A stretch of DNA of 64,000 nucleotides from Selaginella moellendorffii (GCF_000143415.4 NW_003314289.1:1135680-1199679); one strand, 5' to 3'. Counted from the stretch's first letter, positions 1-64,000 are shown. Notes: generated from the letters alone by a model not told the origin. Program-made: numbers and translations.

Positions 1-835
1 CTCGGACTCGGACTCGGACTCGGACTCGGACTCGGACTCGGACTCGGACTCGGACTCGGACTCGGACTCGGACTCGGACTCGGACTCGGACTCGGACTCG
101 GGCTCGGGCTCGGGCTCGGGCTCGGTCTCGGCCTCGGCCTCGGTCTCGTTCTCGGCCTCGGTCTCGGCCTCGGCCTCGGCCTCGGTCTCGTTCTCGGTCC
201 CGATCTCGGTCTCGGTCTCGGTCTTGGTCTCGGTCTCGATCCCGGTCTCGGTCTCGACTTCGGACTCCATCTCGGACTCCATCTCGGACTCCATCTCGGA
301 CTCCATCTCGGGTCCATCTCGGACTCCATCTCGGGTCCATCTCGGACTCCATTTCGGGTCCATCTCGGACTCCATCTCGGACTCCATTTCGGGTCCATCT
401 CGGGTCCACCTCGGACTCCATCTCGGACTCCATCTTGGACTCCATCTCGGGTCCATCTCGGACTCCACTTCGGACTCCAACTCGGGTCCATCTCGGACTC
501 CACTTCGGACTCCAACTCGGGTCCATCTCGGACTCCACTTCGGACTCCAACTCGAGTCCATCTCAGACTTCACTTCGGACTCCAACTCGAGTCCATCTCA
601 GACACTTCCACGTGTCATGTGTTGGTCCTTTTGGGTCCCTTTTTGGAGCCTCGCTTTTTGCTCGCTTCGTGCTCGTTCCTTGAGCACTTCGTTGGGAGTT
701 CCACTCCCGCTCTTGACTTTTCAAGTCGGAGCTTTTGGTCCAAACGTGTTACGCTCGTTTGGCTCTCGCTTCAGCCACTACCACGTGGCACCCTTTCCGG
801 CTTCACTTTGGGGCCTAGGGATTTTGTGTCTCACA
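1..835 (-). repeat. Family A 3' LTR (partial) containing (CTCGGA)n and CTCGGACTCCAT/CTCGGGTCCAT tandem arrays
   Basis: Near-identical to about 5945-6741 and ends in ...GTGTCTCACA next to the PPT. Confidence 0.9.
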
Positions 836-3800
836 ACTCCACCACCCATAGACGAAGTTCGATGTCCTCATCGAACGGTAAACCATTTTGTAAAGTAACA
901 CTCGCATGTGTTACCATTTCCATCCTTGGCACCTAGCCAATATTTGTCAATGGTTTGACATTGAAGGCTCACCATGCCTTTTGCATATGCCTCAATGGTT
1001 TGACACCAAAGGCTCACCATGCCTTACCTATCCTCTAAGGAGGGTAGTCTCTCCAACTTAGAGACTGATTGGACCACATGTAGTGGTTCTCTCCTTTTAT
1101 TGGTTTAGTTCTCGCTAAACCTTTTAGAGACCCTTCTCTAAGTCAATCCCACTACTCCTTCTCGAGTAATCTCAATTTCCATCTATTGAATGTTTGCACC
1201 TTGGAACTTTTACTCTTTTGACTTTTGGAAGTCAATTTCCTAGGCGTCTCCAACACCTTGCCTTGCACAGATTGTGCAACTCCACTTCCCTATCCTAGGA
1301 AGTTCATTACTTGAGGGCACCATCATCCTCTCTTCTATTTCGTGCCACCTTGGGCACTAAGTTCCATTTATCACACTTTGTGCTAGGGTTGTCCATCGCC
1401 CTATCATTTGGCTACCTTACCGCTCCCTCCCTTGGAGCTTCCACTTTTGCCAAATCGGAGCAATTCGGAATCCATCCTTGGAAACACACTTCCTTTCCCG
1501 CAATTTGTTAGCGTCCAACACATTAGTGTTCCTTGCCTAACTTTGTCACTTGGATTCCTTCCAAGGAATTCCACGGCCCTATCTTGGCCACTCATCTTTT
1601 GCTCTTATCCATTGATTGTTGCACCAAGCAACATCGAATCTCTACCTCCCTTCTTGAGGTGTTCTTTTGATTCCATAGCAAAGGCTCTGCTTTGCCAAGA
1701 CTAGGGTGTTCACCCCTAGTAAGTCTCTTTTAGCATCTTCTGCTGTGGGCTCTATCCTCGGCCCAACTTTGTGACCCTCTCATGGGTCTCTTTAGAGACT
1801 ACTTTCCTTGGACACACTATACCATCGCAATGACATAGCTCATTTCCCTAAGGTGTTTTTCCCACTTGGTCACCTTGACCAAGCCACACCATCATCAATA
1901 GTTCAAATCAACACTTTGAACTAGGAACCTTATTCCTTAACCCAAACAAGGACCTTGTCCTTATTTAGCCACAAGATCACCTAGTGATCTCACCTCGGCA
2001 CCTTAACAGGTTTGCCAATAGGTACTAGGTCTTCCAGACCTTTAACTTTGTTAACTACGACCCCGGGGGCATCCCTCACACTTGGCGGTGCGCCCAAGCC
2101 AGCCCTTCCGGCTAAGGGTCCATAGCAACTGAGATTAGGTGTCCCCATCTCACTCACCACGTCCTTGGTGCCACTTGCACCAAAGCGTTCAAGTTAGATA
2201 TGCCGAGCTTTCACACTAAGCAATCTAACCGTGCATCACGACTCCGAGGCATCCCTCGTTTGGCGGTGTGCCCAAACCAGTCTCCCCACTGAGAGTCTAT
2301 GACCACCGAAATATGAGTGTCCTCATATTCCAAACCATCACCACGCCCTAGTGATTTGGGACTCGAACCCAAGCACTAGAGGGTCGGGACTCGAACCCAA
2401 CCTCCGTATATGCATCTACGGACGGCATCACACAAGATGCCTGGCGTGACTCCCCACGCCGGTGCACCAACTTATATTTAAAGCGTGCTATAGATCACAG
2501 CTTAGGAACCTAGTTCCTCCCCACTGCCAAGTCCTCTCACTTGACAAGCCTGTGATCATGCATGGACTCCTCCATGCTTGGCCCCATGGCCCACCCCTTT
2601 TTGAAGTTATCACCTTCAACTAGGGTATTTGTTCCCTTGACTTGCCAATCTCGCTTTGGCAAGTCCTCCGACCACTGTAACATGGTTCCTGCACAAGCGT
2701 GAAAGCCTTTGATCATCGACTTTCGTTCAAAGCCTTCTCTTTGAACACTCGGGAACTACTTCCCTAACCTTGATAGCCTTGCCTCATGGCAAGCTTCAAG
2801 ACCACGCTTCTGCTGCGCCACTCTGATTTCGCGCATTCCTTGAACCATTTATGCTTGGCCTTTCTAGGTACTACGCTACCTAGAATCCTCTTTGGGAACC
2901 TTGAAGGAACTCTGTCCCTTAGCTTGCTAAGGCCCCCCCTTTTTGCAAGCTTTCCAATTACCATATAGTCTAACATGGACAATTCCATATTTTAGACTCT
3001 CCATGGCATCACGGTTGCTAGCAGCAACACCCTCGAGCCCCCACTTGATTCTCCACTCCCAGCTAGCATAACCAACCTTGGTTATGCCCTTCAATTTCTA
3101 TGGTTCGGTTCTATCCCCTTACTTTTTGCTTTTGGCTTCACACCTTTCCTTCGGTCATTCTCCTCCAGACCAGGAGGATAGCCTTTGCACTTTCTATCAT
3201 GCCTTAGCAAGTATTCTTAGGGATGAACCTACCCGATAGCCTAGGGAGTGGTTCCTCAATCCAGGTATGCTCACCCTATAATCCCACACATCGGGATTAT
3301 GTTGTTGCTTACGGGCCTTTGCATGCCCATCGCTAGCTTTGCCAAAATTCCATTTTTTGGCTTTGTCCAATTCGAGTAGACAGTCTTCTCCTGTTTCGCC
3401 ACCTTGGACATTTGGATAGCACCTACTATCCATCGTTCGCTAGGGACTTAGTCCCTTGGGCCTTATCTACTGCCCTCACGACATCAAACACCACCTCTTG
3501 GTGTTCTAGAGTGTTCGGGTGTCCCAATGACAGCTTCCTTGACAATGAGTATTTCCTTTTATGACATTGACTTATTATATCGCAACATAAGCAACTCATC
3601 CCCCATAAGGGTATATCCAACTTTCCTATGCCATTAAGAAGTCTTGGGTAGCTACCTTCTACCCGTTTAACCAATTATTTGGCACCTCTTGCTTAGTTGC
3701 CTCGTAGTTGTCAAGTCCTATAACTCATTGCTGGTGCTTCCACACCTCCATCATTATCTGGGTCACCACACTCCAACTGCATGCTCTGCAGCTTAGGTTA

Positions 3801-4934
3801 TGTCATTCCCATTTCTATTGGGATTCCTTTGGCAAGGGGTTTTCATGAACCCACCAACATAGCCTCAAGGTATCACACCTTGGCACATTTGGTGTCTCCA
3901 CACTATCGGCTCCACGAGCCTACCTCTATGACACTTCTTCTTTGTGTCTAAGTCTTTGCCAAGACCAATACCACGCTTTCTCATGCCAACCATCCGTTAG
4001 CACTGCATCATAGAGGTCACACACAACTTTGTGTCAAAGTTGTTTTCTTTTTGGAAACACCTTTCCCACGACTTTAGCATGGCACATTTTGCCATCGATG
4101 AGATACCCTTTGCTCTCATCCTTGGATCCTATGATCCCCCCCCATCCTTTGTGGGGTACAACACACCTCAGTCCAAATGCTTCCATCGGTCCTTTTAGGA
4201 CCATCCCTTGACTTTACTTGAGTCATCCAGCAGTTTTGGACTTGGTTAATCCACAGACCCGTAAGGTCCTACTTGTGAGGCACTAGCTCACTGGAATACA
4301 CTTCTTGCATTCCTGTCCTACTCAAAAGGACTATTTTCACAAGTGTTACTCTGACACTTGATTTTGTTCTCTGGGGGCAACCTTTGCCCCTTAGGACTAC
4401 TTGTCCATGCGATGAGAATACCAACTCATCTCTAAGTACACCCCCCAACTCCTTGGGTTGTTCCAGCATTTATTAAAGGTAGCCCTGGCTACCATTTCAA
4501 GGACTTGAGTCCTCTTCCGTATTTGACCTCCCACGGTCATTACCTCTTGTCTCACATTCATGAGCACCAACCTCAACTATATGAGGATAATCTTGTGACT
4601 CCTTTATTGTTTTGGAGTCTCTATCTTTCCCGTGATCCCAACTTTAGTTGTTTACCACAACAACCTTAGCCAATTTGCTGAGACAAATGCTCATCCAGAT
4701 CACATCCTCAACTCAATGAGGAAAACCTTGCACTGTTCCCAAGATCCCAAAGTCGTTCCATTATTGGCCCTTTTCTATCCACCACCTCGTCTACAAGTTC
4801 ACACATGAACTGTAATGGAGAGTCATGTCTTCCCGACTTGCTACTCCTCAAGGATAGGCCCACTCCTCGGACCTTCCGATGCCAACACTAGTGGTGATAT
4901 ACTTGAGCACCAATAAAAGTCGGACTAAGGAACA

Positions 4935-4946
4935 GCTCCGATACCA
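4935..4946 (-). other. Primer binding site complementary to initiator tRNA-Met
   Basis: TGGTATCGGAGC lies 3 nt after the LTR end ...CTTACA. The canonical form is TGGTATCAGAGC. Confidence 0.85.
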
Positions 4947-4949
4947 AAT

Positions 4950-6741
4950 TGTAAGCGACTAATTTTCCCATTCTACTTTAGTCGCTTAACCACACCTCCG
5001 ACCACTTGGAGGAGTCTCATTCACAACCTCCATAAGTCCCATTCAGGACTTGGGACTTGTTAGTCCCAAGAATGGCATCCATGCCACTCAACACTTGCAC
5101 CTGGTCCAAGTGCTCCACGTGTCCGGTCCCAAGACCGACACCCAAAGGTGCCACTGAAATATCGGCCCGTTACGCTAAGGCCATGCCCATTCACCTTTGC
5201 CGCACTAGTGGTCCAATACCACTTGCATCACAATCCCGTCTCTCCAAAACTGGGCTATCCGTCCACGAGTGGTCATCCTAGATCCACTCCTTAGCATCCT
5301 TAGGATGCCCACAGACATGGGGAATAGCCTTCCCCAATATCCCTCTGTCAGTCCCCACTAAGTCCCTTTCTGCCCCTGGCCGTGTTTGCCAACACTGCCA
5401 CTGGATCGAGACCCACAGGCCCGACCACTAAGTCCCACGGTCCTCTGGGACTTCCTCACCACACGACTGTGTCCTTGGTCACTACCCCAGAGGACTGCTC
5501 CTCTTCCTTTCCACAGTCTGGGCCTTTGGGACAACATTTCGGAACACCGTGGCCTTACGCGAGCCACCTGGGTACTCTCCTCGCCTTCTGCCCTTGGGTG
5601 CTCTAGCCATGGGCTTAGAGCGGGTTCCGTTGAGCCACACCAGGTATCCAAGTAGGTAGTGCCACCCACACTTGGACTGGGAGCATCGGCCAGTCGATCT
5701 CCCGGGGGAACTAGAGCCGGCTCTTGAACACTTCACCAAGCTACCTCGCTTGTCGGTCTGTGTTCACTCTAGTCTTGGACTTCCCAGTGGGCAGCTCATC
5801 ACCCAACACTGGGTCCGGCCTTCCTGGGCCAAACTGGCCTTTCCTGGCCAAACTGGCTCCACTGCAGTCCTCCCCCTACTATACTTTTGGAGCTCACCAA
5901 ACCCCCCAGGGTCTGGGAGACGAACGCTTTGGGCTTTCACCCTCTCGGACTCAAACTCGGACTCGGACTCGGACTCGGACTCGGACTCGGACTCGGACTC
6001 GGGCTCGGGCTCGGGCTCGGGCTCGGTCTCGGCCTCGGCCTCGGTCTCGTTCTCGGCCTCGGCCTCGGTCTCGTTCTCGGTCCCGATCTCGGTCTCGGTC
6101 TTGGTCTCGGTCTCGGTCTCGGTCCCGGTCTCGGTCTCGACTTCGGACTCCATCTCGGACTCCATCTCGGACTCCATCTCGGGTCCATCTCGGACTCCAT
6201 CTCGGGTCCATCTCGGACTCCATCTCGGACTCCATTTCGGGTCCATCTCGGGTCCACCTCGGACTCCATCTCGGACTCCATCTTGGACTCCATTTCGGGT
6301 CCATCTCGGGTCCACCTCGGACTCCATCTCGGACTCCATCTTGGACTCCATCTTGGGTCCATCTCGGACTCCACTTTGGACTCCAACTCGGGTCCATCTC
6401 GGACTCCACTTCGGACTCCAACTCGGGTCCATCTCGGACTCCACTTCGGACTCTAACTCGAGTCCATCTCAGACTTCACTTCGGACTCCAACTCGAGTCC
6501 ATCTCAGACACTTCCACGTGTCATGTGTTGGTCCTTTTGGGTCCCTTTTTGGAGCCTCGCTTTTTGCTCGCTTCGTGCTCGTTCCTTGAGCACTTCGTTG
6601 GGAGTTCCACTCCCGCTCTTGACTTTTCAAGTCGGAGCTTTTGGTCCAAACGTGTTACGCTCGTTTGGCTCTCGCTTCAGCCACTACCACGTGGCACCCT
6701 TTCCGGCTCCACTTTGGGGCCTAGGGATTTTGTGTCTCACA
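4950..6741 (-). repeat. Family A 5' LTR (about 1.79 kb)
   Basis: TG...CA termini; matches 47595-49226 and 51335-53017. Confidence 0.9.
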
Positions 6742-7405
6742 GTCTAGTGCTATTTCGGCATACCGGTGGCCTAACGCAAGGACATGGGTACTCCACCAGC
6801 TAGTATAGAATGGAACTTGGGCTTAGACCCAAGCCAGACGTAGAACAAAGACAAAGATAGACACATAAGTAAGAGCTAGACTATGCTTCAGGTTGGTCGG
6901 CCATGCCCAACCTACCCACTATCCCTACTATACATTTGGAACCCCCCACAACCCCCCCCCCCCCTAAGGAACAATCTTTACATTCCATAAATATGCTAAA
7001 TGAGCAAATTTGGACACTTTCCATAAATAATATTTGGGACCGGAATAAGACTAACACAAAGGGCATGATAGCAAGGGTGTTTGGCAGACACGGTAAGGTA
7101 TCATTTAGCGAATATTGAGGGACCAATCTTAATATAATGAGGGTTCTTGATACTAGCAAGTGCAAACCAATAACACAAGTTTCTCAAACCAGGCCAAGTA
7201 TGCTTAGCAAGAAACACATAGGGTTCCTACCTTATGTTTATCCAATTTAAGTCTATGTTCATTGACCAGTTTGTCAACTAGCTCAAGTGGGAATTAATAA
7301 CGGGTCTAGCAATACTGACCTCTTACCATCATGGCAGTAAGGAAAGAGTGTCCATAAGGACTGGCTGACAAGTATCTTTCGATACTCGAAGTCACATTCG
7401 CGACA
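6742..7405 (-). repeat. Family B LTR fragment, interrupted by the family A element
   Basis: Ends ...GATACTCGAAGTCACATTCGCGACA, the reverse complement of the LTR start TGTCGCAAATGTG at 30570. Homologous to about 10010-10978 and 30570-31360. Confidence 0.7.
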
Positions 7406-8840
7406 GCAAGAGCAAGCAACAAGGATGCGAGGTGAGGGAGTTCTATATGAAATGGAAAGGATTTCCACACTATGAAATGGGAACCAGAGGAGAACCTAGC
7501 AAACGTGTGGGATATAATGAAGGAATTTTTGCAAAGTAGAACTTTATGTACTTATGCAAAATTCAATTAAAGAATCTATTTTGAGAAATTGAACAATGTC
7601 ATATGTTGGGACTTAAAGGCATGCTGAAAGTAAGCTAATTAGCATGGGTTAACTAGGTCGACCAAGCATAGGAAACTACGCTCGACTCCCTGTAGGGATG
7701 TCGAATCCGTAGACATATTCTACGGAGGTTGGGTTCAAGTCCCAACCCCCTAGTAAAGCAAGGCTGGGTTCAGGTCCCAACCCTATATTAGGGCGGGGTG
7801 AGAGGAGGGGTGTAGGGACACCTATACTTTGTTGTCATGGGCTCTTGGCTGGGGAGGCTAACTTAGGCATATCGCTAAGTGGGGGGATGCCCTCGGAGAC
7901 ATGGTCAACAAATTGTAAAATTAAAAAGAGCCATTCGATGTGGGCATCAACCTTCTTCTATGGGTGGTGGAGTTGTAAGGAATCAACTCCCCGAGGTGTT
8001 GAAGGCTAAAGGATTCCCGAAAGCATAATCAAAATGATAAAGAGTTCATCAGATGAGACTGAGTTTGAGATCGAGTCCAAAACCAACTTTAAGACCGAGT
8101 TTGAAACCGAGTCCGAGACTGAGTCTAAGACCGAGTCTCAGATCGAGTTTGAGATCCGATATCGGGTCCGAGATCGAGTCCAAGATCGGGTTTGAGATCG
8201 AGTCTGAGATCAAGTCCAAAACCGAGTCTGAGATCGAGTCCGAGATTGAGTCTGAGACCGAGTCCGAATACTAATATAGGTCGTGGGGTGAAAGCCCAAA
8301 GTGTGTGTTTCCCAGTCTCCTAGGGGGGAGGGGGGGGGGGGGGGACTGTAGGGGGTTCCAAAAGTATAGTAGGGGATAGTGAGGTCTAGAAACCAGTCTT
8401 GAAGGAACTCTCTAGTAGTGCTTTTAAATTGACTTGAGGTTGAAACTGGGGCTAAGGGGCCTTGGGTGGGAGTGAGCATAAACTTGGGTGGTGCCAAAGG
8501 GGCCACCTAGAGAAGTGCTCAAGGGAAACTCGCACTCTCAAAAAGGTTGGAAGTGAGGGGGTAAAGGTACCTATACCATGCCGTTAGGCCACAATGTTTC
8601 CCCCCAGTGTCCCGAAGCAAGTGTTGCACCCAAGGCTTGGGATTTAGAGGGTCCCATGATCAAGTCTTATTGTACTAAGGGATGTTAGGAACCTGGAGGC
8701 TTGGTGTGCTTGGCTGCTTGTGCTTGCGGGGAGTGTAACCAAACCTTAAGTCCAATCTAACCCGAGGAGGGGGATTGGGAGAGATTTGAGAATCCGTGGA
8801 TGTGGATGGCTAACGCTCTATTGATCATGCAGTGAGTAGC
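7406..8840 (+). mobile_element. Degenerate relative of family A (end of internal region, PPT and LTR)
   Basis: Same ATGGGTGGTGGAGT PPT followed by TGTAAGG (about 7960-7980), a decayed GAGTCCGAGAC array, and the GTGAAAGCCCAAAG...GGTTCCAAAAGTATAGTAGGG block shared with family A LTRs. Boundaries are approximate. Confidence 0.55.
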
Positions 8841-9249
8841 TTGAATTTGGAATTGAACTCCAAGCCCATTGCATTACAAAATGAAGGTCTAGTACAATCC
8901 CACAAGCACCAGCTCCCCGTATACAACACTTACACACAAAATGGTGTCAGATGGTGTTTGGCACGATTTTGGCATACCAGTGGCCTAAAGTGAGGAGGAT
9001 CAACACATAAGGCATGATAGTGAGGGTGTTTGGCAGATATGGTAAGCTATCATGTAGTGATATTAAGGGACTAGTCTCAATATCGTAGGGATTCCCAACA
9101 TTAGCATATGCAAGTCAATTAATGGGTTTTTTTTAACTAGGTCAAGTATATTTGACTAATAGCATTCATAAATTTCATCCTTATGCTCATTTGGTCAAGT
9201 GCACACATGATGACCAATTTCTCAACTAACTTGAGTAGAGACCATAAAG

Positions 9250-10978
9250 GCAACTTTCATATAATCATCTATGTCTGCTGCTATGAAATAGTTTTCTATA
9301 TCGTAAACCTAGTCTTCCAAAACTTGATAATCCCGCATACCTCTTGAAATTGGGTGGTTTTGGAGGCTTAAACTTTGAAATTTGTGCAACCTAGGGCAAT
9401 TGTAGAACTTTGTCATCCTTAGAACTTGAAGAGGAGTTTGGTTTCTTAAGTTTAGTTGGTTTAGTTGCTTTAGCTTCTTTCTTCCTCTTCTTGTTCTCCT
9501 TTTTCAACTTGCGAACTTCCCTTCACAAATTCTAGATCTTAGTTTCCTTAGCCATATACTACAGTGACATAGCATTTGGCTCTTCCTCTTCTAACTCAGC
9601 GTCAACCTCTTCCCCAATATCTTTAAGTAGGAGTTTCTTCCTCTCAATTCACCCATCTAAAAGTTTTAGCATTGTCAATATGGTTCCTTTTTACTATCCC
9701 GCTAACTGCATGCATGCCTCTATTAGTAATTGAACATGCATATAACATTCTTACTAAATGGTGCAATCCAACTAATCTTACATAGGTCACTTTGGATCTA
9801 CTAGAAAAGTCTTTGCGTATGCAACTTGAGTTAGAAAATCTGACAAAAGTTGAATAAGAATCACTGAGATAATTCCTCTAATACCAAATGTAGCATACTT
9901 GAATTTGGAGTTGAACTCCAAGCCCATTACACTACAAAACGAGGGTCCAATACAATCCTATAAGCACCAGCTTCTCGTATCTAGCATCTGAATGCAAAAT
10001 GGTGTCAAACAATGTCTGGCACGATTTTGGTATACTGGTGGCCTAACGCGAAGAGGAGGGTACTCCACCGACTAAAGCAATATGGAGCTTGGGTTTAGAC
10101 CCAATCTGAATGCAAAACAAGAAACGACATAACTTAGTGGAAGCTAAACTAATATCTCAAGTGGTCGGACATGCATTCTAACCACTATCCCTATTATACC
10201 CCCCCGGAGGAACACACACTTTGGGCTTTCACCCCTAGCCTCTTTTAGTACCAGGAGTTAGTCTCTGGGACAAACATGAAATTTACTAAATATAGAATGG
10301 TGTTAAATCACAAATCCGGAAGTAGGAACAACATTATAAAGTTCAAGACACTTTCTACATTTTATACATATGCCTCTTGGATGGATTTAAACACTTACCA
10401 TAAATAGCATATGGTTCTAGAACGGAACCAACATATAAGGCATGATAATGAGGGTGTTTGCTAGACATGGTAAGCTATCTATAAGCTTCTAAATTTGGAC
10501 TTCCCGAAAGGTCACCTAACCCAATATTATTCAAACCCAAGGACACTTAACCCCAAATATCCCAAGACCCTTAACCAATTAGAAAAGGGGGTGCACTCTT
10601 ATTCATGGGCCATTTCCCTTTATATTTGAATCCCATGGATTGTCTTTCGAGTCATTCCCTTTGGTTGTTTACACTATCATATAGCGATATTAAGGGACTA
10701 GTCTCAATATTGTGGGGGTTCCCAACACTAACAAGTGCAAGTTAACGAATGAGTTTCTCTAACCAGGTCAACTATGCTTGATTAATAGCATTTAGGAATT
10801 TTGTCCTTATGCTCATCTGGTCAAGTGCACACGTAATGACCAGTTTCTTAACTAACTTGAGCGGAGATCATAAAGGGAAATAGCAATACTAACCTCTTGC
10901 TATTATGGCAATAAAGAGAGAGTGTCCATAAGGACTAGTTGACAAACATCTTTCGATACTCGAAGTCACATTTGTGAC
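9250..10978 (-). mobile_element. Family B LTR retrotransposon fragment (5' LTR 10978-9889, PBS, decayed internal sequence)
   Basis: LTR end ...TGCTACA at 9889 followed by TTTGGTATTAGAG (tRNA-Met PBS) on the minus strand. Contains a Cassandra solo LTR. Confidence 0.6.
10480..10673 (-). mobile_element. Cassandra TRIM solo LTR (5S rRNA-derived segment)
   Basis: Reverse complement of the LTRs at 57409-57602 and 57808-57998, flanked by a 5-bp TSD CTATC (10475-10479 and 10674-10678). Confidence 0.85.
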
Positions 10979-12277
10979 ACTATCCTTGTTCTACACCTGT
11001 TTTAGATCTAAGCCCAAATTCCACACTATGCTAGCTAATGGAGTATTCATATCCTCATGTTAGGCCACCGGTATGTTAAAATAGAGCTAGACTCTATTTA
11101 GCTTCGTTTTAAATGAAGGAATGGAGCCAAATTCCTAAATATGGAGTTAAGGAGTGAAGGAATTGGAGCACGGAGGAACTTTTGAGCATACAACTTAAAG
11201 AGCAAAGGGATAGGAGTATTGAGCAACTTGAAACAATCCTAGAGCATTTAACATTTAATGTTAGGACTAGCACACAATGGCTCAATGCCCTAAAACTTGG
11301 GTTCTACTCCCCTATCCTTGGACATGTGGCATGTGGCATATAGAGGGTTTAAGTTCCACTTCGTGGTTATCTTATAGTTAATCACTATGGGATAAAAGGT
11401 GAAAACCATATATGCTACATTTGGTATCAAAAGATGAGTTTTAGCAAGTACTATCTAATGAGATGATTTTTTGGGTGATTTGTGACCTGTGCACTATGAG
11501 AAAGAAGTGATGATTCACAGAAGAATTCTAGAAACATGGAGCTCATGGGCAACTAATCTCATTACATACGCAGAAATGAAGATAATAATTTGAGTGGGTA
11601 CACGTTTGGGTGCTAAGACTTCGCATTCATTCCTTGGGTATGGATTTGATTACTTTTTTGTACCATATTATATGAGCTTTTGCTTAGGCTCATAAGTTGG
11701 ATTGAGATGTTCCATTTACACTTGTGCTTGGGCTTGTGAGTGAGGTATATTAGCAATTCAATATTACACTTTGAGTTGGCAAGATTAATGTTAACATATC
11801 AGTGGTTACCATGAGTTGAACTATGTACCATAGGTGAAAGTAAACATCCCCTAGGTTTCTAATAATGGCAAATAGGCTGGTCCATAGATGTTTAGCATAG
11901 CATTAATGAATCCTTTCTATGCATGATTATAAGTGGATCAATCAAAACTGTAGGGATTAATTTATTGGTTCAAGTAGTCATTGCCGTGCTCTCTCATAAA
12001 CTTTTCTTGGATTGAATTGAAGTAGTGCTAAGGTTTAATCAAGTTGAGTCCGAAAAGAGAGTTATCAAGGATGAAGGATCAATTATGTAAAAAAAAAATT
12101 TCTTAGAGAGATGATTTGCAACAAAGTGTTAACTCATTGCTCGTGTTTACATCATGCAATCAAGAGTCCCTCTATACAATTCCATTCTTACAGACTTAAA
12201 CAAACAGATCATTAAAAAGTATTAACTTAGGTGCATCTCCATTGTAGTCATGCAATCAAATTTTGTGGAAGGGAAGA

Positions 12278-12657
12278 TAGCTTTGTCCTATCTACAACCC
12301 CCAACAAACCATAAAACAAGAAGCAGGGTTCAAGATGGATCTTGAATCCCTCAAAACCTTCTCTATCAAACTTGCGAATGGATGGTTTTCCTTCCATAGC
12401 ACTATCCCAACTCAAATACCATGAGATAAATTGGGGTCAAGCACACTGCACTAATGGACACAACAGAAAGCCCTAATATGTATGTGGCGAGGTGTGTCTC
12501 ATAACATCTTTAAGCTAGATGACTTAAAGGTATCCCCCTTTTGGAATGCAAAACACATTTATTCTGCTGCCTTTAGCATTGGGCTGTTAAATTAACCCAT
12601 TCTAATCTTGCCAAAAACTTGAATTGTGTAAAACCAATATAGGTCAAATTTACCTTA
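12278..12657 (-). repeat. About 380-bp fragment of the copia-like element at 49.5-50.7 kb (LTR end, PBS, gag start)
   Basis: Near-identical reverse complement of 49712-50090. Confidence 0.85.
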
Positions 12658-13944
12658 CTTTGATGCATGTTGGTTATAATGGTTTTACAAGTGGTGAATC
12701 ATAAGATAGATAGTGGTGAAACACTAAACCATTTTGTTTATGCTTACTATTGAAGACTTGGGTTACAATGCTCAATTTTTTTTTAGGGAACCTTGCTATT
12801 GCTCCTTGAATAGCTTGGTGTTAAATTAATGTTGAGTTTAGTTGGAAAAAGAGTGGAATAAACTTATCCATATTGTGAACAAAATTAGTGATGGTAAGTG
12901 TTGTAAATCTCTATTGGTGAAGTGTGGTATTTATGTTGCATTTTGTCAAATAGAATTAGCATTTGATACTCATATAAAGTTTTAAAGTAATAATGTAGGC
13001 TTGCTCGTGGTGTTGTTCAATTGATGATCAAGTCATTGTGATTCTTTATATCATATTCATATGATAGTGAACAATGTGTTTATGAAGTTGCTTGGTTAAA
13101 TGATAATTAACCCCAAAGTGGTTGATGGTGAAGCTAGTCTATTTACATGTAGTAGTATTACAGTAACTTTGACTAGATTCACAATAGTTATCCATTATGC
13201 TAAACTTAAATTGGTATCTTGTTTCTTTACTCATAAAGTGTTGGAAACATTCACTTACTATGGCTTGTTGGTAAATCCATTACACTTGGAATAGATTATT
13301 GGATGGTGAAAGTGTGAAGTTAAGGCATTGGTATTGTTAACACTTGTGTTAGTGGAAATAGCATTACTATATTGAGTGATAAGGAATTTTCCTTAGAGCT
13401 TGATTATCCATGTCATTTTTTTTGTTAATGTTTTAGCTTTATATTGGATCTTAAACGTGGTTGAAGAAGAGTGTTAGTGCAATATAAATATTCAAAAATT
13501 TGGTCTTTGTAATCAAGTCTTATATGTTCATTTTCTAATTTGCAAATATCGATGTTGAATGTTGGAAATATAGGCATGATGTTTGATGCTTAAACATACT
13601 ATTGGGTCATAAGAATTTGTGTTGAAGTGAACATATGTGAAGTTATTAATAGGAGGAAGTTAATTGAGTTTTGAAAGTTTGTATTCTTAGATTGAGAGTT
13701 ATTTTTTCTCTAGGATGGAAATTTTCCACAAACTTTGTTAGACTTTTTCAATAGCTAATATGTTAATCACTTTGCTCGAAAACCATTCTGTTTTTATAAG
13801 TCAATACAAACTAGTGAAGGACTTTGATTAGCTTAGACCTTAGTTGGTAATTTGTATGATGCAACTTGAAAGGGATATTAACTTTTGAGTCTAAAGAAAT
13901 TAAATTGGATAGAGTCTAGAGTTGGTGTAAAAAAGTGGCCATTA

Positions 13945-13968
13945 AAGCTCTATTTCGTTAAAGTGGGA
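13945..13968 (+). repeat. Left terminal inverted repeat
   Basis: AAGCTCTATTTCGTTAAAGTGGGA. Confidence 0.9.
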
Positions 13969-14386
13969 ATTGTCATTATCCCACTTGTAAAATAAGGTTT
14001 CCAAACCTTTATATAGTATATAAATATAACAAAATTCAATTGCATTGAGGCACATGCCATTTTATTTTAAACAAGGAAATGTCTACTCAATCACTTCTCC
14101 TCCCCCTGCCACTGCTTCACCTCTCTCTTCTCCTTGTCATCGTCGTCCAATTTCTTTCCATCCTTTTAATATTGGCTCAGTTGCTCCGAGTCTAGGTGGA
14201 GCCCAAGTCCCCATTCAATCTTTACTTTCCCCTTATTAATAAAACAACTTCGCAGACTTCCAATAACATGCTGTAACACTTCTAGTATAATGCAAATCCT
14301 CTCAAAGAATTGTCTTTTAATATTAATACAATGGCATGGAACCCCATGCCATAATAAGTTACATTTTTAAATAAATACATGCCATC

Positions 14387-15249
14387 TCAGACTATTATTT
14401 TTTGCCTCCAACGCCTATACAATAATCTTGGAATTTCATCACTCTCCACACTATCAGGATTTAAACCTAATAGTAATGCCATCTCTTCTCTAATACGTCC
14501 ACGCTCATGTTCAGTGGTCGAAGAACCCATCCGGTTGAGCAGATTATGGAGATGCGGATAGTGCTTGGCTAGACAATATACATGCCATAAATGATGACTG
14601 GTGTCTGTCCGATCAAATGGCTTCTGATATACCGTTCCATCTGCCATTTGGTTGATTTCTGCAGCCACCTCCTGGACTGGCCGGTTCTCTATCACCATCG
14701 CTTCAAGCCGTTTTGCAAGGTCCCCCAGAACATACGATTTCTTCTCCCTAGTTTCCATACTGCAAGAGATGGGGTGCACTGCATATGTGTGCGTGTTCGC
14801 TGCAGTTTTAATCGGCGAGTCATCGATGATGAGGATTTCACTTGACCTAGCAGTCCGGTTCATCACTACAGCCTTTGCCTTGACGAAGATGGGCTTGCTA
14901 CCCCTCACATGGACCATAGTCAAGCAATCCTCCTGCGTTAGGAGAAAGTCAAATGGTAATATTACTCGCGTCTGATCGTGCATCATCTGTAGCAACGTTA
15001 ATGCATTGTGGCGCATCATGGATGTCCAAACTCCCAATTGCAAATTGAACCCGGCCCTCTGTTTTAAGTGTTGCATGGTCATTATTAGATCCCGCAGTTT
15101 CTCCCGTGTGATTAATGTGAATCTGTCTCTTTTGACCAACTTGCGACCGCAGGCTTTGGAGGGTGCAGTGACATTCGAGGACGAGCCACGCTCATGGGAG
15201 AAAAGGACACCGTTCAGATCAAAAACGATACAGTACTTTCGCCGTGACT
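14387..15249 (-). CDS. Terminal exon encoding an FCP1-homology (NIF/SCP) HAD phosphatase-like domain
   Basis: Motif I DLNGVL (DxDxT variant), motif II WTS, motif III K in PIFVK, motif IV IIDDSP. Open for about 290 codons. Confidence 0.75.
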
Positions 15250-18200
15250 CTGAAATGAAATGCGTCAGCATAAAAAATGGTACAAGTCAATTTTACCATC
15301 TACAATATTAGCGAATGGTGCTCCCGATGGTCGTTTAGAGGGTTTTGGTCGAGGAAACGTGAAGGGCGGAAATACTCTCCTCTGCAATGTGGGGTCAATC
15401 GCATCCGATGGCGTGTGGGCACATGCCATTTCAGCTGTAGACTCTGGTACAACTGGCTCAACAGTGGCATGGGGTGGTTCCGATGGCGTTTGATCACACG
15501 CCATTTCAGCTGGTGCCTCCGTTGGCAAAGTGGACATGACCGAATAGGCAGCAGGGGCGGTGTAGGGAGGTTCCAACGGCGCGTAGTCAGACGATTGGGC
15601 ACACGTTGGAAATGAGGATACGACCGGCTCGGTGGCTAGGGCGGCCTCATGCGGGTCCAATGGCGCCTGGTCACCGTCAGTTGGATACGTGGACAAGATT
15701 GACTCAGTGGTATGGGCAGCATCAAGTGGAGCGTGGTCAACTTGCTTGGCGTTGATATGGATAGTAGCCTCCACCAGCTCTGATGACTCTTGCAGGCAAG
15801 TAGAGTCCACTGGCGGATCCATATGCATGTCCAAATATCTCCCTTCGATTGAGATGGTATCCTCCCGTGCTACTAAAAACAAACTCATTAGCACATTGAA
15901 TCGACTATACTGTATTTACCATCAACTGCTATTGAGGAACTAGGACCGATATCACTTGGGCGCACTGCTGATTCTGAAGGATTGGACATACGTTTCGACC
16001 CTTACTTGGCACTATCCTTCCTCGACACTAAAGGCTAGAGTTTGTATCTTAATTCAACTGAATAATCTCTACTTACCATTTCTTCTGCGACCTACATGGA
16101 CAATGTTAGAAATGGTAAAAGGTTAGGAATGGATGTACTATTATTTACCTGATGGTTTGTCTTGTATGACCTTCCTCCGCTGCTCTTTGGCCACCTTAGG
16201 CTGGCCATCGTCGTCATCATCGTCATCGTCGTTATTGTGATCGTCACCATTGTGAGGACCATCCAAGTCCTCTTCGTCCTCCTCTTCTTCATCCTCCTCT
16301 TCTTCGTCCTCTTCTTCTTTGTCCTCCTCTTCGTCCTTCTGCTCTTCCTGCTCATTATCTTTCTCTGGCTCCTCATCCCCCTCTTGCATTTCTTCCATAG
16401 GCTACTCAGGCTGGATGGCTTGTTTTTCCAGGACCATCTTGGGAAAATCATCTGGCCGAGTCTCCATCTCAAAATACAAGACATCCATAGCCTGTTTTAG
16501 TGCGTGACCTAGGACCGTATCCTCACCCGACTGTCTTAACATGGTTTCTGCACGTTCTTGCACCCTTCGAAGACGACGAGATGAGAAAAACGTGGCCCTG
16601 ACTTGAAAAGCATCCCTCATCCATTGTACCTCTCCATTGAGATTGGGGAAGGGGAGTCCGCCATAGGAATCTGAGTCAGAAGGTGGTGACTGGCTCCTTT
16701 CACTCAGCCCTTGATCTGCAATGAATGGCATGAGCACACACGCCATAACCGCGAGGCATTACCTATCATCTTTTCGTTGCCCTTCTTCCTTTTCGAATCA
16801 AACGCCTCTGATCCCGACGACTGTCCAACATGCTTTCGCTTTTTATGACCACTGTCAGTTTGAGCTTGGCTGGTGCTTGCCTGTTTTGCCTTTGAAGAAG
16901 TGTCTCCTGCAAGGAATGGCATGAGACCACACGCCATTGCAAATATAATTTGTACCTCCTTTTTTCCTATTGCTTGTCTGTTTGTCCTTCTTCGACGCGC
17001 CACCAGTGCGCTTTTCAGTCCTCGTGTTTGAATATTCACAACGATCTATAATCAAAATGGTGTGAGGCCTCACGTGACCTTACCTTGTGCAGGTTGTGAC
17101 CTCGGCCTAACATCAGTAGCTGTTAACGCCGTTTCAGCATCTGGGGGTGGCCACGCTCTTGCATACAGAGCTTGTGAGATAACATTTAAACTTAAAGTGC
17201 GTACTCACCAGGTTCGTAGAGAAGATACTGTTTTTCTTTGGCAACTGTAATTATATGCTCCATTGAAGTCACCTCTTCAATGGAGTTTGTCACCGCAACA
17301 CACGGGACACCCTTGAGTAGTGCGGCTCGAAAGAATAGTCCGCCGCAGTTGTACTCGACAACGCATTTGCCCTTGGAGTCACCCGCTATTGCGTTGAAGA
17401 CCCAGCTGAGCATTTCCCATGCTGCACCTAGAGCTTTCTTTGGATTCGAAAGCTCCATAGCCGTCTTCAGTTCCTCAGGCACGGGTAAATTGACCTCCCT
17501 CAGATCAATTCGATCGGCTTTGTTGAACGAAGCTGGGAAGTCACTCTAGTCCCACTCTGCTGCAGGACCAATAACAAGGGCGAGTGTGAAGATGCGGATA
17601 TTCGTCGGTATTTTCTTCTTAGCCATTATCCCATGGATCTCCCGCATCTCCTTGCCTTTCAACCGAGCCTTCACCTCGTTCAAGGCCTTCCAGAACTTGT
17701 GATAGGATTCGGAGTCGTAGATCATATAGTGGACTGAAGATTCCACCTCCGCAAGTCCCACCATTAAGTCAATGATGGAGCTGACTTCGTCTGCATGAGT
17801 GATCTCCTCGTTTGTGAAGTCCATCACACAAAAGATGTTCTTGACCTGCTCATCTCCGCGGGAAACGATGCTCCTCCACCTTTGATCCTCATCCGAATTC
17901 ACGTATACCCGGTAAGGTTCTCGATAGGCCTCTGCTGCGGGGTCGAGCTGTTTCTGAAGCCGGCGGTCGACATCCCTCTTAATGAAATTTGGATACTGAT
18001 CCAACTTCTCAGCTTTACTTTTCGTGGCATCCCGCAGCAGATCGATGAACTTGGGGGCCCCCTTCACGTACTCGTCGATGTCTTCATTTGACAAGTCCAG
18101 CTCTTCCATCATCTCTTGCGTGGTGTCGATGCTCACCCTCGCCACGGCCACTTGCTCGAAGATCCAATCCTTCAATAGCGCACGAGCTCTCAGAGTCGTG

Positions 18201-19992
18201 CACAAGTCCTCGTATGTCACAATATGGCCGGGAGTCATTTTGGTCTTGTTGAAGACTACCTCACCACGTAGAAGAGCATTAGCCACTGTCAGAAGGTCGT
18301 CGTCGTCTAGAGACCGCGAGAAACGCAAGGCGTTGAGCTTCAAATCATTGGGCTTCCGGCCGTCCTCCACACCCATTGAGTTTAGCAACTCCCCGTCATG
18401 GTACCTCCTCAGCACATCTACCCATTTGTCAAAAACAACTTTTGTTGCGAGTAGAATGTTATGGATGCTGAGTGTGTCATTGACCCCCAGTGTTTTCGAG
18501 AGAAGACTCAAGAATTCCTGCAATGGAAATGGCGTGAGGCCACATGCTATGCCACATGCAACGAGGCTTACCTACCAGGCGCTAGTTGCTAGTGCACGTC
18601 CTTGTCCTGGTTTTTGTGGCTTCTTCAGTTGAACCCAGAGCTTCCGTGTTCGTGCCAATGTCTCGTGCAGACCCGATTTGTAGCACGTTTCTTGCTTGAC
18701 ATTCTGCGCGTGGGAGATGTATATGATAGATCGGAGGGGCGAGTTGCCTTTTATCAGGCGGACAACTCTTGTCTTGAAGACTTTCTTCACCTCCTCGCCC
18801 ACCATAATACCCACAACTATCTGTTGCATCGCCAAGCTAGAATGCTGCCCGGAGACGGCATAGAACCGGATGTTCTGATCGTCCAAAACCTTCCTATTGA
18901 TCAAGTCTGAAAACCTCGTCTCGCCCTTCATTGTTCGGTAGTAGGGGATCACGTCTGCGATGTCGGGTGTTACTGGACTTGCCAGCATCTTCTGCTTCAG
19001 TTTCTCCACCCACTCATCAGATACTAGCCTGTGGTTGTATTTGCTTTGGATCTCGATACGGCTCACGTCGATTGTATATACTTTGTTGGAATAGTAACAA
19101 GTACTATTATCTGCGACGATTTTTGTTGCCTCTTCTTGCTCTTTCTGCTCTTTGCGGCTCTTCTTTTTGGTGGGTGTAGTGTTCGAACCCGAGGCAATGG
19201 CATCACCGAGTAGCTTCTTTTTTGGAGCAGCAGAGTCGGACGTCGGCTTGAGCTTGACCACCCTTTTCTGCTTCGGGGTAGTATCCAGATCGACCCCTTT
19301 CCCCTTCGCTTCGCAAACTGGAGGCACTCTCAACGGCTCAATGTTGGAATATAGTTTTTGAACATCGCCGTAGGTGAGGTCCGTGGATTCCATGTGATCT
19401 TCATAGACCCGCAGCGTCTTTGAAATTGTGGGCCTCCTGGACAACCTCTCCCTAGCTCCCTCTAGGAATTCCTCATAGCCGCTGCCCCCCTCCGGGAAGC
19501 CGCTAGAATGTGCAAGGTGGATCTTGAAGGCGGACGCTGTCTCTACCACAAGTGCCAGTCCATATTCTTGCATGGAACTGCATGGAGTGTCTGTCACTTG
19601 GATGAGGATCCCCATGCATTCTTTTCTCCCACCATCTGTGTTGTACAGCATCAGATCCTTGCCTTCCATCCCGAAAGTCCAACTGGTGAGCTCCTCCCCC
19701 TTCTCTGCATCCACATTGACAGTGGCTGGAAGAAGAACGCAATTCCTCGCCTGTTCAGAAATGCACAACAATTAGAGCTGACAGATGAAAAGCTAGCAGC
19801 TAGAAATAACGTGAGGCCACACGCCATTCACCACTGCATCAGATGTCTTGAGGCTGCATCCTAAGATGGCGTGAGGCTACACGCCATCTGTAACCGGACT
19901 GCACTCGAGAGCCCAATCGGTGCATGCCAATGTTGCTACTGAATGGCATGTGGCCTCATGCCATTTTCTACTTGGTCTAAAAGACTTACCAT
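14387..19992 (-). pseudogene. Transposon cargo gene of about 1,600 aa: ParB/Srx-like domain, degenerate amino-MTase-like fold, acidic low-complexity region, FCP1/SCP (NIF) HAD-like domain; carries premature stops
   Basis: Frame-consistent GT-AG model: ATG 19992-19990 | 19750-18572 | 18517-17209 | 17170-17084 | 17045-16956 | 16906-16763 | 16715-16148 | about 16029-15920 | about 15873-15297 | 15249-14387. Motifs: NHRLVSDEWVEKLKQKM...FYAVSGQHSSLA (ParB-like); SKGKCVVEYNCGGLFFRAALLKGVPCVAV (MTase-like); CIVFDLNGVLF...VWTS...ILIIDDSPIK (FCP1-like HAD). In-frame stops at 18574, 17548, 16404 and 16004. Confidence 0.7.
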
Positions 19993-21589
19993 TTGAAGCC
20001 GAATGGAGGCCGTGACAATCGAGGCCGGACTCGCTGGCGAATGTGCACTGTGTGTGTAGCGGATCGTAGCAGCAAGGCTACTCTGCCACTTACAGTTGGA
20101 GAGTGGTGCTGAAATCTCCCGGGACGCCAAGTGGGCTGCGTGTGGGTGGCGGAGTGGGCGGCGGAGTTGGCGGCGAAGTTACAAACTGGGTGTGTCTTGA
20201 AGTGGACGCCGATGCACACGAGCGCGATGCGAGCGCGAGTATGATGCAAGCGCGAGTGGACGCCGATGCACACGAGAAACCTGTAGAGAAGTGAGCGTGA
20301 TCGCGAGTGGGAGCGCGATGCGAGCGGGAGCGCGAGTGTGATGCGAGCGCGAGCGCGAGTGTGCGAGCGCGAGTACAAAGCAAAATGCAAAACCTAACCT
20401 CACACGCGCGAAATGTCACAACGGTTGGTAATCCCACCACGTCATCATTCCTCGGACTTGGGCGCCACCATTAATTTCTGGATTGCCGCGCGCATGCAAG
20501 CACGCAAAATCCAAAAGAAATCCGCAACGTCATCATTCCTCAGACTGCATGCACGCGAAATCCAAAAGAAAGATCATGATTGGGATATCATTTAATACCC
20601 TCGCTATATTTATACCATGCATGATTGGATATTCCAAAGCATCTTGTATTTCCAAAAATGGCAGATGTTCAGCTAAATAAAGAAATTCTATCTGTTTCTA
20701 TTTTTCTCTCAAATCAATATTATAGCGTGTGGGCTCATGCAATTTTGAACCAAAGAAACCCAAAAAACGTTAGACCCAAAATATTTTGAAAAAACCCAAA
20801 AAACCCTAATCATTTTAAACCCAAAAATCCAGGCGTCCTGTGGCGTTATTCCTTGAATGGCGTGTGGGCGCATGCCATTTTCAGGGCCAAATGCTGAATG
20901 GAGAAAAATTCCCTTTCAGTGCAAATGCTGCAAGAGGCAGATGCCGAGCACAAAGGACTGTAACTACCTCACATGACACAGATAAACTTTTCTTTATTTG
21001 GCAAAGATAAACTTTATAGCGTGTGGGCTCATGCAATTTTGAACCCAAAAAATGCACCAAAAAATTCTCGGCGTCATCTGGCGTTATCTCTTGAATGGCG
21101 TGGGGCCGCATGCCATTTTCAGGGGCACATAGGAGTATATTCCTAGGATATTCTGACACGTGCGAGATTTTTTTGAGTTTTCTGGAGATCCAACCGTTAG
21201 ATCGCAACTAGATTTTACAGAATGGTATACAATGTCTTTCTTGATGACCCTGCAAAGAAGCATCTCGATCGGACACTACATGAGACCACACGAGCCTTAC
21301 AATGTTTCAGGGGCATTTGCCATAGATCCGACCGTTATTTTGCTCCAAGATTTTATAGTTTAGTGTGCATTGACCTTTCCATCGAAACTGCAAAGGGACA
21401 TCACAATCAGATGCGGGATCACAAGAAACTAACTTCACTAACTCTGGTTTCACCAATATCTACGTAAGGAGTTATGAAATGAAAGGACCCTCTCTATTGA
21501 AATGTGTTTATGGTCCTAGGGGCATTGTGACATATCAAAGGATTTTGCATCAAGTTCTGTATTTGCATGTTTATCAAGCTACTGAATTG

Positions 21590-21616
21590 CTAAACCCTAA
21601 ACCCTAAACCCTAAAC
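21590..21616 (+). promoter_or_regulatory. Plant telomeric repeat run (CCCTAAA x3, telo-box) in the divergent intergenic region of the transposon
   Basis: CTAAACCCTAAACCCTAAACCCTAAAC. Confidence 0.6.
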
Positions 21617-22946
21617 ATGTGGCAAATGCTGCGTGAAGAAAGATGCCCTTTCTGGGCAAATGCTGTAAGAGGCAGATGCCGAGCAGATGTATCTCAGGCT
21701 AGCGAAGGGGACAAACGAAAGCTAGCTATAAACATGACGGGATGCAAATAGATTACTAGGCTGGTCCTACGAAAATCAAAAACCATAATTGAAAACATTG
21801 AAAATGCAAAAAGAAAGGTTTATAATATTTTTGAATTTTAAGCAACCAAAGGAATGTAAGTAGGGCATGTGTTTGTAAGTTTAAAAATGCCTCAACCACT
21901 TAAATTCCCAAGTAAATAAAGCTGTTTCTATTTTTGGTACAGATAAACTTTATAGCGTGTGGGCTCATGCAATTTTGAACCCAAAAATGCACCAAAAAAT
22001 GCTCGACTAGCATTATTCTTTGAATGGCGTGTGGCCTTATGTCGAGCATTATTCTTTGAATGGCGTGTGGCCTTATATTGCCATAAATGGACGTACACAC
22101 ATAGCATAATTATTCCTTTACACGGCGAATAATCTTGGCGCGGATCGCTGACATGGCATGGAAAAGTTCAAATCACTGACATGGCACAGCTGGATCGAGG
22201 CAAGGACATGATGTGACAAAGTTCAACCTCCGACAGCAAAGTCTAGAAGCTACTCAGTTTGAAATTTGTCAGAGGAGTCATAAGATCTGGTTTGTCAGAG
22301 GATTTGATGTGACGTTCAAGCGTGTGTTATTTTTGAATTCTCGAACTCATTCCTAGATCTATCATTTTTGTGCGCCGTGTTCTTGGTTCCGCTGAGCGCA
22401 GTGAGCGCTGCTTGTGTAAGCGGCGTTGTGGGCTGTGGTTTATGCGTCTACGAGCGGTTGCGGCATTGCGAGCGCCATTGCGAGCGGCAGTTTATGCGAG
22501 TGGCAGTTTGTGCGAGCGGCGCTACGAGCAGTTGCGGTGTTGCGAGCAGCGCTACGAGTAGTTGCGGTGTTGCGAGCGGCACTGTCTTTGGTGTGGCTAC
22601 CGCTTCCTCTTGATATTCGGCACTTGTGCTTCCTGGTATGTTCACCATAGAATGGCTTAGGACCACATTTAGAAATGGCATGAGGCCACATGCCATCTTG
22701 GGCCCTTGCAATTTCATGGCTAGCGTATTGTCATGTATGTTTTTACTTGCCTGCAGCTGTGTGTATATCAAGATGGCATGAGGCCTCATGCCAATTTTGT
22801 GAATGCGAAATTTCACGTGGGTGTCAATAGCATGTTTGAATAATGGCATGTGGCCTCATGCTATTGAGGTTGTTTGGTATGTTATGATTTAGGCCATTCT
22901 CCAATCATTTTTTGTATGGTCTTAACTTCTTTTCTGCACTTTCAGA

Positions 22947-25900
22947 ATGGCCTTCAGGGTTGGGGAAAAGGTTTACATTTTGAATGGTGGGAAGAGAGTT
23001 GCAAAAGGGACCCTTGTGTCTATGGATCGGAACTTTGTTATACACTGTCAAAGGCTTGGGGAAGGCAATGCTGCTGTATCAGTAGAGACTGTCTTCGATG
23101 GGAATGTGGTCGCTATTGAACGAGGAGAGATGGTCGTCGGGGTAAATGTTGTTGTTGCCTTGAAAAATCTTCAGAAGAAAGCAGATGTTGGGGATAGCGC
23201 AAGTGTGACGCATGTTCCCTCCGTGGATCTTAAGAACCGTGCTACATGGATTCAGGCAAAGGTGTTTCTAAACAACCCCGAGGGGGAGGTGGTAGCTGAG
23301 GGCTTAGCCACAGTTGTCGATCCAAGAGATGCAGTTGCTAATCAAGAATTGGGCTGGGATGATATTGGAGTTGCGATTTTAGAGGTTGTTGACACAGAAG
23401 AAAACAGTCTGACTATTGGAAGCATTGTGCGGTGGAAATTGAGGCACTTAGTGTTTGAGAATGTGAAGGATTCACAATCAAACACCACTACAACTGATGA
23501 CAGAACATCTCTTCATGGGAAAAGAAAGTACACTTTCCTAAAGCGCAGCCAAAGGGATCTGAGCAACGAACCGAAAAGGCAGAAAATGGCGATGGAGGTT
23601 CGAATGGTCTCGACAGTTGCTTGTTGCAAGAGGAGGTGCTGTCAACATGCTGATTGGGATGCTATTGAAGAGGAGAGAGCAAGATATAAGACATTGTCCT
23701 GGAAGGTAGCTCGCAATTTTGTGTATGAGGCATTACGGTCATCTATTGATGCTTCAGAACATCAGGTGGGGGGCATGGTCTTCTAGAGGGGTTTGGTCTG
23801 CATGAAGGCATGGAGAATCATTTATGGAGTCCCTCGAACCACATTCTACAGAATCAAAACTGAGTTCGAGGAACAAAGGGTTCAACAGGCAGTCCATGAG
23901 AACAACGGTACGCACAAAACCAGGGGTCATGTTGTATATGGAGAGGCAATCTTCAAGAGGTTTGTCGAGACATGTAGCGAGCAGCAACCACATAAAACCC
24001 GCCTCTTGGAAGATGGAACACGAGACACCCAACGAGTTCTCCCTTCCATGTATACCAAGGGGGCCATATTGGAAGATGTGAATCGGGAACTCCAGAGTAA
24101 TGGCTACAGGAAGCTGAGCCAATCTAGATTTAGTAGATTGTGGAGCAACAGGTTCAGGGATGTGAGTATAGGAAAGTACTCCAGCTTTTCAAAGTGTGAC
24201 GAGTGCACTGCTATCAAAATGGCTTTGTCGAAGAATTCTTGCAGCGCTCAAGAGCGAGAGACGTTGGTTAGAAAGCGGCTCGACCACAACATCGAGCAGA
24301 GAAGCTGCAGGACTGCATATTATCATAACAGGATTCTCTCCATGGAGAGACCTGACTCTTACCTCTGCATCATCCACGACAAAATGGACCAGAAAAAGAC
24401 GTGCTTACCTCGACTCAATCCTGCCCCCAAGGCAATCTCTTCATCCATGCAGCTGCCTGTGTCTCTGTTTGGCATAATCGCTCATGGGCATGGTGCCCAG
24501 AACTATGGGAACTTCTTTGTACCTCTATGGGGTGGCGGGGGTGCAAACATGATGATTGCGTCCCTAGCAAAACACTTAAGGTCTCTGCAAAGTGCGCAGA
24601 CTGAGCTGAACGGCCAACCCTTGCATAAGGCCCTTGTCGATCGAACCCCATACAGGGTTCAGCTGGAGGAGGAGCAAAGGCTTGCAGTATCGCGTGGGGC
24701 CCCATGCCATCCCAGTGAATATGTTGGCCGTCAGATTGTAGGGTTATCACGTGAGGCCTCATGCCATTCCGACGAGGCTGGTCGCCCGGTGAATGCACAG
24801 CCTCATCCAAACGAAGCAGAATCTCAAGGAAGTTCTTGCGGCCGATGTGGCCTTCCACCCCATCTTCTGCTCCAAACAGACAATGCTGGCAGTGAGAACA
24901 AAAACATGTACGTCTTCGCGTACTTGGCGATGCTTGTTGCCAAAGGCATATTTGAAACGGTTACACTTGGCTTTCTCATGGTTGGGCACACTCATGAAGA
25001 CGTCGATGCCATGTTCAGTCACCTGGCAGAGTCCCTCCGGCGATCCAATGTCCTCACCCTCCCACAACTCTACGATGAATTCCAAAATTGCATCAAAGGC
25101 ATTGTTGAAGCTGCACTTCTGACAGAGGTTCCAGACTTTAAGGGGTTTGTAAGAGGCTACATCAGGGACGGATCCGAAACGCTGATTGGCCACTCCAAGC
25201 CTCTTCAGTTTCATTTCAACATGTGTGACGGTGCTCCAGTGATGAGGTACAAGATGAGAGAATGGGACACAGTGTGGCTGCCAGTGGACGGCATTGAACT
25301 CTTCAAGAGAGATCCCATAACTGGGGAACCTATGATTCCTCAGGGTTCCCCACGGCCGATGCACCCGGATGGACTCAAAGACCAGGAAAGTATAGTGGCC
25401 GGGATTAGACAGCATATTGCCTTCTGGAAGAGGGGGTTGGTGTTTGGTGGAGAATCCTATTTTCAGAGGTGCAAGCCTTTGCTCGAATACTGGGAGAAGA
25501 TTATATCTACTATCCAAAATGGGCCGGTTGTATATGAAGAATTGGAAGAGTCCTTTTGGCCAAAACCTAGAGCACCAGATAGTAGCGGAACAATGTCCTC
25601 TGGAAATGCAGTGACAGATAACAATGTTGAGGATCACTATTGTGGGCCGAGGAACAAGAAGCCGGATTCAACATTCAATCCAGTACAGGTTTGCAAAGGA
25701 ATGGTCGTGCTTGTCAGACCCAGTAATAAAAAACAAATGATATGGGTGGGGCGCTGCATCACTGATGCAGAGGAGGACGCGGAAACTAACTCCTTCAATG
25801 TAACTGTGGAGTGGTTCAAGCCAAGTTCCGGATATACGAACGATTGCCTAGAAAAGAGATGGGTGCTGAATCCAAGGGATCCCAGCATGAGCATATCGGT

Positions 25901-26088
25901 GGATAATGTTGTGCATGGTTGGATGCGGAAGCAGAGTGCCACCATCACCTTGCCAGACCATGCAAGAGATGCAGCAAGAGCATTCATAACCCGGGTTCAA
26001 GGTGAGATTCATGAATATTCCTTTACTAAGTTTCTAATGTATTTTATTTCAAGGTGAACAATCCGAATCTGAATCAGAGGAGGCGTGA
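22947..26088 (+). CDS. Sola-like DDD transposase (about 1,030 aa) with two N-terminal En/Spm Tnp1-like repeats and a C-terminal Tudor/BAH-like segment; one in-frame TAG at 23784-23786
   Basis: ORFs 22947-23786 and 23793-26057 are in the same frame. Motifs: CCKRRCC, VCMKAWRIIYGV, FSKCDEC, IIHDKMDQKK, LQTDNAGSENKN, FLMVGHTHEDVDAMFS. A terminal intron 26002-26053 gives the last exon GEQSESESEEA* ending at 26088. Confidence 0.85.
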
Positions 26089-26726
26089 TGGCATGTGGCC
26101 TTACGCTATTCCTAGGTGAGATGATACAAATAACAAGTATAAATTCTTAGTTGTTCTAGCAAATCTTACTTAAAGTTCAAGGTGAACAAGCCGAATATGA
26201 ATTCATCGGATTGTTATAACAAATTGCGAGGTGATGGCATGAGGCGATACGCCATTTGAGAGTGGTAACCATTCCTATATGAGGTGAGTGAAGTATTTAT
26301 TAGAAATACCTCATTCAATTGTGCACTTCTAAGTCTTGGTCCACTTAGTACTGTTTGCATGTTTTTATTTTAATTCTTTCTCTAAAATGTTATTTAGCAT
26401 GTGGCTTCATGCCATTGCTCTCCACAATCATGCATTGAATTTCTATCCTTGCATAATACTTCTCCATATATATAGCATGTGCGCACATGTGATATGGTTC
26501 ATTAGGCCTGATATAGTGTGTGAGGTAAAACAAAGATGATGTGACATATGCATTTACCAATCACACGTGCATAAATCTAATAATATGGCGTGTGGCCCAT
26601 ATTAATGGCACATAAACCCATATTGTGGGCTTACGTGCTTTATGTACCATCATTCCCTTGCAGCGAGTGTGTTGGTTTCCTTTTATAACACAACGAACTC
26701 CATATTTTAGGGTGAAGAGCGTTCTC

Positions 26727-26984
26727 ATGGCAAGCACAAAATCTGTAAGTGAGGCAGAAAAGGAGACGGAGAAGGAGATAGGTGAAGATGTAGAATATAT
26801 AAGTCTTCCAAACTCCCCGTACTATACTCCAGGTGATCATTTTTCTGAACAAACGGCAACATTAACAACTATCGAGAACGCCCCAGTAACGTCAGAGATA
26901 ACAATCCAAAGCAAAACAACTGACCCGGAGAAGGATGATAGTACCGCTGAGAGTACCAAAAAGGAGGTGTCCACTAGCGCTTAG
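26727..26984 (+). CDS. Short acidic Ser/Thr-rich ORF (85 aa) inside the transposon; possibly a downstream exon
   Basis: MASTKSVSEAEKETEKEIGEDVEYISLPNSPYYTP... has protein-like composition and is preceded by a TTTTAG acceptor at 26710. Confidence 0.3.
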   Translation: MASTKSVSEAEKETEKEIGEDVEYISLPNSPYYTPGDHFSEQTATLTTIENAPVTSEITIQSKTTDPEKDDSTAESTKKEVSTSA

Positions 26985-27620
26985 GCTTATAATGGCGTGT
27001 GCCCTCATGCCATTTACTTGATCACCAAATACCTTTTTCCCTTTGCACAAGTATATCTTAATACCGGTCTGAGAAATAGAATGGCATGTGCCCTCAGGCC
27101 TTTTACTAAATCACCTTTGAAAGAAATGCAAGCCTCTATGTCGTAAAAAAAAGGTACTAGAGAAATTCCTTAATAATATGAATGTTATTTAGTTTCATGA
27201 AAATACACTAAGGGTCAAATGAGTTAAATGACTTCTCCAGACTAGCAATGCCTCTTGCTACACCTTCACAATTAGATTCGTTAGAAAAAGATAACATTGA
27301 ATAATATCTAAATGTTCTCACCATTAAGTTATATATCTGGCTAATAGGAATGACGTTCATCTTGGAAAGCTCACCACACGCTCAATGAACAAACAAATAG
27401 TGTGTGCGCGCATGCCATCGTTCTTCTTTAGCTTCAGATTCGGCTTGTTCACCTTGACAATGAGATTTATTATACAACCAGATGGACTCAGTCTGGACAT
27501 AAAGTCACCGCACTAGTCACCATGCCCCAGATATGTCTAGCCCCTGGACAAAAAACATATAATTTCACGTCATTTTCAAATACTTGAAAATTTGTACCTA
27601 GTCCCATTTTACTGAATAAA

Positions 27621-27644
27621 TCCCACTTTAACGAAATAGAGCAT
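27621..27644 (-). repeat. Right terminal inverted repeat
   Basis: TCCCACTTTAACGAAATAGAGCAT; reverse complement ATGCTCTATTTCGTTAAAGTGGGA. Confidence 0.9.
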
Positions 27645-30569
27645 ATTACCCTTTTCTAGAAAGATGACATTTATGCCTTTCTTCTATAATATTATGCTAG
27701 GTAGCAGTTTACACCTTGCATTTTGTTAAACTCTATAAGAGTAGTGAGCTCTTACTAATACTAACTTAGTCTTGATGGCCTTGCACTTTAGCTGAGGATG
27801 GTGATGTTTAGCCTAGTTGTTTGAAGTTGAGGTGTTAATACTTATATTATAGCTTTGTTTATGAGGAGGTTATGTACCAGAGTCTATCTCATAGTCTTTA
27901 CTATAGTTTCAACTAAATGTTGATCATGCATAATTAGCATCTTCAAGGCATGCTCAGAGTTGTTAGCTAAATGCATTAGTGAGTTTATTGCAGTTGAGTT
28001 GGATTCAAGTGGTCATTTAGTTCATGCTTATCTATGAACCTTTATCTTATATCTAGGGTATTACATTCATATTGGACAAGTATATGACTCGATGGCATAA
28101 GTTTAGTGTTTGAGTTTTATGAAGGGCAAGTTAAAGAATGATTATTGGTTGTTTTGCAACTAGTAATTACTTGTAGATTTTGTCGAGGAACGTTAACACT
28201 TGCTTCACTTGATGATGATTTAGTGGTGATAGGTTTACTTTACTGGATGGTGTTACGGAGGATCGTGTCATTAAACTTGCATAATTTTTCCATGTTAGCA
28301 TATCGATTCTACCTTTGTCGATATCATTTAGTTATGTTTAGTCTATGGTGTTAGATTTCATTGAGTTGTGGACATGGTGAATCACTCCTTGATGATGTGT
28401 TATTTATAACTAAATATTGTTGAAGGATTGATTTTAGATACTGACTAAGGTATCTTCAACTTTTTGTAGCTTGATTGTTAGAGAGCTTTGAGTGATGATT
28501 CACTCTTGTTTTCTTTTAGCTTTATTCTAGTGTTGATGGTATTAAAGTGATTTTTTGTCATTGATATTATTGATGTGGAGATTCAAGTGAAATAAGATGT
28601 CTCTCTGTAAGATTGATATTAAGTTTCATTAGTCTTGATGCAAATAATATTAATACTTAGGCTATAGCTTTGTGTTATTAGCATTTGTGCAATTGCTAGT
28701 TAGCAACTATATTGGCAATCAAACAAATTGAGTAGTAGTTAAGTTAATTGTATCTTAGAAAGTTGTTTAATAGAGGTTGAGTTTTAAGCTTTTCCTTGAA
28801 AAATGATTCAATTATGGATTATACTAACTTTAAGAGAGGAAGAGTTAGTGATCGATAATGAAGATGTTAATTCCTTGTTGGATTTAAGTTAGGGATATAT
28901 CAATCATTGATGATTCTTTTCATGTTTGTTACAAGTGAGTTACGTTTGGTTGTAAATGAATTCATAAAGGATCGTTTGATGATCACTTGTTAAGCATATC
29001 TTCGTTGTGCTTAACTTTTGGATTGATGCAAACATATTTTTCATTAGCTTTGGCATTATGAAGTATAGCTTTTAAATGTGTTGAGAAGGATATTATGTTG
29101 TATTATAATTTCTTCTTTAGTATTGAAGTTAGTTCATATGAGACTCATGATCATTGTTATGCAAGACTTGGCTATAAACTTCTTCAAACTTTTAGTTCTT
29201 TAAGTTTTATACTCATTGTTTCATTTGTTAAAAGTTGTTAGGGAAGGTATTTTAGTTTATTATCTTTAATGTTAAAGGTAGTATTTGCATCTAGCAATCA
29301 TTGATGATGGATGACTATCATCTTGGGATAGTTTATTGTTCTCGTTAAGAGTTTTACCTAGTTGTTGTTGGTGATGAATGATTTGCTATACTTTGGGATA
29401 ATGGATTATTTCTTTGATAATGATTATGCATGTTTCTAATGATGAGATGATTAATGATCTTTCATGATAGTTAGTTGTTCTCATTGATAGCTTTTGGCTT
29501 TTTGCAATACCATATATTCTTGTGGTTTGCTCTAGATTGGTCTCTTGAGTTTGAGACATCGGTAGGATGTTACTGAAGTTTGTTTAAGCAACTTTAGTTC
29601 TTCATATTATTGACCAAGATCTATTCAAATTGGCTAATGTGATAGTTAGCATGAACATTGTGTTTGTTAGTTTTTGCAATGTTTATTTTGTTCTATTAAC
29701 CATTGCTATAGTTGGTTCTGATAGATTGGATATTATTTCTTTTAGATGATAAATTCGTAAGTATTTGATTTGTCAGTCGATGATACTTTATGTTCTTTTA
29801 GATGTCTTTTATAAGTTGTTTGGTATGTTATTTGCAATCTTTAATAATTAAGTTTTATCATTAAGTTTTCTTTATGATACATTAGCTATTGAATTTGCTG
29901 GATGATGAATTCTAAGTTTTCCAATTATGATGATCTTGGCCTATACTATAATTCTCATCTATCAAATAATAACTTAGAATACTTTTGTGTTCTAATCTAA
30001 GATTTATTCACTAATACTTAAGTCTCTAATATATCATTGTTTATGACTTTAATATTGTCCATCTATTGATCTTTGGGTTTAGGCCAGTATAAGCAAATTG
30101 GCTTCAACACTTTGTGTTCATGGTAAAATCTTTAGTTATAGGGTTAGCTATTATCGACTGGTCACATCACCTACCTCTCTCTTGATGTTCTTTATTTTGT
30201 TAAAAAGGGCGTGATCATAATTACCTATTTATAATCTATTTAAACCTTACTGATAAGTTTGGTTTCTTTGCTCAACAGGGTTAGGGCCATGCCATATGTG
30301 GGTAAGGGCTATTACTCTTTTGTAAACTGGGTAACACCTAGAGCAGCAAAGGTGGCTAACTCTATTAGTCATTTTTTTGTCGGCAATGGCCAGAAGGTGT
30401 TTGAGTGTAGTGCATTTGCATCAGACAAAGAGGTTACCTTAACTTATTTAAATTGGTGTATTTCTCACAAAGTGTGAATACCGTGAACTTTTTCTAGAGT
30501 TATTTCCTTTGCGGTATTCTAAACTAGAGTATGTATTGACGAGAACGTCAATCTTCCCTGGGGGGAGAG

Positions 30570-31696
30570 TGTCGCAAATGTGGCTTTGGGTATTGAAAGT
30601 TATTTGTCCACTAGTTCTTTTGGATGTTCTATTACAATGGCAAAAAGTTGGTATTGCTGAACCCTTTATCAGTCCCTTTTGTGTTAGTGAAGTTAACTAG
30701 GCATTTTGAGTATACTTAGACCAAACGAGCATAAAGACGAAATTCCTACATGCAATTAGCTAAGCATATTTAACCTAGTAAAGAGTTCCCGTCTTATTCT
30801 ATCTTGCACTAGCTAGTGACAAGAACCCTTGCGTATTGAGACTAATCCCTTAATATCGCTAGATGATAGCTTACTGTGTCTGCTAAACACCCTCGCTATC
30901 ATACACTTTGTATTAGTTTCATTTGGTCCCAATTACTATTTATAGTAAATGTCTAAATTTGCTAATTTCGTATATCTATGGAATGTAGATATTGTCTTGA
31001 ACATAATAATGTTTATCCCGTGTTCAAATTCACAATTTAGCACCATTCCATATTTATTAAGTCTTGAGTTAGTCCCAGAGATTAACTCTTAGTAGTAAGG
31101 ATGGCTAAGGGAGAAAGCCCAAAGTGTGCATTCCTCAAAAGGGGGTTATAAAGGGTTTTAAATATATAGTAGAGATAATGGGTAAGTTGAGTATAACTAA
31201 CTAACTTGAGGCATAATTTAGCTTCTGTTTACGTGCCTATCTTTATTTTGCATCAAACTTGGGTTTAAACCCAAATTTCACACCATACTAGTTGATGGAG
31301 TACATATCCTTGCGTTATGCCACTAATATGCTAAAATAGCGTCAAACTCCATTTGGCTTTGTTTTGTATATTAATCCTAGCATTAGGATAGATATTCTAA
31401 GATTATTCCAAGTCACTCAATGCTTTTGTCCTTTTGCTTTTTAGGCTGTACATTTGGGAGTTGCTTTATGCTTCAGTTCCTTTGTTCTTTAACTCCATGC
31501 TTAATAGTTTGGCTCCATTCCTTTATTTAGTGGCCCAAGGCTTTGAAACTTAGGTTCCATTTTGCTATCCTTGGACATGTGGTATATAGCATGTGGCATG
31601 TGACATGTGGCACATAAAGGAGGGTTTAAGTTCCACTTCGTAGTTATCCTATAGTTAATGACCATAGGGTAAAGGGTAAAAACCACATATGCTACA
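30570..31696 (+). repeat. Family B 3' LTR
   Basis: TGTCGCAAAT...ATATGCTACA, preceded by a PPT; homologous to 6742-7405, 9889-10978 and 10980-11419. Confidence 0.75.
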
Positions 31697-32058
31697 ATAT
31701 TAATCTTTCAAAAGTATGATATTGTAGCGTGTAGCGAAAGTAATACATGGATTGTTATTTCTTGAGAGGAATTAATCTCTTAAACTTGGTTAATCAATTC
31801 ACTCTGACTTAAACTTCCTTTGAGTCTTTTGATAAATATGTAATTTTATTACTGTTGTGAAATAGATAAGTATAGCTTTTCTTTTGGAGCCTTCACTTGC
31901 TGATAACTCTATATATTTGACAATACTCCAAAAAAGTTTCTTTATGAATTTTCAATAAAAGTTTATATTTTCCTCTTCAAAAGTGATTACCAGCCTCTAG
32001 GCAGAATAATGGACAAGGCTGATTAACTTATCACCTTGATGAAGATAAATAACCATTT

Positions 32059-32080
32059 TATATATATATATATATATATA
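32059..32080. repeat. (TA)11 microsatellite
   Basis: Direct reading of the sequence. Confidence 0.9.
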
Positions 32081-32469
32081 ACCATACCATTATTGCAAAG
32101 ATCCATCCAAATATAGTAATTGCTTACATCTTATCATAAATTAGTCACGAGCATTTAACCAAAAGACAAAGAATTTATGTTTGATTAGGGATTGGGAATT
32201 GGGAGTTTTTCCAAATTCCATAATCTTAAATTCAGCTAACAATTACAAGCACATTAACGCTACACAGAGTTGGAGTGCCCCCCCCTCCCCCCCCTCTTTT
32301 CTATGTTATCTCGTACTATGCTCTTCTGCACTGTATTGACAAAGTAAGTTAGCCAACATTAATATGTACACCAGACTTGAAGATGTTGCAGAAGAATGAG
32401 AGTAAGCAAAACGCTACATCAATAAGGTAATTTTACTTTCTAAAACTCAAACGGATTCAGAGTCCGTAC

Positions 32470-33016
32470 AAGCCATATTACATGTTCTAAATCCATGGGA
32501 GTGGTCAGACTGCAGGTAAGGCCACCTTCTATGCTTATTTATACCAAACTTTTCTATTACCTTTGCAGCAATTATATCAGTCGAATCTACAGCATTAAAG
32601 ATATTCGAAAATCCATGCTACCTTTGTACACGAAGCTAGTCACGGCCGCCTGAGTATTTGGAGCTTTGGTCTTTTATATCTTGTATTATAATTTCTTTTG
32701 TTCCTAACAGTGGTGTTATTCCAACCATAGGCACTCGAAGATGGGTGAGGGCTCTCAATCTCACTATCTAAGTCCCTTGGAACTCCAAGGAAGAGTAAGT
32801 ATAAGTTTCAAACATTAGAAACCAAACGTTAAGGTGGGACGATGGGCTGAAGTTTACGACGGTTTGACTTTCGCTGCAGTGCATCGAGCAGGACATATGG
32901 TACTGAGTACACAGTCACAACGAGGACTCGATTTTAAGGCTTTCTCTCTGGAAACCCACCACCGCGCTTTCACAAACAAGGATCTACGTAAAAAAACAAC
33001 CTGCAAAACTTTCTAA
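32470..33016 (+). pseudogene. Serine carboxypeptidase-like (peptidase S10) 3' remnant
   Basis: Exon fragments read EWSDC, SMLPLYTKLV, VIPTIGTRRWVRALNLT*, and GRWAEVYDGLTFAAVHRAGHMV (catalytic His region). Stops and frameshifts are present. Confidence 0.75.
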
Positions 33017-33059
33017 AGAATAAATTCTTGGTGCTGGGGTTTCATTCATAACGTTCTTC

Positions 33060-33790
33060 TAGCTACCAAGTATAGAGAACGTTTGGAGCTCAATCGACTT
33101 CTCCAGATCTTGAGAAGCCATCAAGGAATCAGCAAGGACATACCAGGTGTGTTTTGGAGAGTTCTGCAACAAGCTAAGTTGTCTCAAAGACGGGAAATGG
33201 CTCCATGGTCTTGTTTCCAGTTCCCGCTTTTGGATTGGATCAAACACATTTTGGAAACACACTCTTAAGTCTATATAGCAAGTGTGGGGCGATCCAGGAG
33301 GCTTTACAAGTTAGTATGGAGCAGAGAAATGTTGGTGATGATCTCGGCATTTGCCATTTGATGAGGCATAATTGCTTCACTCGGCTCTGACGTTCGTAGA
33401 CACGGACTTAGTCTTTGGAAACTTGCTCACCAACTTATGAGAAGTGTGGATGTCTCCGGAAAGTGTTTGAGCGGATGATCGTGTCTCCTGGACGTGGATG
33501 GTGGCCATGCACGCTCAACACGGTGATTGCCAGAAATCGTGGTTTTTGGAAAGATGTAGCAAGGTGGCGTCAAGGCACTTTCACGGTGGTTTTGTTTGCA
33601 TGTTCGCTGGAGCGAGTTTGGGATAGAACCCTCGAGAGATCACTACACTTGCATGGTTGATCTCTTGGGACGGGCTGGGAGAGTGTTGACGATCGAATTC
33701 CTCGACTAGCAAGCCGGATCTAGCTGTGCTCTTGAATTCGTGTAGGAGTTTTGCGGATTGAGGATAAAGGATTGCCGGCGGCGTGCTCGA
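33060..33790 (+). pseudogene. PLS-class pentatricopeptide repeat gene remnant
   Basis: Fragments FGNTLLSLYSKCGAIQEALQV, YEKCGCLRKVFERM and DRVSWTWMVAMHAQHG occur in shifting frames. Confidence 0.7.
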
Positions 33791-34049
33791 CAGCTACTTA
33801 CAAATTCGCAACTTTAAAGTTTATTGTTCCATAGGATTGGTGTGGCGATCTACGGCTGTGGTAGTTTATCTATACGCCACGTGGCGGTTCCTTATTGGCA
33901 TTATTTTGAGGAATCAAACGGATATGCTTCGCCATGGCGGAAGAATAGGTCGGTCTGGAGGAGACGCTGGTCATCCAACGCAATGCGCCCGTCTGGATTG
34001 AGGATCTACCGGTAAGGAAGGATATCACAGCTCCCTCTTCGCGCCGACA

Positions 34050-36147
34050 ATGCTGCTGGAAGTGGGATCGCTGCGCAGCGCGGGCAATGGGAGCTACTGC
34101 CTGGCCACATTTCCCGGCCGGAGTGCCAAGAACAGGCAATCGCGCGTAACGATTGTATGCGCCCGGGGCAAGGCGATTGATGGCAGCAGCAGCAGCAGCG
34201 GCACCAAGAGATTCCCTTTGGGTGGCACCAGAAAGAAGATCAAAGACGAGGAAGGCAGCGATGGCGAGCAGGAATCATCGAATGGCGCTCTGAATTTCGG
34301 GACGCAGCTCTTAAATCTCGCCTCCAGGAGGGACAAATCTTCTCCCCCGGCTAAGAGTGGAACCAAGAAAGAGCTCGCTTTGTCACTGGGTCTTCTTCGC
34401 CGAGCTCCCGACGCTAAGACAGTGTTTGTGGCTGGAGCAACTGGTCAGATCGGCGCTAGAGTCTCGCAGCAGCTACTCCGGAGTGGATTCACAGTCCGTG
34501 GAGGTGTCCGCGATCTCTACTTCGCCCAGCAGCTCGCGGAGTTCGCTACGCAGTATGGGGTGAGTGGAAAGATAGTTTGGTTTATATCCGTTGGAGGAGA
34601 TTTCTCACAGTGTTCTCCGGCGCGCAGGTGATCAGCAGGGACGAAGCACGGAAGATCAACGCAGTGGAATTCGATTTCAAGGACGTAGAGTCGATAGCAA
34701 AGGCTATAGGGAACGCAGGGAAGGTGGTGGTGACGGTCGGTCCCTCGGAGGATGGTCCTCGGGGGAAAGTCTCGGCAAAGGATGCCCTCCAAGTTCTAGA
34801 GGCGGCCAGTGTAGCACAGGTGGGGCATGTTGTGGTGGTGGCCGAGGCTGGCGGTGTGTCGAGCAGCGGCGGCGGTCCGCTGGCCTTGATCACGGATTTC
34901 TTCAGTAAGTTGTTCAGCAAGGGTGCAGAAGTCTCGACTGATTCGTTGCTCGATAGTGTTGTGGACACGGAGCTGAGGTTTACGTTTGTCAAGGTGAGCT
35001 CCACCGAGGGTGTGGATGATTTCAGCCCCGACGGAGAGAATGTAGTGCTGCTGTCTGAAGGGACGTATAACCAAGGCACGGGAAAGGTACCGATCGAAAC
35101 AGCTTGCTCCTTTTCTCTTCTTACGCATTGGAGTTTCTTGTGTTCCAGGTATCGAAGTCTCAACTCGCGTCTGTTGTAGCGGGGATCTTTGCAAACATTG
35201 CCATAGCAGAGAACAAGGTTAGTTCCCGTTCCCATGCACGTAATACGTAAAAGGGGAGTTCGTTACAAAGTTTGGCTTTGCGTTTTAGGTGGTCGAGGTT
35301 GCCACTGTTGAACCTGGAGCATCCAAGCCCATTGAAGAACTACTAAGGTGCTCAAGTTATCTTTTCCTTCCTCTGTATGATTCTTCTAACCCGCGCCCGT
35401 GCCAGTGCTATACCAGAGGATGGAAGACGAGCTGCATTGGCGGAGGCGCGAGACAAAGCGGAGGCCGAAGAGCGGCAGAGACAGCTTCGGGAGCAGGCAG
35501 AGGCCGAAGCCAAGAAAGCGCTGGAAGAAGCGAAGGATGCCGCTGCTCTCGCCAACGAGCTGGAGGAAGAGGCAAAGGAGCTGGCTAAACAGGAAGCACA
35601 GGCGGTTGCCAACGCTCAAAAAGCCAAAGACAAAGCCAAGGCCGCGGCAGCGTCGCTGGAAGCTCTGGGGGCAAAGATGAAGGATATTGGAGCTTCCATC
35701 AGCGAGACATCGCAGAATGGCTTCGGTGGTTTCTTCAAGCGAGGCACAGTGGCTGGTCCTCCGGCCGAGGAAGAAGACGATTTGGAGAGCAGCGGGACAT
35801 CCCAGAATGGCTTCGGTGGTTTCTTCAAGAGAGGCACAGTGGCTGCCAAGAAAGAAGAAGAGAGTCAGGAGGAGGAAGAAGAGAAGCCAAAGTTTGGTCT
35901 GGGAAACTTGTTTAAGAGGAGCAAGGACACAGCATCATCAGCCGAGACTCCATCGCCAGCAAAGAAAGTTCCTTTTTCCAAAACGAAGACCCCAAGTCCT
36001 CCAAAGAGACGATCGCCACCACCGCCACCACCGCCAGCGATGAGGACGAAGGCTCCGAGAGAGACGAGCAAGGCTCAAAGCTCGGCAGGAAAGAAGAGTG
36101 TGCTGGGAGGATTGTTCAAGCAAGACACGATATATATCGACGAGTAA
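34050..36147 (+). CDS. PTAC16: Plastid transcriptionally active 16 (NAD(P)-binding Rossmann domain with coiled-coil C-terminus)
   Basis: Transit-peptide-like N-terminus, KTVFVAGATGQIGARV, ESIAKAIGNAGKVVVTVG, and C-terminal GGLFKQDTIYIDE. GT-AG introns at about 34560-34627, 35087-35148, 35218-35288 and 35349-35405. Confidence 0.9.
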
Positions 36148-36247
36148 CACGATAGTATATTGTACAAACCATGATATCGTCTGTAAATCAATCAAAAAGA
36201 GATATTTTGCGTTGTATGCTTTTGTGTGGAGGAAGTTGCTTGCTGCT

Positions 36248-38068
36248 ATGGCGCAAAGTGGTGTGTGTGGGATTGAGAGAGCAAGGCTGTGGAGAGATGG
36301 AGGAGGAGTTTGTGCTTCTTTGAAGAATCGACCATGGCCATTGTCTCGTTTGAGAAGATTTAAGATTTCTTTGGTAGCAGCAGCAGCAGCTACTGGCGAG
36401 GAGGCCCTGATTGATGCGTTGGTTGGAGTTGGAGGGCGAGGCCGGAGTGCAAGCCAAGAACAACTCAAGGTGAATTACATCATTGTTCGTTTTTTTTTAC
36501 CAAAACTATATTTGAATTATACTGTATTTTTTGGCCAGGCAATTGCGAATGCTGTGACAGCACTTGAGTCGGAAGGAGGCATCGAAGAACCTGTGAGTGA
36601 TTCGAAGAAAAGAGTGAGATTTTGATGATTTGATTTGTGCAGACAAAGTCGGAGTTGATCGAAGGCCTATGGAGATTAATGTACACAACAAGGCCCAGCA
36701 CTGCATCCCCGATTCAAGTTAAACCTTCTACTACAACCATTCGTTCATTTTATTCACTGCCTGGACTTTTTTGTAGAGGACTTTTGTGGGAGTGGATGCA
36801 TTTACAGTTTTCCAAGACATCAAACTCAGCGATCGCAGTGATCAAAGAGTGTCAAACACTGTAAAGTTTTCTGAGAAAATTGGTGAGCTCAAAGTGGAGG
36901 TAAGCAAACATAGTCTGCTCGTTTCTTTAACTTTGGAGAAATCTTCCAGGCCGAAGCCTCAGTTGCTAGCTCCAAAAGGATCAACTTTCGTTTCGACCGG
37001 GCCGCATTCTCTTTCTCGTTCCTTCCATTCAAAGTTCCATACCCGGTTCCTTTCCGTTTGCTGGGCGACGAGGCCAAAGGATGGCTCGACACAACTTATC
37101 TCTCTCCCTCTGGAAATATTCGAATCTCAAGAGGCAACAAGGTACACAATTAGACAATTAGTATATCACTATCACATTGGTTTCTCCAGGGGACAACCTT
37201 TGTCCTGCAAAAGACCTTGGACCCTCGACAGCGGCTGCTTGCAGCTATATCCTCAAAAAAGGACGTTGAAAAGGTCTAAGAAACGAGATCTTAGTTTCTT
37301 TCAAGACTTGTATTTGTTTGATCTTGAAGGTGATTGAAGAGCTGGTTGAGCTCAACTCGACCGAGTCCCCGGCAGAACTGGATGCATTGGCAGGGAAGTG
37401 GAGACTAGTTTGGAGCTCACAAGTAACTCACAAATTACTTTCACACCTTTTCTAAAATACTTGGCAAGTTTTGTAACAGGGCAGCGACGCAAACTGGCTG
37501 CAAAAACTCACGTCGGGCCTCCCAAGCTGGCAAGTAAGTTTTGAGTGTTGATGCTAATTTAAGAAGACGAAAAGATCTATAGGTACAAAGATCCATACAT
37601 ATTTACATAAAGAATGTGGCTGCAGATTGTTAAAGCAGCAAGCGGCGATCTCGAAAATCTGGTAGAGCTGCTGCCCGGATTTCTGAGCCTGAAAGCCAGA
37701 GCAACGTCAGAGTAAGCACTTTGTCTTCCATTCATAATTACGATTAGATTACCATTAACGTGCTAAATCCAGAGCCACCTCCAAAACGCGGCGTCATGTA
37801 CGGATACAAGGCGCGGCCGTACAGCTGTTGGGCGGATCGGTTTCGGTTCCTCTCAACATCGAAGGCGCCGGCTACGTAGAGCTGACGTAAGCATATTCTG
37901 TCACCTCGACAGATATTCTGCCACCACCCGCGGCATATTCTGTCTCTTTGACGTACATTCCGTCACCACCTTTTTTGTTCTTTCAGGTATCTGGACAAGA
38001 GGATGAGAATTAGCAGAGGGAACAGAGGGAGCACATTCGTGCACGTCCGCGACGACGACCAGAATTGA
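36248..38068 (+). CDS. PAP12: Plastid lipid-associated protein / fibrillin with two PAP_fibrillin domains (PAP12/FBN10 type)
   Basis: LIDALVGVGGRGRSAS, LIEGLWRLMYTTRPSTASPIQ, KFLPFKVPYPVPFRLLGDEAKGWLDTTYLS, and a final exon YLDKRMRISRGNRGSTFVH. Many short introns. Confidence 0.88.
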
Positions 38069-38440
38069 TCCATTATATGTTTTTGATTGATTGATTGAAT
38101 TGATTGACAACAACAACGAACGACGATGTAAAATTATGCATGTTCCCCTTCCCCTCCTCCTATAATAATAAGTATTGTTCATACAAGCCCCCGCCCATCC
38201 CCGTGTGATCTTATATAAAACTTGGTACAAATACTGTTACTTGGACCTCCTCGTTTTTTTTTGGGATGTTTTTTCCTTCCATAGCTTCGAATGTAGCAAC
38301 TTTTGTGTGTCAGATGTGCGGCCTGTGACTGATTATACATGCCCGACTCCAAAGTGAAAGAGGAAAGAAAGACTAGAGCTGAGTGAGAGCGTTCGTAATG
38401 TACCTCGCGCGCGAAGTAGCAAAGTCCCCGAGCTTTGCTC

Positions 38441-40698
38441 TCACCTCTTGTTGATGTTAGCCCGGGAAAGAATGCGCTTCCCGAAAGGGCTGCTGCGTAG
38501 CACTGGAACGTGTGGGCGAATAGCGTCCACTAACGCCGTGTGTAAAGATCCCTGCAAACGTTTCCAAGCACGAGATGGAGCAAAAATCGCTTTTTTCTTT
38601 GAGGTACCTTTGCGACAGAGAGAGCACACTGGATGACGTAGTTCGCAAAAGGATCCTGGAGCAGCTGGCTCAGCAGGGAGCTGGTGATGATCTCGCGAAT
38701 GATCAGAGCGCGCGAGTCCTCGGACGACTGCTTGAGGCACTTCTCCACGACATTGCTGCTAAACTTTTGCATGGCGAGCAACGCGAAGTTCCCTTCCAGC
38801 CTGTAGATGACGTCCAGAGTTATCCAAGATTGTTCGAGGTCGAGGATGTACTGAACGACATAGTTACTGCAAAAGGGAAAGGACGGCGTTTAAAGTTAAG
38901 GCAAAACCCAAGTGTAAGTGCTGTACCCGTATTGGTCTTGCGAAAGAATCAGAGCATTTGCGGCGATCTCGGAAACAAGAAAATGGCACTGTGTTCCCGA
39001 GGCAAAGTCAATACAGCGCTGGAGTACGCAGCAGCCATGCCTGTGTGTACCAATATCCACACAGTGCCGTGCCGCCGCATCAATAATAAACTGCGATCAG
39101 AGAGTTGTCAACGAAAACGAGAAATCTTTGGCACTGCTCGTACCTGGATATCTTCGTTACTGAGCTTTTGCAAGCATTTCTGGACGACATGATTTCCATT
39201 AGAATCCTTGATAAGAGTCACTACGCCTTGCATGAGCGAGCTTGTCACCATGGAAACTTGCTCTGGCGACTTGAGTGTCTCTATCAGTTTTTGAACAGCA
39301 CGTGTACTGCAAACAGCAACAGACACAAGAGTTAGTGATTGGAAAAGAAAAAAAAGGAAGAAACACAGTCAGTCAGTCATGAAAAATTCTCTATTTTCTT
39401 CCTTTTTCTCTCGGTCTCTCAACATCATACCCGTGCATATTCAAGGAGATGTTGACGAGCTCCCCGTTTCTGGTGACGCCACGCAAAATCTCCCTGCGCT
39501 GCGTGTCGTTGGAAACCTCCAGGAGTTTTTGGACGAGGTAGTTCCCGAAAGGGTCAGTCATCAAGTCTACAAGGTGATCAATCACCTCCGCAAAGATCTT
39601 GTCAATCTCCTCCAAACTCCCCTCACTAAACTTCTTCTGCAAGAACCGGCAGCCGTGCTGATCCTTGGCGGTCTCGTAAATCCGCCCCTCAATCTCCTCC
39701 AGCGACGTAAACTTCTGCTGCTGCTGTTGCGTCGAATCGTAGAGCCCCCTGAATTCCCCGCTAAGATCACTCTCCTGCGACTCGGTGCTCGCCGAGCGCT
39801 TCTCACTGCTCGTCTCATCGTCACGGGCAACCTTCCTCCGGGCCAAACTCATCGACGCAAACGAGTTGGACAACCCCTTAATCGACGGCGCTTTCCTGCC
39901 CGAGAGCGATCTCTCCGCCATGGACGCAGCCAGCGAAGAAGGTTGATCCCTGGCCGTGGTGTGAAGAAACGGGCAGTTCTCTCCCCGGCTACAAACTCCC
40001 TGTAAGTAGAACCGACACACATTCCTAGCGCTGCCAGCTCCAGAGCGAGGAGACCCCTCCAGATTCCCTGACGCTTGAAGTGCTTCCTGGTAACGCTGCT
40101 CGGACGAGCACCAAAAATTCCGGAGCGCTGCCAATTGCTGTACCTGCCTGGCAAGAGGATTCTCCAGCGAAGAATATCTTACACCGCCACCGCCATTGGC
40201 GCGATGGTGAGAGTAGAATCCTCCTGCTGCCCCTGGATTGCCATAGAACTGATCACCGTGCTGCTGCCCAGCGTAGAAGGCGGCGTCGATCATCAGCTTT
40301 TGCTGCTGCTGCCTCTGGCGAGCCCTCTCCTCGGCAATCTGTTGCTGGAGAAGAAGCCGCTGCTGGAAGAGCGCTACCATGTCGAGATTATCGTCATCCA
40401 CAGCGTCTTGCTGGAACCGATTGCTGCGATCGTATTCTAGGAAGGAGGAATTGTTTACCAGGTGATGCTGATGCCACGCCGCTGCCGCCTGGTGGTGATC
40501 GTACACGAAAGGCGCCGCTCCCATCGCGCTAGTGTACATTGCGCCGTCGTCGTCGCGGTCGGCTGCGATCTGGAAATCCCTGGACATGATCAGCGGCGGC
40601 GTGCCGTTCTTGCCGGGATCCAGCAGCGCGTAATCGAGACCTCGGCTCCCAAGATCGTCGCGAGAAAAGCTGGATGACGATGCCGCGGATGAATGCAT
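38441..40698 (-). CDS. Pumilio/PUF RNA-binding protein with an N-terminal CCCH zinc finger
   Basis: PUF repeats AKDQHGCRFLQKK, MTDPFGNYLVQKL, KDSNGNHVVQKCL, AMQKFSSNVVEKCL and LQDPFANYVIQ. Zinc finger CRFYLQGVCSRGENCPFLH. Ends PFGKRILSRANINKR*. Confidence 0.92.
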
Positions 40699-41094
40699 GG
40701 CGCCGCTGGCGCGATCGACGATCCCGCTGCTGGCCGGCCAAGAATCCCGCTTCCCTATCTAGGATCGATCGATCGATCGATCTATCGCGGCGAGGGAAAT
40801 AAAAAAGGGGGATGGCCTAAATTGGCCACATTAACCCAAACCCGGAGCTGTCCGTGCCGTTTGAGCCATCGCCCTAAACCTTAAACCTCCCGCCCGTACG
40901 GCACGTTTGTGTGGTGGCGGTCGTGTACGGTCGTCGTTTTGAATGCCGGGGGGCGTTTTAGAGAGAAACTTCTAGCCGCCTAGATCCGGCGCCAACCAGC
41001 CTACGGGTGGGACCCACGTGGCGCCGCCGCCATGGGCATAGACACGTGGCGGTCATGTTTCTCTTTCTCTCACGCCATCAGGAACCCTAAATTT

Positions 41095-41414
41095 TCACGA
41101 CGAGGATCCCCCAAATCTCTCATTGAGCAGGGATTTAAATTCCTGGTAGCTCAGCTGCTGCTGGCCGCCCTCCCGCAGCGCTTGGTGGAGCTCCGCGCGC
41201 CGCTGCGCCTCGATCAGGGTCACCTTGTCATCTGGAGCGCAAATTCCTCTCAACAATCCGGAATCCGATTCGAGCAGCAAGGGATGGATGCGGGGTACTT
41301 ACAGAAGCCCGTCTTGATCATGAAACCCTCGATCGCCGCGCCGAAAATCGCCGAGACGATGGCGACCTTTGCGTACCATTGGCGGTGCTGGACAAGATCG
41401 CGCAAGAGCGGCAT
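41095..41414 (-). CDS. Small single-pass membrane protein (82 aa), reminiscent of UPF0640/SMIM4-like proteins
   Basis: Exons 41414-41303 and 41231-41095, joined by a GT-AG intron in frame, give MPLLRDLVQHRQWYAKVAIVSAIFGAAIEGFMIKTGFYDKVTLIEAQRRAE... Confidence 0.75.
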
Positions 41415-41504
41415 TGGTTTGACCTAGATTCGAGCCCGAGACCCCCTTTTTCAAAGGCCGAGATATAAACCCCCCTAGAACCCTTTAGACCACGTCTAGG
41501 GTTT

Positions 41505-43097
41505 ATGGAAGACGTGGGAGAATATCGGTTGCTTCACAAGATCGGCGTTGGATCGTTTGCCACGGTATGGAAATCTATGCACAAGATCACTGGCGAGATC
41601 GTCGCGATCAAGGTGATCGTCCCGCGGATGGATCAGCTCCGCCAGCAGCTGGAACTGATCGCGCAGGAGCAAGCCATCATGAAATCGATCGCACATCCAA
41701 ACGTCGTCAAGCTCCTGAGGATGATCAGCGACGATGAGCACGACGAGCTCTCCACGAAGTACCTGGTGATGGAGTTCTGCGAGGGTGGCGATCTGGATCA
41801 CTACATTCACCTCAACAAGAAGCTCAGCGCTGGGGTCGCGAGGACGATCATGCTCCAGCTATCGGCGGCGCTCCAAGAGCTCCGGAGGATGAACTTGATC
41901 CACCGGGACCTCAAGCCCCACAATCTCCTGCTCAAGAACAAGGTCGCGCCGGGGTCAGATCCAGAGGGAGAAGAGATCGTGGTGAAGCTCACGGATTTTG
42001 GGCTGGCGAGGAAGCTCCAGCCGCAAGGAATGGCGCAAACGATGTGTGGAACGTATCTCTACATGGCCCCGGAAGTGATCTCGCACAACAAGTATGACGC
42101 CAAGGCCGATCTCTGGAGCGTCGGGGTGATGCTCTACCAGATGATCACTGGGCGGAGGCCGTTCGAGGCCTGCAGTAGCGAAGATCTCTTCCGCAAGCTC
42201 GGGAACAAGGTCCAGTTTCGAGGAGAGGATTGCTGGGATCCGGATTGCCGCGATCTTTGCGAGGGGCTGCTGAGGAAGAATCCCTTGGAGAGGATATCTT
42301 TCGAGGAGTTCTTCAATCACAAGTTCCTGCGAGGATCGAGCAAAGCTGCACTGGTTTGCGATGAATTAAAAGCCGACAGCGTTGTGATCTTACACCGAGC
42401 GCCACGGCCACTGGAGACGATCCCCGGGGATCGCCAGCGGCCTGTGAGAGGGAGGAATCCACTGATGGACTCGATTGAAGAGAGGATTGCCAGAGAGTAT
42501 GTGATGGTGTCTAGCCCCAGCTCTTCAAAGAACAAGCATCCTCACTGCCCGATTCCAAAGCCAGCACCGCCGCCGCCGCGTGCGCATCCACCGAGCAAGA
42601 ATTCGAGCAAGGAAGATCTGGAGCGCAGCGAAACCCTGCGAATCTGCGCCAAATTGCTCGGCGAAGTGGCAAGATTCAAGCTACAAGACAGTAAGAAGCT
42701 TGAATCCCTCTCGCTCTGCCTCGCCGTGCTTGGATCGCTCAAGCGCGCCTTGAGCATTGCCACCACGCCCCAGCTCTTGGAGGATTTCTCGGCCGCCCTG
42801 GACGAAGCCGAGGCCGTAGCGGCGAATCTCGACAGGAGCTCGGATCAGGCGCTGCCAGATGCGGCGGAGATAATCTATCAGGCAGCGCTGGCGGCAGGGA
42901 GAGCCGGGGCAGTGGACGAGATCCTGGAGAAGCGAGGGCGAGCATCGGTCGAGTATGCCAAGGCATCAACGTTGCTCTTCTTTCTCATCATGGATGACTC
43001 CCCGATCCACCTACATTCGTTAGATGTTGCTAGCGCACACCATTGCTTCCACGCTATAACAGTGCGTCACAAGCAGTGCAAGAACGCTAGCCACTAA
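41505..43097 (+). CDS. ATG1: ATG1/ULK-like Ser/Thr kinase, intronless
   Basis: IGVGSFATVWK, VAIK, HRDLKPHNLLL, DFGLAR, CGTYLYMAPE, an AIM-like EYVMV and a C-terminal MIT-like LPDAAEIIYQAALAAGRAGAVDE. Confidence 0.88.
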   Translation: MEDVGEYRLLHKIGVGSFATVWKSMHKITGEIVAIKVIVPRMDQLRQQLELIAQEQAIMKSIAHPNVVKLLRMISDDEHDELSTKYLVMEFCEGGDLDHYIHLNKKLSAGVARTIMLQLSAALQELRRMNLIHRDLKPHNLLLKNKVAPGSDPEGEEIVVKLTDFGLARKLQPQGMAQTMCGTYLYMAPEVISHNKYDAKADLWSVGVMLYQMITGRRPFEACSSEDLFRKLGNKVQFRGEDCWDPDCRDLCEGLLRKNPLERISFEEFFNHKFLRGSSKAALVCDELKADSVVILHRAPRPLETIPGDRQRPVRGRNPLMDSIEERIAREYVMVSSPSSSKNKHPHCPIPKPAPPPPRAHPPSKNSSKEDLERSETLRICAKLLGEVARFKLQDSKKLESLSLCLAVLGSLKRALSIATTPQLLEDFSAALDEAEAVAANLDRSSDQALPDAAEIIYQAALAAGRAGAVDEILEKRGRASVEYAKASTLLFFLIMDDSPIHLHSLDVASAHHCFHAITVRHKQCKNASH

Positions 43098-43759
43098 TTT
43101 CTTTAAATTATATTAATACTAAATAATACTTAGTATTATTATTGATTAATTTGTAGCTTACATAATTCTTATTTGGTTTGCTTAAGATGGTAATGAATAT
43201 ACTTAAAATATGTTTGGATACTCTAAGATATTTTACCATCTAATAGTTGTTATTTATTTAAATTAATTTTGTATTTATAATTTATAAACATGTTTAAAAT
43301 TTATAAACTTTCTTAAACAATTTCTAGTATATTCGTTTTTATTCTACCATCTAATGGTTGACATGGAATAAGATTAATCTTGTGTTTATAAATATAAACA
43401 CGTTTATAATTATAAACTTTTGTTTGATCAATTGGATTAAGAAGTAAAAATAAAATTACTATTAAGCAAAACAACCGTTGCTACATGCAAAGTGTAGCAA
43501 ATTATTATTTTTATTACTATAATATTATTTTATTAAAAACAGTGGTTATACTTTTTTTGTTTTACAAAGATATTATTTATTATAATTCAATTTGCACACT
43601 GAGTGCTTGGAATATAGAGAGGGAATACAAAAATGTGCATATCAATTAGCCCAAAAACCCTAACTTATATATAGAAGCGAGTGGTCCAGATTGAAACCAA
43701 TCTAATGGCTACCAAAATCCCACTATGCTAATATTAGTATACGGCATCGTAACCATACA

Positions 43760-46700
43760 CTTGGCCCTCAAATCATCCTCTCCTCTTGGGATAATCATCA
43801 GGGTTCTCTAGAAGATGGGCTGGGATCCGGAGGAACGTCAGGAGGAGGCATCGGTAGATTTGTAGGTGGTATTAACTCCTCCTAATCCCTTTGTATGAAG
43901 TGTTTCAGCCGCTGCACATGCACAATCTCTGGACGATTGGCCTGCTGAACGTTATGCCGAACCTCATAAACTTGTGGTCCAACTTGCCGCAACACCCAAT
44001 ACGGTCCTTTCCATTGTGCAAGAAGCCCCTTAGATAAACCACGTACCGTAAGATGGAGAAAACGGACTAACACCAAATCATCCACTTTGTACTCTGCAGG
44101 TGGATGATGATAAGAGTTGTAGCGCCGTTGTTGTCCCACTTGTATGCGGCCTAAGTGTTTGGCAGACTCTGCTTGGACAAGTGGAAGAATGCTCGTCAAA
44201 TACTGATCCCATGATCTAGCATCAGCAGCTTGTGGCAATCGCGAAGGTAAACCCAGCTCCGTTGGTAATATTGGATCATGACCATATAGGAGTTTATATA
44301 GTGAAGCACCAACAGAACTCTGCACCCTTGTAACATATGCATACCAAAGAGACGGCAAAATAACCATCCCAATCTGAATGTTGAAAGTTCACATACTTCG
44401 CAATTATCCCTTTGAATGTCCGAACAAGCCGTTCCACCATACCGTCTGATTGTGGATGATAAGCACTTGTGAAAGTGTGGCATATCCCCAATCGAGACGT
44501 CAAAACATAAAATGCCTCAGCCATAAATGCGGGACTATTATCCGAAAGAATCCGCTCTGGACAAGAATGCTGGAATACCACTCGATTGACGAGGAAGTAT
44601 CCAACAACAGTTGCAGAGGCGCTAGCAAGAGCACCAACTTCCACCCAACAAGTCAAGTAGTCAGAAGCAATAATAACATACTCATTGCCAGCAGTCGACT
44701 GTGGAAAAGGTCCCATAAGATCAAAAGCCACTAACTCAAATGGACGGGAAACTACAATTGACTCCAACCGTCCTTCTGCAGCACAAGGGGGAGTATTACG
44801 AGCTTGGCACCAAACGCAGCTACACACATACCGGATAATATCACGTCGCATCTCCGGCCAATAGAAAGACCTGCGCAGCTTCTTGTGACACGACGGTGTC
44901 CCATATGCCCACCTAGAACAAGAGAATCATGGTAGGCATGGAGAAACCGCGGAATAAACACCGAAGGCACTACCAGCCGTAAGTGATCATCAGGATCCGT
45001 CCCCACAAAATAAAGAAAGCCATCTTCAAGGCGATATTGAGAATGTAAATGCCGAAAAGGCAAGTCATCAGCAAGTGATGTAGGATTTTCAAACCCATCT
45101 CGAAGCCTTCGAATCCACGGCTCAATCTTTTGAGCCTTGCGAACCTCATCAAGAGAAGGTAGATCTTGCTCTGCGCCCTGTGGACACTAAACGTCAAGAA
45201 TAGCAACCGCCGACGGCACAGAATCCTCATTTAGAAAATCCACAGATGCTGGAATAACAGGTTCGTCAGAAACATGACAAGTGAGTGGAGTAGGAAGAGG
45301 AGCTCGAGAAAGGGCATCAGCATCAACCATAGAACTCCCTGGGCGATGAACAACATCAAAATTATATATTTGAAGCTTCAAAGCCCATCGAGCCGTACGA
45401 CCAACCAGGTTCTTCCGCTTCAATAATGAAGTAACAGCAGTATGGTCACCTTCAAGTAATGTCCGAGAACCATGTAGATATGCATGAAATTTCTCGAAAC
45501 CCCAGACTGCTGCTAAACACTCTTTCTTCGTCGTGGAGTAGTTCATCTCCGCTGGTTGTAATGTACGGCTTATGTATGCAATGGGATGGCACTGACCAGG
45601 CACACTCGAGCTCTCTTGCATCAACATACCTCCAAAACCAATGTCAGAAGCATCCACGTGCAAAATAAAAGGTCGAGTGTAGTCAGGATATGCCAAAACT
45701 GGAGGAGTCGTCAATAGCTCTTTGAGATCCACAAATGCTCGCTCACAATCCGGAGACCAGATGAAAGATGACGTTGATGACTTCAACAACGCTCGCAATG
45801 GTGTAGTGCGATCAGAAAGATGATTCACAAAACGACCGAGATACTGCACCTTACTCAAAAAACACTACACATCATTTAAATTATATTGGAGTAGAGAACT
45901 TTAGAATAGCCACAAGTTTGTCAGGATCAACTTACAAACCCTCACGAGAAATATGGTACCCAAGATAAGTTGTGTCCTTGGACCTAAACACGCACTTTGA
46001 CCTCTTCAGCTTTAAACCAATGTTGCGTAGCTGATCCAACACTTTACAAACATCACAAACGTGCTCCTCCCATGTCCCCTCCAAGTGGATCAAGACATCA
46101 TCAATGAAGTCAGTAGTCACCTCCGGCATATCGCAAAGAACCTCGTCCATCATCCGCTGGAAAGTTGCTGGAGCATTGTTCAAACCAAACGGCATCACCA
46201 AGAACTCGTACAAACCAAATGGTGTACGAAAAGCAATCTTAGGAATATCTTCTTCGGCCATCGGTACTTGCCAATACCCAGAAGCAAGATCTAGCTTGGT
46301 GAACCAGCGACTTCGCCCCAGACGATCCAAGAGATCAGCAGTGTGAGGAAGAGGATACACATTTGGGATCGTCACTTTGTTTAATGGATGATAGTTGATG
46401 CAGAAATGAATACTCCCATCAGACTTCGTCACAAGATGAGGTTCACATGCCCAAGGACTCCGCGACTCCGAATAACACCCTTCTCCAGCATTTCCTTGAC
46501 GTTTGCGCGTAAAATCTTAATCTCCTTAGGTGACCGATGATGAACAGGAACCTTGATTGGACGAGCATCCCCGGTTTCAATCGGATGACGTGTGCAATCT
46601 TGGCCCCAGACGATAAGTCAAATTCAAAGAGATCAGAATACTCCTTCATGAGCCGATCAACTGCTACAACACAAAGATCGTCGGAGGGATCGGAAAAGGG

Positions 46701-49420
46701 AAAAGCAGAACAAGATGGAAACACAGAAAGAAAGAGTGGGGGAACAAAAGTAATGGAAGCAGAGGTAGAAGTAGAGGGACGAAGAGATATGGAAGTGAGA
46801 GGAATGGATGAAACATAAGGAAGTATGAGGGGGAGAAGCCTCAAAGTCACACTTGGCATGATTGCGCTGCAACCAATCCATACCAAGAATGAGGTCAAAA
46901 GCTTGACTCGGCACCACCCGCAATGACTGCAACTCAAGCTCGAGATCGCCCACACACACAACTAGGTCCACCTCATCCCGTGCACATGCATGTGTACGGC
47001 TGTTGCCATAAAGAATGAAAACTGGTTCCGCCGCACGACGCAAGTGTAGACGACAACGTGTGGCAACAGGTCGAGCAATAGAAGATAAACTCGAACCTGT
47101 ATCAACCAATACGGAGAGAATAATAGGAGACCTCTTGTTATAAAAATGAGCTTGGAAAGTAAACACTGGATGAACTGGTGCCGAGTGAACCCCTTGATGA
47201 TACTCCCGAAAGAAAGATGGAGGGGTCACTGATTTATTCGCGCAAGGTCCCTCCATTACTCGCGTGACTCCTCGTTTCCCGGATGCATCTCGGTGTCCAG
47301 ACCTTCTACTGTAGTAGCACCCACGAGACGTTGCTGATGCAAAGGTCTCCACCCAGGAAATGGAGGTCGCTAATCTGGAAAACGATGGCAATGCCGATAA
47401 GTATGACCGACTTCATCACACACCCAGCAGTGAACATCACGGCCACGACCACGTCCTCGCGCTTGTCCTTGAACTCGAGCAGTAGCAGCATCAACCTCCA
47501 TTGGAACAGGACCATCACCCATAGGAAGTGGAGCGGAAGGACGTGCAGCGAGAAGTGGAAGAGGCGACGTCTCATAATGTTGTGCCAAGCGAAGTGTGAG
47601 ACACAAAATCCCTAGGCCCCAAAGTGGAGCCGGAAGGGCGCCACGTGGTAGTGGCCAAAGCGAGAGCCAAACGAGTGTAACACGTTTGGACCAAAAGCTC
47701 CGACTTGAAAAGTCAAGAGCAGGAGTGGAACTCCCAACGAAGTGCTCGAGGAACAAGCACAAAGAGAGCAATAAGCGAGGCTCCAAAAGGGACCCAAAAG
47801 GACCAACACATGACACGTGGAAGTTTCCGAGATGGACCCGAGTTGGAGTCCAAAGTGGAGTCCGAGGTGGACCCGAGATGGACCCGAGATGGAGTCCGAA
47901 GTGGAGTCCGAGAAGGACCCCAAGATGGAGTCCGAGATGGAGTCCGAGGTGGAGTCCGAGGTGGACCGAGATGGACCCGAAATGGAGTCCGAGATGGAGT
48001 CCGAGATGGACCCGAGATGGAGTCCGAGATGGAGTCCGAGATGGACCCGAGATGGAGTCCGAGTTGGAGTCCGAGATGGACCCGAGATGGAGTCCAAAGT
48101 CGAGACCGGGACCAAGACCGAGACCGGGACCGAGATCGAGACCGAGATCGGGACCGAGACCGAGACCGAGGCCAAGCCCAAGTCCGAGTCCGAGTCCGAG
48201 TCCGAGTCCGAGTCCGAGTCCGGAGCCTGAGAGGGTGAAAGCCCAAAGCGTTCGTCTCCCAGACCCTGGGGGGTTTGGTGAGTTCCAAAAGTATAGTAGG
48301 GGGAGGACTGCAGTGGAGCCAGTTTGGCCAGGAAAGGCCAATTTGGCCCAGGAAGGCCGGACTTAGTGTTGGGTGATGAGCTGCCCACTGGGAAGTCCAA
48401 GACTAGAGTGAACATGGACCGACAAGCGGGGTAGCTTGGTGAAGTGTTCAAGAGCCGGCTTTAGTTCCCCCGGGAGATCGACTGGCCGATGCTCCCAGTC
48501 CAAGTGTGGGTGGCACTGCCTACTTGGATACCTGTCGTGGCTCAACGGAACCTCGCTCTAAGCCCATGGCTAGAGCACCTAAAGGCGAAAGGCGGGGAGA
48601 GTACCCATGAGGCTTGCGTAAGGCCACGGTGTTCCGAAATGTTGTCCCAAAGTCCCAGACTATGGAAAGGAAGAGGAGTAGCCCTCTAGTGTGGTGACAA
48701 AGGACACGGTCACCCAGTGAGGAAGTCCCAGAGGACAGTTGGACTTAGAGGTCGGGCCTGCGGGCCTTGATCCAGTGGCAGTGTTGGTGAACACGGCCAT
48801 CGACAGAGAGGGACTTGGTGGGGACCGGAAAAGAGATATTGGGGAAGGTTATTCCCTAAGTCTGCGAGCATCCTAAGGATGCTAAGGAGTGGATCTGGGA
48901 TGATCCCTCATGGATGGATAGCCTAGTCTATGAGAGACAGGATTGCAATGTAGGTGGTGTTGGACCACTAGCGTGACCAAGGTGAATAGGTATGGCCTCA
49001 GCGTAATGGGCCGATATGTCGGAGATACCTTGGGGTGTCGATCATGGGATCGGACACGTGGAGCACTTAGACCAAGTGCAAAGGTTGAGTGGTATGGATG
49101 CCATTCTCGAGGCTAGCAAGCCCCAAGTCCTAACTGGGACTTGTGGAGGTTGTGAATGAGACTCCTCCAAGTGGTCGGAGGTGTGGTTAAGTGACTAAAG
49201 TAAAATGGAAAAATTAGTCGCTTACACGAAGAGCATCGTCAAGGGTGGCAGGAGCAAGTGCATGCACAAGTCTGACAAGATCTTGACAAAGTGCTGGCCA
49301 CAACATTCCTAGCTTGATCCACTCCGACATATTTGGCTCCGCACGAAGCAAAAGACTTTGGAAACGAACGCTAAATTGCATCACCGACTCAGATGGCCCT
49401 TGGTGAAGACGATGCCTCAA
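43760..49420 (-). mobile_element. Ty3/gypsy retrotransposon gag-pol, frameshifted and 5'-truncated, interrupted by a solo LTR
   Basis: Domain order: gag (CWVCDEVGHTYRHC), protease (VLVDTGSS), RT (LDLASGYWQV, MPFGLNNAPATFQR, FIDD), RNase H (HVDASDIGFGG), integrase (GHMG...CVWCQ, FDLMGP, SDNSP, AYHPQSDGMVER, WKGPY). A purine tract lies near 43770-43790. Confidence 0.92.
47595..49226 (+). mobile_element. Family A solo LTR inserted in gypsy gag
   Basis: TGTGAGACAC...GTCGCTTACA with TSD CGAAG (47590-47594 and 49227-49231). Removing it restores gag DDALR|LAQHYE. Confidence 0.92.
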
Positions 49421-49499
49421 TGGTTATTCTTGTACTTTTAGGATAACTTTCTATGGTTATAGAACATACAAGTAGACACATTATGACAAAATAGCTTGC

Positions 49500-50731
49500 A
49501 TGTACACCATTTTGTAATTCTCTATATGTGAAAGAAAATCATAAGGTCTTGTTGAACATAAAAGTTTGTGACTGCATTTCATCCATAACTTTAGCTTTTG
49601 ATCTCTTTGTTTTTGTTCTTCTTCAAGCTGGATTGTATAGTCAACCAAGGCATGTCCTAGATGACAGCAGCATGTTCTTCACCTTGTTGGATCTTCAAGA
49701 GCTGGATAGACAAGGTAAATTTGACCTATATTGGTTTTACACAATTCAAGTTTTTGGCAAGATTGGAATGGGTTAATTTAACAGCCCAATGCTAAAGGCA
49801 GCAGAATAAATGTGTTTTGCATTCCAAAAGGGGGATACCTTTAAGTCATCTAGCTTGAAGATGTTATGAGACACACCTCGCCACATACACATTAGGGCTT
49901 TCTGTTGTGTCCATTAGTGCAGTGTGCTTGACCCCAATTTATCTCATGGTATTTGAGTTGGGATAGTGCTATGGAAGGAAAACCATCCATTCGCAAGTTT
50001 GATAGAGAAGGTTTTGAGGGATTCAAGATCCATCTTGAACCCTACCTCTTGTTTCATGGTTTGTTGGGGGTTGTAGATGGGACAAAGCTAGGGTTATAGC
50101 ATTGTTGAGGTGCATGAATGGCTAGAGGGAGCATTGCAATGTGCTTGTCCTCAAATGTTTTCTTTGTTGCTTCATTGATTCCCAAGTTCATTTCTGCAGC
50201 ATTTTAGAAATGTTTGAGTGACACCTACAGCACCAAGAGTGAAATGGATACCTTTAACATCCATTCACAAATGGACTCCTTTAGGGTAGAGGAAAATAGT
50301 ATATTGCCAAGCTCTAGGGCTTTTCCACACAGTTTGCAACTGTTGGAAAAGGAGTATGGCCATCTCAACTCAACAAGTAACCCCCAAGCATAGACTTGTT
50401 CCCTAGAGTGCAATGTACTTGGCTTCTATGCTAGAAAACAGAAATGGCCTTTATTATTAGCAAAGATAGCATCAATGTAGTATGTCAATATTGCATCACC
50501 TCCCAAATAAGAAATGCATTTGGCAACTTGCCAATGCATGTGTTGTACAACTCAAAGTCATAGTCATATATGCAATGTAAAGGTGAGTTGTTATGCCAAA
50601 TATATAAGGCACCAATGAGATGGCAATAGGGAGTCCCAACAAGTAGGGGCACACCTGTCTACTCAACTGTGAGATCAATGGCACCAACAACCATCAAGTC
50701 TTGATAGGGTGGCAATCATGCATGATCAAGT
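49500..50731 (+). mobile_element. Ty1/copia remnant (LTR end, PBS, degenerate gag)
   Basis: ...TCTCA followed by TGGTATTTGAG (about 49947), then ATG at 49971 giving MEGKPSIRKFDREGFEGFKIHLEPYLLFHGLLGVVDGT, typical of copia gag N-termini. Many stops follow. The left boundary is approximate. Confidence 0.55.
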
Positions 50732-51334
50732 TGTGAGACACAAATTCCTAAGCCCCAAAGTGGAGCTGAAAGGGCACCACGTGGTGGTGGCCGAAGTAAA
50801 AGCCAAACAAGTGTAACACGTTTGGACTAAAAGCTTCGACTTGAAAGGTCGAGAGCAAGAGTGGAACTCCCAATGAAGTGCTCGAAGAACAAGCATGAGA
50901 TGAGCGATAAGTGAGTCTCTAGAAAAGGGACAAGAGGACCAACACATGACACGTGGAAGAGTTTGAGATGAACCCAAGATGGACCCAAGATGGATCTGAG
51001 ATGGAGTCCAAGATGGACCCGAGATGGAGTCTGAGATGGACCCAAGATGGACCCGAGATGGAGTCCAAGATGGAGTCTGAGATGGACCTAAGATGGAGTT
51101 TGAGATGGACTCGAGATGGCGTCTGATGTCGAGACTGAGACCGAGACCGAGACCGAGACCAAGACCAAGACCGGGACCGAGGCCGAGGCTGAGACTGAGC
51201 CTGAGCTTGAGCCCAAGTCCGAGTCCGAGTCCGAGGGTGAAAGCCCAAAGCGTTCGTCTCCCAGACCCTGGGGGGTTTGGTGAGCTCCAAAAGTATAGTA
51301 GGGGGAGGACTCCAGTGGAGCCAGTTTGGCTAGG

Positions 51335-54300
51335 TGTGAGACACAAAATTCCTAGGCCCCAAAGTGGAGCCGGAAAGGGTGCCACGTGGTAGTGGCCGAA
51401 GCGAAAGCCAAACGAGCATAACACGTTTGGACTAAAAGCTCCGATTTGGAAGGTCGAGAGCGGGAGTGGAACTCCCAACAAAGTGCTCGAGGAGCAAGCA
51501 CGAGGCAACCAATAAGCAAGGCTCCAAAAAGGGACCCAAAAAGGACCAACACATGACACATGGAAGTGTCCGAGATGGAGTCCGAGGCAGACCCGAGTTG
51601 GAGTCCGAGATGGACCCGAAGTGGAGTCCGAGATAGACCCAAAGTGGAGTCCGATATGGAGTCTGAAGTGGAGTCTGAGATGGAGTCCGAGATGGACCCG
51701 AAGTGGAGTCCGATATGGAGTCTGATATGGAGTCTGAGATAGAGTCCGAGATGGACCCGAAGTGGAGTCTGATATGGAGTCCGAGATGGAGTCCAAGATG
51801 GACTTGAAGTGGAGTCCGAGATGGAGTCCGAGATGGACCCGAGATGGAGTCTGAGATGGACCCGAGATGGAGTCCGAGATGGACCCAAGATGGAGTCCGA
51901 GATGGAACCGAGACCGGGACCGAGGCCGAGACCGAGACCGAGACCGAGACCGAGTCTGAATCGAAATCCGGGACCGAGACCGAGTCCGAGTCCGAGTCCG
52001 AATACTAATACAGGCAGTTGGGTGAAAGCCCAAAGTGATCATCCCCCGGGGGGGGGGGGGGGTTCCAAAAGTATAGTAGGGAGAGTGTGGGGCTTGGAGC
52101 CCAGTGGAGCCAGTTTGGCCAGGAAAGGCCAGTTTGGCCCCGGAAGGCCAGACCCAGTGTTGGGTGATGTGTTGACCACTGGGAAGTCCAAGACTGGAGT
52201 GAACACTGACCGACAACCGGGGTAACTTGGTGAAGTGTTCAAAAGCCGGCTCTAGTTCCCCCGGGAGATCGACTGGCCGATGCTCCCAGTCCAAGTGTGG
52301 GTGGCACTACCTACTTGGATACCAGGCGTGGCTCAACGGAACCTCGCTCTAAGCCCATGGCTAGAGAACCCAGAGGCGGAAGGCGGGGAGAGTACCTAGG
52401 TGGCTCGCGTAAGGCCACGGTGTTCCGAAATGTTGTCCCAAAGGCCCAGACTGTGGAAAGGAAGAGGAGCAGTCCTTTGGGGTACTGACCAAGGACACAG
52501 TCGTGTGGTGAGGAAGTCCCAGAGGACCGTGGGACTTGGTGGTCGGGCCTATGGGCCTCGATCAAGTGGCAGTGTTGGCAAACACGGCCAAGGGCAGAAA
52601 GGGACTTAGTGGGGACTGGCAGAGGGATATTGGGGAAGGCTATTCCCCTTATCGGTGGGCATCCTAAGGATGCTAAGGAGTGGATTTGAGATGACCACTC
52701 ATGGATGGTTTGCCTAGTCTTGGAGAGCCAAGACTGTGATGCAAGTGGTATTGGACTACCAGTGTGGCAAAGGTGATTGGGCATGGCCTTAGCGTAACAG
52801 GCTGCCATGTCGGTGGTACATTTGAGTGTCGGTCATGGGATTGGACACGTGGAGCACTTGGACCAAGTGCAAATGTTGAGTGGCATGGATGCCATTCTCG
52901 GGGCTAGCAAGTCCCAAGTCCTGAATTGGACTTATGGAGGTTGTGAATGAGGCTCCTCCAAGTGGTCGGTGGTGTGGTTAAGTGAGTAAAGTAGAATGGA
53001 AAATTTAGTCGCTTACAATTTGGTATCGGAGTTGTTCCTTAGTCCGACTTTTATTGGTGCTCAAGTATATCACTATTGATATTGGCATTGGAAGGTCCTA
53101 GGAGTGGGCTTATCCTTGAGGAGTAGCATGCCTAGAGGACATGGCTCTCCACTCAAGTTCATGCGTGACTTGGGCGCGATGTGGTGGATAGAAAAGGGGC
53201 CGGTAAGGGAACGACTTTGGGATCTTGGGAACAGTATACGGTTTTCCTCAGAGAGTTGAGGATGTGATCCAGATGAGCATTTGACTCAATAAATGGCCAA
53301 CGTAGTTGTGGTAAACAACTAAAGTTGGGATCACAGGAAAGATAAAGACTCCAAAGCAATAAGGGAGTCACAAGATTATCCTCATATAGTTGAGGTTGGT
53401 GCTCATGAATGTGAGACCAGAAGTAATAACCGTGGGAGGTCAAATACGGAAGAGGACTCAAGTCTTTGAAATGGTAGCCGGGGCTACCTTTAATAAATGC
53501 TGGAACAACCCAAGGAGTTGGGGGGTGTACTTAGAGATGAGTTGGTATTCTCATCACATGGACAAGTAGTCCTAAGGGGTAGAGGTTGCCCCCGAGAACA
53601 AAAACAACTGTCAGAGTAACACTTGTGAAAATAGTCCTTCTGAGTAGGACAGGAATGCAGGAAGTGTATTCCAGTGAGCTAGTGCCTCACAAGTGAGACC
53701 TTATGGGTCTGTGGATTAACCAAGTCCAGAACTGCTAGATGACTCAAGTAGAGTCAAGGAATGGTCCTAAAAGGATTGATGGAAGCATTTGGACTGAGGT
53801 GTGTGGTACCCCACGAAAGATGGGGGGGGGGGGGATCATAGGATCCAAGGATGAGAACAGAGGGTATCTCATCGATGGCAAAATGTGCCATGCTAAAGTC
53901 ATGGGAAAGGTGTTCCCAAAAAGAAAATAACTTTGACACAAAGTTGTGTGTGACCTTTATGGTGCAGTGCTAACAGATGGTTGGCATGAGAAAGAGTAGT
54001 ATTGATCTTGGCAAAGACTTAGACACAAAGAAGAAGTGTCATAGAGGTAGGCTCGTGAAGCCGATGGTGTGGAGACACCAAATGTGCCAAGGTGTGATAC
54101 CTTGAGGCTATGTTGGTGGGTTCATGAGAACCCCTTGCTAAAGGAATCCCAATGGAAATGGGAATGGCATAGCCTAAGCGGTAGAGCATGCAGTTGGAGT
54201 GTGGTGACCCAAATAATGATGGAGGTGTGGAAGCACCAGCAATGAGTTGTAGGACTTGACAACTATGAGGCAACTAAGCAAGAGGTGCAAAATAATTGGT

Positions 54301-57300
54301 TAAACGGGTAAAAGGTAGCTACCCAAGCCTTCTTAATGGCATAGGGAAGTTGGATGTACCCTTACGGGGGATAAGTTGCTTATGTTGCGATATAGTAAGT
54401 CAATGTCATAAAAGGAAATACTCATTGTCAAGGAAGCCATCATTGGGACACCCAAACACTCTAAAACACTAGAGTGGTGTTTGATGTCGCGAGGGTAATA
54501 AATAAGGCCCAAGGGACTAAGTCCCTAGCGAATGATGGATAGAAGGTGCTATCCAAATGTCCAAAGGTGGCCAAGACAAGAGAAGACTGTCTACTCGAAT
54601 TGGACAAAGCCAAAAAGGGAATTTTGGCAAGGCTAGTGATGGGCATGTAAAGGCCCGTAAGCAACAACGTAATCTCGTTGTGTGGGATTATAGGGTGAGC
54701 ATACCTGGATTGAGGAACCACTCCCTAGGCTATCAGGTAGGTTCATCTCTAAGAATACTTGCTAAGGCATGATAGAAAGTGCAAAGCTATCCTCCTGGTC
54801 TGGAGGAGAATGACCGAAGGAAAGGTGTGAAGCCAAAAGCAAGAAGTAAGGGGATAGAACCGAACCATAAGAATTGAAGGGCATAACCAAGGTTGGTTAT
54901 GCCAGCTGGGAGTGGAGAATCAAGTGGGGGCTCGAGGGTATTGCCGCTAGCAACCGTGATGCTATGGAGAGTCTAAAATATAGAATTGTCCATGTTAAAC
55001 TATATGGTAATTGGAAAGCTTGCAAAAAAGGAGGCCTTAGCAAGCTAGAGGACAGAGTTCCTTCAAGGTTCCCAAAGATGATTCTAGGTAGTTTAGTACC
55101 TAGAAAGGCCAAGTGTAAATGGTTCAAGGAACGCGCGAAATCAGAGTGGCGCAGCAGAAGAGTAGTCTTGAAGCTTGCCATGAGGCAAAGCTATCAAGGT
55201 TAGGGAAGTAGTTCCCGAGTGTTCAAAGAGAAGGCTTTGAATGAAAGTCGATGACCAAGCGCTTTCACGCTTGTGCAGAAACCATGTTACAGTGGTCGGA
55301 GGACTTGCTAAAGCGAGATTGGCAAGTCAGGGGAACAAATACCCTAGTTGAAGGTGATAACTTCAAAAAGGGTGGGCCATGGGGCTAAGCATGGAGGAGT
55401 CCATGCATGATCACAGACTTGTCAAGTGAGAGGACTTGGCAGTGTGGAGGAATTAGGTTCCTAAGCTGTGATCTATGGCGCACTTTGAGTATAAGTTGGT
55501 GCACTGGCGTGGGGAGTCACGCCAGGCATCCTGGGTGATGCCGTCCGTAAATGCATATATGGAGGTTGGGTTCGAGTCCCGACCCTCTAGTGCTTGGGTT
55601 CGAGTCCCAACTCACTAGGGCGTGGTGATGGTTTGGAATATGAGGACACTCATTTTTCGGTGGTCATGGACTCTCAGTGTGGAGACTAGCTTGGGCACAC
55701 CGCCAAGCGAGGGATGCCTCAGAGTCGTGATGCACGGTTAGATTGCTTAGTGTGGCTCAGCATATCTAACTTGAACACTTTGGTGGAAGTGGCACCAAGG
55801 ACGTGGTGAATGAGATGGGGACACCCAGTCTCAGTTGCTATGGACCCTTGGCCGGAAGGGCTGGCTTGGGCGCACCGCCAAGTGTGGGGGATGCCCCCGG
55901 GGTCGTAGTTAACAAGTTAAAGGTCTGGAAGACCTAGTACCTATTGGCAAACTTGTTAAGGTGCCAAGGTAAGATCACTAGGTGATCTTGTGGTTAAATA
56001 AGGACAAGGTCCTTGTTTGGGTTAAGGAATAAGGTTCCTAGTTCAAAGTGTTGATTTGAACTATTGATGATGGTGTGGCTTGGTTAAGGTGACCAAGTGG
56101 GAAAAGCACCTTAGGGAAATGAGCTATGTCATTGCGATGGCATAATGTGTCCAAAGGAAGTAGTCTCTAAAGAGACCCATGGGAGGGTCACAAAGTTGGG
56201 TTGTGGATAGAGCCCACAGCAGAAGATGCTAAAGAGACTTACTAGGGGTGAACACCCTAGTCTTGGCAAAGCAGAGCCTTTGCTATGGAATCAAAAGAAT
56301 ACCTCAAGGAGGGAGGTAGAGATTCGATGTTGCTTGGTGTAATAATCAACGGATAGGAGCAAAAGATGAGTGGCCAAGATAGGGCCGTGGAATCCCTTGG
56401 AAGGAATCCAAGTGGCAAAGTTAGGCGAGGAACACTAATGTGTTAGACGCTAACAAATTGCGGGAAAGGAAGTGTGTTTCCAAGGATAGATTCTGAATTG
56501 CTCCGATTTGGCGAAAGGGGAAGCTCCAAGGGAGGGAGCGGTAAGGTAGCCAAATGCCAAATGATAGGGCCATGAACAGCTCTAGCACAAAGTATGATAA
56601 TTGGAACTTAGTGCCCCAGGGTGGCACGAAATAGAAGAGAGGATGATGGTGCCCTCGAGTAGAGAACTTCCTAGGATGGGAAGTGGAATTGCACAAAAGG
56701 TGCAAGGCAAGGTGTCGGAGACACCTAGGAAATTGACTCCAAGAAGTCAAAATTCAAAGTTCCAAAGTGCAAAGGTTATATCGATGGGAATTGAGACCAC
56801 TCGAGAATGAGTAGTGGGAATTAAGTTAGAGAAGATGTCTTTAACAGGTTTAGTGAGAACTGAACCAATAAAAGGGAGCAAACCACCCTAGGTGGTCGAA
56901 TAAGTCTCTATGTTGGAAAGACTATGCTCCTTAGAGGATGGGCAAGGCATAGTGAGCCTTTGGTGTCAAACCATTGACGAATATGGAGAAGGCATGGTGA
57001 GCTTTCAATGTCAAACTATTGACAAATATTGGCTAGGTGCCAAGGATGGAAATGGTAACACATGCGGGTGTTACTTTATAAAATAGTTTATCGTTTGATG
57101 AGGACATCGAACTTCGTCTATGGGTGGTGGAGTTGTGAGACACAAAATTCCTAGGCCCCAAAGTGGAGCCGGAAAGGGTGCCACGTGGTAGTGGCCGAAG
57201 TGAAAGCCAAACGAGCATAACACGTTTGGACTAAAAGCTCCGACTTGGAAGGTCGAGAGCGGGAGTGGAACTCCCAACAAAGTGCTCGAGGAGCAAGCAC

Positions 57301-59515
57301 GAGGCAACCAATAAGCAAGGCTCCAAAAAGGGACCCAAAAAGGACCAACACATGACATGTGGAAGTGTCCGAGATGGAGTTCGAGGCGGACCCGAGTTGG
57401 AGTCCGAGTGTAAGCAACCAAAGGGAACGACTCGAGAGACGATCCATGGGGTTCAAATATAGAGGGAAAGGGCCCATGAACAAGAGTGCACCCCCTTTTC
57501 CAATCGGTTAAGGGTCTTGGGATAGTTGGAGTTAAGTGTCCTTGGGTTTGAATAGTACTGGGCTGGGTGACCTCCCGGGAAGTCCAAATTCAGTCGTTTA
57601 CATTTGGTATCGGAGCGGTCTCGGGTCCGACTCTGTTGGTTGGCTAAGGGAATCACACCACATGTTGATTGACATCTGGCTGGTCCAGTTTGCTCCCGCT
57701 GGGCTCGACCCAAGGGGTAGGGTGTCAAGAGAGCGAGGCTCTCGGGAGAGCTGCGGCTCTCAGCTTCCGTTCACGAGGACGTGAACTTGCAGGGAAGCGT
57801 GGTGGATTGTAAGCAACCAAAGGGAACGACTCGAGAGACGATCCATGGGGTTCAAATATAGAGGGAAAGGGCCCATGAAGAGTGCACCCCCTTTTCCAAT
57901 CGGTTAAGGGTCTTGGGATAGTTGGAGTTAAGCGTCCTTGGGTTTGAATAGTACTGGGCTGGGTGACCTCCCGGGAAGTCCAAATTCAGGAGCTTACACC
58001 GAGATGGACCCGAAGTGGAGTCCGAGATGGACCCGAAGTGGAGTCTGAGATGGACCCGAAGTGGAGTCCGATATGGAGTCCGAAGTGGAGTCTAAGATGG
58101 AGTCCGATATGGAGTCCGAGATGGACCCGAAGTGGAGTCCAATATGGAGTCCGAGATGGAGTCCAAAGTGGAGTCTGAGATGGAGTCCGATATGGAGTCC
58201 GAGATGGACCCGAAGTGGAGTCCGATATGGAGTCCGAGATGGAGTCTGAGATGGACCCGAAGTGGAGTCCAATATGGAGTCCGAGATGGACCCGAGATGG
58301 AGTCCGAGATGGAGTCCGAGATGGACCCGAGATGGAGTCCGAGATGGACCCGAGATGGAGTCCGAGATGGACCTGAGATGGAGTCCGAGATGGAACTGAG
58401 ACCGGGACCGAGACCGGGACTGAGACCGAGACCGAGACCGAGTCCGAGTCCGAATCCGGGACCGAGTCCGAGTCCAAGTCCGAGTTCAAGTCCGAATACT
58501 AATACAGGCAGTTGGGTGAAAGCCCAAAGCGATCGTCCCCCAGGGGGGGGGGGGGGGGGCTGCGGGGGGTTCCAAAAGTATAGTAGGGAGAGTGTGGGGG
58601 TTGGAGCCCAGTGGAGCCAGTTTGGCCAGGAAAGGCTAGTTTGGCCCAGGAAGGCCAGACCTAGTGTTGGGTGATGTGCTGACCACTGGGAAGTCCAAGA
58701 CTAGAGTGAACACGGACTGACAAGCTGGTGAAGTGTTCAAGAGCCGGCTCTAGTTCCCCCGGGAGATCGACTGGCCGATGCTCCCAGTCCAAGTGTGGGT
58801 GGCACTACCTACTTGGATACCAGGCGTGGCTCAACGGAACCTCACTCTAAGTCCATGGCTAAAGCACCAAGAGGCGGAAGGCGGGGAGAGTACCCAAGTG
58901 GCTCGCGTAAGGCCACGGTGTTCCGAAATGTTGTCCCAAAGGCCCAGACTGTGGAAAGGAAGAGGAGCAGTCCTTTGGGGTACTGACCAAGGACACAGTC
59001 GTGTGGTGAGGAAGTCCTAGAGGACCGTGGGACTTGGTGGTCGGGCCTATGGGCCTCGATCCAGTGGCAGTGTTGGCAAACACGGCCAAGGGCAGAAAGA
59101 GACTTAGTGGGGACTGGCAGAGGGATATTGGGGAAGGCTATTCCCCTTATCGGTGGGCATCCTAAGGATGCTAAGGAGTGGATTTGAGATGACCACTCAT
59201 GGATGGTTTGCCTAGTCTTGGAGAGCCAAGACTGTGATGCAAGTGGTATTGGACTACCAGTGTGGCAAAGGTGATTGGGCATGGCCTTAGCGTAATAGGC
59301 TGCCATGTCGGTGGTACATTTGAGTGTCGGTCATAGGATTGGACACGTGCAGCACTTGGACCAAGTGCAAATGTTGAGTGGCATGGATGCCATTCTCGGG
59401 GCTAGCAAGTCCCAAGTCTTGAATTGGACTTATGGAGGTTGTGAATGAGGCTCCTCCAAGTGGTCGGTGGTGTGGTTAAGTGACTAAAGTAGAATGGAAA
59501 ATTTAGTCGCTTACA
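51335..59515 (+). mobile_element. Complete family A element nested in the LTR of an older copy
   Basis: 5' LTR 51335-53017, PBS TGGTATCGGAG at 53021, PPT about 57120-57132, 3' LTR 57134-59515. TSD CTAGG/CCAGG with one mismatch. Confidence 0.9.
57409..57998 (+). mobile_element. Complete Cassandra TRIM (590 bp) with 5S rRNA-derived LTR segments
   Basis: LTRs 57409-57602 and 57808-57998, PBS TGGTATCGGAGC at 57605, PPT GGGAAGCGTGGTGGA, TSD CCGAG. The LTRs contain GAGTTAAGYGTCCTTGGG...TAGTACTGGGCTGGGTGACCTCCCGGGAAGTCC, matching the 5S A, IE and C boxes. Confidence 0.93.
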
Positions 59516-62500
59516 CCAGGAAAGGCTAGTTTGGCCCAGGAAGGATGTGCTCAAGTGTTGGGTGATGGGATAACCACTGGGAAGTTTAAGGCTAAAGTGA
59601 TTATGGACTGACAAGTGGGGTAGCTTGGTGAAGTGTTCAAAAGCTAGCTCTAGTTCCCCCAGGAGATCAAATGGCCGATGCTCCCAGTCCAAGTGTGAGT
59701 GGCACTACCTACTTGGATACTTAATGTGGCTCAACAGAACCTCGCTCTAAGCCCATGGCTAGAGCACCAAAAGGCAGAAGGTGAGGAGAGTACCCATGAG
59801 GCTCGCGTAAGGCCACGGTGTTCCGAAATGTTATCCCAAAGTCCCAAACTGTGAAAAGGAAAAGGAGCAATCCTCTAGTGTAGTGACTAAGGATATGGTC
59901 ACATGGTGAGGAAGTCCCAAAGGATAGTGGGATTTAGAGGTCGGGCCTATAGGCTTTATTTCAGTGGCAGTGTTGACAAACACAGCCATAGATAGAAAGG
60001 GACTTGGTGGGGACTGAAAAAGGGATATTGGGGAAGATTGTTCCCCATTTTTTCGAACATCTTAAGGATGCTAAGGAGTGGATTTGGGATGACCACTCAT
60101 GGATGGATGGCCCAATCTTGGAGAGATAGGATTGTGATCCAGGTGGTATTGGACCACTAGTGCAGCAAAGGTGATGGGGCATGGCCTTAACATAACGGGC
60201 TGATATGTCGGTGGTACCTTTGAGTGTCGGTTATGGGATCGGACACATGGAGCACTTGGACCAAGTGTAAAGGTTGAGTGGCAGGGGTGCCATTCTCGGG
60301 GCTAGCAAACCCTAAGTCCGGAATAAGACTTATGAAGGTTGTGAGTGAGACTCTTCCAAGTAGTCAGAAGGGTGGTTAAGTGATTAAAGTGAAATGGAAA
60401 ATTTAGTAGATTACAACTTAGTATCGGAGTTGTTCCTTAGTCTGACTTTTATTGGTGGCCAAGTATATCACCACTTGTATTGGAATTGAAAGGTCCTAGA
60501 TATGGACCTATCCTCGAAGAGTTGCATGTTGAGAAGACATGGCTCTACACTCAAGTTCATGCGTGAACTCGTGCACAATGTGCTGGATGAAAAAAGGCCA
60601 GTAAGGGAACGACTTTGGGATTTTGGGAACAGTATAAAGTTTTCCTCAAAGAGTTGAGGATGTGATCTGGATGAGTGTTTGACTTAGCAAACTGGCTAAT
60701 GTAGTTGTGATAAACAACTATAGTTGGGATCATAGGAAAAATAAAGACTTCAGAACAATAAAGGAGTCACAAAAATTATCCTCATATAGTTGAGGCTGGT
60801 GCTCATGAATTTGAGACCGGAATTGATGACCGTGAGAGGTCAAGTATGGATGAGGACATATGTCCTTGAAATGGTAGTCGGGGCTACCTTTTATAAATGC
60901 TGGAACAAACCCAAGGAGTTAGGGGTGTGCTTAGAGGATGAGTCGGTATTCTCATCATATGGACGGATAGTACTAAGGGGCAAAAATAACCTATAAGGAA
61001 TGAGAAATAATCAAGTGTCAGAGTAACACTTGCAAGGATAGTCCTTATGAGTAGGACATGAATACATGAAGTTATATTTTAGGTAGCTAGCACCTCAAAA
61101 ATAGGACCTTACGGGTCATTGGATTAACAAAGTCCAAAGATGTTAGAGGACTCAAGTAGAGTCAAGGAATGAACCTAAGGTATTGGTAAAAAGCATTTAA
61201 ACTAAGGTGTGTTATGCCCCACAAAGGATGGGGAGGATCATAAGATTCAAGTATAAAAATAATGGTTATCTCATTGATGGCAGAATGTGCTATACTAAAG
61301 TTGTGGAAAAGGTGTTTCCAAAAGAAAACAACTTTGACACAAAGTTGTGTGTAAACTCTATGGTGCAGTGCTAACGGATGGTTGGTATGAGAAAAAACTG
61401 TATTGGTTTTGGCAAGGACCTAAACATAAGTAAAAAGTGTTATAAAGGTAAGCTCGTGGAGCCAATGGTATGGAGACACCGAATGTGCCAAAGTGTGATG
61501 CTTTAAGGTAAAGTTGGCGGGATCAGGAGAACCCCTTCCCAAAGGAATCCTAATGGAAATGGGAATGGTATAGCTTAAGTTATAAGGCATGCCATTGGAG
61601 TGTGATGACCCAAATAATAATGGAGGTGTGAAAGCATCAGTAATGAGTTGTAGAACTTGACAACTATGAGGTAACTAAACAAAAGGTGCAAAATAATTGA
61701 TAAACTAGTAGAAGGTAACTACCTAAGACTTTTTAGTGGGATAAGGAAGTTAAATATACCCTTATTGGGGATAAATTGTTTATGTTGCGATATAGTAAGT
61801 CAATATCGTAAAGGGAATGCTCATTGTCAAAAAGGCCATCATTGGGACACCCAAACACTCTAGAACACCAAGAGGTGGTGTTTGGTGTCATGAAGGCAAT
61901 GGATAAGGCCCAAGGGACTTAGTCCCTAGCGAATGATGGATAGAAGGTGCTATTCAAACATCCAAGGTTGTGGAAACGGGAGAAGTCCATTTACCCGAAT
62001 TGAACAAAACTAAGAATGGGATTTTGGCAAGGCTAGTGATGGGCATATAAAAGCCCATAAGTAGTAATGTTAATCCCGGTGTGCGGAATTATAAAAGGAG
62101 CATACTTGGATTGAGGAACCACTCTCTAGGCTATTAGGTAGGTTCATCCCTAAGAATACTTGCTAAGGTATGGTAGAAAGTGCAAAGCTATCCTTCTAGT
62201 CTGGAGGAGAATAACCAAAGGAAATGTGCGAGGCAAAAAATAAGTAGTAGGGGGATAGAACCGAACCATAGGAATCGACGGGCATAACTAAAGATGGTTA
62301 TGCAAGTTGGGAGTGGAAAATCAAGTGGGTGCTCAAGCTTGTTGTTACTAGTGACTGGGATGCCATAGCGAGTTTAAAACACCATATTAGACTATATAGC
62401 CATTGGAAAGCTTGTGAAAGGAGAGGCTTTAGCAAGTTAAGGAACAAAGTTCCTTGAAGGTTCCCAAAGACAATTCTAGGTGGATAAGTATTTAGAAAGC

Positions 62501-64000
62501 CAAGTGTAAATGGTTTATAGAGTGTGTGAAATCAGAGTGGCATAGCAAAAACGTGGTCTTGAAGCTTGCCATGAGGTGAGGCTATCAAGGTTGGGGAAGT
62601 AGTTCCCGAGTGTTCAAAGAGAGGGCTTTGAACGAAAGTCAATGGTTAAGGACTTTCACGCTTATGCATGAACCATGTTACAGTGGCCAGATGACTTGCT
62701 AGATGAGATTGGCAAATTAGGGGAACAAATACCCTAGTTGAAGGTGCTAACTTAAAAAAGGGTGGCCATGGGGCCAAGCATGGAGGAGTCCATGCATGAT
62801 CACAAACATGTCAAGTGAAAGGACTTGGCAGTGTGGAGGAATTATGTTCCTAAACTATGATTTGTAGTGCGCTTTAAGTATAAGTTAGTGCATCGGCATG
62901 GGGAGTCACGCCAAACATCTAGTGTAATGCCGTCCGTAGATGCATATATGGAGGTTGGGTTTGAGTCATGACCCTCTAGTGCTTTGGGTTCGAGTCCCAA
63001 CTCACTAGGGTGAGGTGATAGTTTGGAATATGAGAACACTCATTTTTCGATGGTTAAGGACTCTTAATAAGGAGACTAGCTTAGGCACACTGCCAAGCGG
63101 GGGATGCCCCGGAGTCGTGATGCATGGTTAAATTGTTTAGTGTGAAAGCCTGGCATATCTAACTTGAACACTTTAATGCAAGTGGCGCCAAGGACGTGGT
63201 GAATGAGATGGGGACACCGAGTCTTAGTTGCTATAGACCCTTGGCTACAAAGGCTGGCTTGGGTGCACCGCCAAGTGTGGGGGATACCCCCGAGGCCATA
63301 GTAAACAACTTAAAGGTCTAGAAGACTTAGTACCTATTGGCAAACCTGTTAAGGTGCTAAGGTTATATCACTAAGTGATCTTATAGCTAAAACAAGAATA
63401 AGGTCCCTGTGAGGTTAAGGAATAAGGTTCCTAGTTCAAAGTGTTGATTTGAACTATTGATAATGGTATGGCTTGGTTAAGGTGACCAAATGGGAATAAC
63501 ACCTAAGGGAAATGAATAGTGACAATGTGATTGCATAGTGAGTCCGAAGAAAGTAATCTTTATAAGAGACCTATGGGAGAGTCACAAAATTGGGCCATGG
63601 ATAAAGCTCATAGTAGAAAATGCTAAAGAGATGTACTAGGGGTGAACACCCTTTGGACTTGGCAAAACAAAGTCTTTGCTATGGAACCGAAAGGATACCT
63701 CGAGAATAGAGGTAGTGATCCTATATTGTTTGGTGCAATAATTAATGGATAAGAGCAAAAGACTAGTGGCCAAGTTTGAGCCATAAGATTCATTGGAAAG
63801 AATCCAAATGGCAAAGTTAGCCGAAAAACACTAATGTGTTGGGTGCTAATGGATTGTGGGAAAGAAATGTGTTTCGAAAGATGGATTCCCAATTGCTTCG
63901 CTTTGGCGAAGGTGAAAGCTCTAAGGGAAGGAGCGGCAAGGTAGCCAAATGATAGAGCTATGGACAGCCCTAGCATAAATTATTGATACTAGAACTTAGT

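Follow-up and report, generated by a model that had tools for sequence, protein, structure and literature searches.

A palindrome repeated through a Selaginella transposon likely doubles as the branch point in tiny predicted introns of its cargo gene

Introduction

Why should the same palindrome lie just ahead of the 3' splice site in several tiny introns of one transposon gene? The question is raised by a stretch of Selaginella moellendorffii DNA (the window, 64,000 nucleotides), for which an initial annotation proposed either that the introns are parking places, putting binding sites through a coding region at no protein cost, or that an RNA hairpin formed by the motif regulates splicing as autoregulation. 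The feature is real and was partly misdescribed.

Results

The transposon and its host setting

The window contains a 13.7-kb transposon (13947-27642) with terminal inverted repeats and a DUF7869 transposase. The transposase is on the plus strand, and a cargo gene runs divergently from it on the minus strand:

13947-13971, plus strand: left terminal inverted repeat, 25 nt, 96% complementary to 27618-27642
14387..19992, minus strand: predicted cargo gene, 11 exons, 10 introns, about 1,637 codons, four copy-specific stops
22947..26000, plus strand: transposase, weak Transposase_23-like N-terminus and DUF7869 core, in-frame stop at 23784
27618-27642, minus strand: right terminal inverted repeat, pairs with 13947-13971

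The termini are GCTC..GAGC, and the flanks of this single copy (TAAA and ATAT) contain no target-site duplication. Rfam gave no match anywhere in the element. In Pfam the transposase matched DUF7869 with an E value of 6e-42 and no MULE family, while the Transposase_23 match in its N-terminus (E 0.012) is under the curated cut-off. It has 120 homologs, the closest unrelated ones being about 40% identical and several coming from the liverwort Riccia, and no solved relative. No transposase locus was found in viral contigs, and prokaryote assemblies gave seven weak ones.

Most of the differences counted between the window and the contigs of run X1, 37 out of 56, are A>G or T>C, which would fit decay of the window copy by cytosine deamination. 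Exon indels measure 12 and 15 nt in the X2/X3 contigs and 9 nt in X1. As a measure of host introns we used two ordinary host genes in the window, in which removal of all 14 hand-picked introns gave stop-free frames of 612 and 392 codons. These introns are 48-100 nt long (median about 60), so that tiny introns are the host norm; the 38-nt cargo intron alone is clearly below this range.

Introns of the cargo gene

Five introns had been claimed, and all of them start with GT and end with AG on the minus strand at the coordinates given below. The further claim that their removal joins the neighbouring reading frames did not hold as stated, since 12 stops are left down to 16499; the frame also needs the 17208-17141 intron, which had been overlooked, plus four motif-free introns downstream. 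The predicted introns, all on the minus strand, are:

19989-19751: intron 1, 239 nt, three palindromes (19943, 19866, 19806), separate CTAAT branch-point word at -22
18571-18518: 54 nt, phase 0, palindrome 18529-18550, A of CTCAC at -18
17208-17141: 68 nt, without palindrome, required by the frame
17083-17046: 38 nt, palindrome 17057-17078, A of CTCAC at -18
16955-16907: 49 nt, palindrome 16916-16937, A of CTCAT at -16
16762-16716: 47 nt, palindrome 16725-16746, A of CTCAT at -16
16148-16092, 16076-16028, 15919-15873 (or 15870) and 15296-15250: four short introns without palindrome, three with CTRAY at -15/-16

After intron removal the frame is open from 19992 to 14387, barring stops at 18574, 17548, 16404 and 16004. 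All four of these stops are sense codons in the contigs of runs X2 and X3, and this absence of every spliced-frame stop from sister copies gives the exon model independent support. The frame does not dictate where the 38-nt intron has its donor: alternatively, a 57-nt exon is skipped and 17208-17046 forms one 163-nt intron, leaving both the frame and the palindrome-bearing acceptor unchanged. At position 17061 the X3 letter is nearer the palindrome consensus than the window letter.

The position of the 18571 intron is apparently common to distant homologs that are 20-29% identical. By a count made by eye on a weak alignment, 9 of 14 such homologs stop shortly past a W/F-x-V aligned to this intron, as expected from read-through into its GT donor; by the same count, 2 of the remainder end earlier and 3 continue. 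Two of the continuing homologs were aligned, and both have a gap of 19 residues close to where the intron would add 18 codons; this alignment is weak, with E 0.023 in the following exon. Homology searches returned no full-length cargo homolog, and no cargo locus was confirmed among viral or metagenome contigs. In the roughly 12% that was read of each of three raw RNA runs, the cargo gene was almost without depth and no joint occurred at the predicted introns; what depth there was came mainly from an acidic repeat and from an rRNA-like piece of 38 nt. The X1 and X12 contigs, which are RNA only by guess and may be DNA, are unspliced across the intron-1 acceptor.

Each of the four short introns claimed at the outset carries one palindrome, ending 11, 11, 9 and 9 nt ahead of the exon, and intron 1 carries three. 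The description of the tiny introns as largely built from the palindrome is apt for these four, where it occupies 41-58% of the length, but they are just four of the nine short introns.

Distribution of the palindrome

The 22-bp palindrome has the consensus ATGGCRTGWGGCCWCAYGCCAT. With a scoring matrix derived from the same sites that were scored, 30 copies of at least 9 bits were found inside 13947-27642 but just 2, both weak, in the remaining 50 kb; each of 20 shuffled element controls gave 0-2 copies, so that the motif greatly exceeds chance. Seven copies are in cargo introns and three in the predicted transposase leader intron; 16 lie between or beyond genes and four in coding sequence, so that 26 of the 30 are non-coding; 23 of the 30 are outside the cargo introns. 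The copies beyond those introns are placed as follows:

14039..14352, no strand: two palindromes, from cargo stop codon to left end
15408..15504, minus strand: two palindromes in a coding exon of the cargo gene (low-complexity)
20722..22081, no strand: seven palindromes between the divergent genes
22675..22864, plus strand: three palindromes in the predicted transposase leader intron, at least 80 nt from the acceptor
24689..24767, plus strand: two palindromes, in frame, in a transposase loop of 54-125 aa across 26 homologs
26088..27418, no strand: seven palindromes in the 3' part of the element

Introns are one among several palindrome-tolerant places, and the four copies in coding sequence are exceptions to placement at no protein cost. 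If the gene-internal copies are removed, a site-free stretch of 6.4 kb results, while the actual largest gap is 1.8 kb. Even spacing of the sites along the element was not significant (P 0.08-0.22). Local duplications between genes are present, and the palindromes are otherwise mostly dispersed single copies. The 16955 and 16762 introns have a common 31-nt block at their 3' ends, with 90% identity.

Probable overlap with the branch point

The CTCAY of the motif had been said to lie where a branch point would be expected, and both position and orientation agree with this in the predicted introns. Counted from the intron end, its A is at -18, -18, -16 and -16 in the four motif introns, none of which has a YTNAY within -15 to -20 other than that of the palindrome. 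The motif-free short introns have CTRAY at -15, -16 and -16 in three of five cases, YTNAY only at -35 in one, and none in one. By hand count, YTNAY is on the sense strand in 4/4 motif introns compared with 18/52 strand readings at the other 26 sites, a probability of about 0.015 if the cases are independent, which the four are not fully, because the 16955 and 16762 introns share their 3' block. The long introns keep their palindromes apart from a separate branch-point word. In the four tiny predicted introns that carry it, the palindrome likely doubles as the branch point. The simplest reading is packing: a 38-54-nt intron has room for a 22-bp site only where the site and the branch point coincide.

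DNA site or RNA hairpin

A palindrome can be read as double-stranded DNA or, once transcribed, as a hairpin, and the latter might mask the branch-point A and so throttle cargo splicing. The folding energies give this some support: the motif introns reach -7.5 to -16.2 kcal/mol, compared with -0.7 to -3.0 in the four downstream motif-free introns, and in two introns the branch-point A is paired within an 8-bp stem. However, the motif-free 68-nt intron also folds at -16.2, and the sense-strand 22-mer folds weakly in the 18571 (-5.3) and 17083 (-3.1) introns, the 18571 copy having its better fold on the antisense strand. Moreover, 26 of the 30 copies are away from any branch point. Compensatory changes, too, are absent from all 240 arm-pair cells (30 copies by 8 arm pairs), and the four double changes in the palindrome arms each disrupt pairing. 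At the variable pair R6/Y17, Watson-Crick pairing is kept by 12 of the 30 copies, against about 13.6 expected from independent halves (calculated by hand); by their behaviour, R6 and Y17 are two independent CpG-decay positions. Autoregulation by an RNA hairpin, as originally proposed, is not supported, given the absence of compensatory change, weak or mismatched hairpins in two of the four introns, and the position of most copies off splice sites, and we regard it as very unlikely.

Related transposase loci were then compared. Of 19 near-full-length loci, the 10 with at least 500 nt upstream were used and the 9 with less were left out. In 7 of the 10 a palindrome family upstream of the transposase beat all 40 shuffles; these 7 span five of the seven sequence families, each family with a distinct palindrome word. 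Four of the seven relatives have words without YTNAY. In L001, L002 and L060 the last palindrome copy is at least 60 nt from the likely acceptor (judged by eye), and in L023, L015 and L060 the words are tandem or near-tandem. On the words compared, dyad symmetry is what the transposon family keeps. Some caution applies, as in a wider scan of all 80 loci with 3 shuffles each most loci were not clear of the shuffles, and palindrome-like families also occur in three of four control blocks of the window, where they come from tandem repeats of another element. Together, conservation of sequence without compensation and the different palindrome clusters of the relatives make a docking site on DNA more likely than a hairpin in RNA.

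The cargo protein

Two parts of the cargo protein resemble known domains:

18575..19150, minus strand: ParB/Srx-fold domain with the motif G-Q-H-S-x-x-A, from 14 homologs and a structure model
14390..15249, minus strand: last exon, NIF/FCP1-like (CTD-phosphatase-like) domain, PF03031, E 2e-6

A model of the ParB-like domain built from a 17-row alignment had a pLDDT of 78. Its best Foldseek matches were Noc and ParB (best E 2e-4), and the VIA comparison gave PadC with Z 10.1 (rmsd 2.9, 99 aligned) and KorB with Z 9.4. An Atlas feature search placed the domain near the DUF3723 (score 0.95) and ParB_N clusters. Pfam and sequence searches of PDB gave no match for the domain, nor was there a DUF3723 match in Pfam. 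The 14 homologs are what is left of 15 matches after removal of P0122, a spurious match to a yeast repeat protein.

In the register that we assume for the cargo motif, the position of the ParB arginine patch is occupied by G-Q-H-S/T-x-x-A in the cargo protein and in all 14 homologs. CTP binding by VirB requires both arginines (PMC10770331), and replacement of the patch by H-S makes the clamp chemistry doubtful here. A longer model of the cargo protein (pLDDT 33) was unusable; the downstream region is predicted to be helical, and no DNA-recognition domain was identified in it. In the NIF/FCP1-like domain D-L-N replaces the D-x-D motif. The end of the third exon had been picked out by eye as resembling a DNA-methyltransferase motif, and this was rejected, as PDB, PHROGs and Pfam gave it no support.

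The ParB-like exon was found in none of the 80 transposase loci, not even in L009, for which 10 kb of upstream sequence is available, and yet several of these loci carry palindromes; the transposase is therefore a serious alternative reader of the palindrome.

Discussion

Comparison with known systems

The closest parallel is the VANDAL/VANC system. The VANDAL transposase is Mutator-like, whereas that of the present element is a DUF7869 transposase, and membership fails on this point. In Arabidopsis, the VANC accessory protein binds motifs that are specific to a family and lie in its introns and elsewhere in non-coding sequence (PMC5735166). Removal of DNA methylation by the bound protein is a further property of that system. 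Both are DNA transposons that carry an accessory gene, both repeat a short family-specific motif in intronic, intergenic and terminal non-coding regions, and in both the motif changes between related families. The differences are a 22-bp palindrome instead of a 9-bp asymmetric word, copies that in this element are mostly dispersed instead of in tandem arrays, the overlap with branch points, and a cargo of ParB-fold and phosphatase-like domains. By analogy, the element likely works like VANDAL/VANC without belonging to it.

Introner elements produce introns that are near-identical copies of one mobile unit. The present introns are like them in having a repeated word beside the branch point in several introns, but beyond the 22-mer and a short block at the 3' end they have nothing in common: they vary in length and in their 5' parts, they lack terminal repeats, and most palindrome copies are non-intronic. 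The motifs of the transposase catalytic region may be Sola2-like. Short terminal inverted repeats, the size range and occurrence in a moss are shared with Sola-type DDD transposons (PMC10741241), but the 4-bp target-site duplication of Sola is absent at this one copy. Most CMCT members (EnSpm/Mirage/Chapaev/Transib) have 5'-CA..TG-3' termini (PMC12730594); GCTC..GAGC differs from these. ParB-type clamps read their palindromic site with a helix-turn-helix, and their loading and sliding depend on a nucleotide. Palindromes are where ParB-type proteins load before they slide, and VirB, which loads in this way, thereby counters silencing, over more than 1 kb (PMC10770331). The element resembles ParB/parS and VirB/virS in combining a predicted ParB/Srx-fold domain and multiple palindromic sites on the same mobile element, and it differs in that the gene is eukaryotic and contains introns, the arginine patch has become H-S and no ParA partner was seen. 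DUF3723, the nearest named family in the Atlas search, is conserved transposon cargo in fungal Starships, which unlike this element are tyrosine-recombinase elements; in the portion of the Starship account available, ParB has 0 occurrences and palindromic sites go unmentioned (PMC9156397). As a defining feature failed in each case, the element was not classed as a ParB clamp, Sola, CMCT or introner system. A literature search that covered few subscription journals found no plant ParB-fold transposon cargo with palindromic sites and no binding site that doubles as a branch point.

Explanations for the palindrome

The reading that we prefer, with a probability of roughly 0.5, is that the 22-bp palindrome is a site on double-stranded DNA where a dimeric protein of the element docks, likeliest the cargo protein with the predicted ParB-like fold, and that its right half doubles as the branch point in four tiny predicted introns. 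The palindrome would build up wherever it is tolerated: between genes, at the ends, in introns and in two flexible protein loops. Within an intron of 38-54 nt the site would have to overlap a splice signal, and only copies giving CTCAY at -16 to -18 would persist. The cargo protein would then load at the sites, and its phosphatase-like domain would act on nearby chromatin or RNA polymerase II, so that the element would be kept expressed, as VANC does for VANDAL and VirB at virS. The parking-place idea holds in outline under this reading. It is consistent with sites that are confined to the element and conserved in sequence rather than in pairing, and with relatives that have palindrome clusters of their own, but the introns did not arise for this purpose: host introns are equally small, five short introns are motif-free, and the 18571 position is apparently shared with distant homologs. 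A bolder form of the docking-site reading, which we hold to be doubtful, is that a land-plant transposon family has a ParB/parS-like system, in which a protein with a ParB fold and a CTD-phosphatase-like domain loads at family palindromes, spreads and keeps the element active, the sites being packed into introns as branch points.

Two further explanations keep the palindrome as DNA. The transposase, with its Transposase_23-like N-terminus, could be the protein that binds it, for self-regulation or assembly of a transposition complex, and the overlap with branch points would again be packing. En/Spm TnpA, for example, uses subterminal repeats. Palindromes do cluster just upstream of the transposases of relatives, no ParB-like exon lies within reach at any of the 80 loci, and the weak N-terminal match (E 0.012) points the same way. 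Against this, the copies are dispersed across the whole element rather than concentrated at its ends, the related contigs are mostly short or decayed, which makes the absence of cargo weak evidence, and the Pfam match falls short of its cut-off. We judge a transposase site unlikely, if still worth serious attention. Less credible to us is a block of branch point plus acceptor that spread by local duplication or conversion and has no binding role, some introns having been born from it or homogenised by it. Three motif introns end with a similar pyrimidine run and TTGCAG, two of them share the 31-nt block, TTT(T)CAG comes after several of the copies outside introns, and local duplications exist between genes. 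Such spread does not readily account for a 22-mer that is conserved where the flanks of most copies are unrelated, for a left arm that is retained though unneeded for splicing, or for in-frame copies that persist in coding loops; the 18571 intron position, moreover, apparently predates the palindrome word, and relatives show the same pattern with other words.

Significance

Sequence-specific anti-silencing encoded by a transposon is already known from VANDAL/VANC, where the route from binding to lost silencing is called an open question (PMC5735166). If the docking-site reading is true, a single word would have two readers, a protein of the element at the DNA level and the spliceosome at the RNA level. 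Such a combination of DNA site and intron branch point would show cleanly how one sequence can obey two codes, and it could be dissected in a 50-nt minigene with the left and right arms mutated separately. The ParB-fold accessory protein would suggest a load-and-spread mechanism that can be tested. A second, unrelated transposon group with family palindromes and a ParB-fold accessory protein would mean that the strategy arose again.

Cargo-gene leader and third exon

A 38-nt stretch (window 20058-20096) lies inside the predicted 5' leader of the minus-strand cargo gene. In each of the three raw RNA runs, 111-237 reads matched this stretch, and both sides of the reads ran on into other sequence, whose letters next to the stretch we take to resemble the 3' part of large-subunit rRNA. 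The stretch had no match in Rfam or in E. coli genomes; it is possibly a captured rRNA fragment. Separately, the end of the third cargo exon (17210-17545, minus strand) was judged by eye to resemble the SAM-binding motif of DNA methyltransferases. The DNA-methyltransferase reading was unsupported by PDB, PHROGs and Pfam and was rejected.

Surroundings of the element

The following features were assigned 3' of the transposase and outside the element:

26616-26984, 3' of the transposase: small frame of 122 codons without a Pfam match
34050-36148 and 36248-38070, plus strand: host gene pair; first-named, NAD(P)-binding protein (domain match)
38500-40700, minus strand: Pumilio-repeat protein with CCCH zinc finger (domain match)
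41505-43097, plus strand: intronless ATG1-like kinase (Pkinase and weak MIT domains)
1-7000 and 44000-64000: copies resembling LTR retrotransposons, with protease, RNase H and integrase

Short recurring blocks were also seen 3' of the transposase, at 26049-26201 and 27396-27457; one such block is inverted, close to the right end of the element, and adjoins a palindrome. The paired host genes, separated by only about 100 nt, served as the intron-size control, and the second-named product is presumably a fibrillin-like protein. The genes neighbouring the kinase are intron-rich, whereas the kinase itself has no introns; it is possibly a retrocopy. The LTR-retrotransposon-like copies carry tandem repeats of 12, 35 and 46 nt, which include a palindrome-like word of their own.

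Relatives of the transposase and copy number

At four loci with related transposases, 7-13 palindrome copies precede the transposase, the word being 16-20 bp long and different at each:

L060, 1-905: palindrome stretch
L001, 525-1850: palindrome stretch
L022, 1-900: palindrome stretch
L015, 50-690: palindrome stretch

A bacterial assembly yielded a weak transposase relative (E 2e-9) at L084, 10001-10568, on a contig of 732 kb. Sequencing runs X3-X7 gave assemblies of only 2-3 million letters that contain about 0.68 of the element's words, which suggests that the element family is high-copy and young.
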